Shown: positions 1-64,000 of the stretch, piece after piece
Position numbering within the stretch: the stretch's first letter is position 1
How the letters are laid out: the number at the start of each line of letters is the position of its first letter
Assembly (NCBI GenBank): GCA_938085105.1
Contig: CALKGK010000033.1
Span: 53,076-117,075, forward strand
DNA: 64,000 bases
Direction: 5' to 3'
Source: an uncultured Flavobacteriales bacterium
Lineage (GTDB): Bacteria; Bacteroidota; Bacteroidia; Flavobacteriales_D; Sanyastnellaceae
Program-made: the position numbers and the translations under genes
Notes under the pieces: generated by a model
Told to the model about the DNA's origin: nothing
The model's input: only the letters and a program-made list of their open reading frames with translations
The model's database searches: none

Positions 1-670
1 TGCGAGTATCTAGAAAGTTAGGATCTTGAAAATCGATACTTCGTTCTTCTTCAATCACTCCGAAAAAGTAACTTCCATTGACCCCCAAGGCGAGAGAATG
101 CTTCGAATAACGCAAGCTGTCTACAATGTTGTTAAAGGGATCTTTGAAGAAAACATAGTTCTGGCTCTCAAAACTGCGGCCAAAACCGATGAATCCTTGT
201 GAAATGCCGCCGTTACCGAGATAGTTGTCATTAATGTCGGCAGTATTTCCCTCAATTTCTTGATTTCTCAAAATAGAGCTTTCATAACCAGTGGAACTGT
301 ACGGTGAAATGCCGAGAGTAAGGCCCCAATTTGCTCCTGTTGGCTTCAAGGCAACATAAGCATGGTTAAGGTGGGATAGGTTGAGTTCTTGCGTCGCACT
401 TCCGTTATCTAACTGCAAAAAGCTTACGCGAGTTCCAACCTGCAAAGTGGTTTGGTTGAGGTAGGCGTAAGAAGCAGGGTTGGCTGGGTTGATGTTGTAT
501 CCATCGCTAAACACAGAGGTGATTCCCCCAAAGCCATATACCGATGTATTCCCCATTCGGTGAAGGTCACCAATACCAAATTGTGAGTAAGGAGAGATGC
601 TGGTGGATTGACCAGTGGCCATACCAGCGGCGAGCACGAAAAGCGAAAGAAGGAAATGTCTAATGTCCAT
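1..670 (-). CDS. Outer-membrane beta-barrel protein (FadL/OMPP1-like), 3' part cut by window edge
   Basis: Stop-free minus-strand frame from ATG at 668-670 to position 1; absent from the ORF track because there is no stop in the window. Signal peptide MDIRHFLLSLFVLAAGMATGQ, then SPYSQFGIGDL and alternating strand-like sequence. The ATG overlaps the coaX stop by 11 nt. Confidence 0.55.
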   Translation of the reverse strand, partial: MDIRHFLLSLFVLAAGMATGQSTSISPYSQFGIGDLHRMGNTSVYGFGGITSVFSDGYNINPANPASYAYLNQTTLQVGTRVSFLQLDNGSATQELNLSHLNHAYVALKPTGANWGLTLGISPYSSTGYESSILRNQEIEGNTADINDNYLGNGGISQGFIGFGRSFESQNYVFFKDPFNNIVDSLRYSKHSLALGVNGSYFFGVIEEERSIDFQDPNFLDTR

Positions 671-1385
671 TAAATTGCAAAATTGAATGCAGTCCGCGCA
701 GGGTTAAATTTGCGTCCGCAAAAATGAAGTTTTTTAAGCCCATATCAAAATACTTGCTATCTCCTCCAGTGATGTAGACTTCAAGTGGAGGGTAGCTCTC
801 GCGATATTGGTCAATCATGCCATGAATTTCAGCGTTCATGCCATGAATAATGCCACTTTGCAAACAGGAGTGGGTCGTCTTTCCAAGGAGGGGCGTTTTT
901 TCTTCCAAACTTACAATTGGAAGTTTACTCGTATAATCGTTCATAGCGCGGTTTCTCAATCGCAAGCCTGGTGCTATCGCTCCGCCAACAAAACGGTTTT
1001 CTACAACAAGATCATAAGTGATACAAGTCCCAATATCCACCGCCATGGTATTTTTTCCTGGAGCTAATTGATGCAAGCCGCAAGCATTGGCTCTTCGATC
1101 CGGTCCCAAGCTTTCAGGACTATCGTAATCGATCCCGATGGGTAAAGGAGTGGAATGATCCAATAAAATACAGTTCTCCCTTTTCCTTAAAGCAGCTTCC
1201 AAGTCATTTGGAATATGAGCAGTACTGGAAATCATGACACCGGAGAATTCATCCAAGGAATAAAGCTCCAGTATACTTCGTAGGTCAGGAGAAGATGGGC
1301 GAATATCAAAAACACCATCTTTCACGATGGCAGCTTTGCATCGCGTGTTTCCTTGATCGAGCAGAAGATGTTTTATTGTGGCCAT
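660..1385 (-). CDS. coaX: Type III pantothenate kinase
   Basis: 241 aa. LLLDQGNTRCK and DIGTCITYD are ASKHA-fold phosphate motifs typical of CoaX. ATG start. Confidence 0.85.
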   Translation of the reverse strand: MATIKHLLLDQGNTRCKAAIVKDGVFDIRPSSPDLRSILELYSLDEFSGVMISSTAHIPNDLEAALRKRENCILLDHSTPLPIGIDYDSPESLGPDRRANACGLHQLAPGKNTMAVDIGTCITYDLVVENRFVGGAIAPGLRLRNRAMNDYTSKLPIVSLEEKTPLLGKTTHSCLQSGIIHGMNAEIHGMIDQYRESYPPLEVYITGGDSKYFDMGLKNFIFADANLTLRGLHSILQFNGH

Positions 1386-1957
1386 TCAATTGTGTTCATG
1401 AGCATTTCGATGTCATTTTCGAAATAGGTTTTCACCGGTGCCAAACTGTCTTCGTTGGGCTTGCTCATGAAGTACAGGCTCCCGCGAAGAAAATGGCGTG
1501 TACTATCTGTAACGTAGAACTGTATAGGAGATGCTACATTTCCCTCTAAATTATAGATCAACCCGTAGGCATTGTGCTCTTTGTTTGCAAAACTCTTCCG
1601 TTCGATGGCTTTGGCTTTTACTTCGTGTTTGAAGGCGAATTGATAAGCTGTTTCAATCAGAAGATCCAGATTGTCGTTCACTTCAAACAAGGTGCAGTGA
1701 ACCCGTGCACGGTAACGCGGACTGTATAAATTAAACCAGCAGGTGTCGCTCTGGCGGTCTTTAAAGTTCTCAATGAAGAGGTGCTTTGCCAAATCGAAAT
1801 GCGGACCGCAGGGAAGGGTGTCTGTCCGGAACGATTTCTCCGGAAGATCGATTTTAAAATAGCCACGCGGACGAGGAACTGGTGGTTCTTTGCAGGCCAT
1901 CAAGCCCAAAAAGAAAAGGATGGGGAGGAAATATTTAATCTTCTTCAAGGGCTTCAA
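1373..1957 (-). CDS. gldD: Gliding motility lipoprotein GldD
   Basis: 194 aa with lipoprotein signal KKIKYFLPILFFLGLMAC. It overlaps and follows the gldE homologue, matching the gldE-gldD adjacency known from Flavobacterium johnsoniae. There is no upstream ATG; the start is TTG at 1957 (or 1948). Confidence 0.7.
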   Translation of the reverse strand: MKPLKKIKYFLPILFFLGLMACKEPPVPRPRGYFKIDLPEKSFRTDTLPCGPHFDLAKHLFIENFKDRQSDTCWFNLYSPRYRARVHCTLFEVNDNLDLLIETAYQFAFKHEVKAKAIERKSFANKEHNAYGLIYNLEGNVASPIQFYVTDSTRHFLRGSLYFMSKPNEDSLAPVKTYFENDIEMLMNTIEWPQ

Positions 1958-3275
1958 TGCTAACTTTTACTCGTTTCACTTTTCTTTTATCTGCGGCTTC
2001 CACGGTGAAGGTGAACTGTTCAAAATGAATGCGCTCTCCTTTCAAAGGAATCTTCCCGGCTTGCTCAATAATGAATCCAGCCAGTGTGTCGCTTTCGCCT
2101 TTTTCCTGTTCAAAGTTTTCACCGTCGATGTCCAAGATTCGATAGATGTCAATCAAAGCAGTTTTCCCTTCGAAAATAAAATTACGATCGTCTATGCGAG
2201 AATATTGTAATTCGTCGTCATCAAATTCATCGGTAATGTCTCCAACGATCTCCTCAATAACGTCTTCAAGAGTAATGAGTCCGCTAGTTCCCCCATATTC
2301 ATCCACCACAATCGCCATGTGATTTTTCCTCGATTGGAATTCACGCAGGAGGTCGTCAATTTTTTTGTTTTCTGGAACGAAGAACGGTGGACGAATGAGG
2401 TCGGTCCAGTCGAAATTTTCCGTTTTGAGGTGAGGGAGGAGGTCTTTGATGTAAAGAATACCCGCTACTTCATCAATGGTTCCACGAAATACCGGGATTC
2501 GAGAAAAACCGAGTTCCAAAATCTTTTTGCGGAGTTCTGGGTAGCTCAGTTCGATGTCAAAACAAGCGACATCCATTCTGGAGGTCATGATCTGCTTTAC
2601 ATCTTTGCTTCCAAAGGCCACAATGCCTTCCAAAATCTTCTTCTCTTCTTCGCTTCGATCATCACTGTCTGTGAGTTCAAGCGCGTGACTCAAGGTGTTG
2701 ATGTCGATGGATGAGCTTCCTCCTTTATTGAATCGGTCGTCAATGACTCTTCCCATGCTCACAAGGGGTTTCCAAAAGACCCAGAAGATTTTTTGAGAAA
2801 TTTGAATTGGGGCCGACATTATTTTTGCGAGCGATAATCCATAGTTGGTAGCGTAAACCTTCGGGATCACCTCTCCAAAAAGAACAATGAGAAAAGTCAC
2901 CGCTGCAATGTGAATCACTACTTCTAGAATAGGGTTTACACTTCCTTTTGGGAAGATGGTAGTGACCACCGAAGTGGAGAGCAAGATGATGATGATGTTC
3001 ACAAAATTGTTGATCACCAAGATGGTCGCCAATAAGTTGGACGATCCTGTTCTACGGTCTGGAATTTCCAAAAGCTGAATGATGCGCTCAGAACCGCTGT
3101 CTTGCGCCATTCTAATTTCTTCCAACTCTGCTGGTTTGAGGGAGAAGAAAGCGACTTCCGACCCGGAGATAAGGGCAGAAACGATCAGGAGCAAAAGCAT
3201 GCCCAAAGCCGAAAAAATGAAAGTGGGATCGAGGTAAGGGGACTGAAGTAAAAGAAACGTGTCTGAGGGGTCCAA
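1935..3275 (-). CDS. gldE: Gliding motility protein GldE (DUF21/CNNM membrane domain + CBS pair + CorC/HlyC C-terminal domain)
   Basis: 446 aa with N-terminal TM helices, a CBS-pair region (IMTSRMDVACFD..., GFSRIPVF) and a CorC-type C-terminus. Synteny is mutY-ssb-gldE-gldD. TTG start; the first in-frame ATG would delete TM1. Confidence 0.8.
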   Translation of the reverse strand: MDPSDTFLLLQSPYLDPTFIFSALGMLLLLIVSALISGSEVAFFSLKPAELEEIRMAQDSGSERIIQLLEIPDRRTGSSNLLATILVINNFVNIIIILLSTSVVTTIFPKGSVNPILEVVIHIAAVTFLIVLFGEVIPKVYATNYGLSLAKIMSAPIQISQKIFWVFWKPLVSMGRVIDDRFNKGGSSSIDINTLSHALELTDSDDRSEEEKKILEGIVAFGSKDVKQIMTSRMDVACFDIELSYPELRKKILELGFSRIPVFRGTIDEVAGILYIKDLLPHLKTENFDWTDLIRPPFFVPENKKIDDLLREFQSRKNHMAIVVDEYGGTSGLITLEDVIEEIVGDITDEFDDDELQYSRIDDRNFIFEGKTALIDIYRILDIDGENFEQEKGESDTLAGFIIEQAGKIPLKGERIHFEQFTFTVEAADKRKVKRVKVSIEALEED

Positions 3276-3307
3276 ATTAAAGGTGTTTGTTCAACGCTTG
3301 TGCTTGT

Positions 3308-3727
3308 TTAGAATGGGAGATCATCGTTCTCCGGCTCTTGTTGTTGCTTGGGAGCTGAAGTGCTTTGTTCGTTAGATCCTCCCGATTGTTCTGTGGGTCT
3401 TCCGAGCAATTGCATGATGTCACCAACCACTTCTGTAGTGTATTTTTTCTGACCACTTTGGTCTTCCCAAGAGCGGGTTCTCATTTTGCCTTCGATGTAA
3501 ACTTGAGATCCTTTTCTGAGGAACTTTTCACCAATTTCGGCCAGTTTACGCCAAAGCACAACGTTATGCCATTCGGTTTGGGTTCGTTTTTCTCCGCTAT
3601 TGCGATCGGTATAGGTCTCTGAAGTAGCGAGTGAAAAAGAGCAAACGGCTGTTCCATTTTCGAGGTAGCGTACCTCTGGGTCTTTACCGAGATTTCCTAC
3701 TAAAATTACTTTGTTGATTCCTGCCAT
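3308..3727 (-). CDS. ssb: Single-stranded DNA-binding protein
   Basis: [23 protein letters not shown]-fold N-terminus and acidic tail ending DDLPF. The track ORF (to 3835) is a spurious extension overlapping mutY; the ATG at 3725-3727 fits. Confidence 0.9.
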
Positions 3728-3779
3728 GATCGTAAATGTAAGTTGAATGCGTGAACTGTAAAAGTGCAAAGATCGAGAA

Positions 3780-4835
3780 TTATCTCGTTTGCCAGTAGTT
3801 TTCAATGAGTTTAGGTAGTGGCTTTTTGTGAACATCCTTCACTTTCACCCATTCAGAGAGCTGCGGGTTGCTTTTTGGCTTTTCGCTTGGCTTGACTCTA
3901 TAAAAACGCGCTAACATTTTTCGATGGGAGAGAAGGTGCTTCATTTCTTCGGAAACATCTTCAATTTGTTCGATGGAGATGTTAAAGAGGTTTTCCAGCT
4001 CTACCATGCTTTTGTCAATGTCCCAAGCTTGCTCGCTTTCAATCAAAGGAAAATCATAAAGTCCCGCCCAAATTCCTTTGTTGGGTCGTTGCTTCAATAA
4101 AACTTGGCCATCCACTTCAATGACATAATAATGAAGGTAGACGGTCTGTACTTTTGTTTTCTTAGCCTTGATGGGCAGAATTTGTACGAGGTCTTTGTCG
4201 AAAGCAACGCAGTGTTCTTTGAAAGGGCAAGTTGCACATTGGGTGTTTTTTGGGCTGCATACTTGAGATCCAAAATCCATCATGGCTTGATTGAAGTCTG
4301 CGGCTCTTCCTTTGGGCAAAAGTTGGTTTACGATTTCTCCAACGGCTTTTTGTCCTTCCTTTTGGTCGATGGGAGCCTCAATGCCGAAGAGGCGAGTAAT
4401 CCAGCGATAGACATTTCCATCAATCACCGGTACATCTTCATCAAAGGCGATGGAGGCGATAGCTGCTGCGGTGTAAGGTCCTACTCCTTTCAGTTGAAGG
4501 AGTTCTTTTGCAGTTGATGGGAAACGCCCACCCCGATTCTCCCAGACCTCCTTGGCGGTGGCGTGCAGGTTTCGTGCTCGGGAGTAGTAGCCCAGTCCTT
4601 GCCAGGTTTTCAAGACCTCCTCTTGGGGGGCTTCTGCAAGGGCTTGAACATCTTGGTAGTTCTCTGTGAAGGCGTGGTAATAGGCCATTCCCTGTTCAAC
4701 TCGGGTTTGTTGTAAGATGATTTCGCTGAGCCAGATTTTATAAGGGTCTCGGGTCGAACGCCAAGGAAGTTCACGTCCGTTTTCGGAATACCAAGAGAGC
4801 AGGATTTTAGAATATTTATGAGAATTCGCTGTCAT
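3780..4835 (-). CDS. mutY: A/G-specific adenine DNA glycosylase
   Basis: HhH-GPD motif [17 protein letters not shown], 4Fe-4S cluster loop [17 protein letters not shown] and a NUDIX-like C-terminal domain. The track start at 4850 is TTG; the first ATG is at 4835. Confidence 0.9.
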
Positions 4836-4894
4836 TATGTGAGTTGGCAAGAGAAAAATGGAACAGCATTGTTCCTTATTTGTCTAATTAGCTG

Positions 4895-4902
4895 TATCTT
4901 TG
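4895..4902 (+). promoter_or_regulatory. Bacteroidota sigma-A -7 box (TAnnTTTG) upstream of HU gene
   Basis: TATCTTTG lies 45 nt upstream of the ATG at 4948, in the divergent mutY/hup spacer. Confidence 0.4.
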
Positions 4903-4947
4903 CGCACTCAAATTTCAAAAAATCTAAGCACTTTAAAACAATAAGGC

Positions 4948-5238
4948 ATGACAAAAGCGGATCTGGTTAATGATATTGCAGAGCAGACAGGAATCGAAAA
5001 GACGGATGTTCAAACCACGATCGAAGCATTCATGAAGTCGGTGAAGGATTCACTCGAGTCAGGAAAGAATGTTTACTTGAGAGGGTTTGGTAGCTTCGTG
5101 ATCAAAGAGCGGGCGAAGAAAACAGGAAGAAATATCTTGAAGAATACAACGATTGAAATTCCTGCACACAACATTCCTTCATTCAAGCCTGCGAAAACTT
5201 TCGTAGAAGGGGTGAAGACAAAAGTGAAGGTGAAGTAG
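4948..5238 (+). CDS. hup: HU family DNA-binding protein
   Basis: 96 aa. MTKADLVNDIAEQTGIEKTDVQTTIEAFM... and RGFGSF...R.GRN...IPA...P.FKP form the typical HU/IHF fold signature. Confidence 0.85.
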   Translation: MTKADLVNDIAEQTGIEKTDVQTTIEAFMKSVKDSLESGKNVYLRGFGSFVIKERAKKTGRNILKNTTIEIPAHNIPSFKPAKTFVEGVKTKVKVK

Positions 5239-5241
5239 TAG

Positions 5242-5820
5242 ATGAAACGCAGCACCAAACAAATCATTTTAATAGCACTATCCTTAGTGGTAGTGCTTAT
5301 TTTCCTCTTCCTCCCGAAGCAGCCAGCTAGTGTTGTTGAAGCTGCAGAGGAAATTGGGACAGACGATATTGAGCTAGAACAAGCTGTTCAAATGGTTCAA
5401 ATGGGTCAGAACCCAATGGAGGGAATATTGAAAATCAGATCGATTGTTGAGAAGGACAGTACCAATGTGGAAGCACATTTGTGGTTGGGTATCTTTTCGT
5501 TGCAATCTGGTCAGAATGACAAGGCAAAAGATCGATTTGAGACGGTGATAAGTTTGGAGCCACAACAGCCAGAAGCACATTGGCAGTTGGGTCAAATGAG
5601 CATGCAGGATAGCCTCTATGCTCAAGCAATAAGCCACTTCGAAACGGCTTTTGCTAGTGATACGAATTATGTTAATGCACTCTTCTTTATTGGTAAAAGC
5701 CATGAAGAATTGGGCAATGCAAATAAGGCAATTGAATATTACGATCGATACTTGCCGTTCGCTCCGGATACAGTGGTGTCTAACCGAGTGAAATATTTCA
5801 TCGATCAATTAATGAACTAA
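5242..5820 (+). CDS. Membrane-anchored tetratricopeptide (TPR) repeat protein
   Basis: 192 aa with N-terminal TM IILIALSLVVVLIFLFL, then TPR-like repeats (AHLWLGIFSLQSGQNDKAKDRFETVISLEP, AHWQLGQMSM..., ALFFIGKSHEELGNANKAIEYYDRYL). Confidence 0.6.
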   Translation: MKRSTKQIILIALSLVVVLIFLFLPKQPASVVEAAEEIGTDDIELEQAVQMVQMGQNPMEGILKIRSIVEKDSTNVEAHLWLGIFSLQSGQNDKAKDRFETVISLEPQQPEAHWQLGQMSMQDSLYAQAISHFETAFASDTNYVNALFFIGKSHEELGNANKAIEYYDRYLPFAPDTVVSNRVKYFIDQLMN

Positions 5821-5831
5821 AAATCAATCCT

Positions 5832-5924
5832 ATGCCAAGCGGAAAAAAGCGCAAACGCCATAAGATGGCCACGCACAAGCGTAAAAAGAGACTTCGTAAA
5901 AACAGACATAAGAAGAAGAAATAA
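5832..5924 (+). CDS. 30-aa highly basic micro-protein, bS22-like (candidate small ribosomal protein)
   Basis: ATG at 5832 and TAA at 5922-5924. It encodes MPSGKKRKRHKMATHKRKKRLRKNRHKKKK (20 of 30 residues K/R/H). Below the ORF-track cutoff. It resembles mycobacterial bS22 (..[20 protein letters not shown]..). It lies 11 nt after the TPR gene stop. Confidence 0.5.
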   Translation: MPSGKKRKRHKMATHKRKKRLRKNRHKKKK

Positions 5925-6007
5925 AATCTTCTTTTGTTTTCTAGCAACTGAGCATTTGCTTTGGGATTTTCTCCAAGCGAAAGTTGAGTTGCTTTAACGC
6001 GAAAAGT

Positions 6008-7558
6008 GTGAATAGCGAGCTCGTAATAAATACGACCAAAAATGGTGTGGAGATCGCACTATTGCATGATAAATTACTCGTTGAACTTCACCAAGAACAA
6101 GCCAATCATCAATACGCAGTTGGCGATGTTTATCTAGGAAAAGTACGTAAAGTCATTCCTAGCTTGAACGCCGCTTTTGTGGATGTTGGTTACGAGCGTG
6201 ATGCATTTTTGCATTACCTCGACTTAGGAGCCCAATTCTCCTCACAACGCCTGTACGCAAAACGTGTGATGGCCGGACAACAAGCTAGTCCGGAACTCAC
6301 CAACTTTAAAATGCAAGCAGACATTGATAAGGGAGGGAAGATCAAAGATCAGCTTTCAAGCAGCCAACAAATACTTGTTCAGGTTGCCAAAGAGCCGATT
6401 TCTGCCAAAGGGCCAAGGTTAACAGCAGAACTGACCATCCCTGGTCGGTATGTTGTTTTGGTGCCATTTTCAAACAAAATTTCGCTCTCGCAGCGAATTA
6501 AGAGTGATGAAGAACGCGACCGACTCAAGCGACTGATGAAGAGTATTCGTCCGCCAGGGTTCGGTATCATTGTTCGAACAGTTGCCGAGAATAAAGGCGC
6601 AGCTGATCTTCATGCAGATCTTCAAGACCTGGTTGATCGTTGGGGAATCTTATACAAGAACCTCAAAACAGCCAAACCAACGCACAGAGTACTTGGTGAA
6701 TTAAATAAAACCAATACGATTCTGCGCGACCTACTCACGCCAGATTTTTCAGCCATTCATGTCAATGATGAGACCCTTGCGGGCGAAGTTCGCTCGTATT
6801 TGAAGACCATCGCACCAGACAAAGAAGGCATTACCCGTTATGTGAAGTCCAATGATCTTTTTGATACTATGGGCTTGCACCGACAGATTAAAGCAATCTT
6901 CGGGAAACAGGTAAACCTTAAAAGTGGTGCTTATTTGATTATCGAACACACCGAAGCAATGCACGTTATTGACGTGAATTCCGGTGGGCGAAAAGGAGGA
7001 GTGAAGAACCAGGAAGAAAATGCTTTGCAAACCAACCTCGAGTGTGCAGAAGAAATCGCAAGAATATTGCGTCTTCGAGATATGGGAGGGATTATTTGCA
7101 TCGACTTTATCGACATGCACGACAGGGCAAATCAACGCCGCCTGTTTGAAGCCTTAAAAGAGGCCATGAAGAACGATAAAGCAAAGCACAACATTCTGCC
7201 ACCAAGCAAATTTGGAGTGGTAGAAATTACTCGCCAACGTGTGCGCGAGGTAACAAATATTAAAACGCAGGAGAAATGCCCATCATGTGATGGAAAAGGA
7301 GTGGTAGAAGCTCCACTGCTGTTTACCGATAATCTAGAGAGTGCCATTCGCTTCGTTGCAGAAGAAGGGAAGCACAAAAAAGTTTCTATGATCGTTCACC
7401 CAATGGTTGAAGCCTATCTCACAAAAGGTTTGTTCAACTCGATCATCAAAAAGTGGAGAAAGAAATACAAACTTTCGATCACTCTCAAGGGAGACAGCTC
7501 TCTTGAGTTCCTAGAGCACCACCTCTCGAACGAGGCGGGTGAAGAAATTGCCCTCTAA
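6008..7558 (+). CDS. rng: Rne/Rng family ribonuclease (RNase G-like)
   Basis: S1 domain GDVYLGKVRKVIPSLNAAFVDVG, catalytic core IIEHTEAMHVIDVNSG and Zn-link CPSCDGKG. The track start at 5984 is TTG; GTG at 6008 gives the typical MNSELVI N-terminus. Start uncertain by +/-8 codons. Confidence 0.85.
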   Translation: MNSELVINTTKNGVEIALLHDKLLVELHQEQANHQYAVGDVYLGKVRKVIPSLNAAFVDVGYERDAFLHYLDLGAQFSSQRLYAKRVMAGQQASPELTNFKMQADIDKGGKIKDQLSSSQQILVQVAKEPISAKGPRLTAELTIPGRYVVLVPFSNKISLSQRIKSDEERDRLKRLMKSIRPPGFGIIVRTVAENKGAADLHADLQDLVDRWGILYKNLKTAKPTHRVLGELNKTNTILRDLLTPDFSAIHVNDETLAGEVRSYLKTIAPDKEGITRYVKSNDLFDTMGLHRQIKAIFGKQVNLKSGAYLIIEHTEAMHVIDVNSGGRKGGVKNQEENALQTNLECAEEIARILRLRDMGGIICIDFIDMHDRANQRRLFEALKEAMKNDKAKHNILPPSKFGVVEITRQRVREVTNIKTQEKCPSCDGKGVVEAPLLFTDNLESAIRFVAEEGKHKKVSMIVHPMVEAYLTKGLFNSIIKKWRKKYKLSITLKGDSSLEFLEHHLSNEAGEEIAL

Positions 7559-8805
7559 AGCTTGATGTCTAGGTCTTTGGGGAAGCACATGAAGTGCTTC
7601 TCCACGACCTCAGACAGGGATTGCAAATTCAAGTGATCCGAGGCCAAAGCAACATCTTTCAAACTTCCATCCTTGTAATGTATCTTGATGTTCTGAGCAG
7701 CAGTGCTGTACGCCTTGTTGTCAATGCGCTCTTGAATCACAAAATACTCGGCTTCTTCTCTGCTGAAATCGTAGGTGCTCATGATGGCTTCTACCACTTC
7801 GGCGCGATTGTTTGCTGTAAAGGCTTCCGATCTCAACTTGATGCGGAATAACTTTCTGTTCATCAAACTTGAGCTTAACATGCGCAGTACGCGATCATCA
7901 TGCTCTGCCCAAACTTTAATGGCACCCATGATGTCGAAATCATCCAAAGCACAAAAACGCTCCAATACTTTTGGACCGGAAAGAAATTCTGCTTTGCTGA
8001 TGTCTTCCTTCAGGAAAAAAGCAAGTGCGGGCGATGCAAACAATTCTACACCACGTGAACTCAAATCTTTGGCGCGCTTGAGAATGTTGACGAGCATGAA
8101 CTCTGCACTCAAAACAGTTTTGTGAAGGTAAACTTGCCAATACATCAACCTGCGAGCAACGATGAATTTTTCAATGGAATAGATACCTTTTTCTTCAACC
8201 ACAAGCTGATCGTCTTTCACGTTCAACATTTTGATGATTCGCTCGCTGCTCACCTGACCTTCAGTTACTCCAGAGTAAAAGCTATCGCGGCGCAAGTAGT
8301 CCAAACGGTCCATGTCAAGCTGACTGGACACCATTTGGTGAAGGAATTTCTTGGGGTAATGGTCGTTAAAAATCTCAATGGCCATGTCGAGCTCACCGTT
8401 GAATTCTTCATTCAATCGATTCATAATGAAAACGCTGATGTCTTCATGACTCACCCCGTTCACAATACTGTGTTCAAGGGCGTGCGAGAACGGACCATGA
8501 CCAATATCGTGAAGCAAAATCGCCAAACTCACGGCCCGCGATTCTTCGTGGGTAATTTCATGTCCTTTTTGACGAATCTCATCGACAGCGTGCTGCATCA
8601 GATAAAGCGCACCGATGGCATGGTGAAAACGATTGTGCAGCGCCCCTGGATAAACCAAGTGAGATAAGCCCAATTGGCTAATTCTTCTGAGGCGTTGAAA
8701 ATAGGGGTGATCGATCACATCCAAAAGGATGGAATGACGCAGCGTAATGAATCCATAAACAGGATCATTCAGAATTTTGTACTTGTTTTGGGTGTTTACC
8801 GTCAA
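7555..8805 (-). CDS. HD-domain phosphohydrolase (dGTPase/SAMHD1-like family)
   Basis: 416 aa with HNRFHHAIGALYL ... LLHDIGHGPFSH ... DMDRLDYLRRD, the canonical HD and dNTPase motifs. TTG start. Its stop overlaps the rng stop (CTAA). Confidence 0.8.
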   Translation of the reverse strand: MTVNTQNKYKILNDPVYGFITLRHSILLDVIDHPYFQRLRRISQLGLSHLVYPGALHNRFHHAIGALYLMQHAVDEIRQKGHEITHEESRAVSLAILLHDIGHGPFSHALEHSIVNGVSHEDISVFIMNRLNEEFNGELDMAIEIFNDHYPKKFLHQMVSSQLDMDRLDYLRRDSFYSGVTEGQVSSERIIKMLNVKDDQLVVEEKGIYSIEKFIVARRLMYWQVYLHKTVLSAEFMLVNILKRAKDLSSRGVELFASPALAFFLKEDISKAEFLSGPKVLERFCALDDFDIMGAIKVWAEHDDRVLRMLSSSLMNRKLFRIKLRSEAFTANNRAEVVEAIMSTYDFSREEAEYFVIQERIDNKAYSTAAQNIKIHYKDGSLKDVALASDHLNLQSLSEVVEKHFMCFPKDLDIKL

Positions 8806-8932
8806 ATCATTCTAGGTTTAATCGAAGCACTTTACACGAAATCAGCATTCTTTGCGTTTCTTTGTGCAGGGCGCTCAAAGATACATATTGAGGGTGAAGA
8901 GCGCCCAATCACCCGTGAAAAATAGCGATGCA

Positions 8933-10492
8933 ATGACAAATAAGGTAAGGATTCTTTGGGCCGATGATGAAATCGATTTACTCAAACCCCACGTTCTCTT
9001 TTTAGAGTCCAAAGGCTATATTGTAAGCACTGTGTGCAGCGGAAACGAAGCCATTGACGAGGTGGAGACCAATTATTTTGACATTGTGTTCTTGGATGAA
9101 AACATGCCCGGTTTGTCTGGATTAGAGACTCTTCAGAAAATCAAGGAGCTCGACGGAACGCTACCTGTAATCATGATTACGAAAAGTGAAGAAGAATCCA
9201 TCATGGAAGAGGCCATTGGCTCGAAAATCTCGGATTACCTCATCAAACCCGTTAACCCCAACCAAATCTTGCTTTCGGTGAAGAAGAATTTGGACGAAAA
9301 ACGCTTGGTGAGCGAGAAAACCAATTCAGGGTACCAAAGAGAATTTCAGCAAATAGGTATGCGTTTGATGGATCGTTTGGACGACGAAGAATGGTGTGAT
9401 TTGTATCGGAAATTGGTGTACTGGGATCTAGAAATGGACCGGTCTGAAGATAAAGGCATGGAAGAAATCTTGGCCATGCAAAAATCGGAGGCTAACCGTC
9501 AATTTTCGAAAACCATCAAGCAGAAATACTTGGCGTGGATCAACGGAACGGAAGAAGGTCCGGTAATGTCTCACACCTTACTCAAGTCTTGGTTGGCGCC
9601 AATGATGATTGAGAATAAGTCTGAAAAAGTGTACCTCATCGTGATTGACAATTTGAGGTATGACCAATGGAAGACGATACAGCCGAAAGTCTCGGATCTT
9701 TTTCGGGTGGAAGAGGAAAAAATGTATTACAGCATCCTTCCAACAGCAACACATTACGCGCGAAATGCACTGTTTTCTGGTTTATTGCCGAGTGAAATGG
9801 CCAAACTTTTTCCAAAACATTGGAAGAATGAAGAGGATGAAGGAGGGAAAAATCTGGCCGAAGATCATTTCTTGGAAGCCAACCTCAAAAGAATGGGCTT
9901 GGACCTTTCTTGGAGCTACCACAAAATTACTAACCTCAATGCAGGAAGGCGCTTGCTCGATAATTTCCACCAACTTCAGAACAACGATTTGAATGTGATA
10001 GTCTACAACTTTGTAGATATGCTTTCCCATGCTCGCACAGAAATGGAGGTAATCAAGGAGTTAGCAGACGATGAAAGCGCTTATCGATCCATTACTTCGA
10101 GCTGGTTTGATCATAGTCCGCTTCTCGAAATGCTTCGCGTCATGGCGAGCCAAGGAGCCAAAGTGGTGATTACGACAGATCACGGAACGGTGAAGGTAGA
10201 TCAAGCGGTGAAAGTGGTTGGAGATCGAAACACAAATACCAACCTGCGTTATAAAACGGGACGAAATTTGGATTACAACCCGAAAGAGGTGTTCGAAATT
10301 CGAGACCCAAGGGATGCTTATTTGCCGAAACAGAATGTGAGCAGCAGTTTTATTTTTGCCACGGATACCGACTTTTTTGTCTACCCGAACAATTACAATC
10401 ACTTCGTAAACTACTACAAAAACACCTTCCAACACGGTGGTGTTTCGATGGAAGAAGTGCTGATTCCTTTCATTGTTCTGAAGTCAAAATAG
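8933..10492 (+). CDS. porX: PorX-like response regulator (REC domain fused to PglZ/alkaline-phosphatase-like domain)
   Basis: REC domain: ILWADDEIDLL..., phospho-acceptor context IVFLDENMPG, ITKS. PglZ domain: LIVIDNLRYDQW, ITTDHGT. The first ATG at 8933 gives MTNKVRILWADDE; the track TTG extension is unlikely. Confidence 0.75.
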   Translation: MTNKVRILWADDEIDLLKPHVLFLESKGYIVSTVCSGNEAIDEVETNYFDIVFLDENMPGLSGLETLQKIKELDGTLPVIMITKSEEESIMEEAIGSKISDYLIKPVNPNQILLSVKKNLDEKRLVSEKTNSGYQREFQQIGMRLMDRLDDEEWCDLYRKLVYWDLEMDRSEDKGMEEILAMQKSEANRQFSKTIKQKYLAWINGTEEGPVMSHTLLKSWLAPMMIENKSEKVYLIVIDNLRYDQWKTIQPKVSDLFRVEEEKMYYSILPTATHYARNALFSGLLPSEMAKLFPKHWKNEEDEGGKNLAEDHFLEANLKRMGLDLSWSYHKITNLNAGRRLLDNFHQLQNNDLNVIVYNFVDMLSHARTEMEVIKELADDESAYRSITSSWFDHSPLLEMLRVMASQGAKVVITTDHGTVKVDQAVKVVGDRNTNTNLRYKTGRNLDYNPKEVFEIRDPRDAYLPKQNVSSSFIFATDTDFFVYPNNYNHFVNYYKNTFQHGGVSMEEVLIPFIVLKSK

Positions 10493-10498
10493 CACTTT

Positions 10499-10912
10499 AT
10501 GACGCTCGTCTATTTATCTAAGAAGCCCCAAGATCTTCAGTCCTTTGCTGAGGCAGTATTGAAGCTTTTGCCCGAAGATGCGAACGTTTTGTTGGACGCG
10601 CCTATGGGGTCTGGAAAAACCACTTTTGTAACGCAGTTGTGCAAAGTCCTTGGCATTCATGATGTGAGCAGTCCTACCTATTCCATTGTGAATGAGTACC
10701 GCGCTAAACGATTGGTTTATCATTTTGATTGCTACCGTATTGAGGAGGAGGAAGAAGCCTTGGATTTTGGTGTTGAAGAGTACTTGGACGGACCGGGTTT
10801 GTGCTTGATCGAATGGCCGGAGCGCATTTCCTCTCTATTAGAAGATGATTATGCGCGATTGCAAATCGAAGTACTGCCCAATGAAGATCGCAAATTTATA
10901 TTGAGCTTTTGA
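10499..10912 (+). CDS. tsaE: tRNA t6A37 biosynthesis ATPase TsaE
   Basis: 137 aa with Walker A APMGSGKTTF, SPTYSIVNEY and DCYR motifs. Confidence 0.85.
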   Translation: MTLVYLSKKPQDLQSFAEAVLKLLPEDANVLLDAPMGSGKTTFVTQLCKVLGIHDVSSPTYSIVNEYRAKRLVYHFDCYRIEEEEEALDFGVEEYLDGPGLCLIEWPERISSLLEDDYARLQIEVLPNEDRKFILSF

Positions 10913-10956
10913 TGGCGGAATTCGTATCTTCGGGGTGCAAGGAAAAGCCGTAGTCA

Positions 10957-12177
10957 ATGGATAACAAGAAAGAAGCCATTCGGGCATTAGCGCAAGAAGC
11001 CGCTTTGCTGCCCAAGGAAGAATTACTCGCTGTTCGAAAGAGCGAAGAACGTTTAGTCATTGGCATTCCAAAAGAGACTTCCTATCAAGAAAAAAGGGTT
11101 GCCCTCACACCTGAAGCCGTTGGTTTGTTGGTGAGTCGTGGACACGAGGTTATTGTTGAAAATGAAGCGGGTAAAGAGGCCAGTTTTGACAACCGTGATT
11201 ACAGTGAATCGGGTGCTCAGATTGTCTATCGTGCCGAAGACGTTTTCAAGGCCAACCTCATTCTTAAAGTTTCACCACCCTCTTTTGATGAGGTGAAAAT
11301 GATGCCGGGGAATCAAACCTTGCTCTCTGCCTTGCAACTCACAGCTCAGCCAGTAGATTCATTGAAAATGATGATGGCCAAGAAAATTTCTGCTGTAGCC
11401 TGGGATTACTTTAAAGATGAAACAGGGATTTTTCCTGTGGTTCGCGCCATGGGTGAAATTGCAGGAAATACTTCGGTATTGATTGCCGCAGAATATCTCT
11501 CCAATGCAAATGCAGGACAAGGCCTCATGTTCGGGGGGATTTCAGGTGTGAAACCAACGGAAGTGGTGATTTTAGGAGCGGGTACCGTGGGCGAGTTTGC
11601 AACACGCGCTGCGCTAGGGCTTGGCGCAAATGTAAAACTCTTCGATAGTAATATTTATAAGCTTCGACGAATGCAGAACGATTTGGGGATGCGTTTGTGG
11701 ACTTCGACCATTCAACCTTCAGAACTTGAAATGGCTGTTAAGGGAGCCGACGTGGTGATTGGTGCCTTACGCGCGCCTTTCGGACGAACACCTTGCGTTT
11801 TAACCGAAGAAATGGTGAGTAAAATGAAGTACGGTTCTGTGATTGTAGATATCAGTATCGACCAAGGTGGCTGCTGCGAAACGTCACGCATCACTTCTCA
11901 CGACAACCCAACGTATAAGGAGTATGGGGTGATTCATTATTGTGTTCCCAATGTGGCCTCGCGGGTAAGCAGAACGGCAAGTAGAGCGCTCAGCAATATT
12001 TTTGCACCCATCTTAATTTCCATGGGAGAAGACGGAGGTTTTGCGGGGATGATTAAGAAAAACAAAGGTTTACGTGATGGAGTTTATCTTTACAGAGGAA
12101 CCCTGACCAATGAGATTATTGGTGAAGCGTTTGATCTTCCTTATAAGCCGATTGATTTGTTGTTTCCTGCCTTTTAG
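10957..12177 (+). CDS. ald: Alanine dehydrogenase / PNT-family NAD(H)-dependent dehydrogenase
   Basis: 406 aa with IGIPKE...E.RVALTP N-domain and Rossmann motif VVILGAGTVG. Confidence 0.7.
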   Translation: MDNKKEAIRALAQEAALLPKEELLAVRKSEERLVIGIPKETSYQEKRVALTPEAVGLLVSRGHEVIVENEAGKEASFDNRDYSESGAQIVYRAEDVFKANLILKVSPPSFDEVKMMPGNQTLLSALQLTAQPVDSLKMMMAKKISAVAWDYFKDETGIFPVVRAMGEIAGNTSVLIAAEYLSNANAGQGLMFGGISGVKPTEVVILGAGTVGEFATRAALGLGANVKLFDSNIYKLRRMQNDLGMRLWTSTIQPSELEMAVKGADVVIGALRAPFGRTPCVLTEEMVSKMKYGSVIVDISIDQGGCCETSRITSHDNPTYKEYGVIHYCVPNVASRVSRTASRALSNIFAPILISMGEDGGFAGMIKKNKGLRDGVYLYRGTLTNEIIGEAFDLPYKPIDLLFPAF

Positions 12178-12251
12178 TTTCGGCTGCGCTCAACTACCTT
12201 GCTTTACTCGTTTCTTTGAGTATTGCGTAATTGGGTGTAAATGTCAGGCTT

Positions 12252-14888
12252 TTAGCCGCCCACCATTTTCTTGATTTCATTGAGTTTCATCAAGGCTTCT
12301 ACCGGAGTTAAAGTATTGATGTCGGTTTGAATCAACTCTTCTTTGATTCCCAGCAAAACGGGGTCGTCGAGCTGGAAGAAACTTAACTGAAGATCGTCAT
12401 CTTGCGGCATGGACTTCATTTCATGTGCAAGTTCTCCTCCATGCGATTTCTCCAATTGCTTCAAAACGCTTTCTGCTCTGCTCAGCACTTGTTTGGGCAT
12501 ACCTGCGAGCTTCGCAACGTGAATTCCAAAACTGTGATTGCTTCCTCCCGCGACCAATTTGCGCAAGAAGATGATTTTCCCTTTCACCTCACGAACCGAA
12601 ACATTGAAGTTCTTGATTCGTGGAAATTGAGCGCTCATTTCATTAAGTTCATGGTAGTGAGTGGCAAAGAGCGTCTTGGCTTTGGCTTTTGGGTATTCGT
12701 GCAAGAATTCAGCGATGGCCCAAGCAATGGATATACCATCGTAAGTGCTGGTTCCTCTACCGATTTCATCCAAAATAACAAGGCTGCGGTCAGACAGGTT
12801 GTTCAAAATCGACGCTGTTTCGTTCATTTCAACCATGAAGGTAGATTCTCCACTTGAAATGTTATCTGATGCCCCAACTCGGGTGAAAACTTTATCAATC
12901 AATCCCAGTTTGGCTTCATCTGCCGGAACAAAACTTCCCATTTGAGCGAGGAGCGAGATCAAGGCCGTTTGGCGAAGAAGTGCTGATTTACCGCTCATGT
13001 TTGGACCTGTGATCATGATGATCTGTTGCTCATCTTGATTCAGGGTAACATCGTTAGCAACATAGTTTTCCCCTAAAGGAAGGTGCTGTTCAATTACCGG
13101 GTGGCGCCCACCTTTGATTTCAAGTTCATAGCCCAAATGGAGCTCGGGCTGGACATAGTTGTTTTCTTCTGCAACAACAGCGAGCGAGATCAAGCAGTCA
13201 AGCTGGGCGAGGATTTGTGCATTTTTTTGAACGGGTGAAACGTTTTGCGCCAATATTTCTACCAACTCATGATAGAGTCGGGATTCAATGCCCGAAATTT
13301 TCTCTTCCGCGCCAAGAATTTTGGATTCAAGGATCTTTAGTTCCTCGGTAATGTACCTCTCTGCTTGGGTGAGCGTTTGCTTACGGATCCAGCTTTCTGG
13401 AACTTTGTCTTTGTGGGCGTTGCGGACTTCTAAATAGTAGCCAAAAACATTGTTGTAGGCAATTTTTAATGAAGGGATTCCCGTTAGCTCCTGTTCGCGA
13501 AGTTGAATTTGAACTAAAATGTCTTTGGACTGATAAGCCAATTGGCGCAATTCATCCAGTTCAGTATCTACTCCTTTTGCAATCACCCCACCTTTATGGA
13601 GGAGGTGAGGAGCATCTTCTTTGAGTTGGGTCTCGATTTTGGCGCGAAGCTCTGTGCAGGGTTCCAATGCCTTTGACAGGATGCCGAGTTCCTTCGATTC
13701 AGATGCCTTACAAGCTTCTTTGATCGGACCAATGCTCTTCAATGCACGGCCCAGTTGTACGACTTCTCTTGGGCTGATTCTTCGTGCTGCGGCCTTGGAA
13801 ATGAGTCGCTCCAAATCTCCAATGCTCTTCAGTTCTTGAGCAATTAAAGAACCCAATTCGGGTTGGTTTTTAAATTGACTCACTGCATTCAGTCGAAACT
13901 GAATGGGGTCAAGCTCCTTTAAAGGTAGCACAAGCCAGCGTCTGAGCAAACGGGCACCCATTGGAGAAACGGTTCGGTCGATCACATCCAACAAAGTGCT
14001 TGCATCTTGATGCGGACTGTGAACCAGCTCGAGGTTGCGTATGGTGAATCGGTCGAGCCACACGTACTTATCTTCCTCAATACGAGAAATGGATTGGATG
14101 TGCTCGGTTTGAAGGTGTTTGGTTTCTTCTAGATAATGCAGGGCAGCTCCAGCGGCAATGATGCCCAAGCTGAGCTCGGATACCCCAAAGCCTTTGAGCG
14201 AATTGGTTCCAAATTGCTTCTGCAGCTTCTCTTCAGCAAAATCTTCTTGAAAGGCCCAATCTTCGAGTCGGAAGGTGTGAAATTTATTTCCAAAAGCGAG
14301 TTCAAAATCTTGGGTTTTTTGTTTCTGGAAGAGCACTTCACTGGGCTGAAAACCTTGAAGTAGTTTGTCTACTGTTTCCAAGTTTCCTTCCGAGATAATG
14401 AATTCTCCGGTACTGATATCTAGAAAGGCCACTCCAGCTCTCCCAGAGTTCATGCTCACTGCTGCGAGGAAGTTGTTGGCTTTTGTGTTGAGTACTTGGT
14501 CATGATAGCTCACCCCCGGAGTTACGAGTTCAGTTACTCCTCGTTTAACGATGGTTTTGGTTTGCTTGGGATCTTCCAGTTGGTCACAAATGGCAACACG
14601 GTTTCCCGCTCGTACGAGTTTGGGAAGGTAGGTGTCTAGACTATGATGAGGAAATCCGGCAAGTTCAACGTAGGCGGCAGCTCCATTTTTTCGTTTGGTG
14701 AGGACGATATCAAGAATCTTTGATGCGCGAACGGCGTCTTCTCCAAAGGTTTCATAGAAGTCACCCACCCGGAAGAGCAAGAGCGCATCGGGGTATTTCG
14801 CCTTGATGCCATTGTACTGCTTCATCAAGGGGGTTTCTTTTACTTTTTTCTGCTCGGAAGATGTTTTTTTAGACGTCGCCATATGCAT
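12252..14888 (-). CDS. mutS: DNA mismatch repair protein MutS
   Basis: [30 protein letters not shown] mismatch-binding N-terminus, Walker [16 protein letters not shown] and [12 protein letters not shown]. The track start (14897) is TTG inside a hairpin; the first ATGs are at 14888 and 14882. Confidence 0.95.
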
Positions 14889-14896
14889 AGATAGCA

Positions 14897-14928
14897 AACT
14901 GCCGACAAGGAATCCCAGGTCGGCAGTT
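14897..14928 (-). terminator. Stem-loop between clpX and mutS (possible weak terminator or 5'-UTR structure)
   Basis: 10-bp perfect inverted repeat: AACTGCCGAC (14897-14906) and GTCGGCAGTT (14919-14928), with a 12-nt loop. On the minus strand only a short TTTG follows, 9 nt before the mutS ATG. Confidence 0.35.
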
Positions 14929-15039
14929 GTGCAAAGAAATCATGTATAATCTTTATTCGCAGGTGAAAGTTACCACTCCACTTTCAGGAATCCATATTTG
15001 AAAGCTCGGCTTTATGAACACTTTGTTAACAAGATGAGC

Positions 15040-16272
15040 TTAGGCAACTTTGAGCTTGGAGATCTTCGATTTTCCAAATTTCTTTTGGGCATAATCGAGG
15101 GTGATTTTCAGTTCACCATTATGATCTTCACTTGGTGCGTCAAACATGGCGTCGGTAAGAATGGCTTCGCAAATGGAACGCAATCCACGTGCTCCAAGCT
15201 TATATTCCAATGCTTTTTCAACGATGAAGTCGAGCACTTTTTTATCCAAACTGAGTTTCACCTTATCCATTTCAAACAAGCGAACGTACTGTTTGATGAG
15301 GGCATTTTTCGGCTCAGTGAGAATTCTCAGGAGCGTTTCGCTATCAAGAGGATTCAAGTGAGTGAGTACAGGGAAACGTCCAATAAGTTCAGGAATGAGT
15401 CCGAACCCTTTAAGGTCAGTAGGTGCTACGTAAGACAGGATGTTTTCCTCGTCGATGATGTCTTGTCCGCCAGCAGAATATCCAATACTGGTTGATTTAA
15501 CGCGGCGCTCAATAATTTTCTCAATCCCACTAAAAGCTCCCCCACAAACGAAAAGAACGTTTTTGGTGTTCACTTGAATGAGTTTTTGCTCTGGGTGTTT
15601 ACGTCCACCTTGAGGCGGTACATTTACGATCGATCCTTCGAGCAATTTCAATAGGGCTTGTTGCACTCCTTCACCACTCACGTCACGAGTGATGGATGGG
15701 TTATCGCTTTTTCGAGCAATTTTGTCGATCTCATCGATGAAGACGATGCCACGTTCGGCTGCGGCAACGTCGTAATCAGCGGCCTGAAGCAATCGAGAAA
15801 GAACACTTTCAACGTCTTCACCCACATAACCGGCCTCAGTAAGAATGGTCGCATCGGCAATGCAAAAAGGAACATTCAACATTTTAGCAATGGTCTTGGC
15901 AAGCAAGGTTTTCCCTGTTCCGGTTTCACCTACTAAAACGATGTTAGACTTTTCAATTTCAATTTCGTCTTCTTGAGATTGAGGCTGAAGTAGACGTTTG
16001 TAGTGGTTATATACGGCTACGCTCAAGACTTTTTTCGATTCATCTTGACCAATCACATACTCGTCCAAATAGAGCTTGATGTCTTTCGGCTTCTGAAGTG
16101 TCAAAGAGGCTTCAACCTGAGAGTGGGATTTTTGAGCCAATTCTTCTTTCACAATGCTGTTCGCTTGATCGATGCAGTGGTTGCAAATGTGCCCCGTGAT
16201 GCCCGCGATCAAAATGTCTACGTCGCTCTTTTTCCTTCCACAAAAAGAACAGCTAATGTCTTTTTCACTCAT
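15040..16272 (-). CDS. clpX: ATP-dependent Clp protease ATP-binding subunit ClpX
   Basis: Zinc ribbon CSFCGRKK...HICNHC, Walker A GETGTGKT, Walker [10 protein letters not shown]. Confidence 0.95.
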
Positions 16273-16301
16273 AATTCTAAATCAGTAATTCTTAAACTAA
16301 A

Positions 16302-16325
16302 GAAAGCCGCTACAAAGCGGCTTTC
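16302..16325 (-). terminator. Hairpin after clpP (partial terminator/attenuator before clpX)
   Basis: GAAAGCCGCT / AGCGGCTTTC inverted repeat, followed on the minus strand by CTTTAGTTT. It lies 45 nt after the clpP stop and 30 nt before the clpX ATG. Confidence 0.5.
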
Positions 16326-16369
16326 AAAGATACGATATTCTTGGGGATGACTAGATTAGCTGCTTGGGC

Positions 16370-17050
16370 TTATTTTTTCTCAAGCACTTCATCAATCATT
16401 CCGTACTCTTTTGCTTCTTGTGCAATCATCCAGTAATCACGGTCAGAATCTTCCCAGATTTTCTCGAAAGGTTGCTTACTGTGCTCAGCGATGATGTGGT
16501 AAAGTTCGTTTTTCAACTTCTGAATCTCACGAGCGGTAATCTCAATGTCAGAAGCTTGTCCGCGAGCACCACCCAAAGGTTGGTGAATCATCACACGGCT
16601 GTGTTTCAAACCGGTTCTCTTTCCTTCTGCTCCAGCGCAAAGCAAAACGGCACCCATGGACGCTGCCATACCTGTGCAAATTGTCGCCACATCTGGTTTG
16701 ATGTATTGCATGGTGTCGTAAATACCAAGACCAGCATACACACTTCCACCTGGAGAGTTCAAGTAGATTTGAATGTCTTTGTTCGGGTCTACCGACTCCA
16801 AAAAGAGGAGTTGAGCTTGAATAATGTTCGCGATGTAATCGTCAATTCCTGTTCCAAGAAAAATGATTCGATCGGCCATCAAACGAGAAAATACGTCTAC
16901 CTCACGGAAAGGCATGTTTCTCTCTTCAATGACTGTTCTGGTCATGTTCTCAGGACCGTAAGTGCTTTCAATATAGTGGTCAAAGGCACCACTGTTGATT
17001 CCGTGGTGATTAACCGCGTAATTTCTAAATTCTTTTCTGTTATTGTACAT
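16370..17050 (-). CDS. clpP: ATP-dependent Clp protease proteolytic subunit ClpP
   Basis: 226 aa with IIFLGT, catalytic Ser context [12 protein letters not shown] and His context MIHQPLGG. Confidence 0.95.
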
Positions 17051-17156
17051 AGTGTCGTTCTCCTTTTTCGGGTAAGCAAAGTACTAACAAAACAACAGCA
17101 TCAAAAGTTAATTTGTTAGAAGATAAAAGTTGATAAACCCGATGTGCGGACGCTTA

Positions 17157-18512
17157 TCAGTTTGATGCAGACTGAACTAGCTTAAGGAAATCGTCATAGC
17201 TAAATGCCTTTTCCTTAATTTTTGTCTTCTCTTTGAGTGTGTCAACCACCTTGTTCTCATAGATCATTTCAGCTACTCGTTGGCTTTCTTCACGATTGGT
17301 CATCGCATTTGCTGCCATGGTGTTCAACTGTTCTTCGTCGAGCGGCATACCGTATTGAGCATACTGCTGAGTGATCATTTCTTTCACGTGCTGTACTACT
17401 TCTTCTGGCTTAACGTCCAATTCGTTTTCTTCAATCACACGATTTTGGATGAGTTGCCACTTCAAGCTTTCAGCATAAGAAGGATATTCTGCTTCGATTT
17501 GCTCTGGAGTCAATGGCTTTTCGTTCGCCGCTGCAATCCAACGCTTCAAGAAATCATCTGGAAGGGGTGGGTTGAGATCCTCAATCAACTTGTCTGCAAG
17601 TTGTTTCTTGAAAAAACGCTCAGCATCGTTGCGGAACATCTTGTCCAAATCAGCTTTGATACGCTCGCGGAATTCTGTTTCCGTTTTCACGTTTCCTTCT
17701 CCAAACACTTTGTTGAAGAGCTCTTCATTGATTTCAGCAGGAGTCATTCGCTTCACATCATTCACGGTCAATTTGAAGTTACCCTTAAGGTCGTGAACTT
17801 CATCGTGATTGATGTCCAACATGCGTCCAAGATCGTCATGACCTCGAGAAATGTGATGAGGATTAACAACGCGGGTCATTCCCGACTTCAATCCTGTAAG
17901 ATCTTTGATGGTTTTCTTGTCTTCCAAGAATTCAAGGCTGATCGTCACATCTTTCATGATTCCACCCTCAAGAATTTCATCCTTGTCGTCCAATTGAACG
18001 AGGGTCGCCATGATCATGTCTTTATCAGCAGAGCTTTCAGGAGTACTCATTTTTCCAAAACGGCGAGCCATGTCTTCTACCTGTTGGTCAATGAGTTTAT
18101 CATCAACATCAACAACGGCCATTTCCATCGCTTTTTTCGGAAGTTTGATTTCTACCTCAGGAGAAAGACCAATTTCGTATTCAAAAGTAAAGGCGTCTGG
18201 ATTGTCCCAGTCACCTTCAACAGTTTCGGTAACTTTTGGCAATGGGTTACCAAGAACTTTCAATTTGTTATCTACGATATGGTTGTTCAATGACTCGTTG
18301 ATCACTTTATTGATCTCATCGGCCAAGATGGATTTACCGTATTGTTTTTTCACCAATCCGAGGGGCACGTGACCAGCTCTAAATCCGGGCATGTTGACTT
18401 GCTTCCGGTATTGTTTGAGTGCTGATTCATACTTGTCGAAGTAGTCTTCTTTAGACAACTTGAGTGTGAGCACTGCGTTTAGTTCGTCAATGTTCTGCTG
18501 AGAAATTTCCAT
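17157..18512 (-). CDS. tig: Trigger factor
   Basis: 451 aa with ribosome-binding motif PGFRAGHVP. tig-clpP-clpX gene order. Confidence 0.9.
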   Translation of the reverse strand: MEISQQNIDELNAVLTLKLSKEDYFDKYESALKQYRKQVNMPGFRAGHVPLGLVKKQYGKSILADEINKVINESLNNHIVDNKLKVLGNPLPKVTETVEGDWDNPDAFTFEYEIGLSPEVEIKLPKKAMEMAVVDVDDKLIDQQVEDMARRFGKMSTPESSADKDMIMATLVQLDDKDEILEGGIMKDVTISLEFLEDKKTIKDLTGLKSGMTRVVNPHHISRGHDDLGRMLDINHDEVHDLKGNFKLTVNDVKRMTPAEINEELFNKVFGEGNVKTETEFRERIKADLDKMFRNDAERFFKKQLADKLIEDLNPPLPDDFLKRWIAAANEKPLTPEQIEAEYPSYAESLKWQLIQNRVIEENELDVKPEEVVQHVKEMITQQYAQYGMPLDEEQLNTMAANAMTNREESQRVAEMIYENKVVDTLKEKTKIKEKAFSYDDFLKLVQSASN

Positions 18513-18564
18513 AAGTCTTAACTTAGAATAGGTCGGCGAGTGCCGTTTGAATCTTGAAAAAAAG

Positions 18565-18646
18565 TGCGGATGGAGGGACTCGAACCCACACGCCGTGAAG
18601 CACTAGATCCTAAGTCTAGCGTGTCTACCAATTTCACCACATCCGC
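18565..18646 (-). tRNA. tRNA-Leu (anticodon TAG)
   Basis: Minus strand reads GCGGATGTGGTGAAATTGGTAGACACGCTAGACTTAGGATCTAGTGCTTCACGGCGTGTGGGTTCGAGTCCCTCCATCCGCA. It has a 7-bp acceptor stem, anticodon loop CTTAGGA, a long variable arm and T-loop TTCGAGT. There is one U-U mismatch in the T stem. Confidence 0.9.
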
Positions 18647-18669
18647 AGTTCACCTGCATAAAAGGAGTG

Positions 18670-18699
18670 CAAAGTTATATCTTTTTTTCAAGTCTCAAA
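18670..18699 (-). promoter_or_regulatory. Candidate tRNA-Leu promoter (TTTG-N18-TAACTTTG)
   Basis: On the minus strand, TTTG (18699-18696), 18 nt, then TAACTTTG (18677-18670), 23 nt upstream of the tRNA 5' end. This matches the Bacteroidota -33/-7 architecture. Confidence 0.5.
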
Positions 18700-18712
18700 T
18701 AGCTCAGCAAAT

Positions 18713-19585
18713 TTATTTTGAGCTTATTTTTATTTTAGAACAAGAGTGGTAAACATCTTCAATGGTTTTCCATGTTCCTTCGTTGATGCTGTAAGCAGCT
18801 TCTTCCACTCCCAACTCTGGATTGTACTTCCAAGTTACTGCTAATGATTGGAATGAATTGCATTGCACCGATACAAAGGATTTGTAATAGTTTTTGCCTT
18901 CGGGCGACTTCGCTTTGAGGTAGAATTCAATTTTTTTGACCGTCCCGTCTTGGTGTCTTTTGATTTTTGAAACTTGCACGTACATCCCGTTTTCTTTCGC
19001 TTGAAGCACTTTTGGGTTCCAACTTGAGGTGGGTTCATCTCCAAAAAGCAATAATTCATAAGCTTGAAAATCAAGTGAACTCTCGGCGTGGTCGGTTGAA
19101 TCCTCTGTGCTTTCGGGTGCATTGGGCAAATCAGACAAGCTTCTTTCTGGTTGACCCGTTACTTCTTGCTTGTTGCTTTTGGGTGATGGTTCAGTGGCGT
19201 TCATTGTTTCTTGAGTCTCCCTCAATTCCCAAGTTTTGGATGTTCTTTTTTCAGCCGGGAGTTCTGAAACGGGAATGTTGATTTTCTCCAATGTGCTTTC
19301 CTCAATGTACTGTTGGGTAATAACGCTGACAATGTCTAAGTTCTTTGCTGCTTGATGAACGGGCTTTGCGCTTTGCTGTGGTGATGCGTCTTGAACAAAA
19401 AGATATAGACCGATGCTAAATATGGCTGTGATACTCATGATAATGCTGTTTAAATGATTAAAAAAGTGGATTTTCCAAAACGATGGCGCTTGAGGTCCTT
19501 GCAGAACAAATTGCTCTACGTCATGCAAACTCACTTCTGGAGCGAGTTTTTTGGCTTGGTCGAAATAGTGTTTTTCCGTTTCCAT
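18713..19585 (-). CDS. Single-pass membrane protein downstream of ECF sigma (putative anti-sigma/sensor partner)
   Basis: 290 aa. Its ATG is 5 nt after the sigma gene stop. One TM (IIMSITAIFSIGLYLFV), a low-complexity S/T/E/P linker and a C-terminal globular region. No recognisable zf-HC2 motif, so the role is inferred from position only. Confidence 0.4.
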   Translation of the reverse strand: METEKHYFDQAKKLAPEVSLHDVEQFVLQGPQAPSFWKIHFFNHLNSIIMSITAIFSIGLYLFVQDASPQQSAKPVHQAAKNLDIVSVITQQYIEESTLEKINIPVSELPAEKRTSKTWELRETQETMNATEPSPKSNKQEVTGQPERSLSDLPNAPESTEDSTDHAESSLDFQAYELLLFGDEPTSSWNPKVLQAKENGMYVQVSKIKRHQDGTVKKIEFYLKAKSPEGKNYYKSFVSVQCNSFQSLAVTWKYNPELGVEEAAYSINEGTWKTIEDVYHSCSKIKISSK

Positions 19586-19589
19586 GGCG

Positions 19590-20138
19590 CTAGTGTTTTG
19601 TGAAATAAATCAGGTGTAAACTCAAAAGCACTTGCTGAAGATCTGCAGCTCCTTCAAGCTCTTTTCGCAGTTGCTTTCTCGACCGATGCAAATTCACCTT
19701 CACTGCAGATACGCTCTTGTTTTGAATTTGAGCGATCTCTTCAACCTTAAAACCAGAAATTTCAAACAACAAGATGGCTTCTTGACTTTTGGACGGGAGT
19801 CGGGATATCACCCGATACAGGTGATCGATGTCTGCCGCTATTTCTGGAGACGGAGACTGGCTCTGTAATCGCTCAAAAGCCCGCTCATCGTATTGTCCTT
19901 TGAATTTCTTTTTTCGAAGTTGATTGATGAATAGGTTGTTGGCCGTGCGCATCAAGTAAGCGAGAAAGGCCTTCTGATCTCGCAGTTTGTCAAAGCGCTC
20001 GTAAGCAAATGCAATGCTGTCTTGAACCAAATCTTCCGTTTCCATGATGCCGTATGTTCTGGCACTGCAGTACCTTACAAAGCCGTCGTGAACGGGCTTG
20101 TACAGCATCAAAAATTCGTTTTGTTTGGTTGTGGACAT
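19590..20138 (-). CDS. ECF-type RNA polymerase sigma-70 family factor
   Basis: 182 aa with region 2 (EDLVQDSIAFAYERFDKL, FLAYLMRTANNLFINQLRK) and region 4 HTH (EIAQIQNKSVSAVKVNLHRSRKQLRK). Confidence 0.85.
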   Translation of the reverse strand: MSTTKQNEFLMLYKPVHDGFVRYCSARTYGIMETEDLVQDSIAFAYERFDKLRDQKAFLAYLMRTANNLFINQLRKKKFKGQYDERAFERLQSQSPSPEIAADIDHLYRVISRLPSKSQEAILLFEISGFKVEEIAQIQNKSVSAVKVNLHRSRKQLRKELEGAADLQQVLLSLHLIYFTKH

Positions 20139-20266
20139 GTGATGTGCTTTGATAGGAAGGTCGTACAGCTTTACATTTGGTTACATCTTTCGTGAATTTT
20201 CCCTGATTTTCTCAGCGTGGATGAGGCAATTTTCCTAATTTCAGCACCTTAAAATGCCTTAACAGA

Positions 20267-21079
20267 ATGCGCTCTATTCTTTTAATCATTGCCCTATTAT
20301 TCACTCAATCCATCTTCGCTCAAGATGCTTTTCCATCCAGTGGAGGCCGATTTGAAGGAGTGAATGGCGCGGGTGTTGCCCTGCAAGATACGTGGTCCAT
20401 CATGCAGAACCAAGCAGGTTTAGCTCGGCAAGAACAATTCAGCGCAGGAGCCTTTCTGCAAAATCGCTTCGGTTTGTCAGAACTTACGGTGCTTTCTTTG
20501 GCCGTGGTGAAACCCATTCAAAATCAGGTGGTCGGACTTTCAATCAACACCTATGGCTTTCAGAACTATCGAAGATCTCGTGTGGGACTTGCTTACGCGC
20601 GAAAACTGGGAGAAGATTTGGATGTAGGTTTGCAAATGGCTTTTCACCAAGTGCAGCTAGGAGGTACTTACGGAACGAGCAATACCTTTACTGTGGAAGG
20701 TGGTTTTCGCTATCAATTGAACGAGGAGATTGCCGTCGCAGCTCATATTTTCAACCCCAATCGTAGTCAATTGAGTGACTTCAATAGCGAGAGCATTCCA
20801 AGTGTGATTCGGACAGGCATCTCGTGGGAGGTTTCGAAGAAGGTTTTGATTTTGGCTGAAGTACATCAGGTTTTTGATGGCAAAGTAGGGGTGCGAACCG
20901 GACTGGAGTACCATGCCGTTGAGCCACTGTACATCCGCTTAGGGGCGGGGTCTCGTCCTGATTTGTTTTCTTTTGGTCTGGGTTATGCTTGGAATCGGTT
21001 GAGCATTGATGTGGCAGCGAGCTATGAGCAGATTTTAGGAGTTCAACCCATGCTTTCGTTGACCTACCATGCGGAATAA
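20267..21079 (+). CDS. PorV/PorQ-like small outer-membrane beta-barrel protein
   Basis: 270 aa with signal peptide MRSILLIIALLFTQSIFAQ. GVNGAGVALQDTWSIMQNQAGLA aligns by eye with PorV in this window (GALGDAGVALSPDAASIHWNAAKMA). The rest has an alternating strand pattern. Confidence 0.5.
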   Translation: MRSILLIIALLFTQSIFAQDAFPSSGGRFEGVNGAGVALQDTWSIMQNQAGLARQEQFSAGAFLQNRFGLSELTVLSLAVVKPIQNQVVGLSINTYGFQNYRRSRVGLAYARKLGEDLDVGLQMAFHQVQLGGTYGTSNTFTVEGGFRYQLNEEIAVAAHIFNPNRSQLSDFNSESIPSVIRTGISWEVSKKVLILAEVHQVFDGKVGVRTGLEYHAVEPLYIRLGAGSRPDLFSFGLGYAWNRLSIDVAASYEQILGVQPMLSLTYHAE

Positions 21080-23195
21080 GTTGGGGAGACATACCGTCTT
21101 GAAATGGGGTGCACTGCTTGTTCTTGTTCTTGTCGTGATAAGGGCTCAATCTCAAGAAAGCAGGGATGAGATTGTTCGGCAAAGGATTATTGAGCAACGA
21201 ATAGAAATCATCGCAGAAGGATTGGAAGAAGGCGATGAGCTTGATTTTACCACCTTGTTTGACGACCTCAATTATTACTACGACCGAAAAATCAATTTGA
21301 ATCGTTGTTCACCTGAAGAACTTCGGTCATTGTACCTCCTTACAGAGTTTCAGATTCAAGGCCTTTTTGATCACATTGAAAAATACGGACAACTCAAAGA
21401 AATATGGGAGCTCCAAGCGGTGAAGAATTGGGACCAGTACACCATTCTCAATGTCCTCCCTTTTGTGACTGTGAAGCCCCCTTCAGAGCTCGAACGGGTG
21501 ACGCTGAAGGAGATCTTTAAAGAGGGGAAACACGATCTTTTCTTGCGCTATCAAGATGTACTAGAGGAACGACAAGGCTATGCTCCCATCTCCCCCGAGG
21601 AGTTGGCAGAAAACCCCAATAGGCGGTACTTAGGGAGTTCATACCGGGCTTATGCGCGTTACCGGTTTACTTATGGAAGAAACATCAGTTTCGGAATTAC
21701 AGCAGAAAAAGATCCCGGAGAAGAGTTTTTTAAGGGTACTCAAAAACAGGGTTTTGATTATTATTCAAGTCACCTCTACTACGAGAACAACACCTTTGTT
21801 CGAAGAGCAGTGGTGGGCGACTATCAACTTCAGTTTGGTCAAGGACTCACGCTGTGGTCTGGACTCGCCTTTGGTAAATCTGCAGACGCCCTGAATGCAA
21901 AACGAACTGAAATTGGGATACGCCCTTATACGTCAGTAGACGAGAACCTCTTTCTGAGAGGAGGAGCAGTAACGATAGGAGGGGAGCGCTTGCAATGGAC
22001 GAACTTCTACTCCTCCAAACACATTGATGCGAACATTGTGTCCACAAGCGACAGTGTAGATACCGAGCAATTGACCACCATTTCAAGTTTTCAGCTCAGT
22101 GGATTCCACCGAACTCCGGGCGAACTCCAAGACAAAGACGCCATCAGGGAGACTTACTACGGCAGCAACCTCACATACAAAACGCGAAGAGGGCAGATTG
22201 GTTTAACCGCTTTGATTTCGGAATACGATGCCAACATCAATAGAAATCTGCAATTGTACAACCAGTTTGAATTCAACAGCAAAAGCAACCAAGTGATTGG
22301 TTTGAATTACAGCAGAACCATTAAAAATGTCAACCTTTTTGGCGAGGTGTCTCGGAGTGAAAACGGAGCATGGGCAACCATCAACGGAGCGCTCGTTGCT
22401 CTGGATCCGCGCGTTTCGATGATCGCGATTTACCGAAATTATGCTCGGAAATTTCAAAACCAATTGGCCAATACTTTTGTTGAGGGAACTCGTCCGGCAA
22501 ATGAATCAGGGATTTATGTTGGCGGACAATTCAAAATTAATCGCCAGTGGACCGCCACAACCTATGCGGATTTCTTTCGCTTTCGATGGCTTCGATTCCA
22601 AACCGACGCTCCAAGTGCTGGCCGAGATTTTCTCACGCAGTTAAACTACAAGCCTTCCCGGAACAAAGAGTTTTACCTCCGGTACCGAAGTAGAACAAGA
22701 GACCGAAATGCTGGCTTTCTGGATGTTGACATCACCACACCCCTTCCTGTGAATCAACAAAATTTCAGGATCAATACCAGTTTCTTGGCACACCCCAACA
22801 TCAAGCTCAAATCAAGAGCGGAGTTGGTATTGTTTCAACAGGAAGGCCAGCCCATCGAACGGGGCTTCTTGTTGTATCAAGACCTCGTTTTCAAGAAAAT
22901 TCAGTTTCCTGTAAGCATGTCTCTCCGGTATGCCTTGTTTTACACAGACAGTTACAACGCAAGGATCTATGCCTACGAAAGTGACGTGCTGTATGCCTTC
23001 AGCATTCCCGCCTATTTTTCTCGCGGATCGAGGTTCTACGTCACGATGAAGTACAAAGTGAAAAGAGGAGTTGATCTATGGTTGCGCTATGCACGCTGGC
23101 ATTATGACGACCGCCAAGTGATCAGTTCTGGCTTGGAGCAAATCAATGCTCCGCACCGTTCGGAAATCAAAGTACAGCTCCGCCTTCGCTTTTAG
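21069..23195 (+). CDS. Outer-membrane beta-barrel protein with N-terminal ComEA-like helix-hairpin-helix region
   Basis: 708 aa. Its ATG overlaps the upstream stop by 11 nt. It has a signal/anchor segment. aa 75-135 (INLNRCSPEELRSLYLLTEFQIQGLFDHIEKYGQLKEIWELQAVKNWDQYTILNVLPFV) fits the ComEA (HhH)2 spacing. About 570 aa of strand-like sequence end in KVQLRLRF, an OMP C-terminal signature. Confidence 0.55.
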   Translation: MRNKLGRHTVLKWGALLVLVLVVIRAQSQESRDEIVRQRIIEQRIEIIAEGLEEGDELDFTTLFDDLNYYYDRKINLNRCSPEELRSLYLLTEFQIQGLFDHIEKYGQLKEIWELQAVKNWDQYTILNVLPFVTVKPPSELERVTLKEIFKEGKHDLFLRYQDVLEERQGYAPISPEELAENPNRRYLGSSYRAYARYRFTYGRNISFGITAEKDPGEEFFKGTQKQGFDYYSSHLYYENNTFVRRAVVGDYQLQFGQGLTLWSGLAFGKSADALNAKRTEIGIRPYTSVDENLFLRGGAVTIGGERLQWTNFYSSKHIDANIVSTSDSVDTEQLTTISSFQLSGFHRTPGELQDKDAIRETYYGSNLTYKTRRGQIGLTALISEYDANINRNLQLYNQFEFNSKSNQVIGLNYSRTIKNVNLFGEVSRSENGAWATINGALVALDPRVSMIAIYRNYARKFQNQLANTFVEGTRPANESGIYVGGQFKINRQWTATTYADFFRFRWLRFQTDAPSAGRDFLTQLNYKPSRNKEFYLRYRSRTRDRNAGFLDVDITTPLPVNQQNFRINTSFLAHPNIKLKSRAELVLFQQEGQPIERGFLLYQDLVFKKIQFPVSMSLRYALFYTDSYNARIYAYESDVLYAFSIPAYFSRGSRFYVTMKYKVKRGVDLWLRYARWHYDDRQVISSGLEQINAPHRSEIKVQLRLRF

Positions 23196-23259
23196 ATAGC
23201 GGTGCGCGGATATTCTCTTATCTTTACCCCTCATTAATTGCAGATTAAAAAACAGAATT

Positions 23260-23829
23260 ATGGCAACGACGACTTCTGATATCAGAAATGGACTATGCAT
23301 CAAGTACAATGGTGGATTGTGGACAATTGTAGAATTTCTTCACGTTAAACCAGGAAAAGGTCCAGCCTTCGTTCGTACGAAATTGAAGAACCTCGAAAAC
23401 GGTAAAGTAGTAGATAATACCTTCAACGCAGGAGTTAAAATTGAAACCGTTCGTATTGAAACCAGAGATTATCAGTACCTCTATAACGATGACATGGGCT
23501 ACCATTTCATGAACTCAGAAACCTACGAGCAAGTTGCGATTGAAAAAAACTTGATTTCAGCTCCCCAGTTTTTGAAAGATGGAGTGATTTGTCAGGTCAT
23601 GTTTCATGCTGAAGAAGAAGTGGTTCTCAACTGCGATCTCCCGAACAACATTGACGTTGAAATCACCTATACTGAGCCAGGTGTGAAAGGAGATACCGCA
23701 ACTAATGCCATGAAACCTGCAACGACTGATACCGGTGCCGAAATTCGCGTGCCGCTTTTCATCAATCAAGGGGATTGGGTGAAAATCGATACCCGCACAG
23801 GAGCGTACTCAGAACGCGTGAAGAAATAA
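23260..23829 (+). CDS. efp: Translation elongation factor P
   Basis: 189 aa with [16 protein letters not shown], the loop carrying the conserved modified residue. Three-domain length. Confidence 0.95.
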
Positions 23830-23832
23830 AGG

Positions 23833-24756
23833 ATGAAACTCACCACACCTCATACGCTTGAGGCCATTGCCAAAATGATTGGTGCAAAGGCTGTTGGAGA
23901 CCCAAAACATTTGGTGTCCGGAATCAACGAAATACATAAAGTAGAGCCGGGAGACCTTGTTTTTGTGGACCATCCGAAATACTACGAGAAGGCACTTAAT
24001 TCTGCGGCTACCACGATTTTGATCGATAAAGAAGTGGATTGCCCGGAAGGAAAAGCACTCTTGGTTTCAGAACAGCCCTTTCACGATTATAACAAGCTGA
24101 CGAGGCACTTTCGTCCTTTCTTGGCGTGGGAAAACCCGTCCAATGTCACGATAGGGCAAGGAACCCGACTTCATCCCAAAGTAACGGTGGGTCAGCGTGT
24201 GAGAATTGGCGAGAATTGCCTCATTTTTCCAGGTGTAGTGATTGGGGATGACGTTATCATTGGCGATGGAGTTACCATCCATCCCAATACGGTCATTGGA
24301 GGAGATGCCTTCTATTACAAAAAGATCGACGGAGCTTATAATAAAATGCACACTTGCGGAAGTGTTGAAATCCACGATAATGTGGAGATTGGGGCAATGT
24401 GTACCATCGATCGGGGTGTTTCTGGTGCTACGGTTATTGGAAAAGGCTCCAAGTTGGATAATCAAGTACACATTGGACATGACACCGTAGTAGGAGAGCA
24501 TTGCCTCTTTGCAGCGCAGGTTGGAATTGCCGGTTGTGTTAAGGTGGAAAACAATGTTATTCTTTGGGGACAAGTAGGAGTGCCGAGCGATGTGGTGATT
24601 GGCGAGGGTGCCGTTGTTCTCGGACAAAGTGGAATCACGAAGTCGCTTGAAGGAGGGAAAACCTACTTTGGTTCACCAGCGGAAGAAGCAAGGCACAAAT
24701 TCCGCGAGCTGGCCATGATCAGAAAAATACCCAGTATTTTAGAACGACTTAGCTAG
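23833..24756 (+). CDS. lpxD: UDP-3-O-acylglucosamine N-acyltransferase
   Basis: 307 aa with left-handed beta-helix hexapeptide repeats (IGENCLIFPGVVIGDDVIIGDGVTIHPNTVIG...) and an LpxD-type N-terminal domain. Confidence 0.8.
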   Translation: MKLTTPHTLEAIAKMIGAKAVGDPKHLVSGINEIHKVEPGDLVFVDHPKYYEKALNSAATTILIDKEVDCPEGKALLVSEQPFHDYNKLTRHFRPFLAWENPSNVTIGQGTRLHPKVTVGQRVRIGENCLIFPGVVIGDDVIIGDGVTIHPNTVIGGDAFYYKKIDGAYNKMHTCGSVEIHDNVEIGAMCTIDRGVSGATVIGKGSKLDNQVHIGHDTVVGEHCLFAAQVGIAGCVKVENNVILWGQVGVPSDVVIGEGAVVLGQSGITKSLEGGKTYFGSPAEEARHKFRELAMIRKIPSILERLS

Positions 24757-24762
24757 GGAGTA

Positions 24763-26001
24763 ATGGCGAAAAGCACAGGTAAATCTCAAGATCGATTGAA
24801 GCGACGTTTGGAGGTCAAAGACTTCAAACTGATGTCGCTCAAGACCATTGCTGAAGCCATCAATAGCAATCAAAAGGTGGAAGATCTTCTTCAGACCTAC
24901 AAGCAGACGCTCATGGATCCACCATTGAGCATCGAGAAGTTGCTGCTCTTTGAGAAACAGCGGTCTTGGGAGAACATCATGCAATTTGGCGTTGAAGCGA
25001 CCTTTCCCATGCTCGAAGAGGGTGATCTTGTCAAGGTAGAATCGTCCAAGTTTTTACGAACCAACGAGGGGGTAAAGGAGACTTTTGAAGTAAGCCTTCC
25101 TGTGAAACACGATGATCAAGTGATCGCCTACGTGATGGTGGGGGACATTAAGGATGAAGGAGGGGTATCTCCGATCATCAAGCACCTCAACTTCATTGAA
25201 ACGCTCACAAACATCATCATTGTAGCCATTAAAAACCGACGTTTTGTTGAGGATAGTCTACGCCAAGAACGGGTGAGAAAGGAACTTGAACTGGCAGCTG
25301 AGATGCAAGCCATGCTGATTCCCAACGAACTACCAAGCAACGAGTTTTTTGATGTTTCGGCCATCTATCGACCCCATGCTCAAGTGGGTGGAGATTATTA
25401 TGACTTCATTCCCATCAATGAAAAGGAGGTGATGCTTTGCATGGCTGATGTTTCTGGAAAAGGGGTGAGCGCGGCGTTTTTGATGTCCAACTTCCAAGCA
25501 TATTTGATGGCCATTTTCCGCTTTCAAAACATGGCCCTGAATGACATTGTGCACGAATTGAATGAACGGGTAGTGAAATCTACTCAGGGTGAGAAATTCA
25601 TCACCTTCTTCTTCGGTGTTTACAATAAGGAGACGAGGATGCTTAAATACATCAATTGTGCTCAAAATCCGCCTCTTTTCATGGACTCCCAAGGGGAAGT
25701 GGTGTGGCTAGATAAAGGATGTGTTGGATTAGGGATGTTGGATGAAATTCCTGTGGTGGAAAGCGGTGAGGTGAAGGTTGATGAAGGTTCAGTAGTTATC
25801 TGCTATACTGACGGACTCACAGAGGTTGAGAATGAAGACCTCGAACAGTACGGATCGCATCGATTGTCTGAAGCAGTAAAAAACAATTTTCACGCACCAA
25901 CGGCAGCTTTGAATCAGTTGATCATTAAGGAGCTCAACTCTTTCCGAGGTACGATGCCTTTCGTTGACGATACGGCCTTACTTAGTTGCCGCTTTCATTA
26001 G
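24763..26001 (+). CDS. PP2C/SpoIIE-family serine phosphatase with N-terminal GAF-like sensor region
   Basis: 412 aa with GGDYYDF, ADVSGKGVSAAFLMS, YTDGLTE and DDTALL, the SpoIIE/PPM metal-binding motifs. Confidence 0.8.
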   Translation: MAKSTGKSQDRLKRRLEVKDFKLMSLKTIAEAINSNQKVEDLLQTYKQTLMDPPLSIEKLLLFEKQRSWENIMQFGVEATFPMLEEGDLVKVESSKFLRTNEGVKETFEVSLPVKHDDQVIAYVMVGDIKDEGGVSPIIKHLNFIETLTNIIIVAIKNRRFVEDSLRQERVRKELELAAEMQAMLIPNELPSNEFFDVSAIYRPHAQVGGDYYDFIPINEKEVMLCMADVSGKGVSAAFLMSNFQAYLMAIFRFQNMALNDIVHELNERVVKSTQGEKFITFFFGVYNKETRMLKYINCAQNPPLFMDSQGEVVWLDKGCVGLGMLDEIPVVESGEVKVDEGSVVICYTDGLTEVENEDLEQYGSHRLSEAVKNNFHAPTAALNQLIIKELNSFRGTMPFVDDTALLSCRFH

Positions 26002-27433
26002 ACCCCAACCTTTTTTCCGGGGCATGGTAAATGTCCACGGCTACTAGAACAGCAATGAATCCCCAAAACGGAGCGCTTACCTTATCGGTATCCAAATAGT
26101 TATTCAGAACAGCATGGATGAAATAGGTCATGAGCCCCAAATAGCAAGAGAGTACCAATATTTTCAATTCGCGATCCTCCAAACGGAAGTAGAGCTTGAA
26201 GGCAACATGACTAACTACGAGCAGAAGTGCAATGAAAGCAAGAGAGCCCAAAACACCCTGTTCTGCGAGCGGACCAAGATATTCGCTGTGAGCATTTCCC
26301 CCATCGGCGTTGTTGGTTGAAATGATGGTGATGTCTTGTGAACGCTGAAAAGGAGCATAAACGAACTGATAGGTTCCTGGTCCCCATCCGAAAACGGGCC
26401 TTTCTTCGAACATCGCCATGGCGCAATTCCATCGGTTCAAGCGCTCCAGGTTTGACGCGTCACTACTCACATTCGAGATGGACTCCACGTGTTCGGCTAA
26501 ATCATCGGAGCTGTCTTGTTTGTTCTTCTCCAACATTTGAACGAGTTCATCTTGAGCAAACCACAGAAAACCGATGCCAGCAAAGGCAACAAATATGAGG
26601 TGTTTCAATTGTACTCTCAGGATCATCAAAAATCCGAGAACCACCACTGCGGCGATACTTACCCAAGCAGCCCTTGTGTAGGAGAGGATGATTCCCACCA
26701 CCAAGATCACCATACCCAACATCAAAAAAGCACGAAGCAATGTGTTCATCTTTCTTTTGAGGAGCAGTCCGAACAAAATGGGGAGATACATGGCCAAAAC
26801 CGCCCCGTAACTGGTGTGATCCTTATAAAACGGCTCCATCACCCAATGGCCAGCGTCTTTTTCAAAACCAAAACCAGCATGGCGAATAACGGTATACATG
26901 ATTACCCCGAACAGCGGGAAAAGATATAGTAAGAAGGAGCGCTCAATGTTCTTCTCGTTTTGGAAAATGTGAGCGAGTAAAAAATAGAACCCTGCAATGA
27001 ACCAAGCTCGAGAAATGAAGTACTTCAGTGAAACCAAAGGCATTTCACTGGTGATGCTTGTGATCAACATCCAAGCAAGGAAGCCATATATCACCCAAGT
27101 TATGGGGTGCTGAAAGATGCGTTTATCGATGGATTTACCGTAGAGCATCTTCATAATAAAGATGAGTAAAACCCCAAAAAGCAAAGGCTCCGTGGGCAGA
27201 TAAAAACCAACTCCACCCAAGTCCAACTGCTCTAAGTTTAAGCTAAAAGGAGTACAGGCAATGATGAAAAGGATGAGCCAGTCCAACTTGAAGATGGCCC
27301 CTGCCAATACCAACAAAACCAAAGGAAGCAAGGCAATGTAGTAGAATTCAAAGGCAATACACAAGGACTGCAAGAGCACAAAAAATACGCCTCCAGCAAT
27401 GAGCCACCGTTTTTTTTGTACTTCGTTCAACAT
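25982..27433 (-). CDS. O-antigen ligase/polymerase family (Wzy_C domain) integral membrane protein
   Basis: 483 aa with about 11 TM segments, SYTRAAWVS and a large periplasmic loop (Wzy_C signature). Its ATG overlaps the wzz-like stop (TAATG). Its 3' end overlaps the convergent phosphatase gene by 20 nt. Confidence 0.7.
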   Translation of the reverse strand: MLNEVQKKRWLIAGGVFFVLLQSLCIAFEFYYIALLPLVLLVLAGAIFKLDWLILFIIACTPFSLNLEQLDLGGVGFYLPTEPLLFGVLLIFIMKMLYGKSIDKRIFQHPITWVIYGFLAWMLITSITSEMPLVSLKYFISRAWFIAGFYFLLAHIFQNEKNIERSFLLYLFPLFGVIMYTVIRHAGFGFEKDAGHWVMEPFYKDHTSYGAVLAMYLPILFGLLLKRKMNTLLRAFLMLGMVILVVGIILSYTRAAWVSIAAVVVLGFLMILRVQLKHLIFVAFAGIGFLWFAQDELVQMLEKNKQDSSDDLAEHVESISNVSSDASNLERLNRWNCAMAMFEERPVFGWGPGTYQFVYAPFQRSQDITIISTNNADGGNAHSEYLGPLAEQGVLGSLAFIALLLVVSHVAFKLYFRLEDRELKILVLSCYLGLMTYFIHAVLNNYLDTDKVSAPFWGFIAVLVAVDIYHAPEKRLGSNESGN

Positions 27434-28449
27434 TAAATTTTCCCCTGAGCTTTTAAACTGCGGAAATTCTCCAAGATCAAAATCCCGATTACCGAAATCA
27501 AGAAGGTGGCGGCAACGGACATCATCACGATGAGCCAGCGCACTGGGTAAGCTTTCTTATCCGAAACAGCTGCGTAATCGACAACAAATTTAGATGGGAG
27601 CTGAGATGTCGCATCCAAATACATCAAGTCGTATCGTTTTTTCAATACTTCCTCTCTTTCGTAGGCAGACTCCAACAAAGCATCAAGCTTGTTGTAAATG
27701 TTACCATATTGAGAGATTTCCTCCATCTGAACCCGAATTTGCTCTGCGCGTTTGGGCTGACCATTAACGATGGCCGTTCCATACTGCTCACTCAAGGTTT
27801 CAATTTGGGTGAAGTAGTCGTAAACACCGTAGCTTCGAATCGTTGCCATGGAGTCTTCCAAGAGTCTAATTTCTCCTTGGACTTGCTCCAATGAGTTCTT
27901 CGCATAAATAAAAGCTTCCATTGCTCTTCCGTTACGAAGTTCGTTCGAAACACTGTCCAAAAGAAAGGCAATGTCATTGGCCATCAATGCAGCAAGGGTG
28001 TCACTTTTGTCCAAGACTTCCACCAAAATGGATCCATATCTTGTGAGCTTGGAAGATACGTTGCTGTTGTATTCCTTCGCCATCAAGGTGTTGGCTCCTG
28101 GGTCGGTGGGTGCAATTTCGTAGTGATCCCAAAGATTATATTTCTCAATCACCCGATTTCGAATTCGATCAGAGTTCAAAATTTGCAGCAATCGTTCTGC
28201 ATCTTCCTTTTCCCCAAACTCAAGTAGGTCTTCCTTTTTCTGCTCCTCATAAAACTGCTCTCCAATGGAGTGCTGAGGCGTCGCAAACATGGTAACACTG
28301 GACTTGAATTTTTCTTCAATTACAAATGAAGCGATGGCTGAAGCTACTGCAGCAAGGAAACAAAGTCCAATAATGAGCTTGCGCCATTGATAAAGAAATA
28401 CAATGAGATTGGTTGACGCCAGGCTGGTGTCTTTCTGTTGCTCTTCCAT
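27433..28449 (-). CDS. Polysaccharide chain-length determinant (Wzz/GumC-like) protein
   Basis: 338 aa. TM1 (LIIGLCFLAAVASAIASFVI) and a C-terminal TM (LIVMMSVAATFLISVIGILIL) flank a coiled-coil periplasmic region. It sits between the flippase and ligase genes. Confidence 0.55.
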   Translation of the reverse strand: MEEQQKDTSLASTNLIVFLYQWRKLIIGLCFLAAVASAIASFVIEEKFKSSVTMFATPQHSIGEQFYEEQKKEDLLEFGEKEDAERLLQILNSDRIRNRVIEKYNLWDHYEIAPTDPGANTLMAKEYNSNVSSKLTRYGSILVEVLDKSDTLAALMANDIAFLLDSVSNELRNGRAMEAFIYAKNSLEQVQGEIRLLEDSMATIRSYGVYDYFTQIETLSEQYGTAIVNGQPKRAEQIRVQMEEISQYGNIYNKLDALLESAYEREEVLKKRYDLMYLDATSQLPSKFVVDYAAVSDKKAYPVRWLIVMMSVAATFLISVIGILILENFRSLKAQGKI

Positions 28450-28497
28450 AAGAGAGATAAAAATTTTGGCAAAAGTAATGAATTCAATGCGCCCAAG

Positions 28498-29934
28498 TTA
28501 GCGTTGGAGAAGTTCCTTGAATTGACCAACTCTCAGGAAGCGAGTCAAAAAGGCTCCAGCCAAGCCCAAACACACAAAAGTTCCCCCTTTAAACAGCCAA
28601 GGAAGCGAACTTATTGTTAAACCGTAAAAAAGAATTCCAAGGAAAATGGTGAATACCGACATTGTCACAAGCGTGTGCCGCGAAAACCTGAGCTTGGAAT
28701 AACGAAGTGCCAAAAACATCTGAGCGATGGAGATGAGTCCTTGTGTAAACAAACTCGCCCATGCGGAGCCTTCTGCTTGGTAATTGTGGATGAGGTAAAA
28801 ATTCAATGCGAAGTTGATGATGACGCCAAAAAGAGCAAGATAATTCATCAGTTTCATGTCGCCACGAGCAGTAAGAATGGTGCCGAAGAGGTAACTCATC
28901 ATCACAAAAAAGAAAGCCGACATCAAGATTTGAAAGGGCCGCAATGCGAGTTCAATGTGCTCGTGATAAAATAAATCCAAGATTTCCTCCCCCACTAGCC
29001 AAGGTACACCCGCAAGCAATAATCCACCGGTAAACAAAAGTTGAAATGCACTTGAGGCAATGCTGTCCAAGGATTCTTTTTGTTTGATGAGACGAGAAAA
29101 TATGGGGAGCAACAATCCTGCGAAGAGAAAGCCAATCATGTTGCTGGCTTCAAAAAAGCGGAAGCCCATGGCATAAATCCCTGCTGAAAACCCTTCGTCA
29201 CCCAAAAGTTGCTCCAACATCACTGCATCGGTTTTGTAATAGGCCATGGAGAGCAGGATCAAAAGAGCGTAGGGCAGACTCTTCTTCAAGATCATTTTGG
29301 AAAAAGCCTTGTTCCCTCGCAATTGAAGTCGAGACAAGTTTTTGCGTAAGAGAATGAGAGAACTCACCAAAGCAATGAAGTAAGCGAGCGTTTGTCCGTA
29401 TACCAGCCACATGATTTGAAACTCGCCAAAGAATTTAGAAAAGAGGAGCAGTCCCCCCATGAAAATGAGCAATAAACCGCGGTCGAGAACAGAAATAAAT
29501 GCGTCTGCTTTGAAGCGATGCAGGCCCGCTAGGTTAGAACGGCAATACAAAATGCTGGCCACGAGAAACTGATTGAAGCCCAGTAAAAAGAGCATCCAAA
29601 AGTGTTCTTGAACATAGTTTAAAAAGCTACCAAGAATGAGCAAAAGCAACATGTAAACCCCGCCAAGCATCAAACGGACACGCACAATGCCGCCAAAGTG
29701 TTTGCTCAATAATTGACGGTGCTGGGCAATGTTTCGGGTGTTGAAATTGGTAATGCCGCCGTCCAAAAGGATGTTCAGTAAAAAGGTAAAACTCAAAATG
29801 GCGCTGTAAATACCAAAGTCAAACGGACCCACTGCATTCTGAATTTGGGTTTCGACACCGAGCACATAAAAGGGCTTGACGAGGAAATTCAGCAAGAGGA
29901 TGAGACTGAGGTTGGAAAGAAATTCTTTGCGCAT
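28498..29934 (-). CDS. Oligosaccharide flippase (Wzx/MOP superfamily)
   Basis: 478 aa with 12-14 predicted TM helices and polysaccharide-biosynthesis-protein-like topology. Operon context with the wzz-like and Wzy_C genes. Confidence 0.7.
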   Translation of the reverse strand: MRKEFLSNLSLILLLNFLVKPFYVLGVETQIQNAVGPFDFGIYSAILSFTFLLNILLDGGITNFNTRNIAQHRQLLSKHFGGIVRVRLMLGGVYMLLLLILGSFLNYVQEHFWMLFLLGFNQFLVASILYCRSNLAGLHRFKADAFISVLDRGLLLIFMGGLLLFSKFFGEFQIMWLVYGQTLAYFIALVSSLILLRKNLSRLQLRGNKAFSKMILKKSLPYALLILLSMAYYKTDAVMLEQLLGDEGFSAGIYAMGFRFFEASNMIGFLFAGLLLPIFSRLIKQKESLDSIASSAFQLLFTGGLLLAGVPWLVGEEILDLFYHEHIELALRPFQILMSAFFFVMMSYLFGTILTARGDMKLMNYLALFGVIINFALNFYLIHNYQAEGSAWASLFTQGLISIAQMFLALRYSKLRFSRHTLVTMSVFTIFLGILFYGLTISSLPWLFKGGTFVCLGLAGAFLTRFLRVGQFKELLQR

Positions 29935-30030
29935 GAAGAGCGATTAATGCGGACGAAATTTAGCTAAAAGCATTGGTATCTTCGAATCTGACCCTCCTCG
30001 GTCTTGTGCCGTTTTAATATCTTCGCCGAA

Positions 30031-31167
30031 ATGAAGCCACTCCGAATTGCCGTTAACACCCGTTTGCTCGTGCCCAACAAGCTCGAAGGTATTGGTCGCT
30101 TCACTCTGGAGATCCTGCGCCGAATGGTCCTTGATCACCCCGAAGTGGAATTTATTTTTTACTTCGATCGTCCTGTTCCCGAAGCGTTTATTCTGAGTGA
30201 GAATGTGACTGGGAAACACTTGTTCCCTCCGGCAAGACGCACCTATTTATTTGATTTTTGGTTCAATTGGAGCGTTTCGCATCAACTTAAAAAAGACAAC
30301 GTAGACTTGTTTTTGAGTCCAGATGGTTTCGTTTCACTTCGAACAGCTGTCAAGCAGCTCGCCGTCATCCACGATCTCAATTTCGAACATTTCCCAAAGC
30401 TGCTACCACAGAAAATTGCACAGTATTATCAATCCCGCTTCCCAAAGTTTGCGCAAAAAGCAAGTAGAATCGTAACCGTTTCGGAGTTCTCTAAAGAAGA
30501 CATTCAGGCGTGTTACAACATTGAGCCTGAAACCATCGATGTGGTGTACAACGGGGTGGATGATCGTTTCTACCCAAGAGAAAAGGAAGAAATTCAAAAG
30601 ATCCGAAGGGAGTATGCCGATGCCAACCCATACTTCATCTACGTTGGATCCATCAACCCAAGAAAAAACATCCTCCGTTTGCTTCAGGCCTTTGAAAATT
30701 TTCGTTCACAAGGCGGAAAGGCGAAACTAGTGCTCATTGGAGCGGCCATGTGGGATGGGAGCGAAGAGGAGAAGACCTTGAATGCAATGAGTTTTGGCAA
30801 AGAAGTCATTCAATTGGGCAGAATGAAACACGAAGAAATGAGTCGTTGTTTGGCGGGTGCTTTGGCAATGACATTCGTTCCACTTTTCGAAGGCTTTGGG
30901 ATCCCCGCAATTGAAAGTTTTGCTTCGGGTGTTCCGCTTTTATGTTCTAATAATTCAAGCTTGCCCGAAGTGGTTGGGGATGCTGCTCTTTTGGTGAACG
31001 CAGAAGATGTGAATGAAATAACAAAGGGAATGTTGCAATTGGAAGCAGATGGAAATCTACGTGCTGATTTGATTTCAAAAGGACTTGAAAGAGCGCGCAT
31101 GTTTACTTGGGAAAATGCTGCTGAAAAGCTTTGGGAATCGATTTTAAAGACCATAAACCATGCTTGA
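30031..31167 (+). CDS. Glycosyltransferase family 4 (GT-B, GT1/RfaB-like)
   Basis: [14 protein letters not shown]-terminus and E-x7-E region [37 protein letters not shown]. The track start at 30004 is TTG; the ATG is at 30031. Confidence 0.85.
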
Positions 31168-31759
31168 TTTTTGTTTGTTGGAAGGAAGACTTGAAGCTGG
31201 ATGTGATGAAGCGGGAAGGGGTTGTCTTGCCGGACCTGTAGTCGCTGCTGCAGTCATTTTAGATGAGAACAATAAAATCGCGGCCTTAAACGATTCAAAA
31301 CAGCTCACCGAAAAAAAGCGAAGTGCATTGAGGCTAGAAATTGAAGCAAAGGCCTTGGCTTGGGCGGTAGTGGCTGTTTCGCCGGAGGAAATTGACGAGA
31401 TCAATATCTTGAATGCCTCTTTTACGGCCATGAAAAGAGCCGTGGATCAACTTAAAGTGCAGCCAGAGCATCTTTTGATCGATGGCAATCGTTTCAACGC
31501 CCATGAAGTAATAGAGCATACATGCATTATCAAGGGAGATGCGAAGTTTCAATCCATAGCGGCAGCCTCAATCTTGGCTAAAACACATCGCGACGAACTG
31601 ATGCTTCAATTATCAGAAGCTTACCCAAATTACCATTGGGAAAAGAACAAAGGGTATCCTACAAAGGCCCATCGTGAAGCAATCCGAAAAGTGGGGGTTT
31701 CTCCTCATCACCGACGATCTTTCAAGCAATTACCAGAACAATTGAACCTGTTTGATTGA
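31160..31759 (+). CDS. rnhB: Ribonuclease HII
   Basis: 199 aa with [16 protein letters not shown] (DEAGRG catalytic motif) and DSKQL. It overlaps the GT4 stop by 8 nt. Confidence 0.9.
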
Positions 31760-31865
31760 GGATGGAATAGGGGTTAAATATGCGTCCTCACTCGAAGCAT
31801 GTCAGTCCAGTTAAGCATAACATTAAGCTAATATTGTAAAGGGGGGTTAGTTGCAAAAAGGATAG

Positions 31866-31873
31866 TAGTTTTG
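31866..31873 (+). promoter_or_regulatory. -7 box (TAGTTTTG) upstream of the 968-aa secreted-protein gene
   Basis: A TAnnTTTG match 56 nt upstream of the ATG at 31930. Confidence 0.4.
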
Positions 31874-31929
31874 CATGAAGTTATAGCCAAAAAAACGGCA
31901 AACAACGCATTAACCAAAATTCAACTTTT

Positions 31930-34836
31930 ATGAAATTATCAAACGTACTAGCGCTCTATGTCCTAGCCATGGGCTTGTTCGCAGTAAATTTTGAGGCAGG
32001 GGCACAGATTTGGTCCGAAAGCTTCGAAACAGATGGAGAAGGAACGAACTATGTTTCTTCATTCGCCTTTAACGATGGAACTAGTGATCACTTTGGAAGA
32101 ACTGATGGAACTAATGTTTCTGGTGCTTACAGTGGTTTTGATGGCACTTTCTTTTGGGCTGCTGAGGATTGGGATGACAATGGTGGAGACTTACTAACCG
32201 TGAAAACACTTACCTTCTCTGCAGTAGACATCACAGGTCTTTCAGACTTGCAGTTCAGCGGTTTGTTTGCCACTGAGCTTGTGGCCGGAGGCTGGGATTC
32301 AAACGATACCCTTCGTGTAGAGTATGCAGTAGACGGCGGTGCATGGACTACCTTGTTGACAACAGCTGCTCCAACTGGTGCTTCTGGAGCGAACATCGGT
32401 ATGTGGATGGATATGGACGACGATAATGTGGGTGACGTAGAAATCACTCCCGCTTTCCAAAGCCTCACCAAGTCGTTCACAGTTTCTGGAACTTCTTTGG
32501 TCATTAGAGCTTATGCAGATTCTCCTTCTGTTTCTGGAAGTGAATCTTTCGCTTTTGACTTCTTCGCAGTAAGCAACGTTGCAGGTGCGATCCCAGGTTG
32601 TACTGACCCAACGGCTGACAACTACGATGCTGCAGCTACTTTGGATGATGGTTCTTGCATCATATCTGGTTGTACGAATGATACTGCCGATAACTATAAC
32701 CCAAATGCAAACACCGATGATGGTTCTTGCATTATTCAAGGTTGTACCGATGATACTGCATTGAACTACAACGCCGATGCTACAAATGACGACGGCTCTT
32801 GTGTGTTCACAGTTCCTGCAATTGTTTTCAATGAGCTTCATTATAACCCTTGTACCGATCAAGGTGGGGATAACCTCTATGAGTTTATCGAGCTTTTCAA
32901 TAACGACGTGAATGCCGTTGACCTCTCAGGTTGGTCCATCGATGGGGTAGATTTCATTTTCCCAGCGATGTCTTCTATCGCTGCAGGAGAATACATTATC
33001 GTTGCTGCAACAGCTGCAACTTACGATGGAAATGGATACCAAGTATTCCAAGTAAGCGGTGGTGCTTTCGGAAACGGAGGAGAGCCAGTGAGTCTTTTGA
33101 ACGATGCAGGAATTGTAGTAGATGCTTTCATTTACGATACTGGTGTAAACTTCCCTAATGCTAACGGTAACTGTTCATCTTTGGAGTTGATTGATGTAAA
33201 CACAGACAATGCCATTGGTAGCAACTGGCAAGCTTCTTTCGAATTGAACGGAACTCCTGGAGCTGCGAACTCAACGGTTCCTCCCTTCACAGAGTACACT
33301 ATTTCTGAACTTCAGTCAGAGCTTTACACCAATGAAGGTGTTGCAACCAGCGGTGTTGTAACAGCAGTTTACGGTGGTTCTAACTTGTTTACCATGCAAG
33401 ATGGTACCGGTGCCAACTCAGGAATTTGGGTGAACGGCGCTGGAGTAGCTATCGGTGATGAAGTTGAGGTAGAAGGTGTTGTACTTGAAACCAATGGACT
33501 TACACAGATCAATGCTGAAAATATTGCTGTACTCACTTCTGGAAATGCTTTGCCAGCAGTTGAAGTATTGTCAACTTTTGACGCAAGCGCTGAGCAATGG
33601 GAGGGTGTTCTCTTGCAAGTGACTGGTACTGTTGGTGTAGGAGCTGGCGATCTTGGATTCGGAGAGTGGTCGCTCGACGATTCTTCAGGAGCGGTTCTTG
33701 TTGATGACCTCGGAGTGGTTCTAACCCCAGTAGATGAAGGCATTACCTTCCGCGTTACTGCTCCTTTGTATTACTCTTTTGGTAATTACAAACTTACACC
33801 AAGAAATGCTGGAGATGTTGAACGTTTCGGTTGTACCGATAACACATTCCCTAACTTCGATCCGCTTGCAACCATTGATGATGGTTCTTGTGCGAACATC
33901 CCTGGATGTACGAACCCTGCGGCTACCAACTTTGATCCTGCTGCTACAGCAGATGACGGATCTTGTATCGTAGAAGGTTGTACCGATGATACTGCTTTGA
34001 ACTACGATGCAACAGCAACTACTGACGACGGTTCTTGCTACTTTACTGAGCCTTTGATCGTTATCAATGAGATCCACTACAACCCATGTTTTGCGCAAGG
34101 TGATGACGGTGACTTCGAATTCTTCGAGCTTTACAATGCTGAAGCTACAAGCATCGATTTGTCTGGTTTCACAGTAACTGGTGGACCAAACATGACCTTC
34201 CCTGAAGGTGCATCAATCGCTGCTGGAGAGTACATCTTACTTGCGATGAACCCTGGTTCTTACACTGGAAACGGATACCAAGTATTCGAGTTGTTCGGAG
34301 CTCTTGGTAACGGAGGTACAGATATCAACCTTACCGATGCCTTTGGAAACTTGATCGATCAAGTGGTTTATGACGATGCTAACGGATGGCCTACCATGGC
34401 TGACGGAAACTGTCCTTCACTCGAATTGATCGATGCTTCGTCTGACAATAGTGTTGCAGCGAGCTGGCAAGATTCTTACGTAGATAATGGTACTCCAGGT
34501 GCTGCCAACAGTACTCCTCCTGCAGGATGTACAGATCCACTCGCATCTAACTACGATGCTACTGCTTTGGTTGACGATGGTAGCTGTGAATATGCTGGTT
34601 GTACCAATCCAGATGCATTGAACTACGATGTTAACGCAACCACAGACGATGGTTCTTGCGAACTCCTCGGTTGTACTTACGAGGTGGCGTCCAACTACGA
34701 TGCTATCGCTACTGTAGACGATGGTTCTTGTACTTTCAACATCAACCCATGTCCGGCTGACTTTAATCAAGACGGTTTTGTGAATGCTTCCGATCTTCTT
34801 CTTTTCTTGGGAGACTTTGGTTCTCCTTGTGATTAA
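31930..34836 (+). CDS. Mosaic secreted protein: N-terminal beta-sandwich-like domain, 3x3 Cys-bracketed modules, two lamin-tail (LTD) domains, ExeM/NucH-type OB-like region, dockerin-like tail
   Basis: 968 aa with signal peptide MKLSNVLALYVLAMGLFAVNFEAGAQ. LTD signatures FNELHYNP...NGTPGAANS (aa ~295-448) and INEIHYNP...NGTPGAANS (aa ~708-862). aa ~455-625, TISELQS...GVVTAVYGGSNLFTMQDGTGANSGIWV...GDEVEVEGVVLETNGLTQI, resembles the N-terminal region of ExeM/NucH nucleases. C-terminus is CPADFNQDGFVNASDLLLFLGDFGSPCD. Confidence 0.7.
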   Translation: MKLSNVLALYVLAMGLFAVNFEAGAQIWSESFETDGEGTNYVSSFAFNDGTSDHFGRTDGTNVSGAYSGFDGTFFWAAEDWDDNGGDLLTVKTLTFSAVDITGLSDLQFSGLFATELVAGGWDSNDTLRVEYAVDGGAWTTLLTTAAPTGASGANIGMWMDMDDDNVGDVEITPAFQSLTKSFTVSGTSLVIRAYADSPSVSGSESFAFDFFAVSNVAGAIPGCTDPTADNYDAAATLDDGSCIISGCTNDTADNYNPNANTDDGSCIIQGCTDDTALNYNADATNDDGSCVFTVPAIVFNELHYNPCTDQGGDNLYEFIELFNNDVNAVDLSGWSIDGVDFIFPAMSSIAAGEYIIVAATAATYDGNGYQVFQVSGGAFGNGGEPVSLLNDAGIVVDAFIYDTGVNFPNANGNCSSLELIDVNTDNAIGSNWQASFELNGTPGAANSTVPPFTEYTISELQSELYTNEGVATSGVVTAVYGGSNLFTMQDGTGANSGIWVNGAGVAIGDEVEVEGVVLETNGLTQINAENIAVLTSGNALPAVEVLSTFDASAEQWEGVLLQVTGTVGVGAGDLGFGEWSLDDSSGAVLVDDLGVVLTPVDEGITFRVTAPLYYSFGNYKLTPRNAGDVERFGCTDNTFPNFDPLATIDDGSCANIPGCTNPAATNFDPAATADDGSCIVEGCTDDTALNYDATATTDDGSCYFTEPLIVINEIHYNPCFAQGDDGDFEFFELYNAEATSIDLSGFTVTGGPNMTFPEGASIAAGEYILLAMNPGSYTGNGYQVFELFGALGNGGTDINLTDAFGNLIDQVVYDDANGWPTMADGNCPSLELIDASSDNSVAASWQDSYVDNGTPGAANSTPPAGCTDPLASNYDATALVDDGSCEYAGCTNPDALNYDVNATTDDGSCELLGCTYEVASNYDAIATVDDGSCTFNINPCPADFNQDGFVNASDLLLFLGDFGSPCD
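32599..32802 (+). repeat. Triplet 1 of 20-aa C-x18-C modules (consensus CTDxxAxNYDxxATxDDGSC)
   Basis: aa 224-291: CTDPTADNYDAAATLDDGSC, CTNDTADNYNPNANTDDGSC and CTDDTALNYNADATNDDGSC, with 4-aa linkers IISG and IIQG. Confidence 0.9.
33832..34038 (+). repeat. Triplet 2 of C-x18-C modules
   Basis: aa 635-703: CTDNTFPNFDPLATIDDGSC, CTNPAATNFDPAATADDGSC and CTDDTALNYDATATTDDGSC. The third module and the following LTD start are also similar to triplet 1 at the nucleotide level (ggttgtaccgatgatactgc.ttgaactac...). Confidence 0.9.
34528..34731 (+). repeat. Triplet 3 of C-x18-C modules
   Basis: aa 867-934: CTDPLASNYDATALVDDGSC, CTNPDALNYDVNATTDDGSC and CTYEVASNYDAIATVDDGSC, followed by the dockerin-like tail. 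Confidence 0.9.
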
Positions 34837-34854
34837 TAAGACGATGGTTTTAAA

Positions 34855-34888
34855 ACAAAAAAGCGGAGGGTTACCTCCGCTTTTTTTA
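34855..34888. terminator. Bidirectional rho-independent terminator between convergent genes
   Basis: A-run, GCGGAGG (34863-34869), loop GTTA, CCTCCGC (34874-34880), then T7 run (34881-34887). Confidence 0.85.
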
Positions 34889-34906
34889 TTTCAATGTTTT
34901 TTGTCT

Positions 34907-35368
34907 TTATGGGTAGTGTCTGGCTTCCATTACTTCAGCCATCTCGTTGAATAGTGTCCAGTAACCCATGGGCTGGCCAATGTCGTAGAAGATCTCTAGT
35001 CGGCAAGTACCTTGTTCATCAAATACAAGCCAACGACCGTCCTTGACTCCTTCTTCAAATTTACCCTGAGCTTCAATATTCCCTTTTTGATTGTAAGAAG
35101 TCCAAGTGCCATGCTTCTCGTTGTTCAAATAGTGCCCCGTTTCACGAATTCCTCCGCCTTCAAAGTAGAAAACGACCTGCTCATTCAATAAACCGTTTTC
35201 AAATTGGTAGCGAGCAGCCAAATTCCCATTGTGGAAATAAACCAATTTCTCACCACTGAACTCAACAGAGTCAGTAGTGCAGACCTTTCCATTAACCTCA
35301 ATTAAATCTTGAGCGTGAATCGAAACTGCGACCAATAATCCAAAACCTGCGATAAGTATCTTAAACAT
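34907..35368 (-). CDS. Secreted MORN-repeat-variant protein (YwqK-like family)
   Basis: 153 aa with signal peptide MFKILIAGFGLLVAVSIHAQ and repeated G-x-W / NG-x motifs (EKHGTWTSYNQKGNIEAQGKFEEGVKDGRWLVFDEQG). Confidence 0.6.
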   Translation of the reverse strand: MFKILIAGFGLLVAVSIHAQDLIEVNGKVCTTDSVEFSGEKLVYFHNGNLAARYQFENGLLNEQVVFYFEGGGIRETGHYLNNEKHGTWTSYNQKGNIEAQGKFEEGVKDGRWLVFDEQGTCRLEIFYDIGQPMGYWTLFNEMAEVMEARHYP

Positions 35369-35377
35369 TACGGTAAA

Positions 35378-35541
35378 GTTAAGTAAATGTTAAGAGTATT
35401 GCAAGTCGAGGTCTTGATTTGTTCTTAAGTGATTGATTTTGTTGCCTTTGCAGTTTTAAGCAAATGTTAAGGAGTAGGGATTTTGTTGTCTTTTATGTGA
35501 GCTCGGTAACCTCTTCTTTGTCTTGTTAAGCGCATGTTAAT
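35378..35541. promoter_or_regulatory. Three dyads of 11-bp-phased direct hexamers (GTTAAG-N5-GTTAAG), candidate response-regulator operator
   Basis: GTTAAGtaaatGTTAAG at 35378-35394, tTTAAGcaaatGTTAAG at 35455-35471, and GTTAAGcgcatGTTAAt at 35525-35541. Dyads are spaced 77 and 70 bp apart. The last dyad ends 44 nt upstream of the -7 box of the NaPi/PhoU gene. Confidence 0.3.
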
Positions 35542-35584
35542 AATAAATTAAACCAGGGAAGGGGTCTCTGCCAAAGCAAGAGAG

Positions 35585-35592
35585 TACATTTG
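35585..35592 (+). promoter_or_regulatory. -7 box (TACATTTG) for the NaPi/PhoU transporter gene
   Basis: A TAnnTTTG match 19 nt upstream of the ATG at 35612. Confidence 0.45.
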
Positions 35593-35611
35593 CGCCATAT
35601 TTACACTAGCG

Positions 35612-37315
35612 ATGAACTACGATTTTTTTGATGTTTTGAAGTTGATTGGAGCCCTCGGGCTTTTCATCTTCGGTATGAAAGTAATGAGTGAAGGAATTCA
35701 GCGTGTTGCCGGATCAAAACTTCGACAAATCTTGGGGGCCATGACTTCCAACCGAGTGAAAGGGGTATTCACCGGATTTTCCACCACAGCAATCATTCAA
35801 AGTTCATCGGCAACAACTGTTATGGTGGTGAGTTTTGTGAATGCTGGTTTGCTCAAGCTCAGAGAAGCGATTGGTGTTATCATGGGAGCGAACATTGGTA
35901 CAACGGTTACCGCTTGGCTCATCGCTATTTTTGCCTTTGGGAAATTCAAGATTGCGGCCATTGCTCTGCCCATCATTGCGATTGCCTTTCCAATGCTCTT
36001 TGTCAAGAGAGAAAGGTTTAAGAACGTAGCAGAAGTGCTGATTGGTTTCGCCATTCTCTTCATGGGCTTGGAGGCTTTGAAGGATTCCGTTCCAGATCTT
36101 CAAGGAAATGCAGATGCACTTTCTTTTTTGAGTGGGTGGACCAATTTGGGGATCGGTACAACCATCATTTTTGTGATTGTTGGTACTTTCATTACACTCA
36201 TCGTGCAATCGTCTTCTGCGGCCATGGCTTTGACGCTAACACTACTATCTAAGGATATCATCACCCTCGATATTGCTGCGGCAATGGTACTGGGAGAGAA
36301 TATTGGTACTACCATTACAGCAAACCTGGCGGCAATGATCGCTAACGTCCATGCCAAAAGAGCTGCCCGTGCTCACCTGATTTTTAATGTCTTTGGTGTA
36401 GTTTGGATGATTATCGTATTCAAGCCTTTCTTAGGGATGATTGAGTACATCTACGAACCTTTCCAAAATTGGGTAACTTCCATTAATCCGAACCTCGGAA
36501 AAGGTGAAAATGAACTCATGCTCTCCTTGTTCCATACTTCGTTTAACATCATCAATACCCTGCTTCTAGTATGGTTCGTTGACTTTATCGCAAGAACAGT
36601 GGTGAAACTCGTTCCTTCAAAAGGTGGGGAGGACGATGAATTTAGCCTTGAGTATATCGGTGGTGGTGTTATGGGTACGCCTGAACTTTCGTTGCTTGAA
36701 GCTTACAAGGAGGTGTCCAAATTTGGACAAATCACTTCAAGAATGAACAACCAAGTGAACAAATTACTGGAGTCTACAGATCCTAAAAAGCGGCAAAAGC
36801 TGGTTGAGAAAGTGGGCAAGTATGAGGAAATCACAGATAATTTTGAAATTGAGATTGCCAATTACCTCACGGAGCTTTCCAAGGAGGAAATGTCGCCTAG
36901 CACCAGTGCTAGAGTGAGAGGCTTGCTCAGTATTACCGATGATTTGGAGAAGATTGGTGACTTGTACTACCAAATCACCATGAACCTCGAAAGCAAGAAC
37001 AACAAGAAGGTGTACTTCGTCCCAAAGCAAAGAGAGAGCTTAAAAGAGATGTTCGTGCTCGTGGAAGATGCTTTTGAAGTGATGAAGAAAAATTTGGATA
37101 CGCCTCGCGGACAAGTTACCATTGCTGAAGCAGAGATGGCCGAAGATAAGATCAACGAGTTGAGAAACGAGATGAGAAGTCGCCACTTGAAAGATGTAGA
37201 GAAAAGCAAATACAGTGTGGCCTCAGGAATGGTGTACAACGATGTATTTATCGCACTTGAAAAAATCGGCGATCACATCTTTGCAGTAAGCGAAGGGATC
37301 ATTGGTCGAATCTAA
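35612..37315 (+). CDS. Na+/phosphate cotransporter family protein with C-terminal PhoU-like domain
   Basis: 567 aa with duplicated NaPi-II motifs (SSSATTVMVVSF...GANIGTTVTAW and SSSAAMALTL...GENIGTTITAN) and a C-terminal helical PhoU-type repeat (ITDDLEKIGDLYYQI, ALEKIGDHIFAVSE). Confidence 0.85.
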   Translation: MNYDFFDVLKLIGALGLFIFGMKVMSEGIQRVAGSKLRQILGAMTSNRVKGVFTGFSTTAIIQSSSATTVMVVSFVNAGLLKLREAIGVIMGANIGTTVTAWLIAIFAFGKFKIAAIALPIIAIAFPMLFVKRERFKNVAEVLIGFAILFMGLEALKDSVPDLQGNADALSFLSGWTNLGIGTTIIFVIVGTFITLIVQSSSAAMALTLTLLSKDIITLDIAAAMVLGENIGTTITANLAAMIANVHAKRAARAHLIFNVFGVVWMIIVFKPFLGMIEYIYEPFQNWVTSINPNLGKGENELMLSLFHTSFNIINTLLLVWFVDFIARTVVKLVPSKGGEDDEFSLEYIGGGVMGTPELSLLEAYKEVSKFGQITSRMNNQVNKLLESTDPKKRQKLVEKVGKYEEITDNFEIEIANYLTELSKEEMSPSTSARVRGLLSITDDLEKIGDLYYQITMNLESKNNKKVYFVPKQRESLKEMFVLVEDAFEVMKKNLDTPRGQVTIAEAEMAEDKINELRNEMRSRHLKDVEKSKYSVASGMVYNDVFIALEKIGDHIFAVSEGIIGRI

Positions 37316-37331
37316 GCTTCCTTTTTTTGAC

Positions 37332-37835
37332 TTAATTGTTTTTGAGAAAGATGGTCGAGCGAACGATGTTGCTTTCATTCAAAGCGCGATCAAAGAGCTG
37401 AATTTCGAAACGACAAGTATCAAAGCCAGTCCCCAATAAATAATGACTGGGCATGTCAATCTTGATTTCTCCATTCAAAGCGGGGTTTTGACCTTCAGGT
37501 GTAGCGTAAGGTAATCGGTAGTAAAAAGGAATCTGTCCCAGGGCAGGATCCAAAGGATAGTGCACCCATTCTCCATTCTGCAACTCATAGTACTCACAGA
37601 AAAGGTTGTAGTAAAATCGGCAGGTGTCTGGACAATTAATACCTAGGGTATCTCCTTGCTCCAATCCAATGTTTCCGTCACCATCCGTAAAGTTGATGCG
37701 CATCACGGCTTGGTTTCCCGTTTGAATAATCGATTCAAAAGAAATCACGGGTTCCGGTGGATATTGAGCCTCGGGCAAACAAGAACTCAAAAGCGAAAGG
37801 GCAAAAAAGAAATACAGTATTTTTCTCATGTCCAT
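37332..37835 (-). CDS. Hypothetical lipoprotein
   Basis: Lipobox FFALSLLSSC after MDMRKILYFF; Cys-rich mature part; no recognisable domain. The track start at 37847 is TTG; ATGs are at 37835 and 37829. Confidence 0.5.
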   Translation of the reverse strand: MDMRKILYFFFALSLLSSCLPEAQYPPEPVISFESIIQTGNQAVMRINFTDGDGNIGLEQGDTLGINCPDTCRFYYNLFCEYYELQNGEWVHYPLDPALGQIPFYYRLPYATPEGQNPALNGEIKIDMPSHYLLGTGFDTCRFEIQLFDRALNESNIVRSTIFLKNN

Positions 37836-37855
37836 CAAATCTAACAATTAACACA

Positions 37856-37863
37856 TAATTTTG
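37856..37863 (+). promoter_or_regulatory. -7 box (TAATTTTG)
   Basis: A TAnnTTTG match 14 nt upstream of the ATG at 37878. Confidence 0.4.
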
Positions 37864-37877
37864 ACCCAAAGTTCAGG

Positions 37878-38876
37878 ATGTCCTTCGCAAAAAAAGATCA
37901 TATATTTCATTTAAAGAACGAACAAGCCTTCAATGAAATTGCATTGGAGCTATTTCATTACCAGGTGCGTAACAACCCGGTGTATGCGAGTTATGTGCGT
38001 TTGCTGGGTAGAGATCTTGATTTGATCGATAGCATAGACAAAATACCTTTCCTCCCCATTTCCCTCTTCAAATCGCACGAGGTTTACACTACTTCCAACC
38101 GAAAAGCAGCCATCTTCACTAGCAGTACGACAACAGGAGGAACACCAAGCCAGCATTTCGTGGACGATTTAAAATGGTATGAGCGGGTTTATAAAACGGC
38201 TTTTGATCACTTCTACCCCGAATTAAAGCACGCTTCGGTTTTCGCGCTCTTGCCTTCTTATTTGGAGCGAACAGGGTCTTCTTTGGTGGTGATGGCAAAG
38301 GGGCTGATGGAGCAAAACGCAAAGACCAATGGAGGTTTTTTTCTCGATGATTTCCAAAATTTAAAAGATCACCTCAAGCAATGCGCAAAAGAAAAAACAC
38401 CCGCTCTTTTGATTGGAGTGACTTTTGCTTTGCTCGATTTTGCTGAGGATCATGCCTTCGACTTGTCCAAAGCTCCCATCGTAATGATGGAAACAGGAGG
38501 GATGAAAGGAAGAAGAAAAGAGCTTCTCCGTGAAGAGGTCCATCGTCAACTGAAAGAAGCTTTTCACTTGGGTGAGATTCACAGCGAATACGGAATGACA
38601 GAGTTGCTCTCTCAGGCGTACAGCAAAGAAAAAGGTGTGTTTGAATGTCCACCCTGGATGAAGGTATTGGTGCGTTCAAGTTCAGATCCTTTTGATCTTG
38701 TTCAGGAGGGGAGGAGTGGTGGACTCAATGTCATCGACCTAGCAAATACCGAGAGTTGCGCTTTCATCGAAACAGCTGATTTAGGTAGGAAAACCGGAGC
38801 AGGTACTTTTGAAGTACTGGGGAGGTTTGACCACGCAGAAGTTCGAGGATGTAATCTAATGGTTGCAAACCTGTAA
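37878..38876 (+). CDS. LuxE/PaaK-like acyl-adenylate-forming (acyl-protein synthetase family) protein
   Basis: 332 aa. N-terminus ...FNEIALELFHYQVRNNPVYASYVRLLG...IPFLPISLFKSHEV, SSTTTGGTPSQH and METGGMKGRRKE are typical of the flavobacterial LuxE-like acyltransferase family. Family-level call only. Confidence 0.55.
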   Translation: MSFAKKDHIFHLKNEQAFNEIALELFHYQVRNNPVYASYVRLLGRDLDLIDSIDKIPFLPISLFKSHEVYTTSNRKAAIFTSSTTTGGTPSQHFVDDLKWYERVYKTAFDHFYPELKHASVFALLPSYLERTGSSLVVMAKGLMEQNAKTNGGFFLDDFQNLKDHLKQCAKEKTPALLIGVTFALLDFAEDHAFDLSKAPIVMMETGGMKGRRKELLREEVHRQLKEAFHLGEIHSEYGMTELLSQAYSKEKGVFECPPWMKVLVRSSSDPFDLVQEGRSGGLNVIDLANTESCAFIETADLGRKTGAGTFEVLGRFDHAEVRGCNLMVANL

Positions 38877-39145
38877 AGGCGCAAAGCACATCTCCATGTA
38901 GGTGTTTTCACCAGTCCAAAATAAAATGAAAAAAGTCGTTCGAGAGCAGCAACCCTTTTACATGTTTACTCGTCTTATGATTGAGCAAGACGAGGTCTTT
39001 TGCGAAGGACATGCGAACTCGACTTGTTATTGTTATAAAAAAATGCCCGCATGAACTTTCATTTTTAAGAAATGTGGTGCCTTTAAACATACTTGGTTGG
39101 TCCTAAACTACAACCAGCCAACATTTGTGATTTCCTAAACAAATG

Positions 39146-39177
39146 AAAAAGTCCTGAAACGTCAGGACTTTTTTTTT
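39146..39177. terminator. Bidirectional rho-independent terminator (serves tyrS on the minus strand)
   Basis: A5, AGTCCTGA (39150-39157), loop AACG, TCAGGACT (39162-39169), then T9 run to 39177. Confidence 0.8.
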
Positions 39178-39216
39178 GATCATTCTTTCTATAAATGTTC
39201 TTCGGTACAAGCCGGG

Positions 39217-40494
39217 CTAAGCGAACTTGAGGATGCAATAAGATTTCTTTCCCCGTTGAAGCAGTACATAGCGCTGAGAGAGTAAATCAGTTGCTCCGAG
39301 GGTGTACTGATCGTTCACCTTAGTCTTGTTCACGCTGATTGAATTTTCCTTCAATGCGCGTCGAGCTTCTCCATTGCTTTTCAAGAAACCACTTTTCGCG
39401 CTGAGGGCATCAATGATTCCTAACCCTTCCTTCAGCTCGTTCATGCTAATTTCAGATTGAGGAACCCCAGAGAATATGCTTAGGAAGTCATCTTCACTGA
39501 TGGACTTCAGGTCTTCTGCCGTTGATTTCCCAAATAGGATGTTCGAAGCTTTGTGTGCCATCTCCAAGGCTTCTTCTCCATGAATGCGCAAGGTGATGTC
39601 TTCAGCCAAAGCTTTTTGAAGTATTCTCATTTCCGGAGACTTGTTGTGCTCCACTTCGATGGCCTCGATGCTTTCTTGATCTTTCAAGGTAAAGATGCGA
39701 ATGTACTTCTTGGCGTCTTCATCACTTGCGTTCAGCCAGTACTGGTAAAACTTATAAGGAGAGGTCTTCTTCGGGTCAATCCAAACGTTGCCTCCTTCAC
39801 TCTTTCCAAATTTAGAACCGTCAGATTTCGTAATGAGCGTCGCTGTGCATGCAAAGGCTTGTCCGCCCCCTTTTCTCCTCACCAATTCAGTTCCCGTGAC
39901 AATGTTCCCCCATTGATCTGAACCTCCAAATTGAAGTAAACAGTTGCGCTCTTTCCAAAGGTGGTAGAAATCGTAGCCCTGAACCAGCTGGTAGGTGAAT
40001 TCTGTAAAGCTCATTCCGTTTCCATCAAGTCGCTTTTTAACAGAGTCTTTCGCCATCATGTAGTTCACGGTGATGTGTTTACCAACGTCGCGAATAAAGT
40101 CTAAAAAGGAAATGTCCTTGAACCAGTCATAGTTGTTGACGATTTCCGCGGCATTTTCTCCGCAGTCAAAATCGAGGAACTTCTGAAGTTGTGCTTTTTG
40201 ACACGCTAGATTGTGATTTAAAGTGTCCAAATCCAACATGTTTCGCTCGTTGCTTTTTCCGCTAGGATCTCCAACCATTCCAGTTGCTCCTCCCACCAAG
40301 GCGATGGGCTTGTGGCCCGCTCGCTGAAAATGTACCAAAAGCATGATGGGCACTAAATTACCGATATGAAGAGAGTCAGCCGTAGGGTCAAAGCCCACAT
40401 AACCGAGAGTCATTTCTTTCTTCAGTTGTTCATCTGTTCCAGGCATCACATCGTGCAACATGCCTCTCCATCGCAGCTCTTCTAAAAAGTCCAT
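39217..40494 (-). CDS. tyrS: Tyrosine--tRNA ligase
   Basis: HIGH motif (SLHIGNLV), KMSKS variant (KFGKS) and a C-terminal S4-like domain. The track start at 40512 is TTG; the ATG at 40494 gives MDFLEELRWRGMLHD. Confidence 0.95.
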   Translation of the reverse strand: MDFLEELRWRGMLHDVMPGTDEQLKKEMTLGYVGFDPTADSLHIGNLVPIMLLVHFQRAGHKPIALVGGATGMVGDPSGKSNERNMLDLDTLNHNLACQKAQLQKFLDFDCGENAAEIVNNYDWFKDISFLDFIRDVGKHITVNYMMAKDSVKKRLDGNGMSFTEFTYQLVQGYDFYHLWKERNCLLQFGGSDQWGNIVTGTELVRRKGGGQAFACTATLITKSDGSKFGKSEGGNVWIDPKKTSPYKFYQYWLNASDEDAKKYIRIFTLKDQESIEAIEVEHNKSPEMRILQKALAEDITLRIHGEEALEMAHKASNILFGKSTAEDLKSISEDDFLSIFSGVPQSEISMNELKEGLGIIDALSAKSGFLKSNGEARRALKENSISVNKTKVNDQYTLGATDLLSQRYVLLQRGKKSYCILKFA

Positions 40495-40531
40495 TGGTGT
40501 AATTTTCAACAAAGATAGTATTTCGTGGTGC

Positions 40532-41809
40532 TTATAATAAGTCCTTGAGCCCTTCTAATGCAATTCCTCTCGATCCCTTCAAGAGGATAATTCTTCCGCT
40601 AGGAGGAGATAGTTCAAGATGTTCATAGGCTTCTTGGGTTGACTTGAAATGGGGGATACCTTTATGATGTGTTGCAGCGAAGTGTTCTCCAATCAATATG
40701 GCGTCCATTTCATGTTCTCGCAGATAATTCACCAATACTTGATGTTCTCGTAGACTATGCTCTCCCATTTCAAACATGTCGCCCAAGATTGCCAGTCCTT
40801 CACTACCGTAATTCCTTAAATTCTCCAAAGCGTGAGCCATGCTACTCGGATTAGCATTGTAGGCATCCATAATCACTTTATTTCTGCTCGTCACAAGCCA
40901 TTGTGAACGGTTGTTCTCTGGCGTATAGTTCGCAATGGCAGCTTGCATGTTCTCAAGTTCGATATTGAAATGCATGCCTATGGCAATGGCTATGAGGATG
41001 TTGTTTTTGTTGTATTCCCCTTCTAACTTACATTTAAAGGGATGTACACCTGTAGAAGTTTCAATCTCAAGCAAGAGCTCTTTTTGTTGAGCAACTTGAA
41101 TGATTCTTGGTGGAAGAAGTTTCCCAAAGCGAATGAGGTGTTCAATATCTTCAGCGCATTCAACCAAAACGGTGTCTGTAGTCGGAACAAATGCTCTTCC
41201 TCCTTTATCGGCTATGTAGTCAAAGAGTTCTTTTTTCCCTTGCCGTACGCCTTGAGGTCCGCCAAACCCTTCCAAGTGGGCTTTTCCAATATTGGTGATG
41301 TACGCAAGATCAGGCATGCTGATGCTACACAGAAAGGCAATTTCATTTTGATGGTTGGCCCCCATTTCTACAATACCAACATCGAGGTCCAGTGGGAAAG
41401 AAAGTAGTGTTAAAGGAACTCCGATGTGGTTGTTAAGATTACCTATTGTTGCTCCAACTTTCAATTCGGTAGAAAGTACATCGCGGATGAGTTCTTTACT
41501 GGTAGTCTTTCCATTGCTTCCGGTAATTCCAATGATGGGGAATTCGAATTGCTGGCGATGATGTCGGGCAAGTTCTTGTAAGGTCACTAGGGGATCATCT
41601 ACTTGAATGATCTTGTTGTCCTTCAAGTCAATTCCTTTCTTGCAAACCACAGCAGATGCTCCCAATTCAAGGGCTGCTTCCACAAATTGATTTCCGTCAA
41701 AGTTTTCGCCACTCAAAGCAACAAAAAACTTACCTAAGGCCATTTTTCGGGTGTCGGTACAAATTCCTGTGGACTTGTTGAACCGTCGGTAGATTTCCTC
41801 CATCATCAT
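40532..41809 (-). CDS. murF: UDP-N-acetylmuramoyl-tripeptide--D-alanyl-D-alanine ligase
   Basis: 425 aa with Mur ligase P-loop GITGSNGKTTSKE and DAYNANPSSM. It is adjacent to gldJ, as in F. johnsoniae. Confidence 0.9.
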   Translation of the reverse strand: MMMEEIYRRFNKSTGICTDTRKMALGKFFVALSGENFDGNQFVEAALELGASAVVCKKGIDLKDNKIIQVDDPLVTLQELARHHRQQFEFPIIGITGSNGKTTSKELIRDVLSTELKVGATIGNLNNHIGVPLTLLSFPLDLDVGIVEMGANHQNEIAFLCSISMPDLAYITNIGKAHLEGFGGPQGVRQGKKELFDYIADKGGRAFVPTTDTVLVECAEDIEHLIRFGKLLPPRIIQVAQQKELLLEIETSTGVHPFKCKLEGEYNKNNILIAIAIGMHFNIELENMQAAIANYTPENNRSQWLVTSRNKVIMDAYNANPSSMAHALENLRNYGSEGLAILGDMFEMGEHSLREHQVLVNYLREHEMDAILIGEHFAATHHKGIPHFKSTQEAYEHLELSPPSGRIILLKGSRGIALEGLKDLL

Positions 41810-41811
41810 CT

Positions 41812-41853
41812 CCCAAAAATAATAAACCCCAAGGCTTGGCCTCAGGGTTTATT
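41812..41853 (-). terminator. Terminator after gldJ whose U-tract contains a TATTTTTG -7 box abutting the murF ATG
   Basis: AATAAACCC (41821-41829) and GGGTTTATT (41845-41853) form an inverted repeat. The minus strand reads ...GGGTTTATTATTTTTGGGAG-ATGATGATG. Confidence 0.55.
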
Positions 41854-41888
41854 CAATATTCTCTGCGAAAATGATTCTCCAGGTATTT

Positions 41889-43634
41889 TTACTCTTGAGT
41901 AAAGCCTGTCGGACTTCCAACTCTGGTCATCGCGCAACGGAAACCAATGGTTGAAGTTGATCTTCTTTCATCCAAGAAACGACGTGTTCCTGGAATTATC
42001 CAGTAAGCTCTGTCTCTCCATGAACCTCCTTTGTAAACTCTCGCACGATCATTCACCAAGGTTGTTTTACCCCAGTCATACATGCGGTTTTCGTTACTTT
42101 CGAAAGAAGGATCTTCATAGTAAATAGAAGAGTTCAAATCACCATCACCGTAGTCGATGTTGTCTGATTCTCTATAATTTCTTCGATCGATGTTCTCAGC
42201 GATGGTTACATCACGCATTCTCATGTCACCAGGAGTTGACTCTATATAATCAGCGATTCCATCACGAAGATCTGGGGCAACTTGCGAATCAGAACTAGCG
42301 ATCAAATCCATTCCATCTTGAATTCTTTGGTTCGCTTCTGCGTGCAATCTGTTTTTCAAATCTTCTTTTGCTTGAGTAGTGTAAGTCAAAAGGTTGTCGA
42401 TGAGGTTCTGATCGGTATCAGTCAAACGCCCTTGAGAACGTTTTTGATACTCTTTCAAGAAATACTCTACACCTTCTACATCGTAAACTACATAGTCGTA
42501 CTTGTCTTCAAGACCACCTTCACTGTTCAATACTTTCGTTTGGAATACGTTTCCACGGAAAGGTCTAAACTCTCCTTTATCCTGAGGAGAAAGCGGACGA
42601 TAAACATCCATCACCCACTCGGATACGTTACCAGCCATGTTGTAAAGACCGTAATCGTTCGGAGCATAGCTATACACAGGAGTGGTAATGTCACCAGCAT
42701 CATTTAGAGCACCAGCAACTCCCATAAGGTCACCACGTCCACGAACGAAGTTTGCATTCAATTGTCCGTAGAATCGTCCACCGCTGTTATCGTTACGCAC
42801 ATAGTGTCCGTTCCAAGGGTAAGTTCTACGATCAGAGATCAATTCTTGGTAAGAGTTACCAATGAGTCCGAGAGCGGCGAATTCCCACTCTGCTTCTGTT
42901 GGTAGTCGATAACGTGGGAGCAAGATTCCATCTTCCATTCTCACGTTACGGTATCCGCTCGATCCTGGTCTCAGGTCAACCACACCGTCGGCATCTTTTT
43001 CACCTTCGTACTGTCCGCCAAAATAGGCATCAGTAGTGAAGTGTTCTTCATCCACTTGCGCTTCTGGGTTATGTACCAAAAGACCTTCACGAATCAAAAT
43101 GATTTCGTTCACACGGTCGGTTCTCCAAGCGCAAAAATCATTGGCCTGAAGCCAGTTGATTCCTACTACTGGATAATCTCTATAAGCCGGGTGTCTTAGG
43201 TAGTATTCAACGTAAGGTTCGTTGTACTCCATTTTCTCTCTCCACACCAAGGTGTCGGGGAGGGCTTTGTTTACGATTTCCGGATAGCTATCGCCATAGA
43301 TGCGTTGTAGCCAATGAAGGTACTCTAACCAGTACAAGTTGGTGACCTCGGTTTCATCCATGTAAAAAGAAGAAACAGTTACTCTTCGTGGAATATTATC
43401 CCAACCGTAAGTAACATCGTCTTCAACTCTACCCATGGTAAATGTTCCACCTTCGATGAGGACCAAACCTGGTCCGGTTTCTTGCTCAACAAAAGGGGCT
43501 TTTTCAAATCCACCGTTCGACGGGTCGTTGTAGGCCCATCCTGTGGCTCCAGAACGCTCTTGTCCGCAAGACGCGAGTAAGAGAACACTCCCGAGCAATG
43601 TTAGAATACTAAGTGAGTTCCTAAGGACTTTCAT
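41889..43634 (-). CDS. gldJ: Gliding motility lipoprotein GldJ (FGE-sulfatase/SUMF1-like fold)
   Basis: 581 aa with lipobox LLLASCGQ. GGTFTMG, NVSEWV and RVYKGGSWRD are FGE-sulfatase-domain motifs. Synteny with murF and porU/porV. Confidence 0.85.
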   Translation of the reverse strand: MKVLRNSLSILTLLGSVLLLASCGQERSGATGWAYNDPSNGGFEKAPFVEQETGPGLVLIEGGTFTMGRVEDDVTYGWDNIPRRVTVSSFYMDETEVTNLYWLEYLHWLQRIYGDSYPEIVNKALPDTLVWREKMEYNEPYVEYYLRHPAYRDYPVVGINWLQANDFCAWRTDRVNEIILIREGLLVHNPEAQVDEEHFTTDAYFGGQYEGEKDADGVVDLRPGSSGYRNVRMEDGILLPRYRLPTEAEWEFAALGLIGNSYQELISDRRTYPWNGHYVRNDNSGGRFYGQLNANFVRGRGDLMGVAGALNDAGDITTPVYSYAPNDYGLYNMAGNVSEWVMDVYRPLSPQDKGEFRPFRGNVFQTKVLNSEGGLEDKYDYVVYDVEGVEYFLKEYQKRSQGRLTDTDQNLIDNLLTYTTQAKEDLKNRLHAEANQRIQDGMDLIASSDSQVAPDLRDGIADYIESTPGDMRMRDVTIAENIDRRNYRESDNIDYGDGDLNSSIYYEDPSFESNENRMYDWGKTTLVNDRARVYKGGSWRDRAYWIIPGTRRFLDERRSTSTIGFRCAMTRVGSPTGFTQE

Positions 43635-43678
43635 GATTTCCTAAATAAGTGATTTCCTTGCAAATAATAAACAAATAA

Positions 43679-44686
43679 CTAGAAAGACGGGCAGGATATT
43701 GTCCTAAACTTCTTTCTTTTTGGTCGACAATCAAACTGAATGGCCATTGAAACCTCGTGCGATCCTCCGGTTGCAGGGGTCAATTCAGAAACGGTAACGT
43801 CGTAGCTGTATCCAAAACGAATAACTTCGGTTTGGACACCCAAGGTAACGATAAATGCATCGCGATAATCTCCGAAAAGGAGTCCACGATACCAGATTCC
43901 ACCAACCAATGGACCTTTGTTTACGTAAAGACCCATATTAAGTTGCTGAAATTCTCCTTGTCTTCGATAAAGAATGTTTGGGGAGATGCTTGATTCGCTG
44001 TATCGACTGCGACGATCGATAGGGATAACGGCTCCTGCATGACCTGTCCATTTAATCGGAAGGCGGCTTGTACCAACGACCAAAGACTCGTTGGGCTCGG
44101 TCAAGTGATGAGCAGCAACTCCGAAATAGAATTTCTCTGAGAAACCAAGTAGTCCGGCGCTGAAATCCACGTTAGAAACAGTTCCACGTCCGTCCGCAGT
44201 AAGGTTTCCACGAGGCACGTCTCTTGTTTCATAGATGAACCCTTTTCTTGGGTCGATCATGTCTCCAAAAGTAAGTTTACTCCAGTCCAATGCTTTCTGC
44301 ATGTAGGTAGCCTGGAAACCTGCTTTCAAAGAGAAGGTTCTACTCAAGGCCATTTGATAAGAATAAATCCCACTAATGGTTGTTGTTGTCAACGTTCCTT
44401 CACCAGCTTGATCTCGAACGGCAATCAATCCCAAACCTCCGTGGAGGGTCTCCACATGTTGGTCATAACTCGCACTGCTCGTCACAAATGAACCTGACAG
44501 GGCAGGCCACTGGTTTCGGTAGTTCATCACCAATCGTGGACAACGCGCAGTACCCGCAAATGCAGGGTTCAAATAAAGCGGGTTGGCGTAAAATTGTGTG
44601 AACTCAGCATCCTGCGCCTGAGTACTGCTCGGCAGTAACATCGACAAGATGGCTATCATTCCTGTACATAAAAGTACTTTCTTCAT
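43679..44686 (-). CDS. PorP/SprF family type IX secretion system membrane protein
   Basis: Signal peptide MKKVLLCTGMIAILSMLLPSSTQAQ, then DAEFTQFYANPLYLNPAFAG (family signature), and C-terminus ...ISCPSF. The track N-terminal extension to 44845 overlaps porU and is rejected. Confidence 0.75.
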   Translation of the reverse strand: MKKVLLCTGMIAILSMLLPSSTQAQDAEFTQFYANPLYLNPAFAGTARCPRLVMNYRNQWPALSGSFVTSSASYDQHVETLHGGLGLIAVRDQAGEGTLTTTTISGIYSYQMALSRTFSLKAGFQATYMQKALDWSKLTFGDMIDPRKGFIYETRDVPRGNLTADGRGTVSNVDFSAGLLGFSEKFYFGVAAHHLTEPNESLVVGTSRLPIKWTGHAGAVIPIDRRSRYSESSISPNILYRRQGEFQQLNMGLYVNKGPLVGGIWYRGLLFGDYRDAFIVTLGVQTEVIRFGYSYDVTVSELTPATGGSHEVSMAIQFDCRPKRKKFRTISCPSF

Positions 44687-44826
44687 CACTTTTGGTTTGG
44701 TCTTCGTCCTACGTGAATTAGCAATATTACGAAAAATATTTCTGCATCTTTCGCATCTTTGCTGCAATAAGAGAACTTCAAGTTCGTTTATTTTGTTGCT
44801 TCTAGCCAAGTACATTATTAAAAGAT

Positions 44827-47800
44827 ATGCCCAAAACAATTCCATTCCTCCTCTTCTTTTGTCTCTTGAGTGCTACTGTTCTCGGACAAAAGACCGACGA
44901 ATATCGTTTTTCACTCACGTGGAGTGAAGATAGTGAAACAGCTGATATTCCTGTAGGTAAGATGGGATTCGAAGGGGCTGATTGGTCGGATGAGCTTCCC
45001 CAGTGGCACCACAATGAGATCATTGAGCGCGGTTTTTATGATGCAGACTTGACAAACTTCAATCCTATTGTTGAAGTGGTTTTGGAGAGTGACCTCACTC
45101 CGAGGCAAAAGAAACTGGCTTCGAGCGGGTTTCAGCCCAAATTGATTGCTAGAAGCACGGGAAATGGTACCGTTTTAAATTTGAGCGGAAATGGTATTCG
45201 CAAGACCGAAAATGGAACCTTCGAGCGTTTGGTAGGCGCTGCTTATGAGTTTGAATTGAGCGCAAAAGCGACCCAAAGAATGATGGAGTGGGCAGATAAT
45301 TCCGTGCTCGCAGAAGGAGAATGGTACAAGATTGGAATCGACCGCGATGGTGTGTATCGAATTGACCGGGCTTTCCTTCAGTCCTTGGGAATTGATCCGA
45401 ATACGGTGAACCCACAGCAAATCAACCTTTATGGGAATGGCGGGCGAATGCTGCCCTTTGAAAATAGTGCGGACCGACCGGATGACCTCCTGAAGAATGC
45501 CATCTTTGTGTCTGGAGAAGCAGACGGAAGCTTCGATTCGAATGATTACTTGCTCTTTTACGGACAAGGAGCGGATGCATGGGACTACAACGACGATTTG
45601 GGTCGTTTCGAACACCTCAATCACCATTACTCCGATTCTGCCTATTATTTTCTGCGCATCGATGATACCGATCCAAAAAGAATTATCGAAACCACTCCTC
45701 CATCAACCGCAGATTATGTCTTGAATTCTTTTGATGATCGGGCTTTGATTGAAAATGATGAAGTAAGTTTGGCGAAAACGGGAAGACGATTTTTTGGAGA
45801 GAATTTCGATCTCGACCCGTTAACCATTCCCTTCACAGTACCCATGCCCAATCTTCTAGATGAGCCCGCTCATGTAGAAATTGCTGTTGCCGCACGTTCA
45901 ATTGGAGCCAATAGTGAGTTTGAGGTGAATGTTGGAGATGCGCAATTTGACATTGTTGTTCAAGGTACAGGAACCAGTGCCATTGCGAACATCGCGAACA
46001 TCAGTGAAGGAGAAAGTGATTTCGTTCCAAATTCAAACAATGCGCTTACAGCTAGTCTCACTTTTGTGAAGGGAGAACCCAGTGCTGAAGGTTGGCTGGA
46101 TTACATTCGATTCAACGCCAAACGAGAGTTGAGAATGACGGGTGCGCAGCTCTCCTTTCGTTCCATCGAAGCACTCAATACACCGGGAGTAGCTCAGTAC
46201 TTGTTGGACGGTGCAAATCAACTCTTTCAGGTTTGGGATGTGAGCAACCCGAGCGATGCTTTTTCCATCCCTTTTCAAACAGAAGGCAACAATCAAAGAA
46301 GTTTTAATTCGAACGGCGGAAGCCTTAAGGAATTCATCGCTTTTTCAGACTTCAATTACCTCACTCCTGTTCCTAATGGTCGGGTAGAAAATCAGAATTT
46401 GCACGGTATGGGGAACGTGGATATGGTGATCGTTTGTCCGAGTCAAATGCTCCCTGCGGCTGAAGAGCTTCAAGCCATTCACGGAGCTGAAGGTTTGGAA
46501 ATCGAGATTGTTACTCCTCGTCAGGTTTATCACGAGTTTAGTTCTGGAAACGATGATGTGACGGCCATTCGAATGATGATGAAGATGCTTTATGATCGAG
46601 CGGCGGGCAATGAAGAATTACAACCAAAGTATCTCCAAATATTGGGAGATGGTACCTTCGACAACAAGCACATTCAAGACGAAAGTGGCCTTGTGATTAC
46701 TTACCAAAGCTTCAATTCTGTAGCGCCCATCGGGAGTTATATTAGTGATGATTACTTCGGTTTTTTGGATGATGAAGCAGGAGATGCCCTAGGTGAAGTG
46801 GTACAAATTGGTGTCGGTAGAATTCCTGCCGCGACCTTATCCGAAGCCTTGGGTTACGTGAATAAAGTGAAGGCATATCTGGCTTCAAATACTACCAGCG
46901 ATGGAGGAGCATTTTGTTTGGGTGATGGAAGCAACTCTCCCTATGGCTCATGGCGAAACATGATTACTTTCATTTCGGATGATCGGGATGGGAACGGCGG
47001 CCCGTCAGAGAGTGTTCACATGTCGAACAGCAATTCATTGGCAAATCAAGTCTACACGGAGCACAATGACTACGATGTGGTGAAATTATACATGGATGCT
47101 TACCAGCAAGAATCGACCCCTGGTGGAGAGCGTTACCCCGAAGGAGCTGCCGCCATTGAACGAAGAGTACAGAATGGTTCATTGATTGTCAATTATGTCG
47201 GACACGGTGGTGAACGAGGATTCGCCCACGAACGTATTTTGGACCTCACGACCATTCAGAAGTGGACCAACTTGAACCGCTTGCCTTTGTTTGTGACCGC
47301 GACCTGCGAATTGGCGAGATACGATGATCCTGAATTTCGTTCTGCCGGTGAGTTGATCATCATGAACGAAAACGGAGGAGCGATTGCCATGCTCACAACC
47401 ACCCGAATCGTAACAAGCCTGCAAAATCAATTCTTGAACTCAGCATTCTTTGATGTGGCCTTGGACGAACAAGGGATCGATAATTTGACGATCGGGAAAA
47501 TCATGCAGCTCACAAAAAATGCGGTTTCACCTTCGTCCAACAAAAGAAACTTTAGCCTACTCGGAGATGTGGCTTTGAGGTTGAGCTACCCCAAGTTTGA
47601 GGTGCAAACCACTACAATCAACGGAGAGGTGATCGATCCAAACAACCCTCAAGTCATCAATTCACTCCAAGAAGTGAGTATTGGCGGTTTTGTGAGTGAT
47701 GAAGCAGGCAACATCTTGAATGATTTTAACGGTTTCATATACCCTAGCGTTTTTGACAAGAGAAGCACTGTACTCACCTTGAACAATGATGGTGCAGCAA

Positions 47801-48678
47801 ACGATTATAGCTACGATGTATTCAAAAACTTGATTTATCGGGGCAAGGCGAGTGTTGTAAATGGAGCTTTTGAATTTCGCTTTGTTGTTCCGCGTGACAT
47901 TGCCTTCGATTTTGGTTCAGGACGAATCAGTTACTACGCCGTGGATGGAGATAATGATGCCCACGGACATACCGAAGATTTTGAGATTGGTGGTTCGGCA
48001 GAAGGAGCAGAGTTGAACACCGTTGGTCCGGAAATTAAACTATTCATGAACGATTCCACTTTTGTTTTTGGTGGAACTACAGATGAGAGTCCGTTTATTT
48101 TTGCCCGACTGTTTGATGAAAATGGAATCAATACCGTAGGAAATGGAATTGGTCACGATTTAAGAGCGGTGATCGATGGGAACACCAACGACCCAATCAT
48201 CTTGAACGATGCCTACGAATCAGATCTCGATACCTATCAAGCGGGAGAGGTGCGTTATCAACTGCAGGAGTTGGCTGAAGGAACTCACACCTTGAACCTT
48301 CGGGTTTGGGACGTTCATAACAATTCTTCTGAGGCCAATACCGAATTTGTGGTTGCCTCTTCATCTGAGCTGGCATTGACGCATGTTTTGAATTACCCCA
48401 ATCCTTTCACAACGCATACCGACTTCTATTTTGAGCACAATCAAGCCTGCAACAACCTCGATGTTGAGGTGCAGGTATATACGATTAGTGGCAAGTTGGT
48501 GAAAACCATTCGCGAAAATGTACTAAGTGAAGGATTCAGGAGTCAAGGTATCTCTTGGGATGGAAAAGATGACTTCGGTGATAATATTGGACGAGGGGTT
48601 TACGTTTACCGGGTGAAAGTGATTACCCCCGATGGTTTGTCGGCCGAACATTTCGAACGACTAGTCATACTTCGATAA
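44827..48678 (+). CDS. porU: T9SS C-terminal signal peptidase/sortase PorU (peptidase C25 family)
   Basis: 1283 aa with a signal peptide. It has a gingipain-like caspase-fold core (VNYVGHGGERGFAHE ... LFVTATCELARYDDP gives the His/Cys dyad context) and a C-terminal CTD-like beta-sandwich (NYPNPFT...GVYVYRVKV). It is immediately followed by porV. Confidence 0.85.
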   Translation: MPKTIPFLLFFCLLSATVLGQKTDEYRFSLTWSEDSETADIPVGKMGFEGADWSDELPQWHHNEIIERGFYDADLTNFNPIVEVVLESDLTPRQKKLASSGFQPKLIARSTGNGTVLNLSGNGIRKTENGTFERLVGAAYEFELSAKATQRMMEWADNSVLAEGEWYKIGIDRDGVYRIDRAFLQSLGIDPNTVNPQQINLYGNGGRMLPFENSADRPDDLLKNAIFVSGEADGSFDSNDYLLFYGQGADAWDYNDDLGRFEHLNHHYSDSAYYFLRIDDTDPKRIIETTPPSTADYVLNSFDDRALIENDEVSLAKTGRRFFGENFDLDPLTIPFTVPMPNLLDEPAHVEIAVAARSIGANSEFEVNVGDAQFDIVVQGTGTSAIANIANISEGESDFVPNSNNALTASLTFVKGEPSAEGWLDYIRFNAKRELRMTGAQLSFRSIEALNTPGVAQYLLDGANQLFQVWDVSNPSDAFSIPFQTEGNNQRSFNSNGGSLKEFIAFSDFNYLTPVPNGRVENQNLHGMGNVDMVIVCPSQMLPAAEELQAIHGAEGLEIEIVTPRQVYHEFSSGNDDVTAIRMMMKMLYDRAAGNEELQPKYLQILGDGTFDNKHIQDESGLVITYQSFNSVAPIGSYISDDYFGFLDDEAGDALGEVVQIGVGRIPAATLSEALGYVNKVKAYLASNTTSDGGAFCLGDGSNSPYGSWRNMITFISDDRDGNGGPSESVHMSNSNSLANQVYTEHNDYDVVKLYMDAYQQESTPGGERYPEGAAAIERRVQNGSLIVNYVGHGGERGFAHERILDLTTIQKWTNLNRLPLFVTATCELARYDDPEFRSAGELIIMNENGGAIAMLTTTRIVTSLQNQFLNSAFFDVALDEQGIDNLTIGKIMQLTKNAVSPSSNKRNFSLLGDVALRLSYPKFEVQTTTINGEVIDPNNPQVINSLQEVSIGGFVSDEAGNILNDFNGFIYPSVFDKRSTVLTLNNDGAANDYSYDVFKNLIYRGKASVVNGAFEFRFVVPRDIAFDFGSGRISYYAVDGDNDAHGHTEDFEIGGSAEGAELNTVGPEIKLFMNDSTFVFGGTTDESPFIFARLFDENGINTVGNGIGHDLRAVIDGNTNDPIILNDAYESDLDTYQAGEVRYQLQELAEGTHTLNLRVWDVHNNSSEANTEFVVASSSELALTHVLNYPNPFTTHTDFYFEHNQACNNLDVEVQVYTISGKLVKTIRENVLSEGFRSQGISWDGKDDFGDNIGRGVYVYRVKVITPDGLSAEHFERLVILR

Positions 48679-48701
48679 AGAACCTTTCAGGAGATTATAC
48701 G

Positions 48702-48709
48702 TATATTTG
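48702..48709 (+). promoter_or_regulatory. -7 box (TATATTTG) upstream of porV
   Basis: A TAnnTTTG match 23 nt upstream of the ATG at 48733. Confidence 0.45.
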
Positions 48710-48732
48710 CACACTATTATAAAACCAAAGCG

Positions 48733-49971
48733 ATGTCTTTAAGAACGCTCGTGTTGTCAGCCTTGGCAATGCTCAGTATGAATACGTTATCGGCTCAAAT
48801 CAATCCTGTTACTGAGCGTGCTGATAATATCCAATTGAATACCATCACAACGGCAGTGCCTTTTCTGCTCATTGCCCCTGATTCTCGTGCTGGAGCTCTA
48901 GGTGATGCTGGTGTTGCCCTATCGCCCGATGCTGCGAGCATTCATTGGAACGCGGCCAAGATGGCGTTCAGTGAAAATGAATTTGAAGTGTCCTTATCGT
49001 ATAGCCCTTGGTTGCGCCAGTTGGTGGATGATATGAACTTGGCTTATTTGGCAGGATATCGCGTCCTCAACAAAAATCAAGCAGTTGGAGCAGCATTGCG
49101 TTATTTCTCTTTGGGTGAAATCGCTTTTACGGATGAGGCGGGAACCGCTTTGAGAACGTTTAAGCCGGCCGAGTTTAGCTTGGATGTTGCTTTCTCTCAG
49201 AAATTGAGTAACCGTTTCAGTGGTGGAATTGGTGCGCGTTTCATCAACTCAAACCTCACCGGTGGATTGAATACCAATGGTGCAAACACCAAGCCTGGAC
49301 GAAGTGTTGCCGTGGATGTTTCTGCTTTCTATACCAACGACGATGTGAAGATTGGAGATAAAGATGCGACCTGGAATTGGGGGGTAAACGTTTCGAACAT
49401 TGGTGCGAAAATGAGCTACACGGACACCCAAGATCGTGACTTCATTCCTGCAAACTTAAGATTAGGAACGGCGCTTCAAATGGAATTGGACGATTACAAC
49501 TCCCTCACCATAACCTTCGATGCAAACAAACTATTGGTTCCAACTCCTGCGCGATATGATCAAGAGTCAGGAGAAATCATTGCTGGTATGGACCCCGATG
49601 TGGGTACCGCAACCGCACTATACCAGTCGTTTATTGATGCTCCCGGAAACGTGATCATCGATGAGTTTGGAAATGTTGAAGTAGAGCAAGGAAGTGTTTT
49701 CCGTGAAGAATTGCGTGAGATCAACCTCGGAGGTGGATTGGAGTATTGGTACGATAACCAGTTTGCCTTTAGAACGGGTTATTTCTATGAGCACTTTTCT
49801 AAGGGAGACCGACAGTTCATTACACTGGGAGCTGGCTTGAAATACTCTGTTTTGGCGATTGACATGTCTTACCTTATCTCAACCCGTCAAAACAATCCAC
49901 TAGCAAACACCTTGAGGTTCACGCTTCGTTTGGAGTTTGACGACCTTTCAAAATCAAGAAGTGAAGGATAA
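48733..49971 (+). CDS. porV: T9SS outer-membrane shuttle/channel protein PorV (LptO)
   Basis: 412 aa with a signal peptide. TTAVPFLLIAPDSRAGALGDAGVA is the signature N-terminus. FadL-like 14-strand-type pattern. porU-porV adjacency. Confidence 0.85.
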   Translation: MSLRTLVLSALAMLSMNTLSAQINPVTERADNIQLNTITTAVPFLLIAPDSRAGALGDAGVALSPDAASIHWNAAKMAFSENEFEVSLSYSPWLRQLVDDMNLAYLAGYRVLNKNQAVGAALRYFSLGEIAFTDEAGTALRTFKPAEFSLDVAFSQKLSNRFSGGIGARFINSNLTGGLNTNGANTKPGRSVAVDVSAFYTNDDVKIGDKDATWNWGVNVSNIGAKMSYTDTQDRDFIPANLRLGTALQMELDDYNSLTITFDANKLLVPTPARYDQESGEIIAGMDPDVGTATALYQSFIDAPGNVIIDEFGNVEVEQGSVFREELREINLGGGLEYWYDNQFAFRTGYFYEHFSKGDRQFITLGAGLKYSVLAIDMSYLISTRQNNPLANTLRFTLRLEFDDLSKSRSEG

Positions 49972-50458
49972 TTCTAAAGTTCCCTTTCGTATCGGTTATG
50001 GATACGACGTACATCAGCTTGTTCACAAAGAAGAGTTTTGGCTCGGTGGAATTCTTGTTCCACATGAAAAAGGTGCGCTCGGACACTCCGATGCGGATGT
50101 TTTACTTCACGTGATCTGTGATGCCCTTCTTGGAGCGTGCAATCAACGGGATATCGGTTTTCATTTTCCTGATACCGACCCAAAATACAAGGGGGTTGAT
50201 AGTAAACTCTTGCTGAAAGAAACGGTTGCGATCGTGCGCAAAAATGGTTACGAAGTGGGAAACATTGATGTAACGGTGTGTCTTCAACGCCCGAAGATCA
50301 AGCCCATGATTCCAGAAATGCAGTCGGTGATTGCAAAGGTGATGCAGGTCGATGAAAATCAAGTTTCCATCAAAGCAACCACTACTGAGACCCTCGGTTT
50401 TGTTGGTAGAGAAGAAGGAGTGAGCGCCCACTGCGTAGCACTCGTTTTCAGCAACTAG
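49961..50458 (+). CDS. ispF: 2-C-methyl-D-erythritol 2,4-cyclodiphosphate synthase
   Basis: FRIGYGYDVHQL, GHSDADVLLHVICDALLGA and TTTE motifs. The start is either GTG at 49961 (11-nt overlap with porV) or the track TTG at 49937. Confidence 0.9.
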   Translation: MKDNSKVPFRIGYGYDVHQLVHKEEFWLGGILVPHEKGALGHSDADVLLHVICDALLGACNQRDIGFHFPDTDPKYKGVDSKLLLKETVAIVRKNGYEVGNIDVTVCLQRPKIKPMIPEMQSVIAKVMQVDENQVSIKATTTETLGFVGREEGVSAHCVALVFSN

Positions 50459-51387
50459 TCGCTGCTTCGACCATTTTCTTCATAGTGCGATAGCTGATCG
50501 TCTTCGTAGAAGTAGATCTTGAGAAGAGCAGTATCTCTTAAGAAGTCGATGCGACCAATTTCAACACGGTTAATTTTAATTCCCGTGCGCTCTTCCAAGT
50601 CTTTCTGAAGTTCTTCTCGCTGACCAGATTTGATCAGTTCGATGTTTTCATACAAAACGATTTTGAAGGATTCGTGGCGCAGTAACCACACCTTTTCCAA
50701 GCCGTAGGTGATCCCAATAATGGCTGAATTTGCAACAACCAATTCGAGGTAAGAAATCTTCTTGTTCACCAAGGCATTCATCACACTCACGGCAATAACA
50801 ATAAACAAATAAGTCATCTCCTTAATTGGAATGGGGTCGGTTCGGTACCGTATGATCCCAAAGATGGCAAACAAACCAAGAGCAAAGGCGAGGTCGAGCT
50901 TGACGTTTTCCAGCATGAAACAGAGCAGGAAGATGCTGAGTGAAATCAACATGTAGGTAAAAAGGAAATCCTTTCGTTTGGCGCTCGGATAATAGATCAT
51001 TCGCACCAAAATGAATACAAACCCGAAGTTGAAGATCAACCGAAAGAGTAACTTTAAGGTGGCTTCGTAATCAAAAAACTCCATTCCTAAGAAACGGTCT
51101 TCTTTGTCTTTTTTATCATCGTCCTCCTCTTTGTCGTCATCCTCATCCTCCTCGTTTTTTTCGTCTTTCGCTCCTTTTTCGTCTTTCTGAGAGGTTCCCA
51201 ATAAAGCACCGGCTTCGGTTTCAAGAGTTTCGTTTTGAATCAAGGCCAAGAGCTCCGCAACTTCGCTGTTTTCTTGTGCGAGTTCCATTACTTCCTCTTC
51301 TGTTTGAGCCAAGGTAGTGTTGGGGATCAAGCTTAAAGCGATCAGCAATCCTAGGAAAAAAGATAAAAAACGTGATTTTGTGATCAT
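50455..51387 (-). CDS. DUF4956-type multi-pass membrane protein with acidic exported N-terminal segment
   Basis: 310 aa with signal peptide MITKSRFLSFFLGLLIALSLIPNTTLAQ and an acidic/lysine tract DEKGAKDEKNEEDEDDDKEEDDDKKDKED, followed by 4-5 TM helices. ATGA overlap with the upstream VTC-domain gene. Confidence 0.6.
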   Translation of the reverse strand: MITKSRFLSFFLGLLIALSLIPNTTLAQTEEEVMELAQENSEVAELLALIQNETLETEAGALLGTSQKDEKGAKDEKNEEDEDDDKEEDDDKKDKEDRFLGMEFFDYEATLKLLFRLIFNFGFVFILVRMIYYPSAKRKDFLFTYMLISLSIFLLCFMLENVKLDLAFALGLFAIFGIIRYRTDPIPIKEMTYLFIVIAVSVMNALVNKKISYLELVVANSAIIGITYGLEKVWLLRHESFKIVLYENIELIKSGQREELQKDLEERTGIKINRVEIGRIDFLRDTALLKIYFYEDDQLSHYEENGRSSD

Positions 51388-52142
51388 ATGGGGGAGTTGT
51401 TTTCGAGCAAAGAAATTTTTCTGAGCTTCGATTTTATTTGATTCTTTTTTATGTCTTCTTCAAGCAAAGCAACACCCAAACAGTACTTACTGATTCGTTC
51501 AGGGCGAATGAGTTTGCGCTTAAGTATTTTTGCAAAAAGGGTTTGGCGATTGTAATCTTCTTGTTTTAATTCCGCAATCACCAAGGCTTTCATTTGATGA
51601 TGGCTTTTACTTTGGTCAAAACTCAGGTTCAAGTCAAAGGTCAGCCTTTCTGCCTTCTCTTTGTGCACCAATGTAATTCTTTCGAAGGAGTTGGTGAGTT
51701 TCGCCTCCAAAGCGCCAGTGAGACCTGACATCTCTTCGATGTACTTCAAGTCTTCCGGGCTCAGTTCATCCCTCAGGTCGGTAATTCGCTTTCTGAATTT
51801 GATGGTTCTTCCTTTGTTGTTTTTGTGTTTTACCTCAAGGAAAGTCAATTCAGAATCCACATATTTTCTCAAGCGCACCTTCACGCGGTTTTTTTTGCCG
51901 TTTTGATGCACATGATAGAATTCATAATTGGGTCGATCGTAGTATTGGGTGGTGTAATGAGACCTTCGAACGCCATCTACCTCGAGCATGAAATAATCCG
52001 AGGCGAGTTTGGGCAATAGCCGAAGCAGCTCCTCACGTGTCAGCACATACTTCGTATCGGTGCGATTCATGAGGCGCGTAGCATCCATCTCTTCCAGGCT
52101 GATGGGTGAAAAGCGTTCAATAATTTGTTCTAAAGGTTCCAA
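51384..52142 (-). CDS. VTC (polyphosphate polymerase / CYTH-like tunnel) domain protein
   Basis: RTDTKYVL, YYTTQYYD, VKVRLRKY, LEVKHKNNKGRT and VIAELKQ are alternating basic tunnel strands of Vtc4-like/TTM enzymes. The start is uncertain: the track ATG at 52274 would overlap cdd. I prefer TTG at 52142, which is preceded by TATTTTTA. Confidence 0.6.
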   Translation of the reverse strand: MEPLEQIIERFSPISLEEMDATRLMNRTDTKYVLTREELLRLLPKLASDYFMLEVDGVRRSHYTTQYYDRPNYEFYHVHQNGKKNRVKVRLRKYVDSELTFLEVKHKNNKGRTIKFRKRITDLRDELSPEDLKYIEEMSGLTGALEAKLTNSFERITLVHKEKAERLTFDLNLSFDQSKSHHQMKALVIAELKQEDYNRQTLFAKILKRKLIRPERISKYCLGVALLEEDIKKNQIKSKLRKISLLENNSPI

Positions 52143-52238
52143 AGTCAGGGCTAAAAATAAGATATTTAGCGTACACTTGATGAGAATACAAGGAAAGGAG
52201 CGTCTTCCCTCAGCGTGTTTGGAGTAATTAAAGAGAAA

Positions 52239-52724
52239 ATGAAGAAGATTATACAATTTGAATTGGGAGTGCATACGGACGATCAGGCATTGGGAGTGGA
52301 CGACCGCTCTTTACTCGATGTGGCTCGCAGTGCACTTTCCCGAGCATACGCTCCTTATTCTGATTTTCAGGTAGCAGCGGCAGTGCGTTTGTCGAATGGA
52401 ACCATCATCGAAGGGACCAATCAAGAGAATGCAGCTTATCCTTCCGGATTGTGTGCGGAGCGTGTAGCTCTTTTTTATGCGAAATCTCAATACCCCAACG
52501 AGCAGATAACCTCATTGGCAATTGTGACCAACCACGAGGAGCTCTCTTCCCCCGTGGCACCTTGTGGGGCTTGCAGACAGGTGATTCTAGAGTATCAGAT
52601 GAACCAAAAGGACCCGCTTCAATTTTTACTTTCAGCTAGAAAGGGTACAGTGTACACTTTGTCCGACGCTCGTAGTCTTTTACCACTTCATTTCTCGAAA
52701 GAAGATTTGAAAAAAGCACCATAA
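52239..52724 (+). CDS. cdd: Cytidine deaminase
   Basis: Zinc motifs CAERVALF and PCGACRQV. The ATG at 52239 gives MKKIIQFEL; the track start at 52215 is GTG. Confidence 0.9.
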   Translation: MKKIIQFELGVHTDDQALGVDDRSLLDVARSALSRAYAPYSDFQVAAAVRLSNGTIIEGTNQENAAYPSGLCAERVALFYAKSQYPNEQITSLAIVTNHEELSSPVAPCGACRQVILEYQMNQKDPLQFLLSARKGTVYTLSDARSLLPLHFSKEDLKKAP

Positions 52725-52750
52725 ATAATGGCAATGAAACTTGGGTGTTC

Positions 52751-52758
52751 TATATTTG
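52751..52758 (+). promoter_or_regulatory. -7 box (TATATTTG) upstream of pdhA
   Basis: A TAnnTTTG match 29 nt upstream of the ATG at 52788. Confidence 0.45.
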
Positions 52759-52787
52759 TTGATTCATTGCATTAACGAGATAAGAAT

Positions 52788-53840
52788 ATGGCGACAGAAG
52801 CAGCAAAAAGTGCGAGCAAAAGAAGCAGCACTGCCCGTAGTAAAAAGGCAAAGCCGGCTTTTTCAAAAGAGACCTACATCAAGTGGTACAAAGAGATGCT
52901 CTTGATGAGGAAGTTTGAAGAGAAGTGCGGACAGTTGTACATCCAGCAAAAGTTTGGAGGTTTCTGTCACTTATACATTGGTCAGGAAGCAGTATTGGCG
53001 GGGATGACGGAGGCGCTTCGTCCTACCGACCGATTCATTACTGCGTACCGAGATCACGCTCACCCCATTGCCTTGGGGATGCACCCAAAATACGTGATGG
53101 CCGAGCTTTATGGTAAAGCTACCGGTTGTACAAAGGGTAAAGGTGGATCGATGCACATGTTCGATAAAGAGCGCAACCTTTTTGGTGGGCACGGTATCGT
53201 TGGTGGGCAAATTCCCTTGGGTGCTGGAATTGCTTTTGCTGATAAGTATAGAAATGAAGATCACGTAACAGCATGTTTCTTTGGAGATGGAGCTGCTCGT
53301 CAAGGTGCTTTGTGGGAAACCTTTAACATGGCCATGACGTGGAAGCTTCCTGTGATTTATGTGATCGAAAACAACAACTATGCAATGGGTACTTCGGTGA
53401 AAAGAACATCGAACGTTACCGACTTGAAAGTTTTGGGAGCAAGTTTCGAAATGCCATCAGAATCTGTTGACGGAATGCGTCCTGAGGCTGTAGCAGATGC
53501 CTTTGCAAGAGCTGCTGAACGCGCAAGAAAAGGAGAAGGTCCAACACTTTTGGATATTCAAACTTACCGCTACAAAGGACACTCAATGTCCGACCCTCAG
53601 AAATACAGAACCAAAGAAGAGGTGAAAGAATATCAGGCGAAAGATCCGATTGTTCACGCTTTGAATGTTATCCAAGAAAACAAGTGGTTGACGGAAGCAA
53701 AAATCAAAGCGATTCAAGATGAAGTAAAAGCATTGGTAGAAGAGTCAGTTCAGTTCGCTGAAGAGTCTCCATACCCAGAAGTTGAAGAGTTGTACAAAGA
53801 TGTTTACATGCAGGAGGACTATCCTTTTGTAAACGATTAA
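52788..53840 (+). CDS. pdhA: Pyruvate dehydrogenase (acetyl-transferring) E1 component, alpha subunit
   Basis: 350 aa with TPP-binding region GDGAARQGALWETFNMA...VIENNNYAMGT and YRYKGHSMSDP, the phosphorylation-loop region of heterotetrameric E1-alpha. Confidence 0.9.
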   Translation: MATEAAKSASKRSSTARSKKAKPAFSKETYIKWYKEMLLMRKFEEKCGQLYIQQKFGGFCHLYIGQEAVLAGMTEALRPTDRFITAYRDHAHPIALGMHPKYVMAELYGKATGCTKGKGGSMHMFDKERNLFGGHGIVGGQIPLGAGIAFADKYRNEDHVTACFFGDGAARQGALWETFNMAMTWKLPVIYVIENNNYAMGTSVKRTSNVTDLKVLGASFEMPSESVDGMRPEAVADAFARAAERARKGEGPTLLDIQTYRYKGHSMSDPQKYRTKEEVKEYQAKDPIVHALNVIQENKWLTEAKIKAIQDEVKALVEESVQFAEESPYPEVEELYKDVYMQEDYPFVND

Positions 53841-53862
53841 TCATTTAGAAAGACATTTACCG

Positions 53863-55134
53863 ATGGCGGAAATCGTACGCATGCCTAAATTGAGTGATAC
53901 CATGACAGAAGGAGTGGTAGCTGAATGGCACAAGAAAGTTGGAGACGAAGTTGAATCTGGTGAACTCCTCGCTGAAATCGAAACAGATAAAGCAACTATG
54001 GAGTTTGAATCGTTTCAGGACGGTGTTTTGCTTCATATTGGTGTAGATAAGGGTGACAGTGCCCCTGTGGACAGCATTTTGTGTGTTTTGGGAGAGAAGG
54101 GAGAAGATATTTCTCAACTCTTAGCCGATGAAAAAGATGGCGCCAAAAAAGAGGCCCCAGCCCCAGAAACCAAAGCAGAGACACCAACTCCAAGCCCTGA
54201 ACCAGCTGCTGCTGATTCTACTCCCAGTCCTGCTCCTGCCGAAAGTCCAAGTCCATCTCCCGCTCCTGTTTCAAATGGTGCTTCGGGTAGAGTAAAAGCT
54301 TCTCCATTGGCCAAAAAGATTGCTGAAGAAAAGGGCATCAACTTGGACCAAGTTGCTGGTTCTGGAGACGGTGGAAGAGTCGTGAAAAAAGACGTTGAGA
54401 ATTTTGTGCCCGGTGCAAATACAAGCCCAAGTGCATCACTTCCAAGCGGTGCTGAGAGCTTCACAGAGGTTCCCGTTTCTCAAATGCGTAAAACCATCGC
54501 ACGAAGACTGGCGGAGAGTAAATTCACTGCCCCCCACTTCTACCTTACTGTATCCATTGATATGGATAATGCGATTGCTGCTCGTAAAATGGCGAACTCC
54601 AATGAGGATGTTCGTATTTCATTTAACGACTTGGTGATCAAAGCTGCTGCGATTGCTTTGAAAAAGCACCCTGCAGTGAACTCTTCTTGGTTGGGCGATA
54701 AGATCCGTTACAATGAGCACGTTCACATTGGTGTGGCCGTTGCCGTTGAAGATGGATTGTTGGTGCCTGTTGTTCGCTTTGCTGATAGCAAGCCAATGAC
54801 GACCATCAACGCTGAAGTAAAAGACTTCGCCCAAAAGGCAAAAAGCAAAAAACTCCAACCACAGGATTGGGAAGGCAACACCTTCACCATTTCCAACCTT
54901 GGAATGTTCGGTATTGAAGAATTTACGGCTATCGTGAACCCACCAGATGCATGCATTCTCGCAGTAGGCGGAATCCAGCAGGTTCCCGTTGTGAAAAACG
55001 GGCAGGTTGTTCCAGGAAACGTCATGAAAGTAACTTTGTCTTGCGATCACCGCGTAGTAGATGGCGCAAGTGGAGCGGCTTTCTTGCAAACCTTCAAAGG
55101 AATGTTGGAGAACCCAATCATGATGTTGGTTTAA
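53863..55134 (+). CDS. Dihydrolipoamide acetyltransferase (E2) of a 2-oxoacid dehydrogenase complex
   Basis: Lipoyl domain with EIETDKATMEF, an Ala/Pro/Ser-rich linker, a subunit-binding domain (ASPLAKKIAEEKGINLDQV) and catalytic LSCDHRVVDGA. Confidence 0.9.
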   Translation: MAEIVRMPKLSDTMTEGVVAEWHKKVGDEVESGELLAEIETDKATMEFESFQDGVLLHIGVDKGDSAPVDSILCVLGEKGEDISQLLADEKDGAKKEAPAPETKAETPTPSPEPAAADSTPSPAPAESPSPSPAPVSNGASGRVKASPLAKKIAEEKGINLDQVAGSGDGGRVVKKDVENFVPGANTSPSASLPSGAESFTEVPVSQMRKTIARRLAESKFTAPHFYLTVSIDMDNAIAARKMANSNEDVRISFNDLVIKAAAIALKKHPAVNSSWLGDKIRYNEHVHIGVAVAVEDGLLVPVVRFADSKPMTTINAEVKDFAQKAKSKKLQPQDWEGNTFTISNLGMFGIEEFTAIVNPPDACILAVGGIQQVPVVKNGQVVPGNVMKVTLSCDHRVVDGASGAAFLQTFKGMLENPIMMLV

Positions 55135-55150
55135 CATAAAAACCCATTTT

Positions 55151-55189
55151 AAAAAGCCCCGGTTCACGAGTTGAATTGGGGCTTTTTTG
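55151..55189 (+). terminator. Rho-independent terminator after the E2 gene
   Basis: AAAAGCCCC (55152-55160) and GGGGCTTTT (55178-55186), with an internally paired loop (TTCA/TGAA) and a T6 run. Confidence 0.75.
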
Positions 55190-55322
55190 CTTCGGCCCCG
55201 CTCCAGCAGCCTAAGATCTATCCATGCGCTGCCTGACCGGAGCAGAAGTCAGTCTCTATGCAGTCGAACGCTGCTTGAGCCGCAGTCGAAAGCAGCATGA
55301 ATTCTTTATCTTCGCATCAATC

Positions 55323-57428
55323 ATGAATCAAAGCTTTTTAGATACCCCCATCGAATACGTCAAGGGCCTAGGTCCTGCTAGAGCAGAGGTTCTGAAATCT
55401 GAGTTGGGGATCTTCAAAGTGATGGACTTGCTCGAGTATTTTCCTTTCCGACACATCGATCGGACGGTATTTCATCGTGTTGCCGATATCGACAACGAGG
55501 GAATGAGCGTTCAATTGAAAGGCCACATCATTCGCATGCAAGAATTGGGCAGTGGACGAGCAAGCAGACTCTCGGCCACTTTTCAAGATGAGAGTGGACA
55601 AATTGAACTGCTGTGGTTCAAGGGGATCAAATGGATCAAGCCTAAAATCAAAGCGGGAGTGACTTACGTTATCTATGGGAAACCCTCGGAATACAAAGGG
55701 ACCTGGAACATCGCTCATCCGGATTTGGAGTTGGAAAGCAAGATGGCGAAGTTGGAGGGCGGTCGCTTTCAAGCAGTATATTCCTCCTCTGAGAAATTGG
55801 GTAAAAAAGGTTTGAACAGTGCAGGAATTGCCAAGGTGATTCGCAACGCACTCACTCAACTTCCTCCACAAATGGCCGAAACCTTACCTCAAGATATGAT
55901 TGAGGAACTGAACTTTCCAGCAAGGAGAGCGGCCATCATCAACATGCATGCTCCCGAAAGCATGGAGGACTATGTTCGTGCACTGAATCGCTTGAAATTT
56001 GAAGAGTTGTTCTTTCTTCAGCTCATTCTCCTTCGGCAAAAATTGGTGAGCACAAAAAGAACGGTTGGAGCGCGCTTCTCTGCCGTGGGTGAGATCTTCA
56101 CGACGTTCTACAAAAACCATTTGGGTTTTGAACTCACGGGTGCACAAAAACGTGTGGTAAAGGAAATTCGTAACGATGTCAACTCGGGCTACCACATGAA
56201 CCGGCTCATCCAAGGAGATGTTGGAAGTGGAAAGACGATCGTGGCCCTATTGGCTGGCTTATTGGCCATCGACAACGGTTACCAGATTTGCCTCATGGCA
56301 CCCACTGAGATTTTGGCCCAACAGCATTATGAAGGGTTTCAGAAAATGCTGGAGGAACTTCCTGTTAAGGTGGCGCTTCTCACGGGCTCCGTCAAAACGG
56401 CTGAACGAAGAAGAATTCACGAAGGTTTGGAGTCGGGCGAGATCAATATTCTCATTGGAACCCATGCTTTGATTGAGCCAAAGGTCAAGTTCAAATGTCT
56501 CGGTATGGCCATTATTGATGAGCAGCACCGTTTTGGTGTGGCACAAAGGGCCAAGCTTTGGGCAAAGGCACAACTGCCTCCACATGTTTTGGTGATGACA
56601 GCTACACCCATCCCAAGAACTTTGGCCATGACGATGTATGGAGATCTTGATATTTCGGTAATCGATGAACTTCCCCCGGGAAGAAAGGCCATTAAAACCG
56701 TACACCGAACAGATGCCCATCGTTTGAGTGTGTTTGCTTTTTTGAAAGAAGAGATTGCCAAAGGAAGGCAGGTGTATGTGGTTTACCCGCTCATTGAGGA
56801 AAGTCAGAGCATGGATTACAAAGACCTGATGGACGGCTACGAAAGCATTTCGCGAAGTTTCCCGATGCCGGAATACCAAATCAGTATTGTGCACGGCAAG
56901 ATGAAACCAGAAGACAAAGATTACGAGATGCGCCGTTTTGCCAAAGGAGAGACCCAGCTCCTAGTGGCCACCACAGTGATTGAAGTGGGAGTGAACGTTC
57001 CCAATGCCAGTGTGATGGTGATTGAAAGCACCGAACGTTTTGGCTTGTCCCAACTGCATCAGCTTCGAGGTAGGGTCGGCCGGGGTGCTGAACAGAGTTA
57101 CTGCATTTTGATGAGCGGATTGAAGCTGAGTTCCGATGCCCGAACAAGAATTAAAACCATGTGCGAAACGAACGATGGGTTCAAAATCTCAGAAGTAGAT
57201 TTGGAGTTGCGCGGACCAGGAGACATCATGGGAACTCAACAGAGTGGTTTGATGAACTTGAAGGTGGCGAACTTGGCAACCGACCAAGAGATTCTCAGCA
57301 AGGCAAGGAAAATGGCCATTGTGAAGATGGATGAAGATCCTGATTTTACTTTGCCGCAGAATGAGCTCATTGCTCTCGGGCTCAAAAAGGCCTTGAAACA
57401 ACGAAAGGATTGGAGCAAGATTTCTTGA
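55323..57428 (+). CDS. recG: ATP-dependent DNA helicase RecG
   Basis: OB wedge domain, Walker A GDVGSGKT, DEQHRFG and QLHQLRGRVGRG. The ATG at 55323 gives MNQSFLDTPIEYVKG; the track extension to 55224 runs through a GC-rich spacer. Confidence 0.95.
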   Translation: MNQSFLDTPIEYVKGLGPARAEVLKSELGIFKVMDLLEYFPFRHIDRTVFHRVADIDNEGMSVQLKGHIIRMQELGSGRASRLSATFQDESGQIELLWFKGIKWIKPKIKAGVTYVIYGKPSEYKGTWNIAHPDLELESKMAKLEGGRFQAVYSSSEKLGKKGLNSAGIAKVIRNALTQLPPQMAETLPQDMIEELNFPARRAAIINMHAPESMEDYVRALNRLKFEELFFLQLILLRQKLVSTKRTVGARFSAVGEIFTTFYKNHLGFELTGAQKRVVKEIRNDVNSGYHMNRLIQGDVGSGKTIVALLAGLLAIDNGYQICLMAPTEILAQQHYEGFQKMLEELPVKVALLTGSVKTAERRRIHEGLESGEINILIGTHALIEPKVKFKCLGMAIIDEQHRFGVAQRAKLWAKAQLPPHVLVMTATPIPRTLAMTMYGDLDISVIDELPPGRKAIKTVHRTDAHRLSVFAFLKEEIAKGRQVYVVYPLIEESQSMDYKDLMDGYESISRSFPMPEYQISIVHGKMKPEDKDYEMRRFAKGETQLLVATTVIEVGVNVPNASVMVIESTERFGLSQLHQLRGRVGRGAEQSYCILMSGLKLSSDARTRIKTMCETNDGFKISEVDLELRGPGDIMGTQQSGLMNLKVANLATDQEILSKARKMAIVKMDEDPDFTLPQNELIALGLKKALKQRKDWSKIS

Positions 57429-57481
57429 GTATGGACTTGACATGATGGATTGCTAACCTGTTCCACTTCGGCCCCTAAAAC

Positions 57482-59998
57482 CTAAAATTTATAGCAGAGG
57501 ATGGTTTTCTTACCGTCGTGGGTAAGGAGGTCCAAGACACCGTCTTTATTGGCATCTCGAATGGATGGTATGCTCTTCCCAAAGACCGTTTCACTAAAGT
57601 AAGAGTTCCCTTGTTCGTCAATAAAAACCAAGGCATTTTCTTCCGCCAACAGCACTCCTACAACGCTGGAGTTGGGGAAACGATAGACTTGCGGACGAGC
57701 GCTGATGGGGCTTGAACTCCGGTACTTGAGGATGCGCTGTCGAGCACTATTGAAGATTTCCAAAGAGAGAGAGTCGGCAAGAATCAAGTCGTTCAATCGG
57801 TCTTCATCAAAGTCGGCCAAAAGCATATGTTCAGCACTGGCGAGTCCGGTCATTCGTCCAGCAGTTCCATCGCCAAATACCAATTCAATCACTTGTCCGC
57901 TGCTATCGCACAGCACCATGCTCGAGTTTTCGATTTTCTCTTTCATGAAGAAGTCAAGGTAACGTGCATTCTTTGGAACCTTTGCCTTGCTGTTGAACCG
58001 ATCTTCTCCATTTCTTTTAAGTAAACGCACATCGCCTTCTCGGTCTTGACAAAAAATGTAGTCTCTATTTCCTGCTTTGATGTGCCGAAGGTCAACGATA
58101 GGAGCTCCATTGGATTCAAATTTCCAACCTTTGGTGGGTTGAGCTTCGTCTTGAAAATTGATGGTTCTTCCATCTTCCAAACCAATCACAAAGCGGTAAT
58201 TACGGTTTTTGTCGTAATCGAATACTGCTAGCGGCGAGCTCGCGAAGGATACGAGGTTAATAGGGTATCCGCTCACATTATTGCCGAGAATGTCGATGCA
58301 ATGTACCGCTTTTGGGGTGTTGAAGATGATTTGGTACTTGTCGTTCTTGTAGAGATCAACTTGAGTGATTTCACCCATGATTTGTCCTGGGAGTTCTCTG
58401 CTCCAAAGTTGTTTTCCCTGATCGCTGAGGGCAATGAGTCGGTTCCTTTCATCTTGGAACAGGGCATAATACCCACCGGAGCGATGGTCTTTTAACCAAA
58501 CAGGGTCTGAAGTGATTTGGAATTCAGCGAGGTATTCCCATCGGAGACTCACTTCTTCTTCGTCTTTCGCGTGTTTTTCCTCCATCAATGAGAGTTGAAC
58601 GACGGATCGATCTTCGTCGCTCACATCGATTCTCATTTCAAAACTAGCGAATGCTTGCTCAAATCCTTTTTGCTCCAAATTTCCAAGACTGGCGTTGATG
58701 CTCGGAAGAAGGGAAGAGAGCTCTTGAGGCACTAAATCTAAAGAAATGGGAGCACTTTCTTCAGAGCTAAAGGGTGCTGAGGAAACGCGATCCATTTGTC
58801 TTGAATATGCCTTCAAGTCTTCGAACTCCTCCGAAAACAAGATCACATCACCCCTCAAAACAGCCCATTTCGCGGGGATGTTAAAAGGGGGGAGTAAGGT
58901 GTTCTCCCAAAGATTGGACGCCGACCAATGAATATAGAAGTGCCCGTCTTCTGCTAATAATTCAACATCGGGCAATTGGGCAACCGCATTTCCAAAGGCT
59001 AGAGAGTCGCTCAGTTCAAGTACCAAAAACTGTTTGCCTCTTGATTCAAAACGCATCCTGCTTCCATTGCTCCATTGTAAGCAGGTTTCCTCCAAAACCA
59101 ATGCGTGTTGTTGCTCAATGGCGGCTTGTTGGGCGTTATATTCCGCAAGTTGAGCTCTTGCTTCTAGGCGGGCTTTGGCTTGAAGAACCAAGTCATCGGC
59201 AGATAGTGCGTGTTCGATTTGAATGTTCTTTGCATCACTCGGCAAATAGATTCTCAAGTCTTTACCCCAGCGGCGTTCTCCATGGAGGTATTCTGCCTTG
59301 TTTGGATGAATGGCAAGGGCACTGCATTTGATGCCGTTTTCACTGAGTGTGAGGTCTGCGCAATAGGATGCTGCAAAAGGTGCACTTTTTAGCTCAACGT
59401 TGTTCTGAGGTGAATTCGCGCCGCGGAGCCAGAGGTTGATGTGGGCTTCTTCATCCCAAGAATTGAGCACTTCTGCTGTAAAAAAGCGGGATGAGTCAGC
59501 ATTAAAACTCAAGTGAAGTTCCTTTTTTGAGATGAAGAGACAAGACTGTTCAAAGCGCAAGTGAAGCGGCGTTTCTCCGTTAATTTTCATGCTGTTTTCC
59601 CGCTGTTGACCACTTAATCCGAAAGTTTGAAGAAAGTGTTGAAAGGCTGCGTCTGCTGAGGTGTTGGAAGAAAAGCCGATAGCGAAAATCAGTTCATCGG
59701 TATGGGATGAGGTGGTGAAAAATGAGAGGACTCCAACTTCAGCCAAAGCGTCCTTCATCGCCAAAGCTTCCCATTCACTTGAGGTAAGCAGATTTTTGAA
59801 CCAAGCGCTTTCCTTTATTTTGAGGAATGCTTCGGGATGATTTATTTGTCCGGCAAGATCCAGCTCTTCTTGAAGAATCAATAAGGGGTTTTGGCGTGGC
59901 GACTGGCCTTTGGTTTGTTCAAAGAAATACCAAACGCTTCCCAGTGCCAAACTGAGGACCAAAAGAAAGAAGAGGCTTTTTTTCGCGAAGGAAAACAT
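57482..59998 (-). CDS. Membrane-anchored hypothetical protein with C-terminal beta-propeller-like (FG-GAP/PQQ-like) region
   Basis: 838 aa from the ATG at 59998 (MFSFAKKSLFFLLVLSLALGSVWYFF anchor). The C-terminal ~330 aa has repeated D-x-D/N-x-D-G and hydrophobic blade-like motifs (LADFDEDRLNDLILAD, IRDANKDGVLDLL). The TTG at 60025 lies inside the upstream terminator hairpin. Confidence 0.55.
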   Translation of the reverse strand: MFSFAKKSLFFLLVLSLALGSVWYFFEQTKGQSPRQNPLLILQEELDLAGQINHPEAFLKIKESAWFKNLLTSSEWEALAMKDALAEVGVLSFFTTSSHTDELIFAIGFSSNTSADAAFQHFLQTFGLSGQQRENSMKINGETPLHLRFEQSCLFISKKELHLSFNADSSRFFTAEVLNSWDEEAHINLWLRGANSPQNNVELKSAPFAASYCADLTLSENGIKCSALAIHPNKAEYLHGERRWGKDLRIYLPSDAKNIQIEHALSADDLVLQAKARLEARAQLAEYNAQQAAIEQQHALVLEETCLQWSNGSRMRFESRGKQFLVLELSDSLAFGNAVAQLPDVELLAEDGHFYIHWSASNLWENTLLPPFNIPAKWAVLRGDVILFSEEFEDLKAYSRQMDRVSSAPFSSEESAPISLDLVPQELSSLLPSINASLGNLEQKGFEQAFASFEMRIDVSDEDRSVVQLSLMEEKHAKDEEEVSLRWEYLAEFQITSDPVWLKDHRSGGYYALFQDERNRLIALSDQGKQLWSRELPGQIMGEITQVDLYKNDKYQIIFNTPKAVHCIDILGNNVSGYPINLVSFASSPLAVFDYDKNRNYRFVIGLEDGRTINFQDEAQPTKGWKFESNGAPIVDLRHIKAGNRDYIFCQDREGDVRLLKRNGEDRFNSKAKVPKNARYLDFFMKEKIENSSMVLCDSSGQVIELVFGDGTAGRMTGLASAEHMLLADFDEDRLNDLILADSLSLEIFNSARQRILKYRSSSPISARPQVYRFPNSSVVGVLLAEENALVFIDEQGNSYFSETVFGKSIPSIRDANKDGVLDLLTHDGKKTILCYKF

Positions 59999-60001
59999 AG
60001 G

Positions 60002-60039
60002 GCAAAAATAAACCGAGCAAGCCAAAGCTCACTCGGTTT
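60002..60039 (-). terminator. Terminator after acyl-CoA dehydrogenase; its U-tract contains TATTTTTG abutting the next ATG
   Basis: AAACCGAG (60010-60017) and CTCGGTTT (60032-60039). The minus strand reads ...CTCGGTTTATTTTTGCCCT-ATG(59998). Confidence 0.6.
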
Positions 60040-60076
60040 TTCCGTTCTCAATGAACAATCTTATGTGTGAAAAGAC

Positions 60077-61219
60077 CTATTCTGCGAGGAGTCCGCGAGA
60101 AATAACGATCTTTTGTACTTCGCTTGTACCTTCATAGATCTGGGTAATTTTTGCATCTCTCATCAAGCGTTCTACGTGGTATTCTTTTACGAATCCGTAA
60201 CCACCGTGAATCTGGACCGCTTCCACAGAATGTTTCATTGCAGCAGTTGAAGCGTACAATTTTGCCATTGCTGAGGCCTGATCGTAATTCTTTTTGTTGT
60301 CCTTCAACCAAGCTGCTTTCAAACAAAGCAAACGCGCCGCTTCAACATCGGTGGCCATGTCTGCCAATTTAAATGCGATGGCTTGGTGCTTGGATATTTC
60401 TTTTCCGAAAGCTTTTCTTTCTTTTGAATAAGCAGTGGCAAATTCCAAAGAACCTGAAGCGATACCCAATGCCTGAGCTGCAATTCCAATTCGTCCACCA
60501 GAAAGCGTTTTCATGGCGAATTTGAATCCAAATCCATCTTCTCCGATACGGTTCTCCTTAGGTACTTTCACATCTTGGAACATCAAAGTGTGGGTGTCCG
60601 ATCCACGGATTCCCATTTTGTCTTCTTTCGCTCCAACGATGAAACCGTCCATGCCGCGTTCAACAATGACAGCGTTGATTCCACGATGACCTTTGTCAGC
60701 ATCGGTTTGTGCAATGACGATGTAAACGCTTGCACTGCTTCCGTTGGTGATCCAGTTTTTCGTTCCATTCAAGAGATAGTGATCTCCCATGTCAATGGCC
60801 GTGGTGCGTTGTGATGTTGCATCCGATCCTGCTTCTGGTTCAGACAAACAAAAAGCTCCAATTTTCTCACCTGTAGCAAGCGGACGAAGGTATTTTTGTT
60901 TTTGCTCCTCTGTTCCGAAGGTTTCGATTCCCCAGCATACTAAGGAATTGTTTACGGAAACACATACTGAAGTGGAAGCATCAATTTTTGAAAGCTCTTC
61001 CATGGCCAAAACGTAGGAAATGGTATCCATTCCTGATCCGCCATATTTAGGGTCAACCATCATTCCCATGAAACCAAGTTCACCAAGTTGCTTGATCTCT
61101 TCTGCTGGGAAGCGTTGTTCGTTATCGCGCTCGATTACTCCTGGCTTCAGGACGTTCTGCGCAAAATCTCTTGCCGCGTCGCGTACGGCCAATTGTTCTT
61201 CACTAAGTTCGAAATTCAT
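60077..61219 (-). CDS. Acyl-CoA dehydrogenase (short/branched-chain type)
   Basis: 380 aa with FCLSEPEAGSD, GTKNWITNG and the catalytic-base region IYEGTSEVQ near the C-terminus. Confidence 0.9.
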   Translation of the reverse strand: MNFELSEEQLAVRDAARDFAQNVLKPGVIERDNEQRFPAEEIKQLGELGFMGMMVDPKYGGSGMDTISYVLAMEELSKIDASTSVCVSVNNSLVCWGIETFGTEEQKQKYLRPLATGEKIGAFCLSEPEAGSDATSQRTTAIDMGDHYLLNGTKNWITNGSSASVYIVIAQTDADKGHRGINAVIVERGMDGFIVGAKEDKMGIRGSDTHTLMFQDVKVPKENRIGEDGFGFKFAMKTLSGGRIGIAAQALGIASGSLEFATAYSKERKAFGKEISKHQAIAFKLADMATDVEAARLLCLKAAWLKDNKKNYDQASAMAKLYASTAAMKHSVEAVQIHGGYGFVKEYHVERLMRDAKITQIYEGTSEVQKIVISRGLLAE

Positions 61220-61314
61220 GTCTGTTATATATTGAACTACATTTGTTCGATGCCTGCAAGCAATAACTTGCGGAGTGCGAATTTAGTGCATTCAAAGGCA
61301 ATAGACAATTCGAT

Positions 61315-62406
61315 ATGGAAATGAGGGCTCAAAATCGCATGATAGCGGCAGGAGTGATGTCTGGAACGTCACTTGATGGTATGGACATGGTGCTGGCCGA
61401 GTTTGAAAAGGTGGAAACAAAATGGAGCTTCAAAGTTCTTTGCGCCAAAGGAACAACCTACCCCAAGGCCTTGACTAATCGTATGCGAAAAGCCCGCTTT
61501 TTGAGTGCTGAAGAATTGGCCTTTTTGGAGCACGATTTGAGCCTGTTCTGGGCAAAACACCTCAAAGTTTTTCTGGATGAGGCCAAAGAAGATTGTTCGC
61601 TCATTGCAATACATGGACAAACTGTATTCCATCAACCCGAAAAAAAACTCACCTTACAACTGGCAGATTTAGGACTCATCGCAAGTGTTACCGGCTTTCC
61701 TGTGGTTGGAGATTTTAGGAGGGCAGATTTGGCCTTGGGCGGACAAGGTGCTCCTTTGGTTCCCATTGGCGACCGGCACCTTTTTGGTGAAATGGCGGCC
61801 TGTTTGAATTTGGGTGGATTTGCCAATGTATCGTACTTCGATGGAGACCAACATCTCGCCATGGACCTTTCGGTGGCCAACCATTTGTTGAACCTCTTAG
61901 CATCAGAACTGGGGATGGAATTCGATATGGATGGAAGGCTAGCGGCTATGGGAGAAGTGCACCCTGAGGTATTGGCTCAGCTTCGGAGCTTGAAATATTT
62001 TGAGATGAGTGGACCGAAATCCCTTGGGTATGAGTGGTTCGATCGTTCCTTTTTACCGCATTGGAAGAAATACACCGAGGATTTAAGTTTGGAAGATCGG
62101 ATGAGAACCGCCTGTGCGCACATTGCTGAAAGGGTGGCTTCGGAGTTGGCCGCGGTGCGAGGTGCATTATTGGTGACGGGCGGCGGAGCCTTCAACCGAG
62201 TATTGATGCTTGAGATTGAAAAGGTGCTGCCCAAAGGATTATTGATCAAAACCCTCACTGCCGAAGAACAATGCTTGATATCGTTTAAAGAAGCGCTCGT
62301 ATTTGCCTTTCTCGGGGTCTTGAGGTTTCGAGGAGAAAACAATATCATCGCAGGCATAACGGGTGCTAGCAGGGATCATTGTGCAGGTTTGATCGCCCTT
62401 CCTTGA
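61315..62406 (+). CDS. anmK: Anhydro-N-acetylmuramic acid kinase
   Basis: AGVMSGTSLDGMD N-terminal phosphate-1 motif and a C-terminal ...GITGA...GLI motif. The start could be the internal ATG at 61339. Confidence 0.85.
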   Translation: MEMRAQNRMIAAGVMSGTSLDGMDMVLAEFEKVETKWSFKVLCAKGTTYPKALTNRMRKARFLSAEELAFLEHDLSLFWAKHLKVFLDEAKEDCSLIAIHGQTVFHQPEKKLTLQLADLGLIASVTGFPVVGDFRRADLALGGQGAPLVPIGDRHLFGEMAACLNLGGFANVSYFDGDQHLAMDLSVANHLLNLLASELGMEFDMDGRLAAMGEVHPEVLAQLRSLKYFEMSGPKSLGYEWFDRSFLPHWKKYTEDLSLEDRMRTACAHIAERVASELAAVRGALLVTGGGAFNRVLMLEIEKVLPKGLLIKTLTAEEQCLISFKEALVFAFLGVLRFRGENNIIAGITGASRDHCAGLIALP

Positions 62407-62479
62407 GCCACAAAATTACCCTCATAAAAGCGTCGGGATAAAACAAAGGGCTTTTCTCGTTCCGAGAAGGTGATTTTTC

Positions 62480-62487
62480 TATTTTTG
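62480..62487 (+). promoter_or_regulatory. -7 box (TATTTTTG) upstream of the dehydrogenase gene
   Basis: A TAnnTTTG match 20 nt upstream of the ATG at 62508. Confidence 0.45.
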
Positions 62488-62507
62488 AACGACCAACAAA
62501 GAAAAGT

Positions 62508-63737
62508 ATGAAAGCGCTGTTAAAAGCTTATGAGGAGAAAGTTCCTGAAGTTGTTTTTGAATGGAATGATCCCTACACCGAGGCAAAAGGCTGGGTGGTG
62601 ATCAATTCACTCCGCGGAGGTGCCGCAGGAGGTGGAACGCGGATGCGTGTAGGACTTGATAAGCGTGAGGTAGAGTCGCTTGCCAAAACCATGGAAGTGA
62701 AGTTTACGGTATCTGGTCCGCAAATCGGAGGAGCCAAATCGGGAATCAATTTTGACCCGAGAGACCCACGTAAGCACGAAGTTTTGGAGCGCTGGTATGC
62801 AGCAGTTACCCCCTTGCTGAAGCATTATTACGGAACGGGTGGAGATCTCAATGTGGATGAAATTCACGAAGTGATTCCGATTACAGAAGACTGTGGTGTT
62901 TGGCATCCTCAAGAAGGCGTTTTTAACGGACACTTTCAACCCACCGAGGCGCAAAAAGTAAAGCGTATTGGCAACCTTCGGTTGGGTGTTGTTAAGCCGC
63001 TCGAAGATGAAAAATATTCTCCCGATTTGAGACGCAATTACAAGGTGGCTGACATGATCACTGGTTTTGGAGTTGCGGAGAGTGTGAAGCACTTTTATGA
63101 CCTCTACGGTGGACAAATTGAAGGCAAACGCGTTGTGGTTCAAGGGTGGGGAAATGTTGGTGCGGCAGGCGCCTATTACCTCTCGCAAATGGGGGCAAAA
63201 ATTGTGGGGATCATCGACCGGGTAGGTGGAATTGTTCGCCAAGAAGGACTCTCACACGAAGAAGTGCGTCAATTGTTTATTCAGAAAGATGGAAATGCTT
63301 TGAAAGACGAGGGTTTGATGTCTTTTGAGGAAGTGAATGAAAAAATCTGGTCTTTGGACGCCGAGGTATTTATCCCTTGTGCGGCATCAAGACTCATCAC
63401 CCAAGACCAAATCGAGCAGTTGATTAACACGGGAATTGAAGTGGTTGCTTGTGGAGCTAACGTGCCTTTTGCCGATGAAGCCATTTTCTTTGGTCCGATT
63501 GCAGACCACGCGGACAACCACATTTCCATCATCCCAGATTTCATTGCGAACTGCGGAATGGCGCGCGTATTTGCTTACCTCATGAGCAGCGGAGACGTCG
63601 ATTTGAGCGATGAAGGGATTTTTGAAGATACCTCTAGAACCATTCGGAAAGCGCTTGCTGACGTGAAAGCGGTTCATCCAGAGAAAACCGGAATTGCAAA
63701 GGCAGCCTTCGAAATCGCACTTAAAAAACTTATTTAA
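62508..63737 (+). CDS. Glu/Leu/Phe/Val-family amino-acid dehydrogenase
   Basis: 409 aa with the catalytic Lys region GPQIGGAKSGINFDP and Rossmann motif VVVQGWGNVGAAGA. Confidence 0.85.
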   Translation: MKALLKAYEEKVPEVVFEWNDPYTEAKGWVVINSLRGGAAGGGTRMRVGLDKREVESLAKTMEVKFTVSGPQIGGAKSGINFDPRDPRKHEVLERWYAAVTPLLKHYYGTGGDLNVDEIHEVIPITEDCGVWHPQEGVFNGHFQPTEAQKVKRIGNLRLGVVKPLEDEKYSPDLRRNYKVADMITGFGVAESVKHFYDLYGGQIEGKRVVVQGWGNVGAAGAYYLSQMGAKIVGIIDRVGGIVRQEGLSHEEVRQLFIQKDGNALKDEGLMSFEEVNEKIWSLDAEVFIPCAASRLITQDQIEQLINTGIEVVACGANVPFADEAIFFGPIADHADNHISIIPDFIANCGMARVFAYLMSSGDVDLSDEGIFEDTSRTIRKALADVKAVHPEKTGIAKAAFEIALKKLI

Positions 63738-63743
63738 ACCAGC

Positions 63744-64000
63744 ATGGAAATATTTATTGTAGCGGTATTCGCCATAGGATACCTGGCCATTACTCTTGAG
63801 CACACCATCAAGATTGATAAGCTTGTAACGGCCCTTTTAATGATGGCACTCGCTTGGGCAGCTGTTGCTTTTGGCTTGGACGGTTTTACAACCTGGTTCA
63901 ATAGCAATCTTCACCACTTGATGGATGGAAGCATGGGTACCGAGAATTTCGCGGCCATGAACCATGATGCGCGTTTACACACCTTGGAAGAAACCCTCCT
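63744..64000 (+). CDS. NhaD/ArsB-like Na+/H+ antiporter, 5' part only (runs off window)
   Basis: ATG at 63744. MEIFIVAVFAIGYLAITLEHTIKIDKLVTALLMMALAWAAV... is hydrophobic with an NhaD-like N-terminal pattern. No stop before the window end. Confidence 0.5.
   Translation, partial: MEIFIVAVFAIGYLAITLEHTIKIDKLVTALLMMALAWAAVAFGLDGFTTWFNSNLHHLMDGSMGTENFAAMNHDARLHTLEETL

Follow-up and report, generated by a model that had tools for sequence, protein, structure and literature searches.

The window, by which we mean the whole 64,000-nucleotide stretch of DNA that was analysed, contains a divergent four-gene locus between positions 18,713 and 23,195, and all four open reading frames assigned there by the initial annotation were confirmed in the ORF list of the window. 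The features are as follows.

18713-19585, reverse strand: single-pass membrane protein of 290 aa, possible anti-sigma factor (ORF; 4 nt downstream of the sigma gene)
19590-20138, reverse strand: ECF-type sigma factor of 182 aa (Pfam Sigma70_r2 and Sigma70_r4_2; TIGR02937)
20139-20266, no strand: divergent intergenic region of 128 nt (ORF boundaries)
20267-21079, forward strand: gene for a predicted small outer-membrane barrel of 270 aa, FadL/PorV superfamily (ORF, AlphaFold2, profiles)
21069-23195, forward strand: gene for a predicted large outer-membrane protein of 708 aa (ORF, AlphaFold2)
21069-21079, forward strand: 11 nt shared by the 3' end of the small-barrel gene and the 5' end of the large-barrel gene (sequence read directly)

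The small-barrel gene ends ...CAT GCG GAA TAA and the large-barrel gene starts ATG CGG AAT AAG, in agreement with the 11-nt overlap described initially; judged from this junction, the overlap is one of translational coupling. Both products have predicted Sec signal peptides, with Gln at the predicted +1 position.

Two predicted outer-membrane barrels

The small protein divides into three parts.

aa 1-18: signal peptide, cleaved between IFA and QD
aa 27-52: short N-terminal helices with a conserved NQAGLA motif (AlphaFold2)
aa 58-269: 14 strands (AlphaFold2)

The AlphaFold2 model is a 14-strand barrel with a mean pLDDT of 88.2, and the product is predicted with good confidence to fold as a FadL/PorV-type barrel of 14 strands with an N-terminal tail. 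The PorV-like signature claimed for it was borne out: the NCBIfam model PorV_fam matched at E=2.9e-10, though its 40 bits fall short of the cut-off of 90, the family profile found PorV in the PDB (6h3i_F, E=1.9e-5), hhalign aligned the protein with the PorV encoded in the same window at E=6.6e-4, and the best structural match in Foldseek was again PorV (8gl6_F, TM 0.80, rmsd 3.3), with FadL, TodX and CymD at a TM of about 0.7 and BamG-type chains at 0.56-0.62. None of the PorV or PorQ equivalog cut-offs in NCBIfam was reached, and the protein, at 270 aa, falls about 130 aa short of PorV (402 residues in the F. johnsoniae chain). It is a member of the FadL/PorV superfamily, but is neither PorV nor PorQ itself.

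The large protein is organized as follows.

21069-21152, forward strand: signal peptide, aa 1-28 (hydrophobic helix aa 2-26 in the AlphaFold2 model; putative cleavage site)
21153-21284, forward strand: conserved acidic helical segment, aa 29-72 (AlphaFold2 helices aa 32-51 and 60-72)
21285-21473, forward strand: degenerate ComEA/HHH_3-type tandem helix-hairpin-helix (HhH) module, aa 73-135 (HHH_3, profile, AlphaFold2)
21528-23192, forward strand: predicted beta-barrel domain of about 24 strands, aa 154-708 (DSSP string of the AlphaFold2 model)

In its AlphaFold2 model (mean pLDDT 84.3, pTM 0.71) the barrel strands run from aa 154 to aa 707, as expected from the large C-terminal barrel of amphipathic strands proposed initially, and the product is predicted with good confidence to fold as a barrel of about 24 strands that ends in ...KVQLRLRF, with the ...RLRF of an OMP-type C-terminus. 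No model in Pfam or NCBIfam covers aa 150-708, and Foldseek returned only generic large barrels (MtrB, TonB-dependent transporters, AlgE, FimD, SlpA) at a TM of at most 0.46. Gated barrels of this kind share its size class, with 22 strands in TonB-dependent transporters, 24 in the FimD/PapC ushers and 26 in MtrB, and TonB-dependent transporters also have an N-terminal domain directly before strand 1. Although they are its top Foldseek matches, their TM is only 0.2-0.46 and there is no sequence similarity, and unlike TonB-dependent transporters and ushers the large protein has no plug, TonB-box or usher domain in Pfam.

In the model, short strand connections of 2-5 aa alternate with long ones of up to 40 aa. 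The best-conserved loops, DPGEEFFxG (aa 215-223) and GDYQxQFGQGL...ENLFxRG (aa 250-298), supplied the peptide patterns with which related loci were found. By the topology rule for outer-membrane proteins, in which short and long connections assign the membrane side, the N-terminal module would lie on the periplasmic side; since this helical module, about 120 aa long, leads straight into strand 1, it is predicted with good confidence to occupy the pore or its periplasmic mouth. Gln29, the predicted mature N-terminus, is invariant in the family (consensus 'AQ'), and the acidic segment (family consensus IIEQRIExIAExLExEELDYTTLFDxL) has a median net charge of -10 among 63 homologues.

A degenerate helix-hairpin-helix module

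The HhH unit that had been recognized behind the signal region is matched by HHH_3 at aa 73-133 (model positions 4-64 of 65, E=0.0024), at 18.4 bits and so below the cut-off of 27; 46 of 63 homologues match the same model, the best at 3.1e-9. AlphaFold2 folds aa 73-133 as a five-helix (HhH)2-type module (helices including aa 82-86, 93-106, 112-117 and 123-132), and the N-terminal family profile found ComEA (8dss, E=6.8e-4) and also EEPD1, TEFM and Tex. HHH_3 is the sole family signal in the large protein.

The likeness to ComEA comprises a tandem HhH fold, the same Pfam family and the same spacing (INLN...EL...G.L...EL...PF), the family profile aligns the HhH domain of 8dss end to end, and both proteins are extracytoplasmic. 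ComEA, however, is soluble or anchored in the inner membrane, whereas the HhH unit here is fused to an outer-membrane barrel, and the GIG hairpins and DNA-contact lysines of ComEA are replaced. The degeneracy of the hairpin glycines had been described correctly for this protein and extends to the whole family. Hairpin 1, GIG in ComEA and L90-L91-T92-E93 here, is L-L-[T/N/S] followed by D/E, without glycine, in all 63 aligned homologues; hairpin 2 is N120-W121-D122 here and G-[F/W]-D in most relatives, its second glycine being Asp in 52/63; and the ComEA lysine positions hold Gln95 and one variable residue.

These substitutions bear on whether the large protein could be an outer-membrane DNA conduit, in which the barrel of about 24 strands passes DNA and the fused ComEA-like module serves as a built-in periplasmic ratchet, replacing PilQ/type IV pilus and ComEA in transformation, DNA scavenging or eDNA tethering. 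The fold is of HHH_3/ComEA type at the family level, some members carry the NCBI label 'ComEA family DNA-binding protein', the strand number is about that of usher barrels, and a pore of such size could admit duplex DNA if unplugged; in addition, the purine-metabolism genes purE, hpt and adk are its neighbours in some 10 of 43 lineages, and a lamin-tail-domain protein with a weak match to the ExeM/NucH nuclease family is encoded 8.7 kb away. Nucleic-acid binding persists in some HhH domains whose hairpins are imperfect. Against a conduit, the module is itself net acidic (median -3 in the 63 homologues), as is the segment before it, TIGR01259 comE reaches 12 bits, its cut-off being 152, and comEC, comF and dprA were found in none of the approximately 85 neighbourhoods read. 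DNA binding by V. cholerae ComEA, moreover, depends on the hairpin and on K62/K63, the G60V, G60E and K62/K63 mutations abolishing both binding and uptake (PMC3879209), and the known outer-membrane DNA route of Bacteroidota is a different system (PMC8459023, PMC12478041). That route, in Riemerella and Bacteroides, likewise combines an outer-membrane barrel with an HhH protein, but the barrel of DdbC/DdbD (RA0C_RS04915/04920) is of the TonB-dependent transporter type, carries a carboxypeptidase-regulatory-like domain and has a DUF5689 lipoprotein as its lid, and the three HhH motifs (aa 236-301) reside in a protein of their own, RA0C_RS02645, whereas here the HhH unit (aa 73-133) belongs to the barrel protein, which has no TonB-dependent transporter or plug match and is partnered by a PorV-like barrel. 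We consider a DNA conduit unlikely.

As to the ComEA-like DNA binding that had been proposed, the ComEA-type fold stands, while the case for binding is weakened by the loss of the GIG glycines and DNA-binding lysines. The module appears to have descended from a ComEA-type fold, and because these residues are lost, a docking or gating domain is more likely than a ComEA-like DNA clamp.

Distribution of the pair and its neighbours

In 75 of 80 genomes the large gene is immediately preceded by the small one, the upstream DNA being too short in the other five loci, so that the co-occurrence expected of the two barrel genes is found. The median distance between them is 0 nt; 38 of 72 pairs overlap or abut, and 56 of 72 lie within 30 nt. 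The pair ranges over Flavobacteriales, Bacteroidales, Marinilabiliales and Lentimicrobium, and the family comprises no fewer than 9,800 clusters (9,839 counted) at the 50% identity level, all of about 670-745 aa. The genomes in which it was seen here are labelled Bacteroidota, except for a few MAGs that are likely mis-binned. The pair is a Bacteroidota-wide, translationally coupled two-gene operon. A literature search found no paper describing it and no assigned function, in keeping with the earlier statement that no such system has been characterised; that statement nevertheless went too far, as databases already name the family, albeit only as "helix-hairpin-helix domain-containing" or "ComEA family".

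The sigma factor and its partner have a much narrower distribution. The ECF identity of the 182-aa protein is secure, with Sigma70_r2 and Sigma70_r4_2 above their curated cut-offs and TIGR02937 at 74 bits against 42.9; it falls below every equivalog cut-off (best NF058625, 88 bits against 130), and PorX is merely a gene 9 kb away, so that the suggested analogy with PorX and SigP is not supported. The 290-aa protein has no Pfam or NCBIfam match and, read from its sequence, a hydrophobic stretch around aa 46-64.

The four genes had been regarded as one ECF-controlled module, in which a sigma factor freed from its membrane partner would activate the divergent barrel operon in envelope stress. The divergent layout with its shared 128-nt intergenic region is kept in the nearest relative (L001, 85% identical), and six related loci carry another, different ECF sigma gene immediately 3' of the pair. 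Yet L001, where the 290-aa protein is 50% identical, is the only relative in which the sigma factor and partner are found beside the pair; ECF neighbours occur in just 2 of 43 lineages, with differing sigma families and arrangements; and outside the lineage of the window the pair lies 3' of purE or of further housekeeping genes in the same orientation, at a distance of -1 to about 500 nt that is mostly below 150. Pairwise alignment of the intergenic region with L001 gave two conserved blocks, one next to the sigma gene and the other, GCAATTTTCCTAATTTCAGCA, 20-45 nt upstream of the small-barrel ATG, where it is a putative promoter. No Rfam match was found in this region. A candidate ECF-like -35/-10 element, GTAAC-N16-CGAC, was seen by eye, and thus weakly, on the sigma gene's own strand only, with no second copy seen by eye upstream of the barrel genes. 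Such a module is very unlikely; as the sigma pair is found only in the nearest relative, we infer that it is a chance, lineage-specific neighbour outside the conserved unit.

A role in type IX secretion (T9SS) is improbable as well. Here the small barrel would shuttle or anchor T9SS cargo, as a PorV/PorQ-like protein, with the large barrel as its docking or attachment partner. PorV is its closest structural and sequence relative, FadL-type barrels are partnered in T9SS (PorV-SprA, the PorV/PorQ attachment complexes, and PorP-like proteins with type B cargo), the family was seen almost only in genomes labelled Bacteroidota, and the window encodes a complete array of T9SS parts (PorU, PorV, PorX, GldJ and a PorP/SprF protein). 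Among about 85 loci, however, none has a T9SS component gene beside the pair, genes of T9SS-cargo type with CTD domains (Por_Secre_tail, CHU_C) being only occasionally near it; the PorV/PorQ cut-offs and the length of the small protein also speak against this role, neither protein matches a T9SS C-terminal domain in Pfam or NCBIfam, the literature search found no paper connecting any HhH protein to T9SS, and BamG shows that a FadL/PorV-like fold need not mean T9SS (PMC12611786).

A possible two-barrel envelope complex

The architecture put forward initially, an HhH-type module before a large outer-membrane barrel coupled to a barrel of the PorV/PorQ superfamily, holds. We suggest, with a probability of about 0.5, that the products form a constitutive outer-membrane complex of two barrels, on the plan of SprA-PorV or BamA-BamG. 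PorV is part of the SprA translocon (PDB 6h3i, 8gl6), and BamG, a 14-strand barrel of the FadL family, binds the barrel of BamA (PMC12611786). The likeness lies in the same phylum, a small partner with the 14-strand FadL/PorV fold and a large multi-strand barrel needing a gate; in the pair studied here the genes are, moreover, adjacent and coupled. The large partners differ, SprA having 36 strands and BamA 16 strands with POTRA domains, against about 24 strands and an N-terminal HhH module here.

In the proposed complex both products, made in a fixed ratio, would join in one hetero-oligomer, with the small barrel docked laterally on the large one, as gene coupling and analogy suggest. A barrel so wide would need a gate, which the highly conserved long loops (aa 215-230 and 250-298), the N-terminal module or both may provide; the HhH module would then be a docking or gating domain, and the complex a gated translocation pore belonging to the constitutive envelope machinery.

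The two proteins might instead act independently while sharing an operon, the small one as a FadL-type channel for hydrophobic compounds and the large one as an unrelated porin or tether. The matches of the small protein to FadL, TodX and CymD are compatible with this, and the large barrel resembles the OmpM/SlpA type, if only in having a periplasmic N-terminal domain before a large barrel; but near-universal adjacency in a fixed order, with overlapping stop and start across several orders, would be unusual for unrelated genes and makes independence quite doubtful.

The neighbours of the pair are efp and lpxD, or purE, hpt, adk and obg. Together with the 9,839 clusters of uniform length, these housekeeping neighbours, with no com or T9SS genes among them, give the pair a housekeeping character. 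The recurrent adjacency of purE, hpt and adk could hint at a nucleic-acid or purine-related role.

The barrel gene pair and its conservation

The ORFs of the region, four of which the initial annotation had placed at exactly these coordinates, and the genes beside them are arranged as follows:

17157-18512: trigger factor, flanking the tRNA-Leu gene
18564-18646, minus strand: tRNA-Leu (anticodon TAG), between trigger factor and the 290-aa gene
18713-19585, minus strand: ORF of 290 aa, a single-pass membrane protein
19590-20138, minus strand: ORF of 182 aa, the ECF-type sigma factor
20267-21079, plus strand: ORF of 270 aa, the small barrel
21069-23195, plus strand: ORF of 708 aa, the large barrel

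The best-supported reading of the two plus-strand genes is that they encode a constitutive two-barrel outer-membrane complex, in which a PorV/FadL-like subunit would be made in fixed ratio with the large barrel and docked on it. The sequence bears out the 11-nt overlap between them first reported (...CAT GCG GAA TAA read against ATG CGG AAT AAG), and scanning the species genomes of GTDB gave 80 loci of the family, in Flavobacteriales (Cryomorphaceae, Crocinitomicaceae, Vicingaceae, Salibacteraceae, Fluviicola), Bacteroidales, Marinilabiliales and Lentimicrobium. Among the carriers of the pair is Fluviicola taffensis. The two genes co-occur, a point that the initial annotation had marked for checking: in 75 of these loci the small gene directly precedes the large one, both on one strand, and in the remaining five the available DNA on that side is shorter than ~430 nt. 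The median spacing is 0 nt, with the genes overlapping or abutting in 38 of 72 loci and within 30 nt of one another in 56 of 72. Clustering of all neighbouring ORFs revealed no other gene conserved throughout the loci. Beside this coupling, two independent outer-membrane proteins make a quite improbable alternative, and we infer that the two barrels interact physically.

An exhaustive HMMER search found 9,839 family clusters at 50% identity, 4,862 of them at E<=1e-30; the best 150 of the 9,839 are all 670-745 aa long and match end to end. A search for named model organisms, made with a profile built from Bacteroidales members only, gave environmental MAG names alone. Four carriers (L002, L009, L058 and P0074) have record titles naming Comamonadaceae, Synechococcus, Chitinophaga pinensis (a MAG) and Poribacteria; as they show ~45-57% identity to Flavobacteriales proteins, they are probably mis-binned or mislabelled contigs rather than evidence for the family outside Bacteroidota.

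Some local variations were also seen. In seven loci that form one lineage at 60% identity (L046, L050, L058, L066, L071, L073, L076), the gene immediately before the small one (gap -7 to 21 nt) encodes a ~145-aa protein whose N-terminus resembles that of a lipoprotein (MKYLFILLSFVVLASC...); in this lineage the gene may be a third member of the operon. A POT transporter gene lies downstream of the pair in eight loci. The small gene is called as two ORFs (e.g. 120 + 148 aa) in L081 (7166-8001), and also in L047 and L055, which could reflect a frameshift, a pseudogene or an assembly error.

The divergent ECF genes

The assignment of the 182-aa protein as an ECF sigma factor proved correct. The matches to Sigma70_r2 (37 bits), Sigma70_r4_2 (51.6 bits) and TIGR02937 (74 bits) each exceed the cut-off of the model, and the protein has regions 2 and 4 only, as is characteristic of ECF (group 4 sigma-70) factors; no equivalog was reached (NF058625, 88 bits vs 130). 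Its 290-aa neighbour has no Pfam or NCBIfam match, to anti-sigma domains (ZAS, RskA etc.) or otherwise. This protein has one hydrophobic stretch, its gene starts 4 nt past the end of the sigma gene, and the two genes are paired in L001 too, the nearest related locus (85% identity); it could be an anti-sigma factor.

The further proposal, that these two genes and the barrel pair form a four-gene module under ECF control, gained no support from the comparison, as among the 80 loci the sigma and 290-aa genes stand beside the pair in L001 alone. Six closely related loci (L052, L058, L071, L073, L076, L079) have a different ECF-type sigma gene 90-200 nt downstream of the large gene on the same strand, and tblastn (1e-3) detected no similarity between it and the sigma factor of the window. 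When loci are collapsed at 60% identity, each arrangement amounts to one of 43 lineages. We conclude with good confidence that ECF genes are not conserved with the pair, and we regard the ECF-controlled module, for all that L001 shares its layout, as highly improbable.

Upstream of the sigma gene, a block conserved in L001 (20139-20200, minus strand) contains GTAAC-N16-CGAC, which resembles ECF-type -35/-10 elements and, going by its sequence, could be an autoregulated promoter of the sigma factor. No copy of this motif was seen upstream of the barrel genes. Upstream of the pair, where gaps are mostly short, Rfam gave no match to a riboswitch or leader RNA. Ahead of the operon, the Bacteroidota sigma-A -7 motif TAnnTTTG occurs in 7 of 68 loci, uninformative next to a background rate of 5.4% of windows, and a scan for the sigma-70 consensus remained at shuffle level.

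Two predicted barrels and their relatives

AlphaFold2 modelled the small protein as a barrel of 14 strands preceded by short N-terminal helices (pLDDT 88), for which Foldseek gave as best structural match the PorV of the T9SS translocon (8gl6_F; TM 0.80, rmsd 3.3), followed by a second PorV chain (TM 0.77), FadL-family channels (~0.7) and then FadL-type BamG-class chains of the Bacteroidota BAM. Sequence comparisons agree: the family profile retrieved F. johnsoniae PorV from the PDB (E=1.9e-5), and neither it nor the single sequence retrieved anything else there; hhalign related the small protein to the window's own PorV (E=6.6e-4); and its N-terminal motif aligns with PorV, so that it has both the 14-strand FadL-like barrel and the N-terminal tail motif of PorV/PorQ proteins. 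It stays below the subfamily and equivalog cut-offs for these proteins, with PorV_fam (NF033709) at E=2.9e-10 and 40.2 bits vs a cut-off of 90, and the PorV and PorQ models (NF033710, NF033711) giving no match at E<=1. The likeness to PorV/PorQ that was originally noted therefore stands as one of fold and sequence, and the protein is not PorV or PorQ itself. Since the genuine PorV and its partners are encoded elsewhere in the genome, we consider it a small paralogue within the superfamily. The window's genes for the T9SS and for gliding are:

8852-10492: PorX (840 bits)
41889-43634: GldJ
43679-44845: PorP/SprF-family protein
44827-49971: PorU-PorV pair (PorU, 1270 bits)
48733-49971: genuine PorV (469 bits)

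These genes make up a complete-looking T9SS attachment set that is separate from the pair. Three further contexts of the pair with precomputed Pfam labels hold housekeeping genes and no com or T9SS component genes. That the pair serves as an accessory to the T9SS, as the PorV fold of its small member might suggest, is unlikely.

The large protein was modelled from a 63-sequence alignment (pLDDT 84.3, pTM 0.71). It begins with the helix of the signal peptide and continues with helices at aa 32-51 and 60-72, short helices of a helix-hairpin-helix unit, (HhH)2, at aa 82-132, and strands from aa 154 to 707, which DSSP counts as a barrel of ~24 strands. The folds of both proteins are predicted with good confidence. 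Connections between strands are alternately 2-5 residues and longer, up to 40 residues; by the standard topology rule for outer-membrane proteins, strand 1 would start on the periplasmic side and the N-terminal module would lie there too. Judging from the model, this module may project freely into the periplasm or sit within the pore, as the plug of a TonB-dependent transporter does.

For aa 150-708 neither Pfam nor NCBIfam offers a matching model. Neither sequence nor family profile matched the barrel to any PDB entry, the large protein retrieving HhH-domain proteins only, and a family assignment from Foldseek was dropped as the matches were to generic large barrels (MtrB, TonB-dependent transporters, AlgE, FimD, SlpA; TM <=0.46). 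Identity as a TonB-dependent transporter was likewise rejected: the protein does not present the PF07715 plug, TonB box and 22-strand TonB_dep_Rec barrel of that class, no Pfam or NCBIfam transporter model matched at E<=1, and the structural match is generic (TM 0.2-0.46). The large barrel is thus without a curated family model, and, in line with the statement that no characterised system of this kind was known, we found no published study of the pair.

The outer membrane of Bacteroidota is built differently from that of Proteobacteria, and recent work has revealed a FadL/PorV-type barrel bound to a larger barrel in two key machines of this phylum, the T9SS translocon and BAM. PorV is bound to SprA (PDB 6h3i, 8gl6), and the FadL-type BamG to the back of the BamA barrel (PMC12611786). 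A 14-strand FadL-type barrel on a larger one is hence an established theme in the phylum; the pair resembles both cases, and looks like a third type of such unit. The pair is very widespread (thousands of sequence clusters). To learn what it carries would close a gap in our understanding of the cell envelope in this phylum, a major one both in the environment and in the gut.

The degenerate HhH module and the nucleic-acid question

The only Pfam or NCBIfam signal in the large protein is HHH_3 at aa 73-133, a near-full match (E=0.0024) that at 18.4 bits is below the cut-off of 27. HHH_3 is matched by 46 of the 63 aligned homologues at E<=0.01 (best 3.1e-9), so that the signal is real at the family level. 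Searched as a profile, the N-terminal region matches the HhH domain of ComEA (8dss, E=6.8e-4) over the whole domain, and those of EEPD1, TEFM and Tex as well; the curated ComEA model TIGR01259 scores 12.4 bits vs a cut-off of 152. The five-helix (HhH)2 fold is predicted with good confidence (helices 82-86, 93-106, 112-117 and 123-132; pLDDT 85-90).

V. cholerae ComEA binds DNA through the GIG hairpin of HhH1 and K62/K63, and the variants G60V, G60E, K63E and K62/63A lose DNA binding, DNA uptake or transformation (PMC3879209). Aligned to ComEA, the module of the large protein has neither G-h-G hairpins nor the lysines that contact DNA phosphates. Hairpin 1 (GIG in ComEA) is L90-L91-T92-E93 here and L90-L91-[T/N/S]92 followed by D/E93 across homologues, with glycine in none of the 63, and the lysine position after it is Gln95 in 59 of 63. 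Hairpin 2 is N120-W121-D122 in this protein and G-[F/W]-D in most relatives; position 124, equivalent to its lysine, is variable and often acidic. Net charge has a median of -3 in the module and is about -10 in the conserved segment ahead of it. By sequence, then, the fold is ComEA-like and the features that let ComEA bind DNA are replaced family-wide, and the module probably does not bind DNA. What had been described as a ComEA-type DNA-binding unit holds as to its fold and profile matches, and the remark made with it, that the hairpin glycines are degenerate, is correct and applies to the whole family. The observations of the initial annotation are confirmed and its interpretation is supported in part.

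This replacement lowers the idea of a DNA or nucleic-acid conduit, which the module's ancestry invites and which we consider unlikely. The route by which Bacteroidota are known to bring DNA through the outer membrane is a different system from the pair, built on a TonB-dependent transporter whose lid is a lipoprotein (Riemerella RA0C_RS04915/04920, Bacteroides DdbCD; PMC8459023, PMC12478041). In Riemerella it also uses a separate HhH protein, RA0C_RS02645, which, compared by description (HhH at aa 236-301, three motifs, Firmicutes homologues), is probably not a member of the large-protein family. Among the papers searched, none brings together an HhH protein and PorV or the T9SS.

The neighbourhood of the pair offers one recurrent feature. 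In 20 of the 80 loci purE lies upstream of the small gene (L004, L008, L015, L020, L024, L027, L030, L036, L045, L051, L054, L060, L062, L075, L081, L085 and others), usually adjacent and on the same strand, sometimes as purK-purE, with a gap of -1 to ~500 nt, mostly <150, when adjacent; beyond it are often hpt, adk and obg in divergent orientation. The adjacency represents 10 of 43 lineages at 60% identity, and may reflect ancient synteny or point to a connection with purines or nucleic acids. It would fit an outer-membrane channel for nucleic acids, independent of pili and common across Bacteroidota, whose ~24-strand barrel passes DNA or oligonucleotides after their capture at the periplasmic mouth by the diverged ComEA-type module, with the PorV-like barrel gating or loading the pore; transformation or purine salvage would be served by it. 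We hold this fuller scheme to be a long shot; were the cargo nucleic acid, it would bear on outer-membrane DNA uptake by bacteria without type IV pili. In the two-barrel complex that we favor, the ~24-strand barrel would be gated, and the degenerate, ComEA-derived N-terminal module would act as a docking or gating element at its periplasmic mouth.

Two other parts of the window may be mentioned. A 968-aa protein (31930-34836, plus strand), 8.7 kb from the pair, has two lamin-tail domains and weakly matches, over part of the model, the ExeM/NucH family of extracellular endonucleases (30 bits, far under the cut-off); it may be surface-located or extracellular and nuclease-like. Adjacent VTC-domain and DUF4956 genes (50455-52274, minus strand) form a polyphosphate-related pair with no bearing on the barrels.
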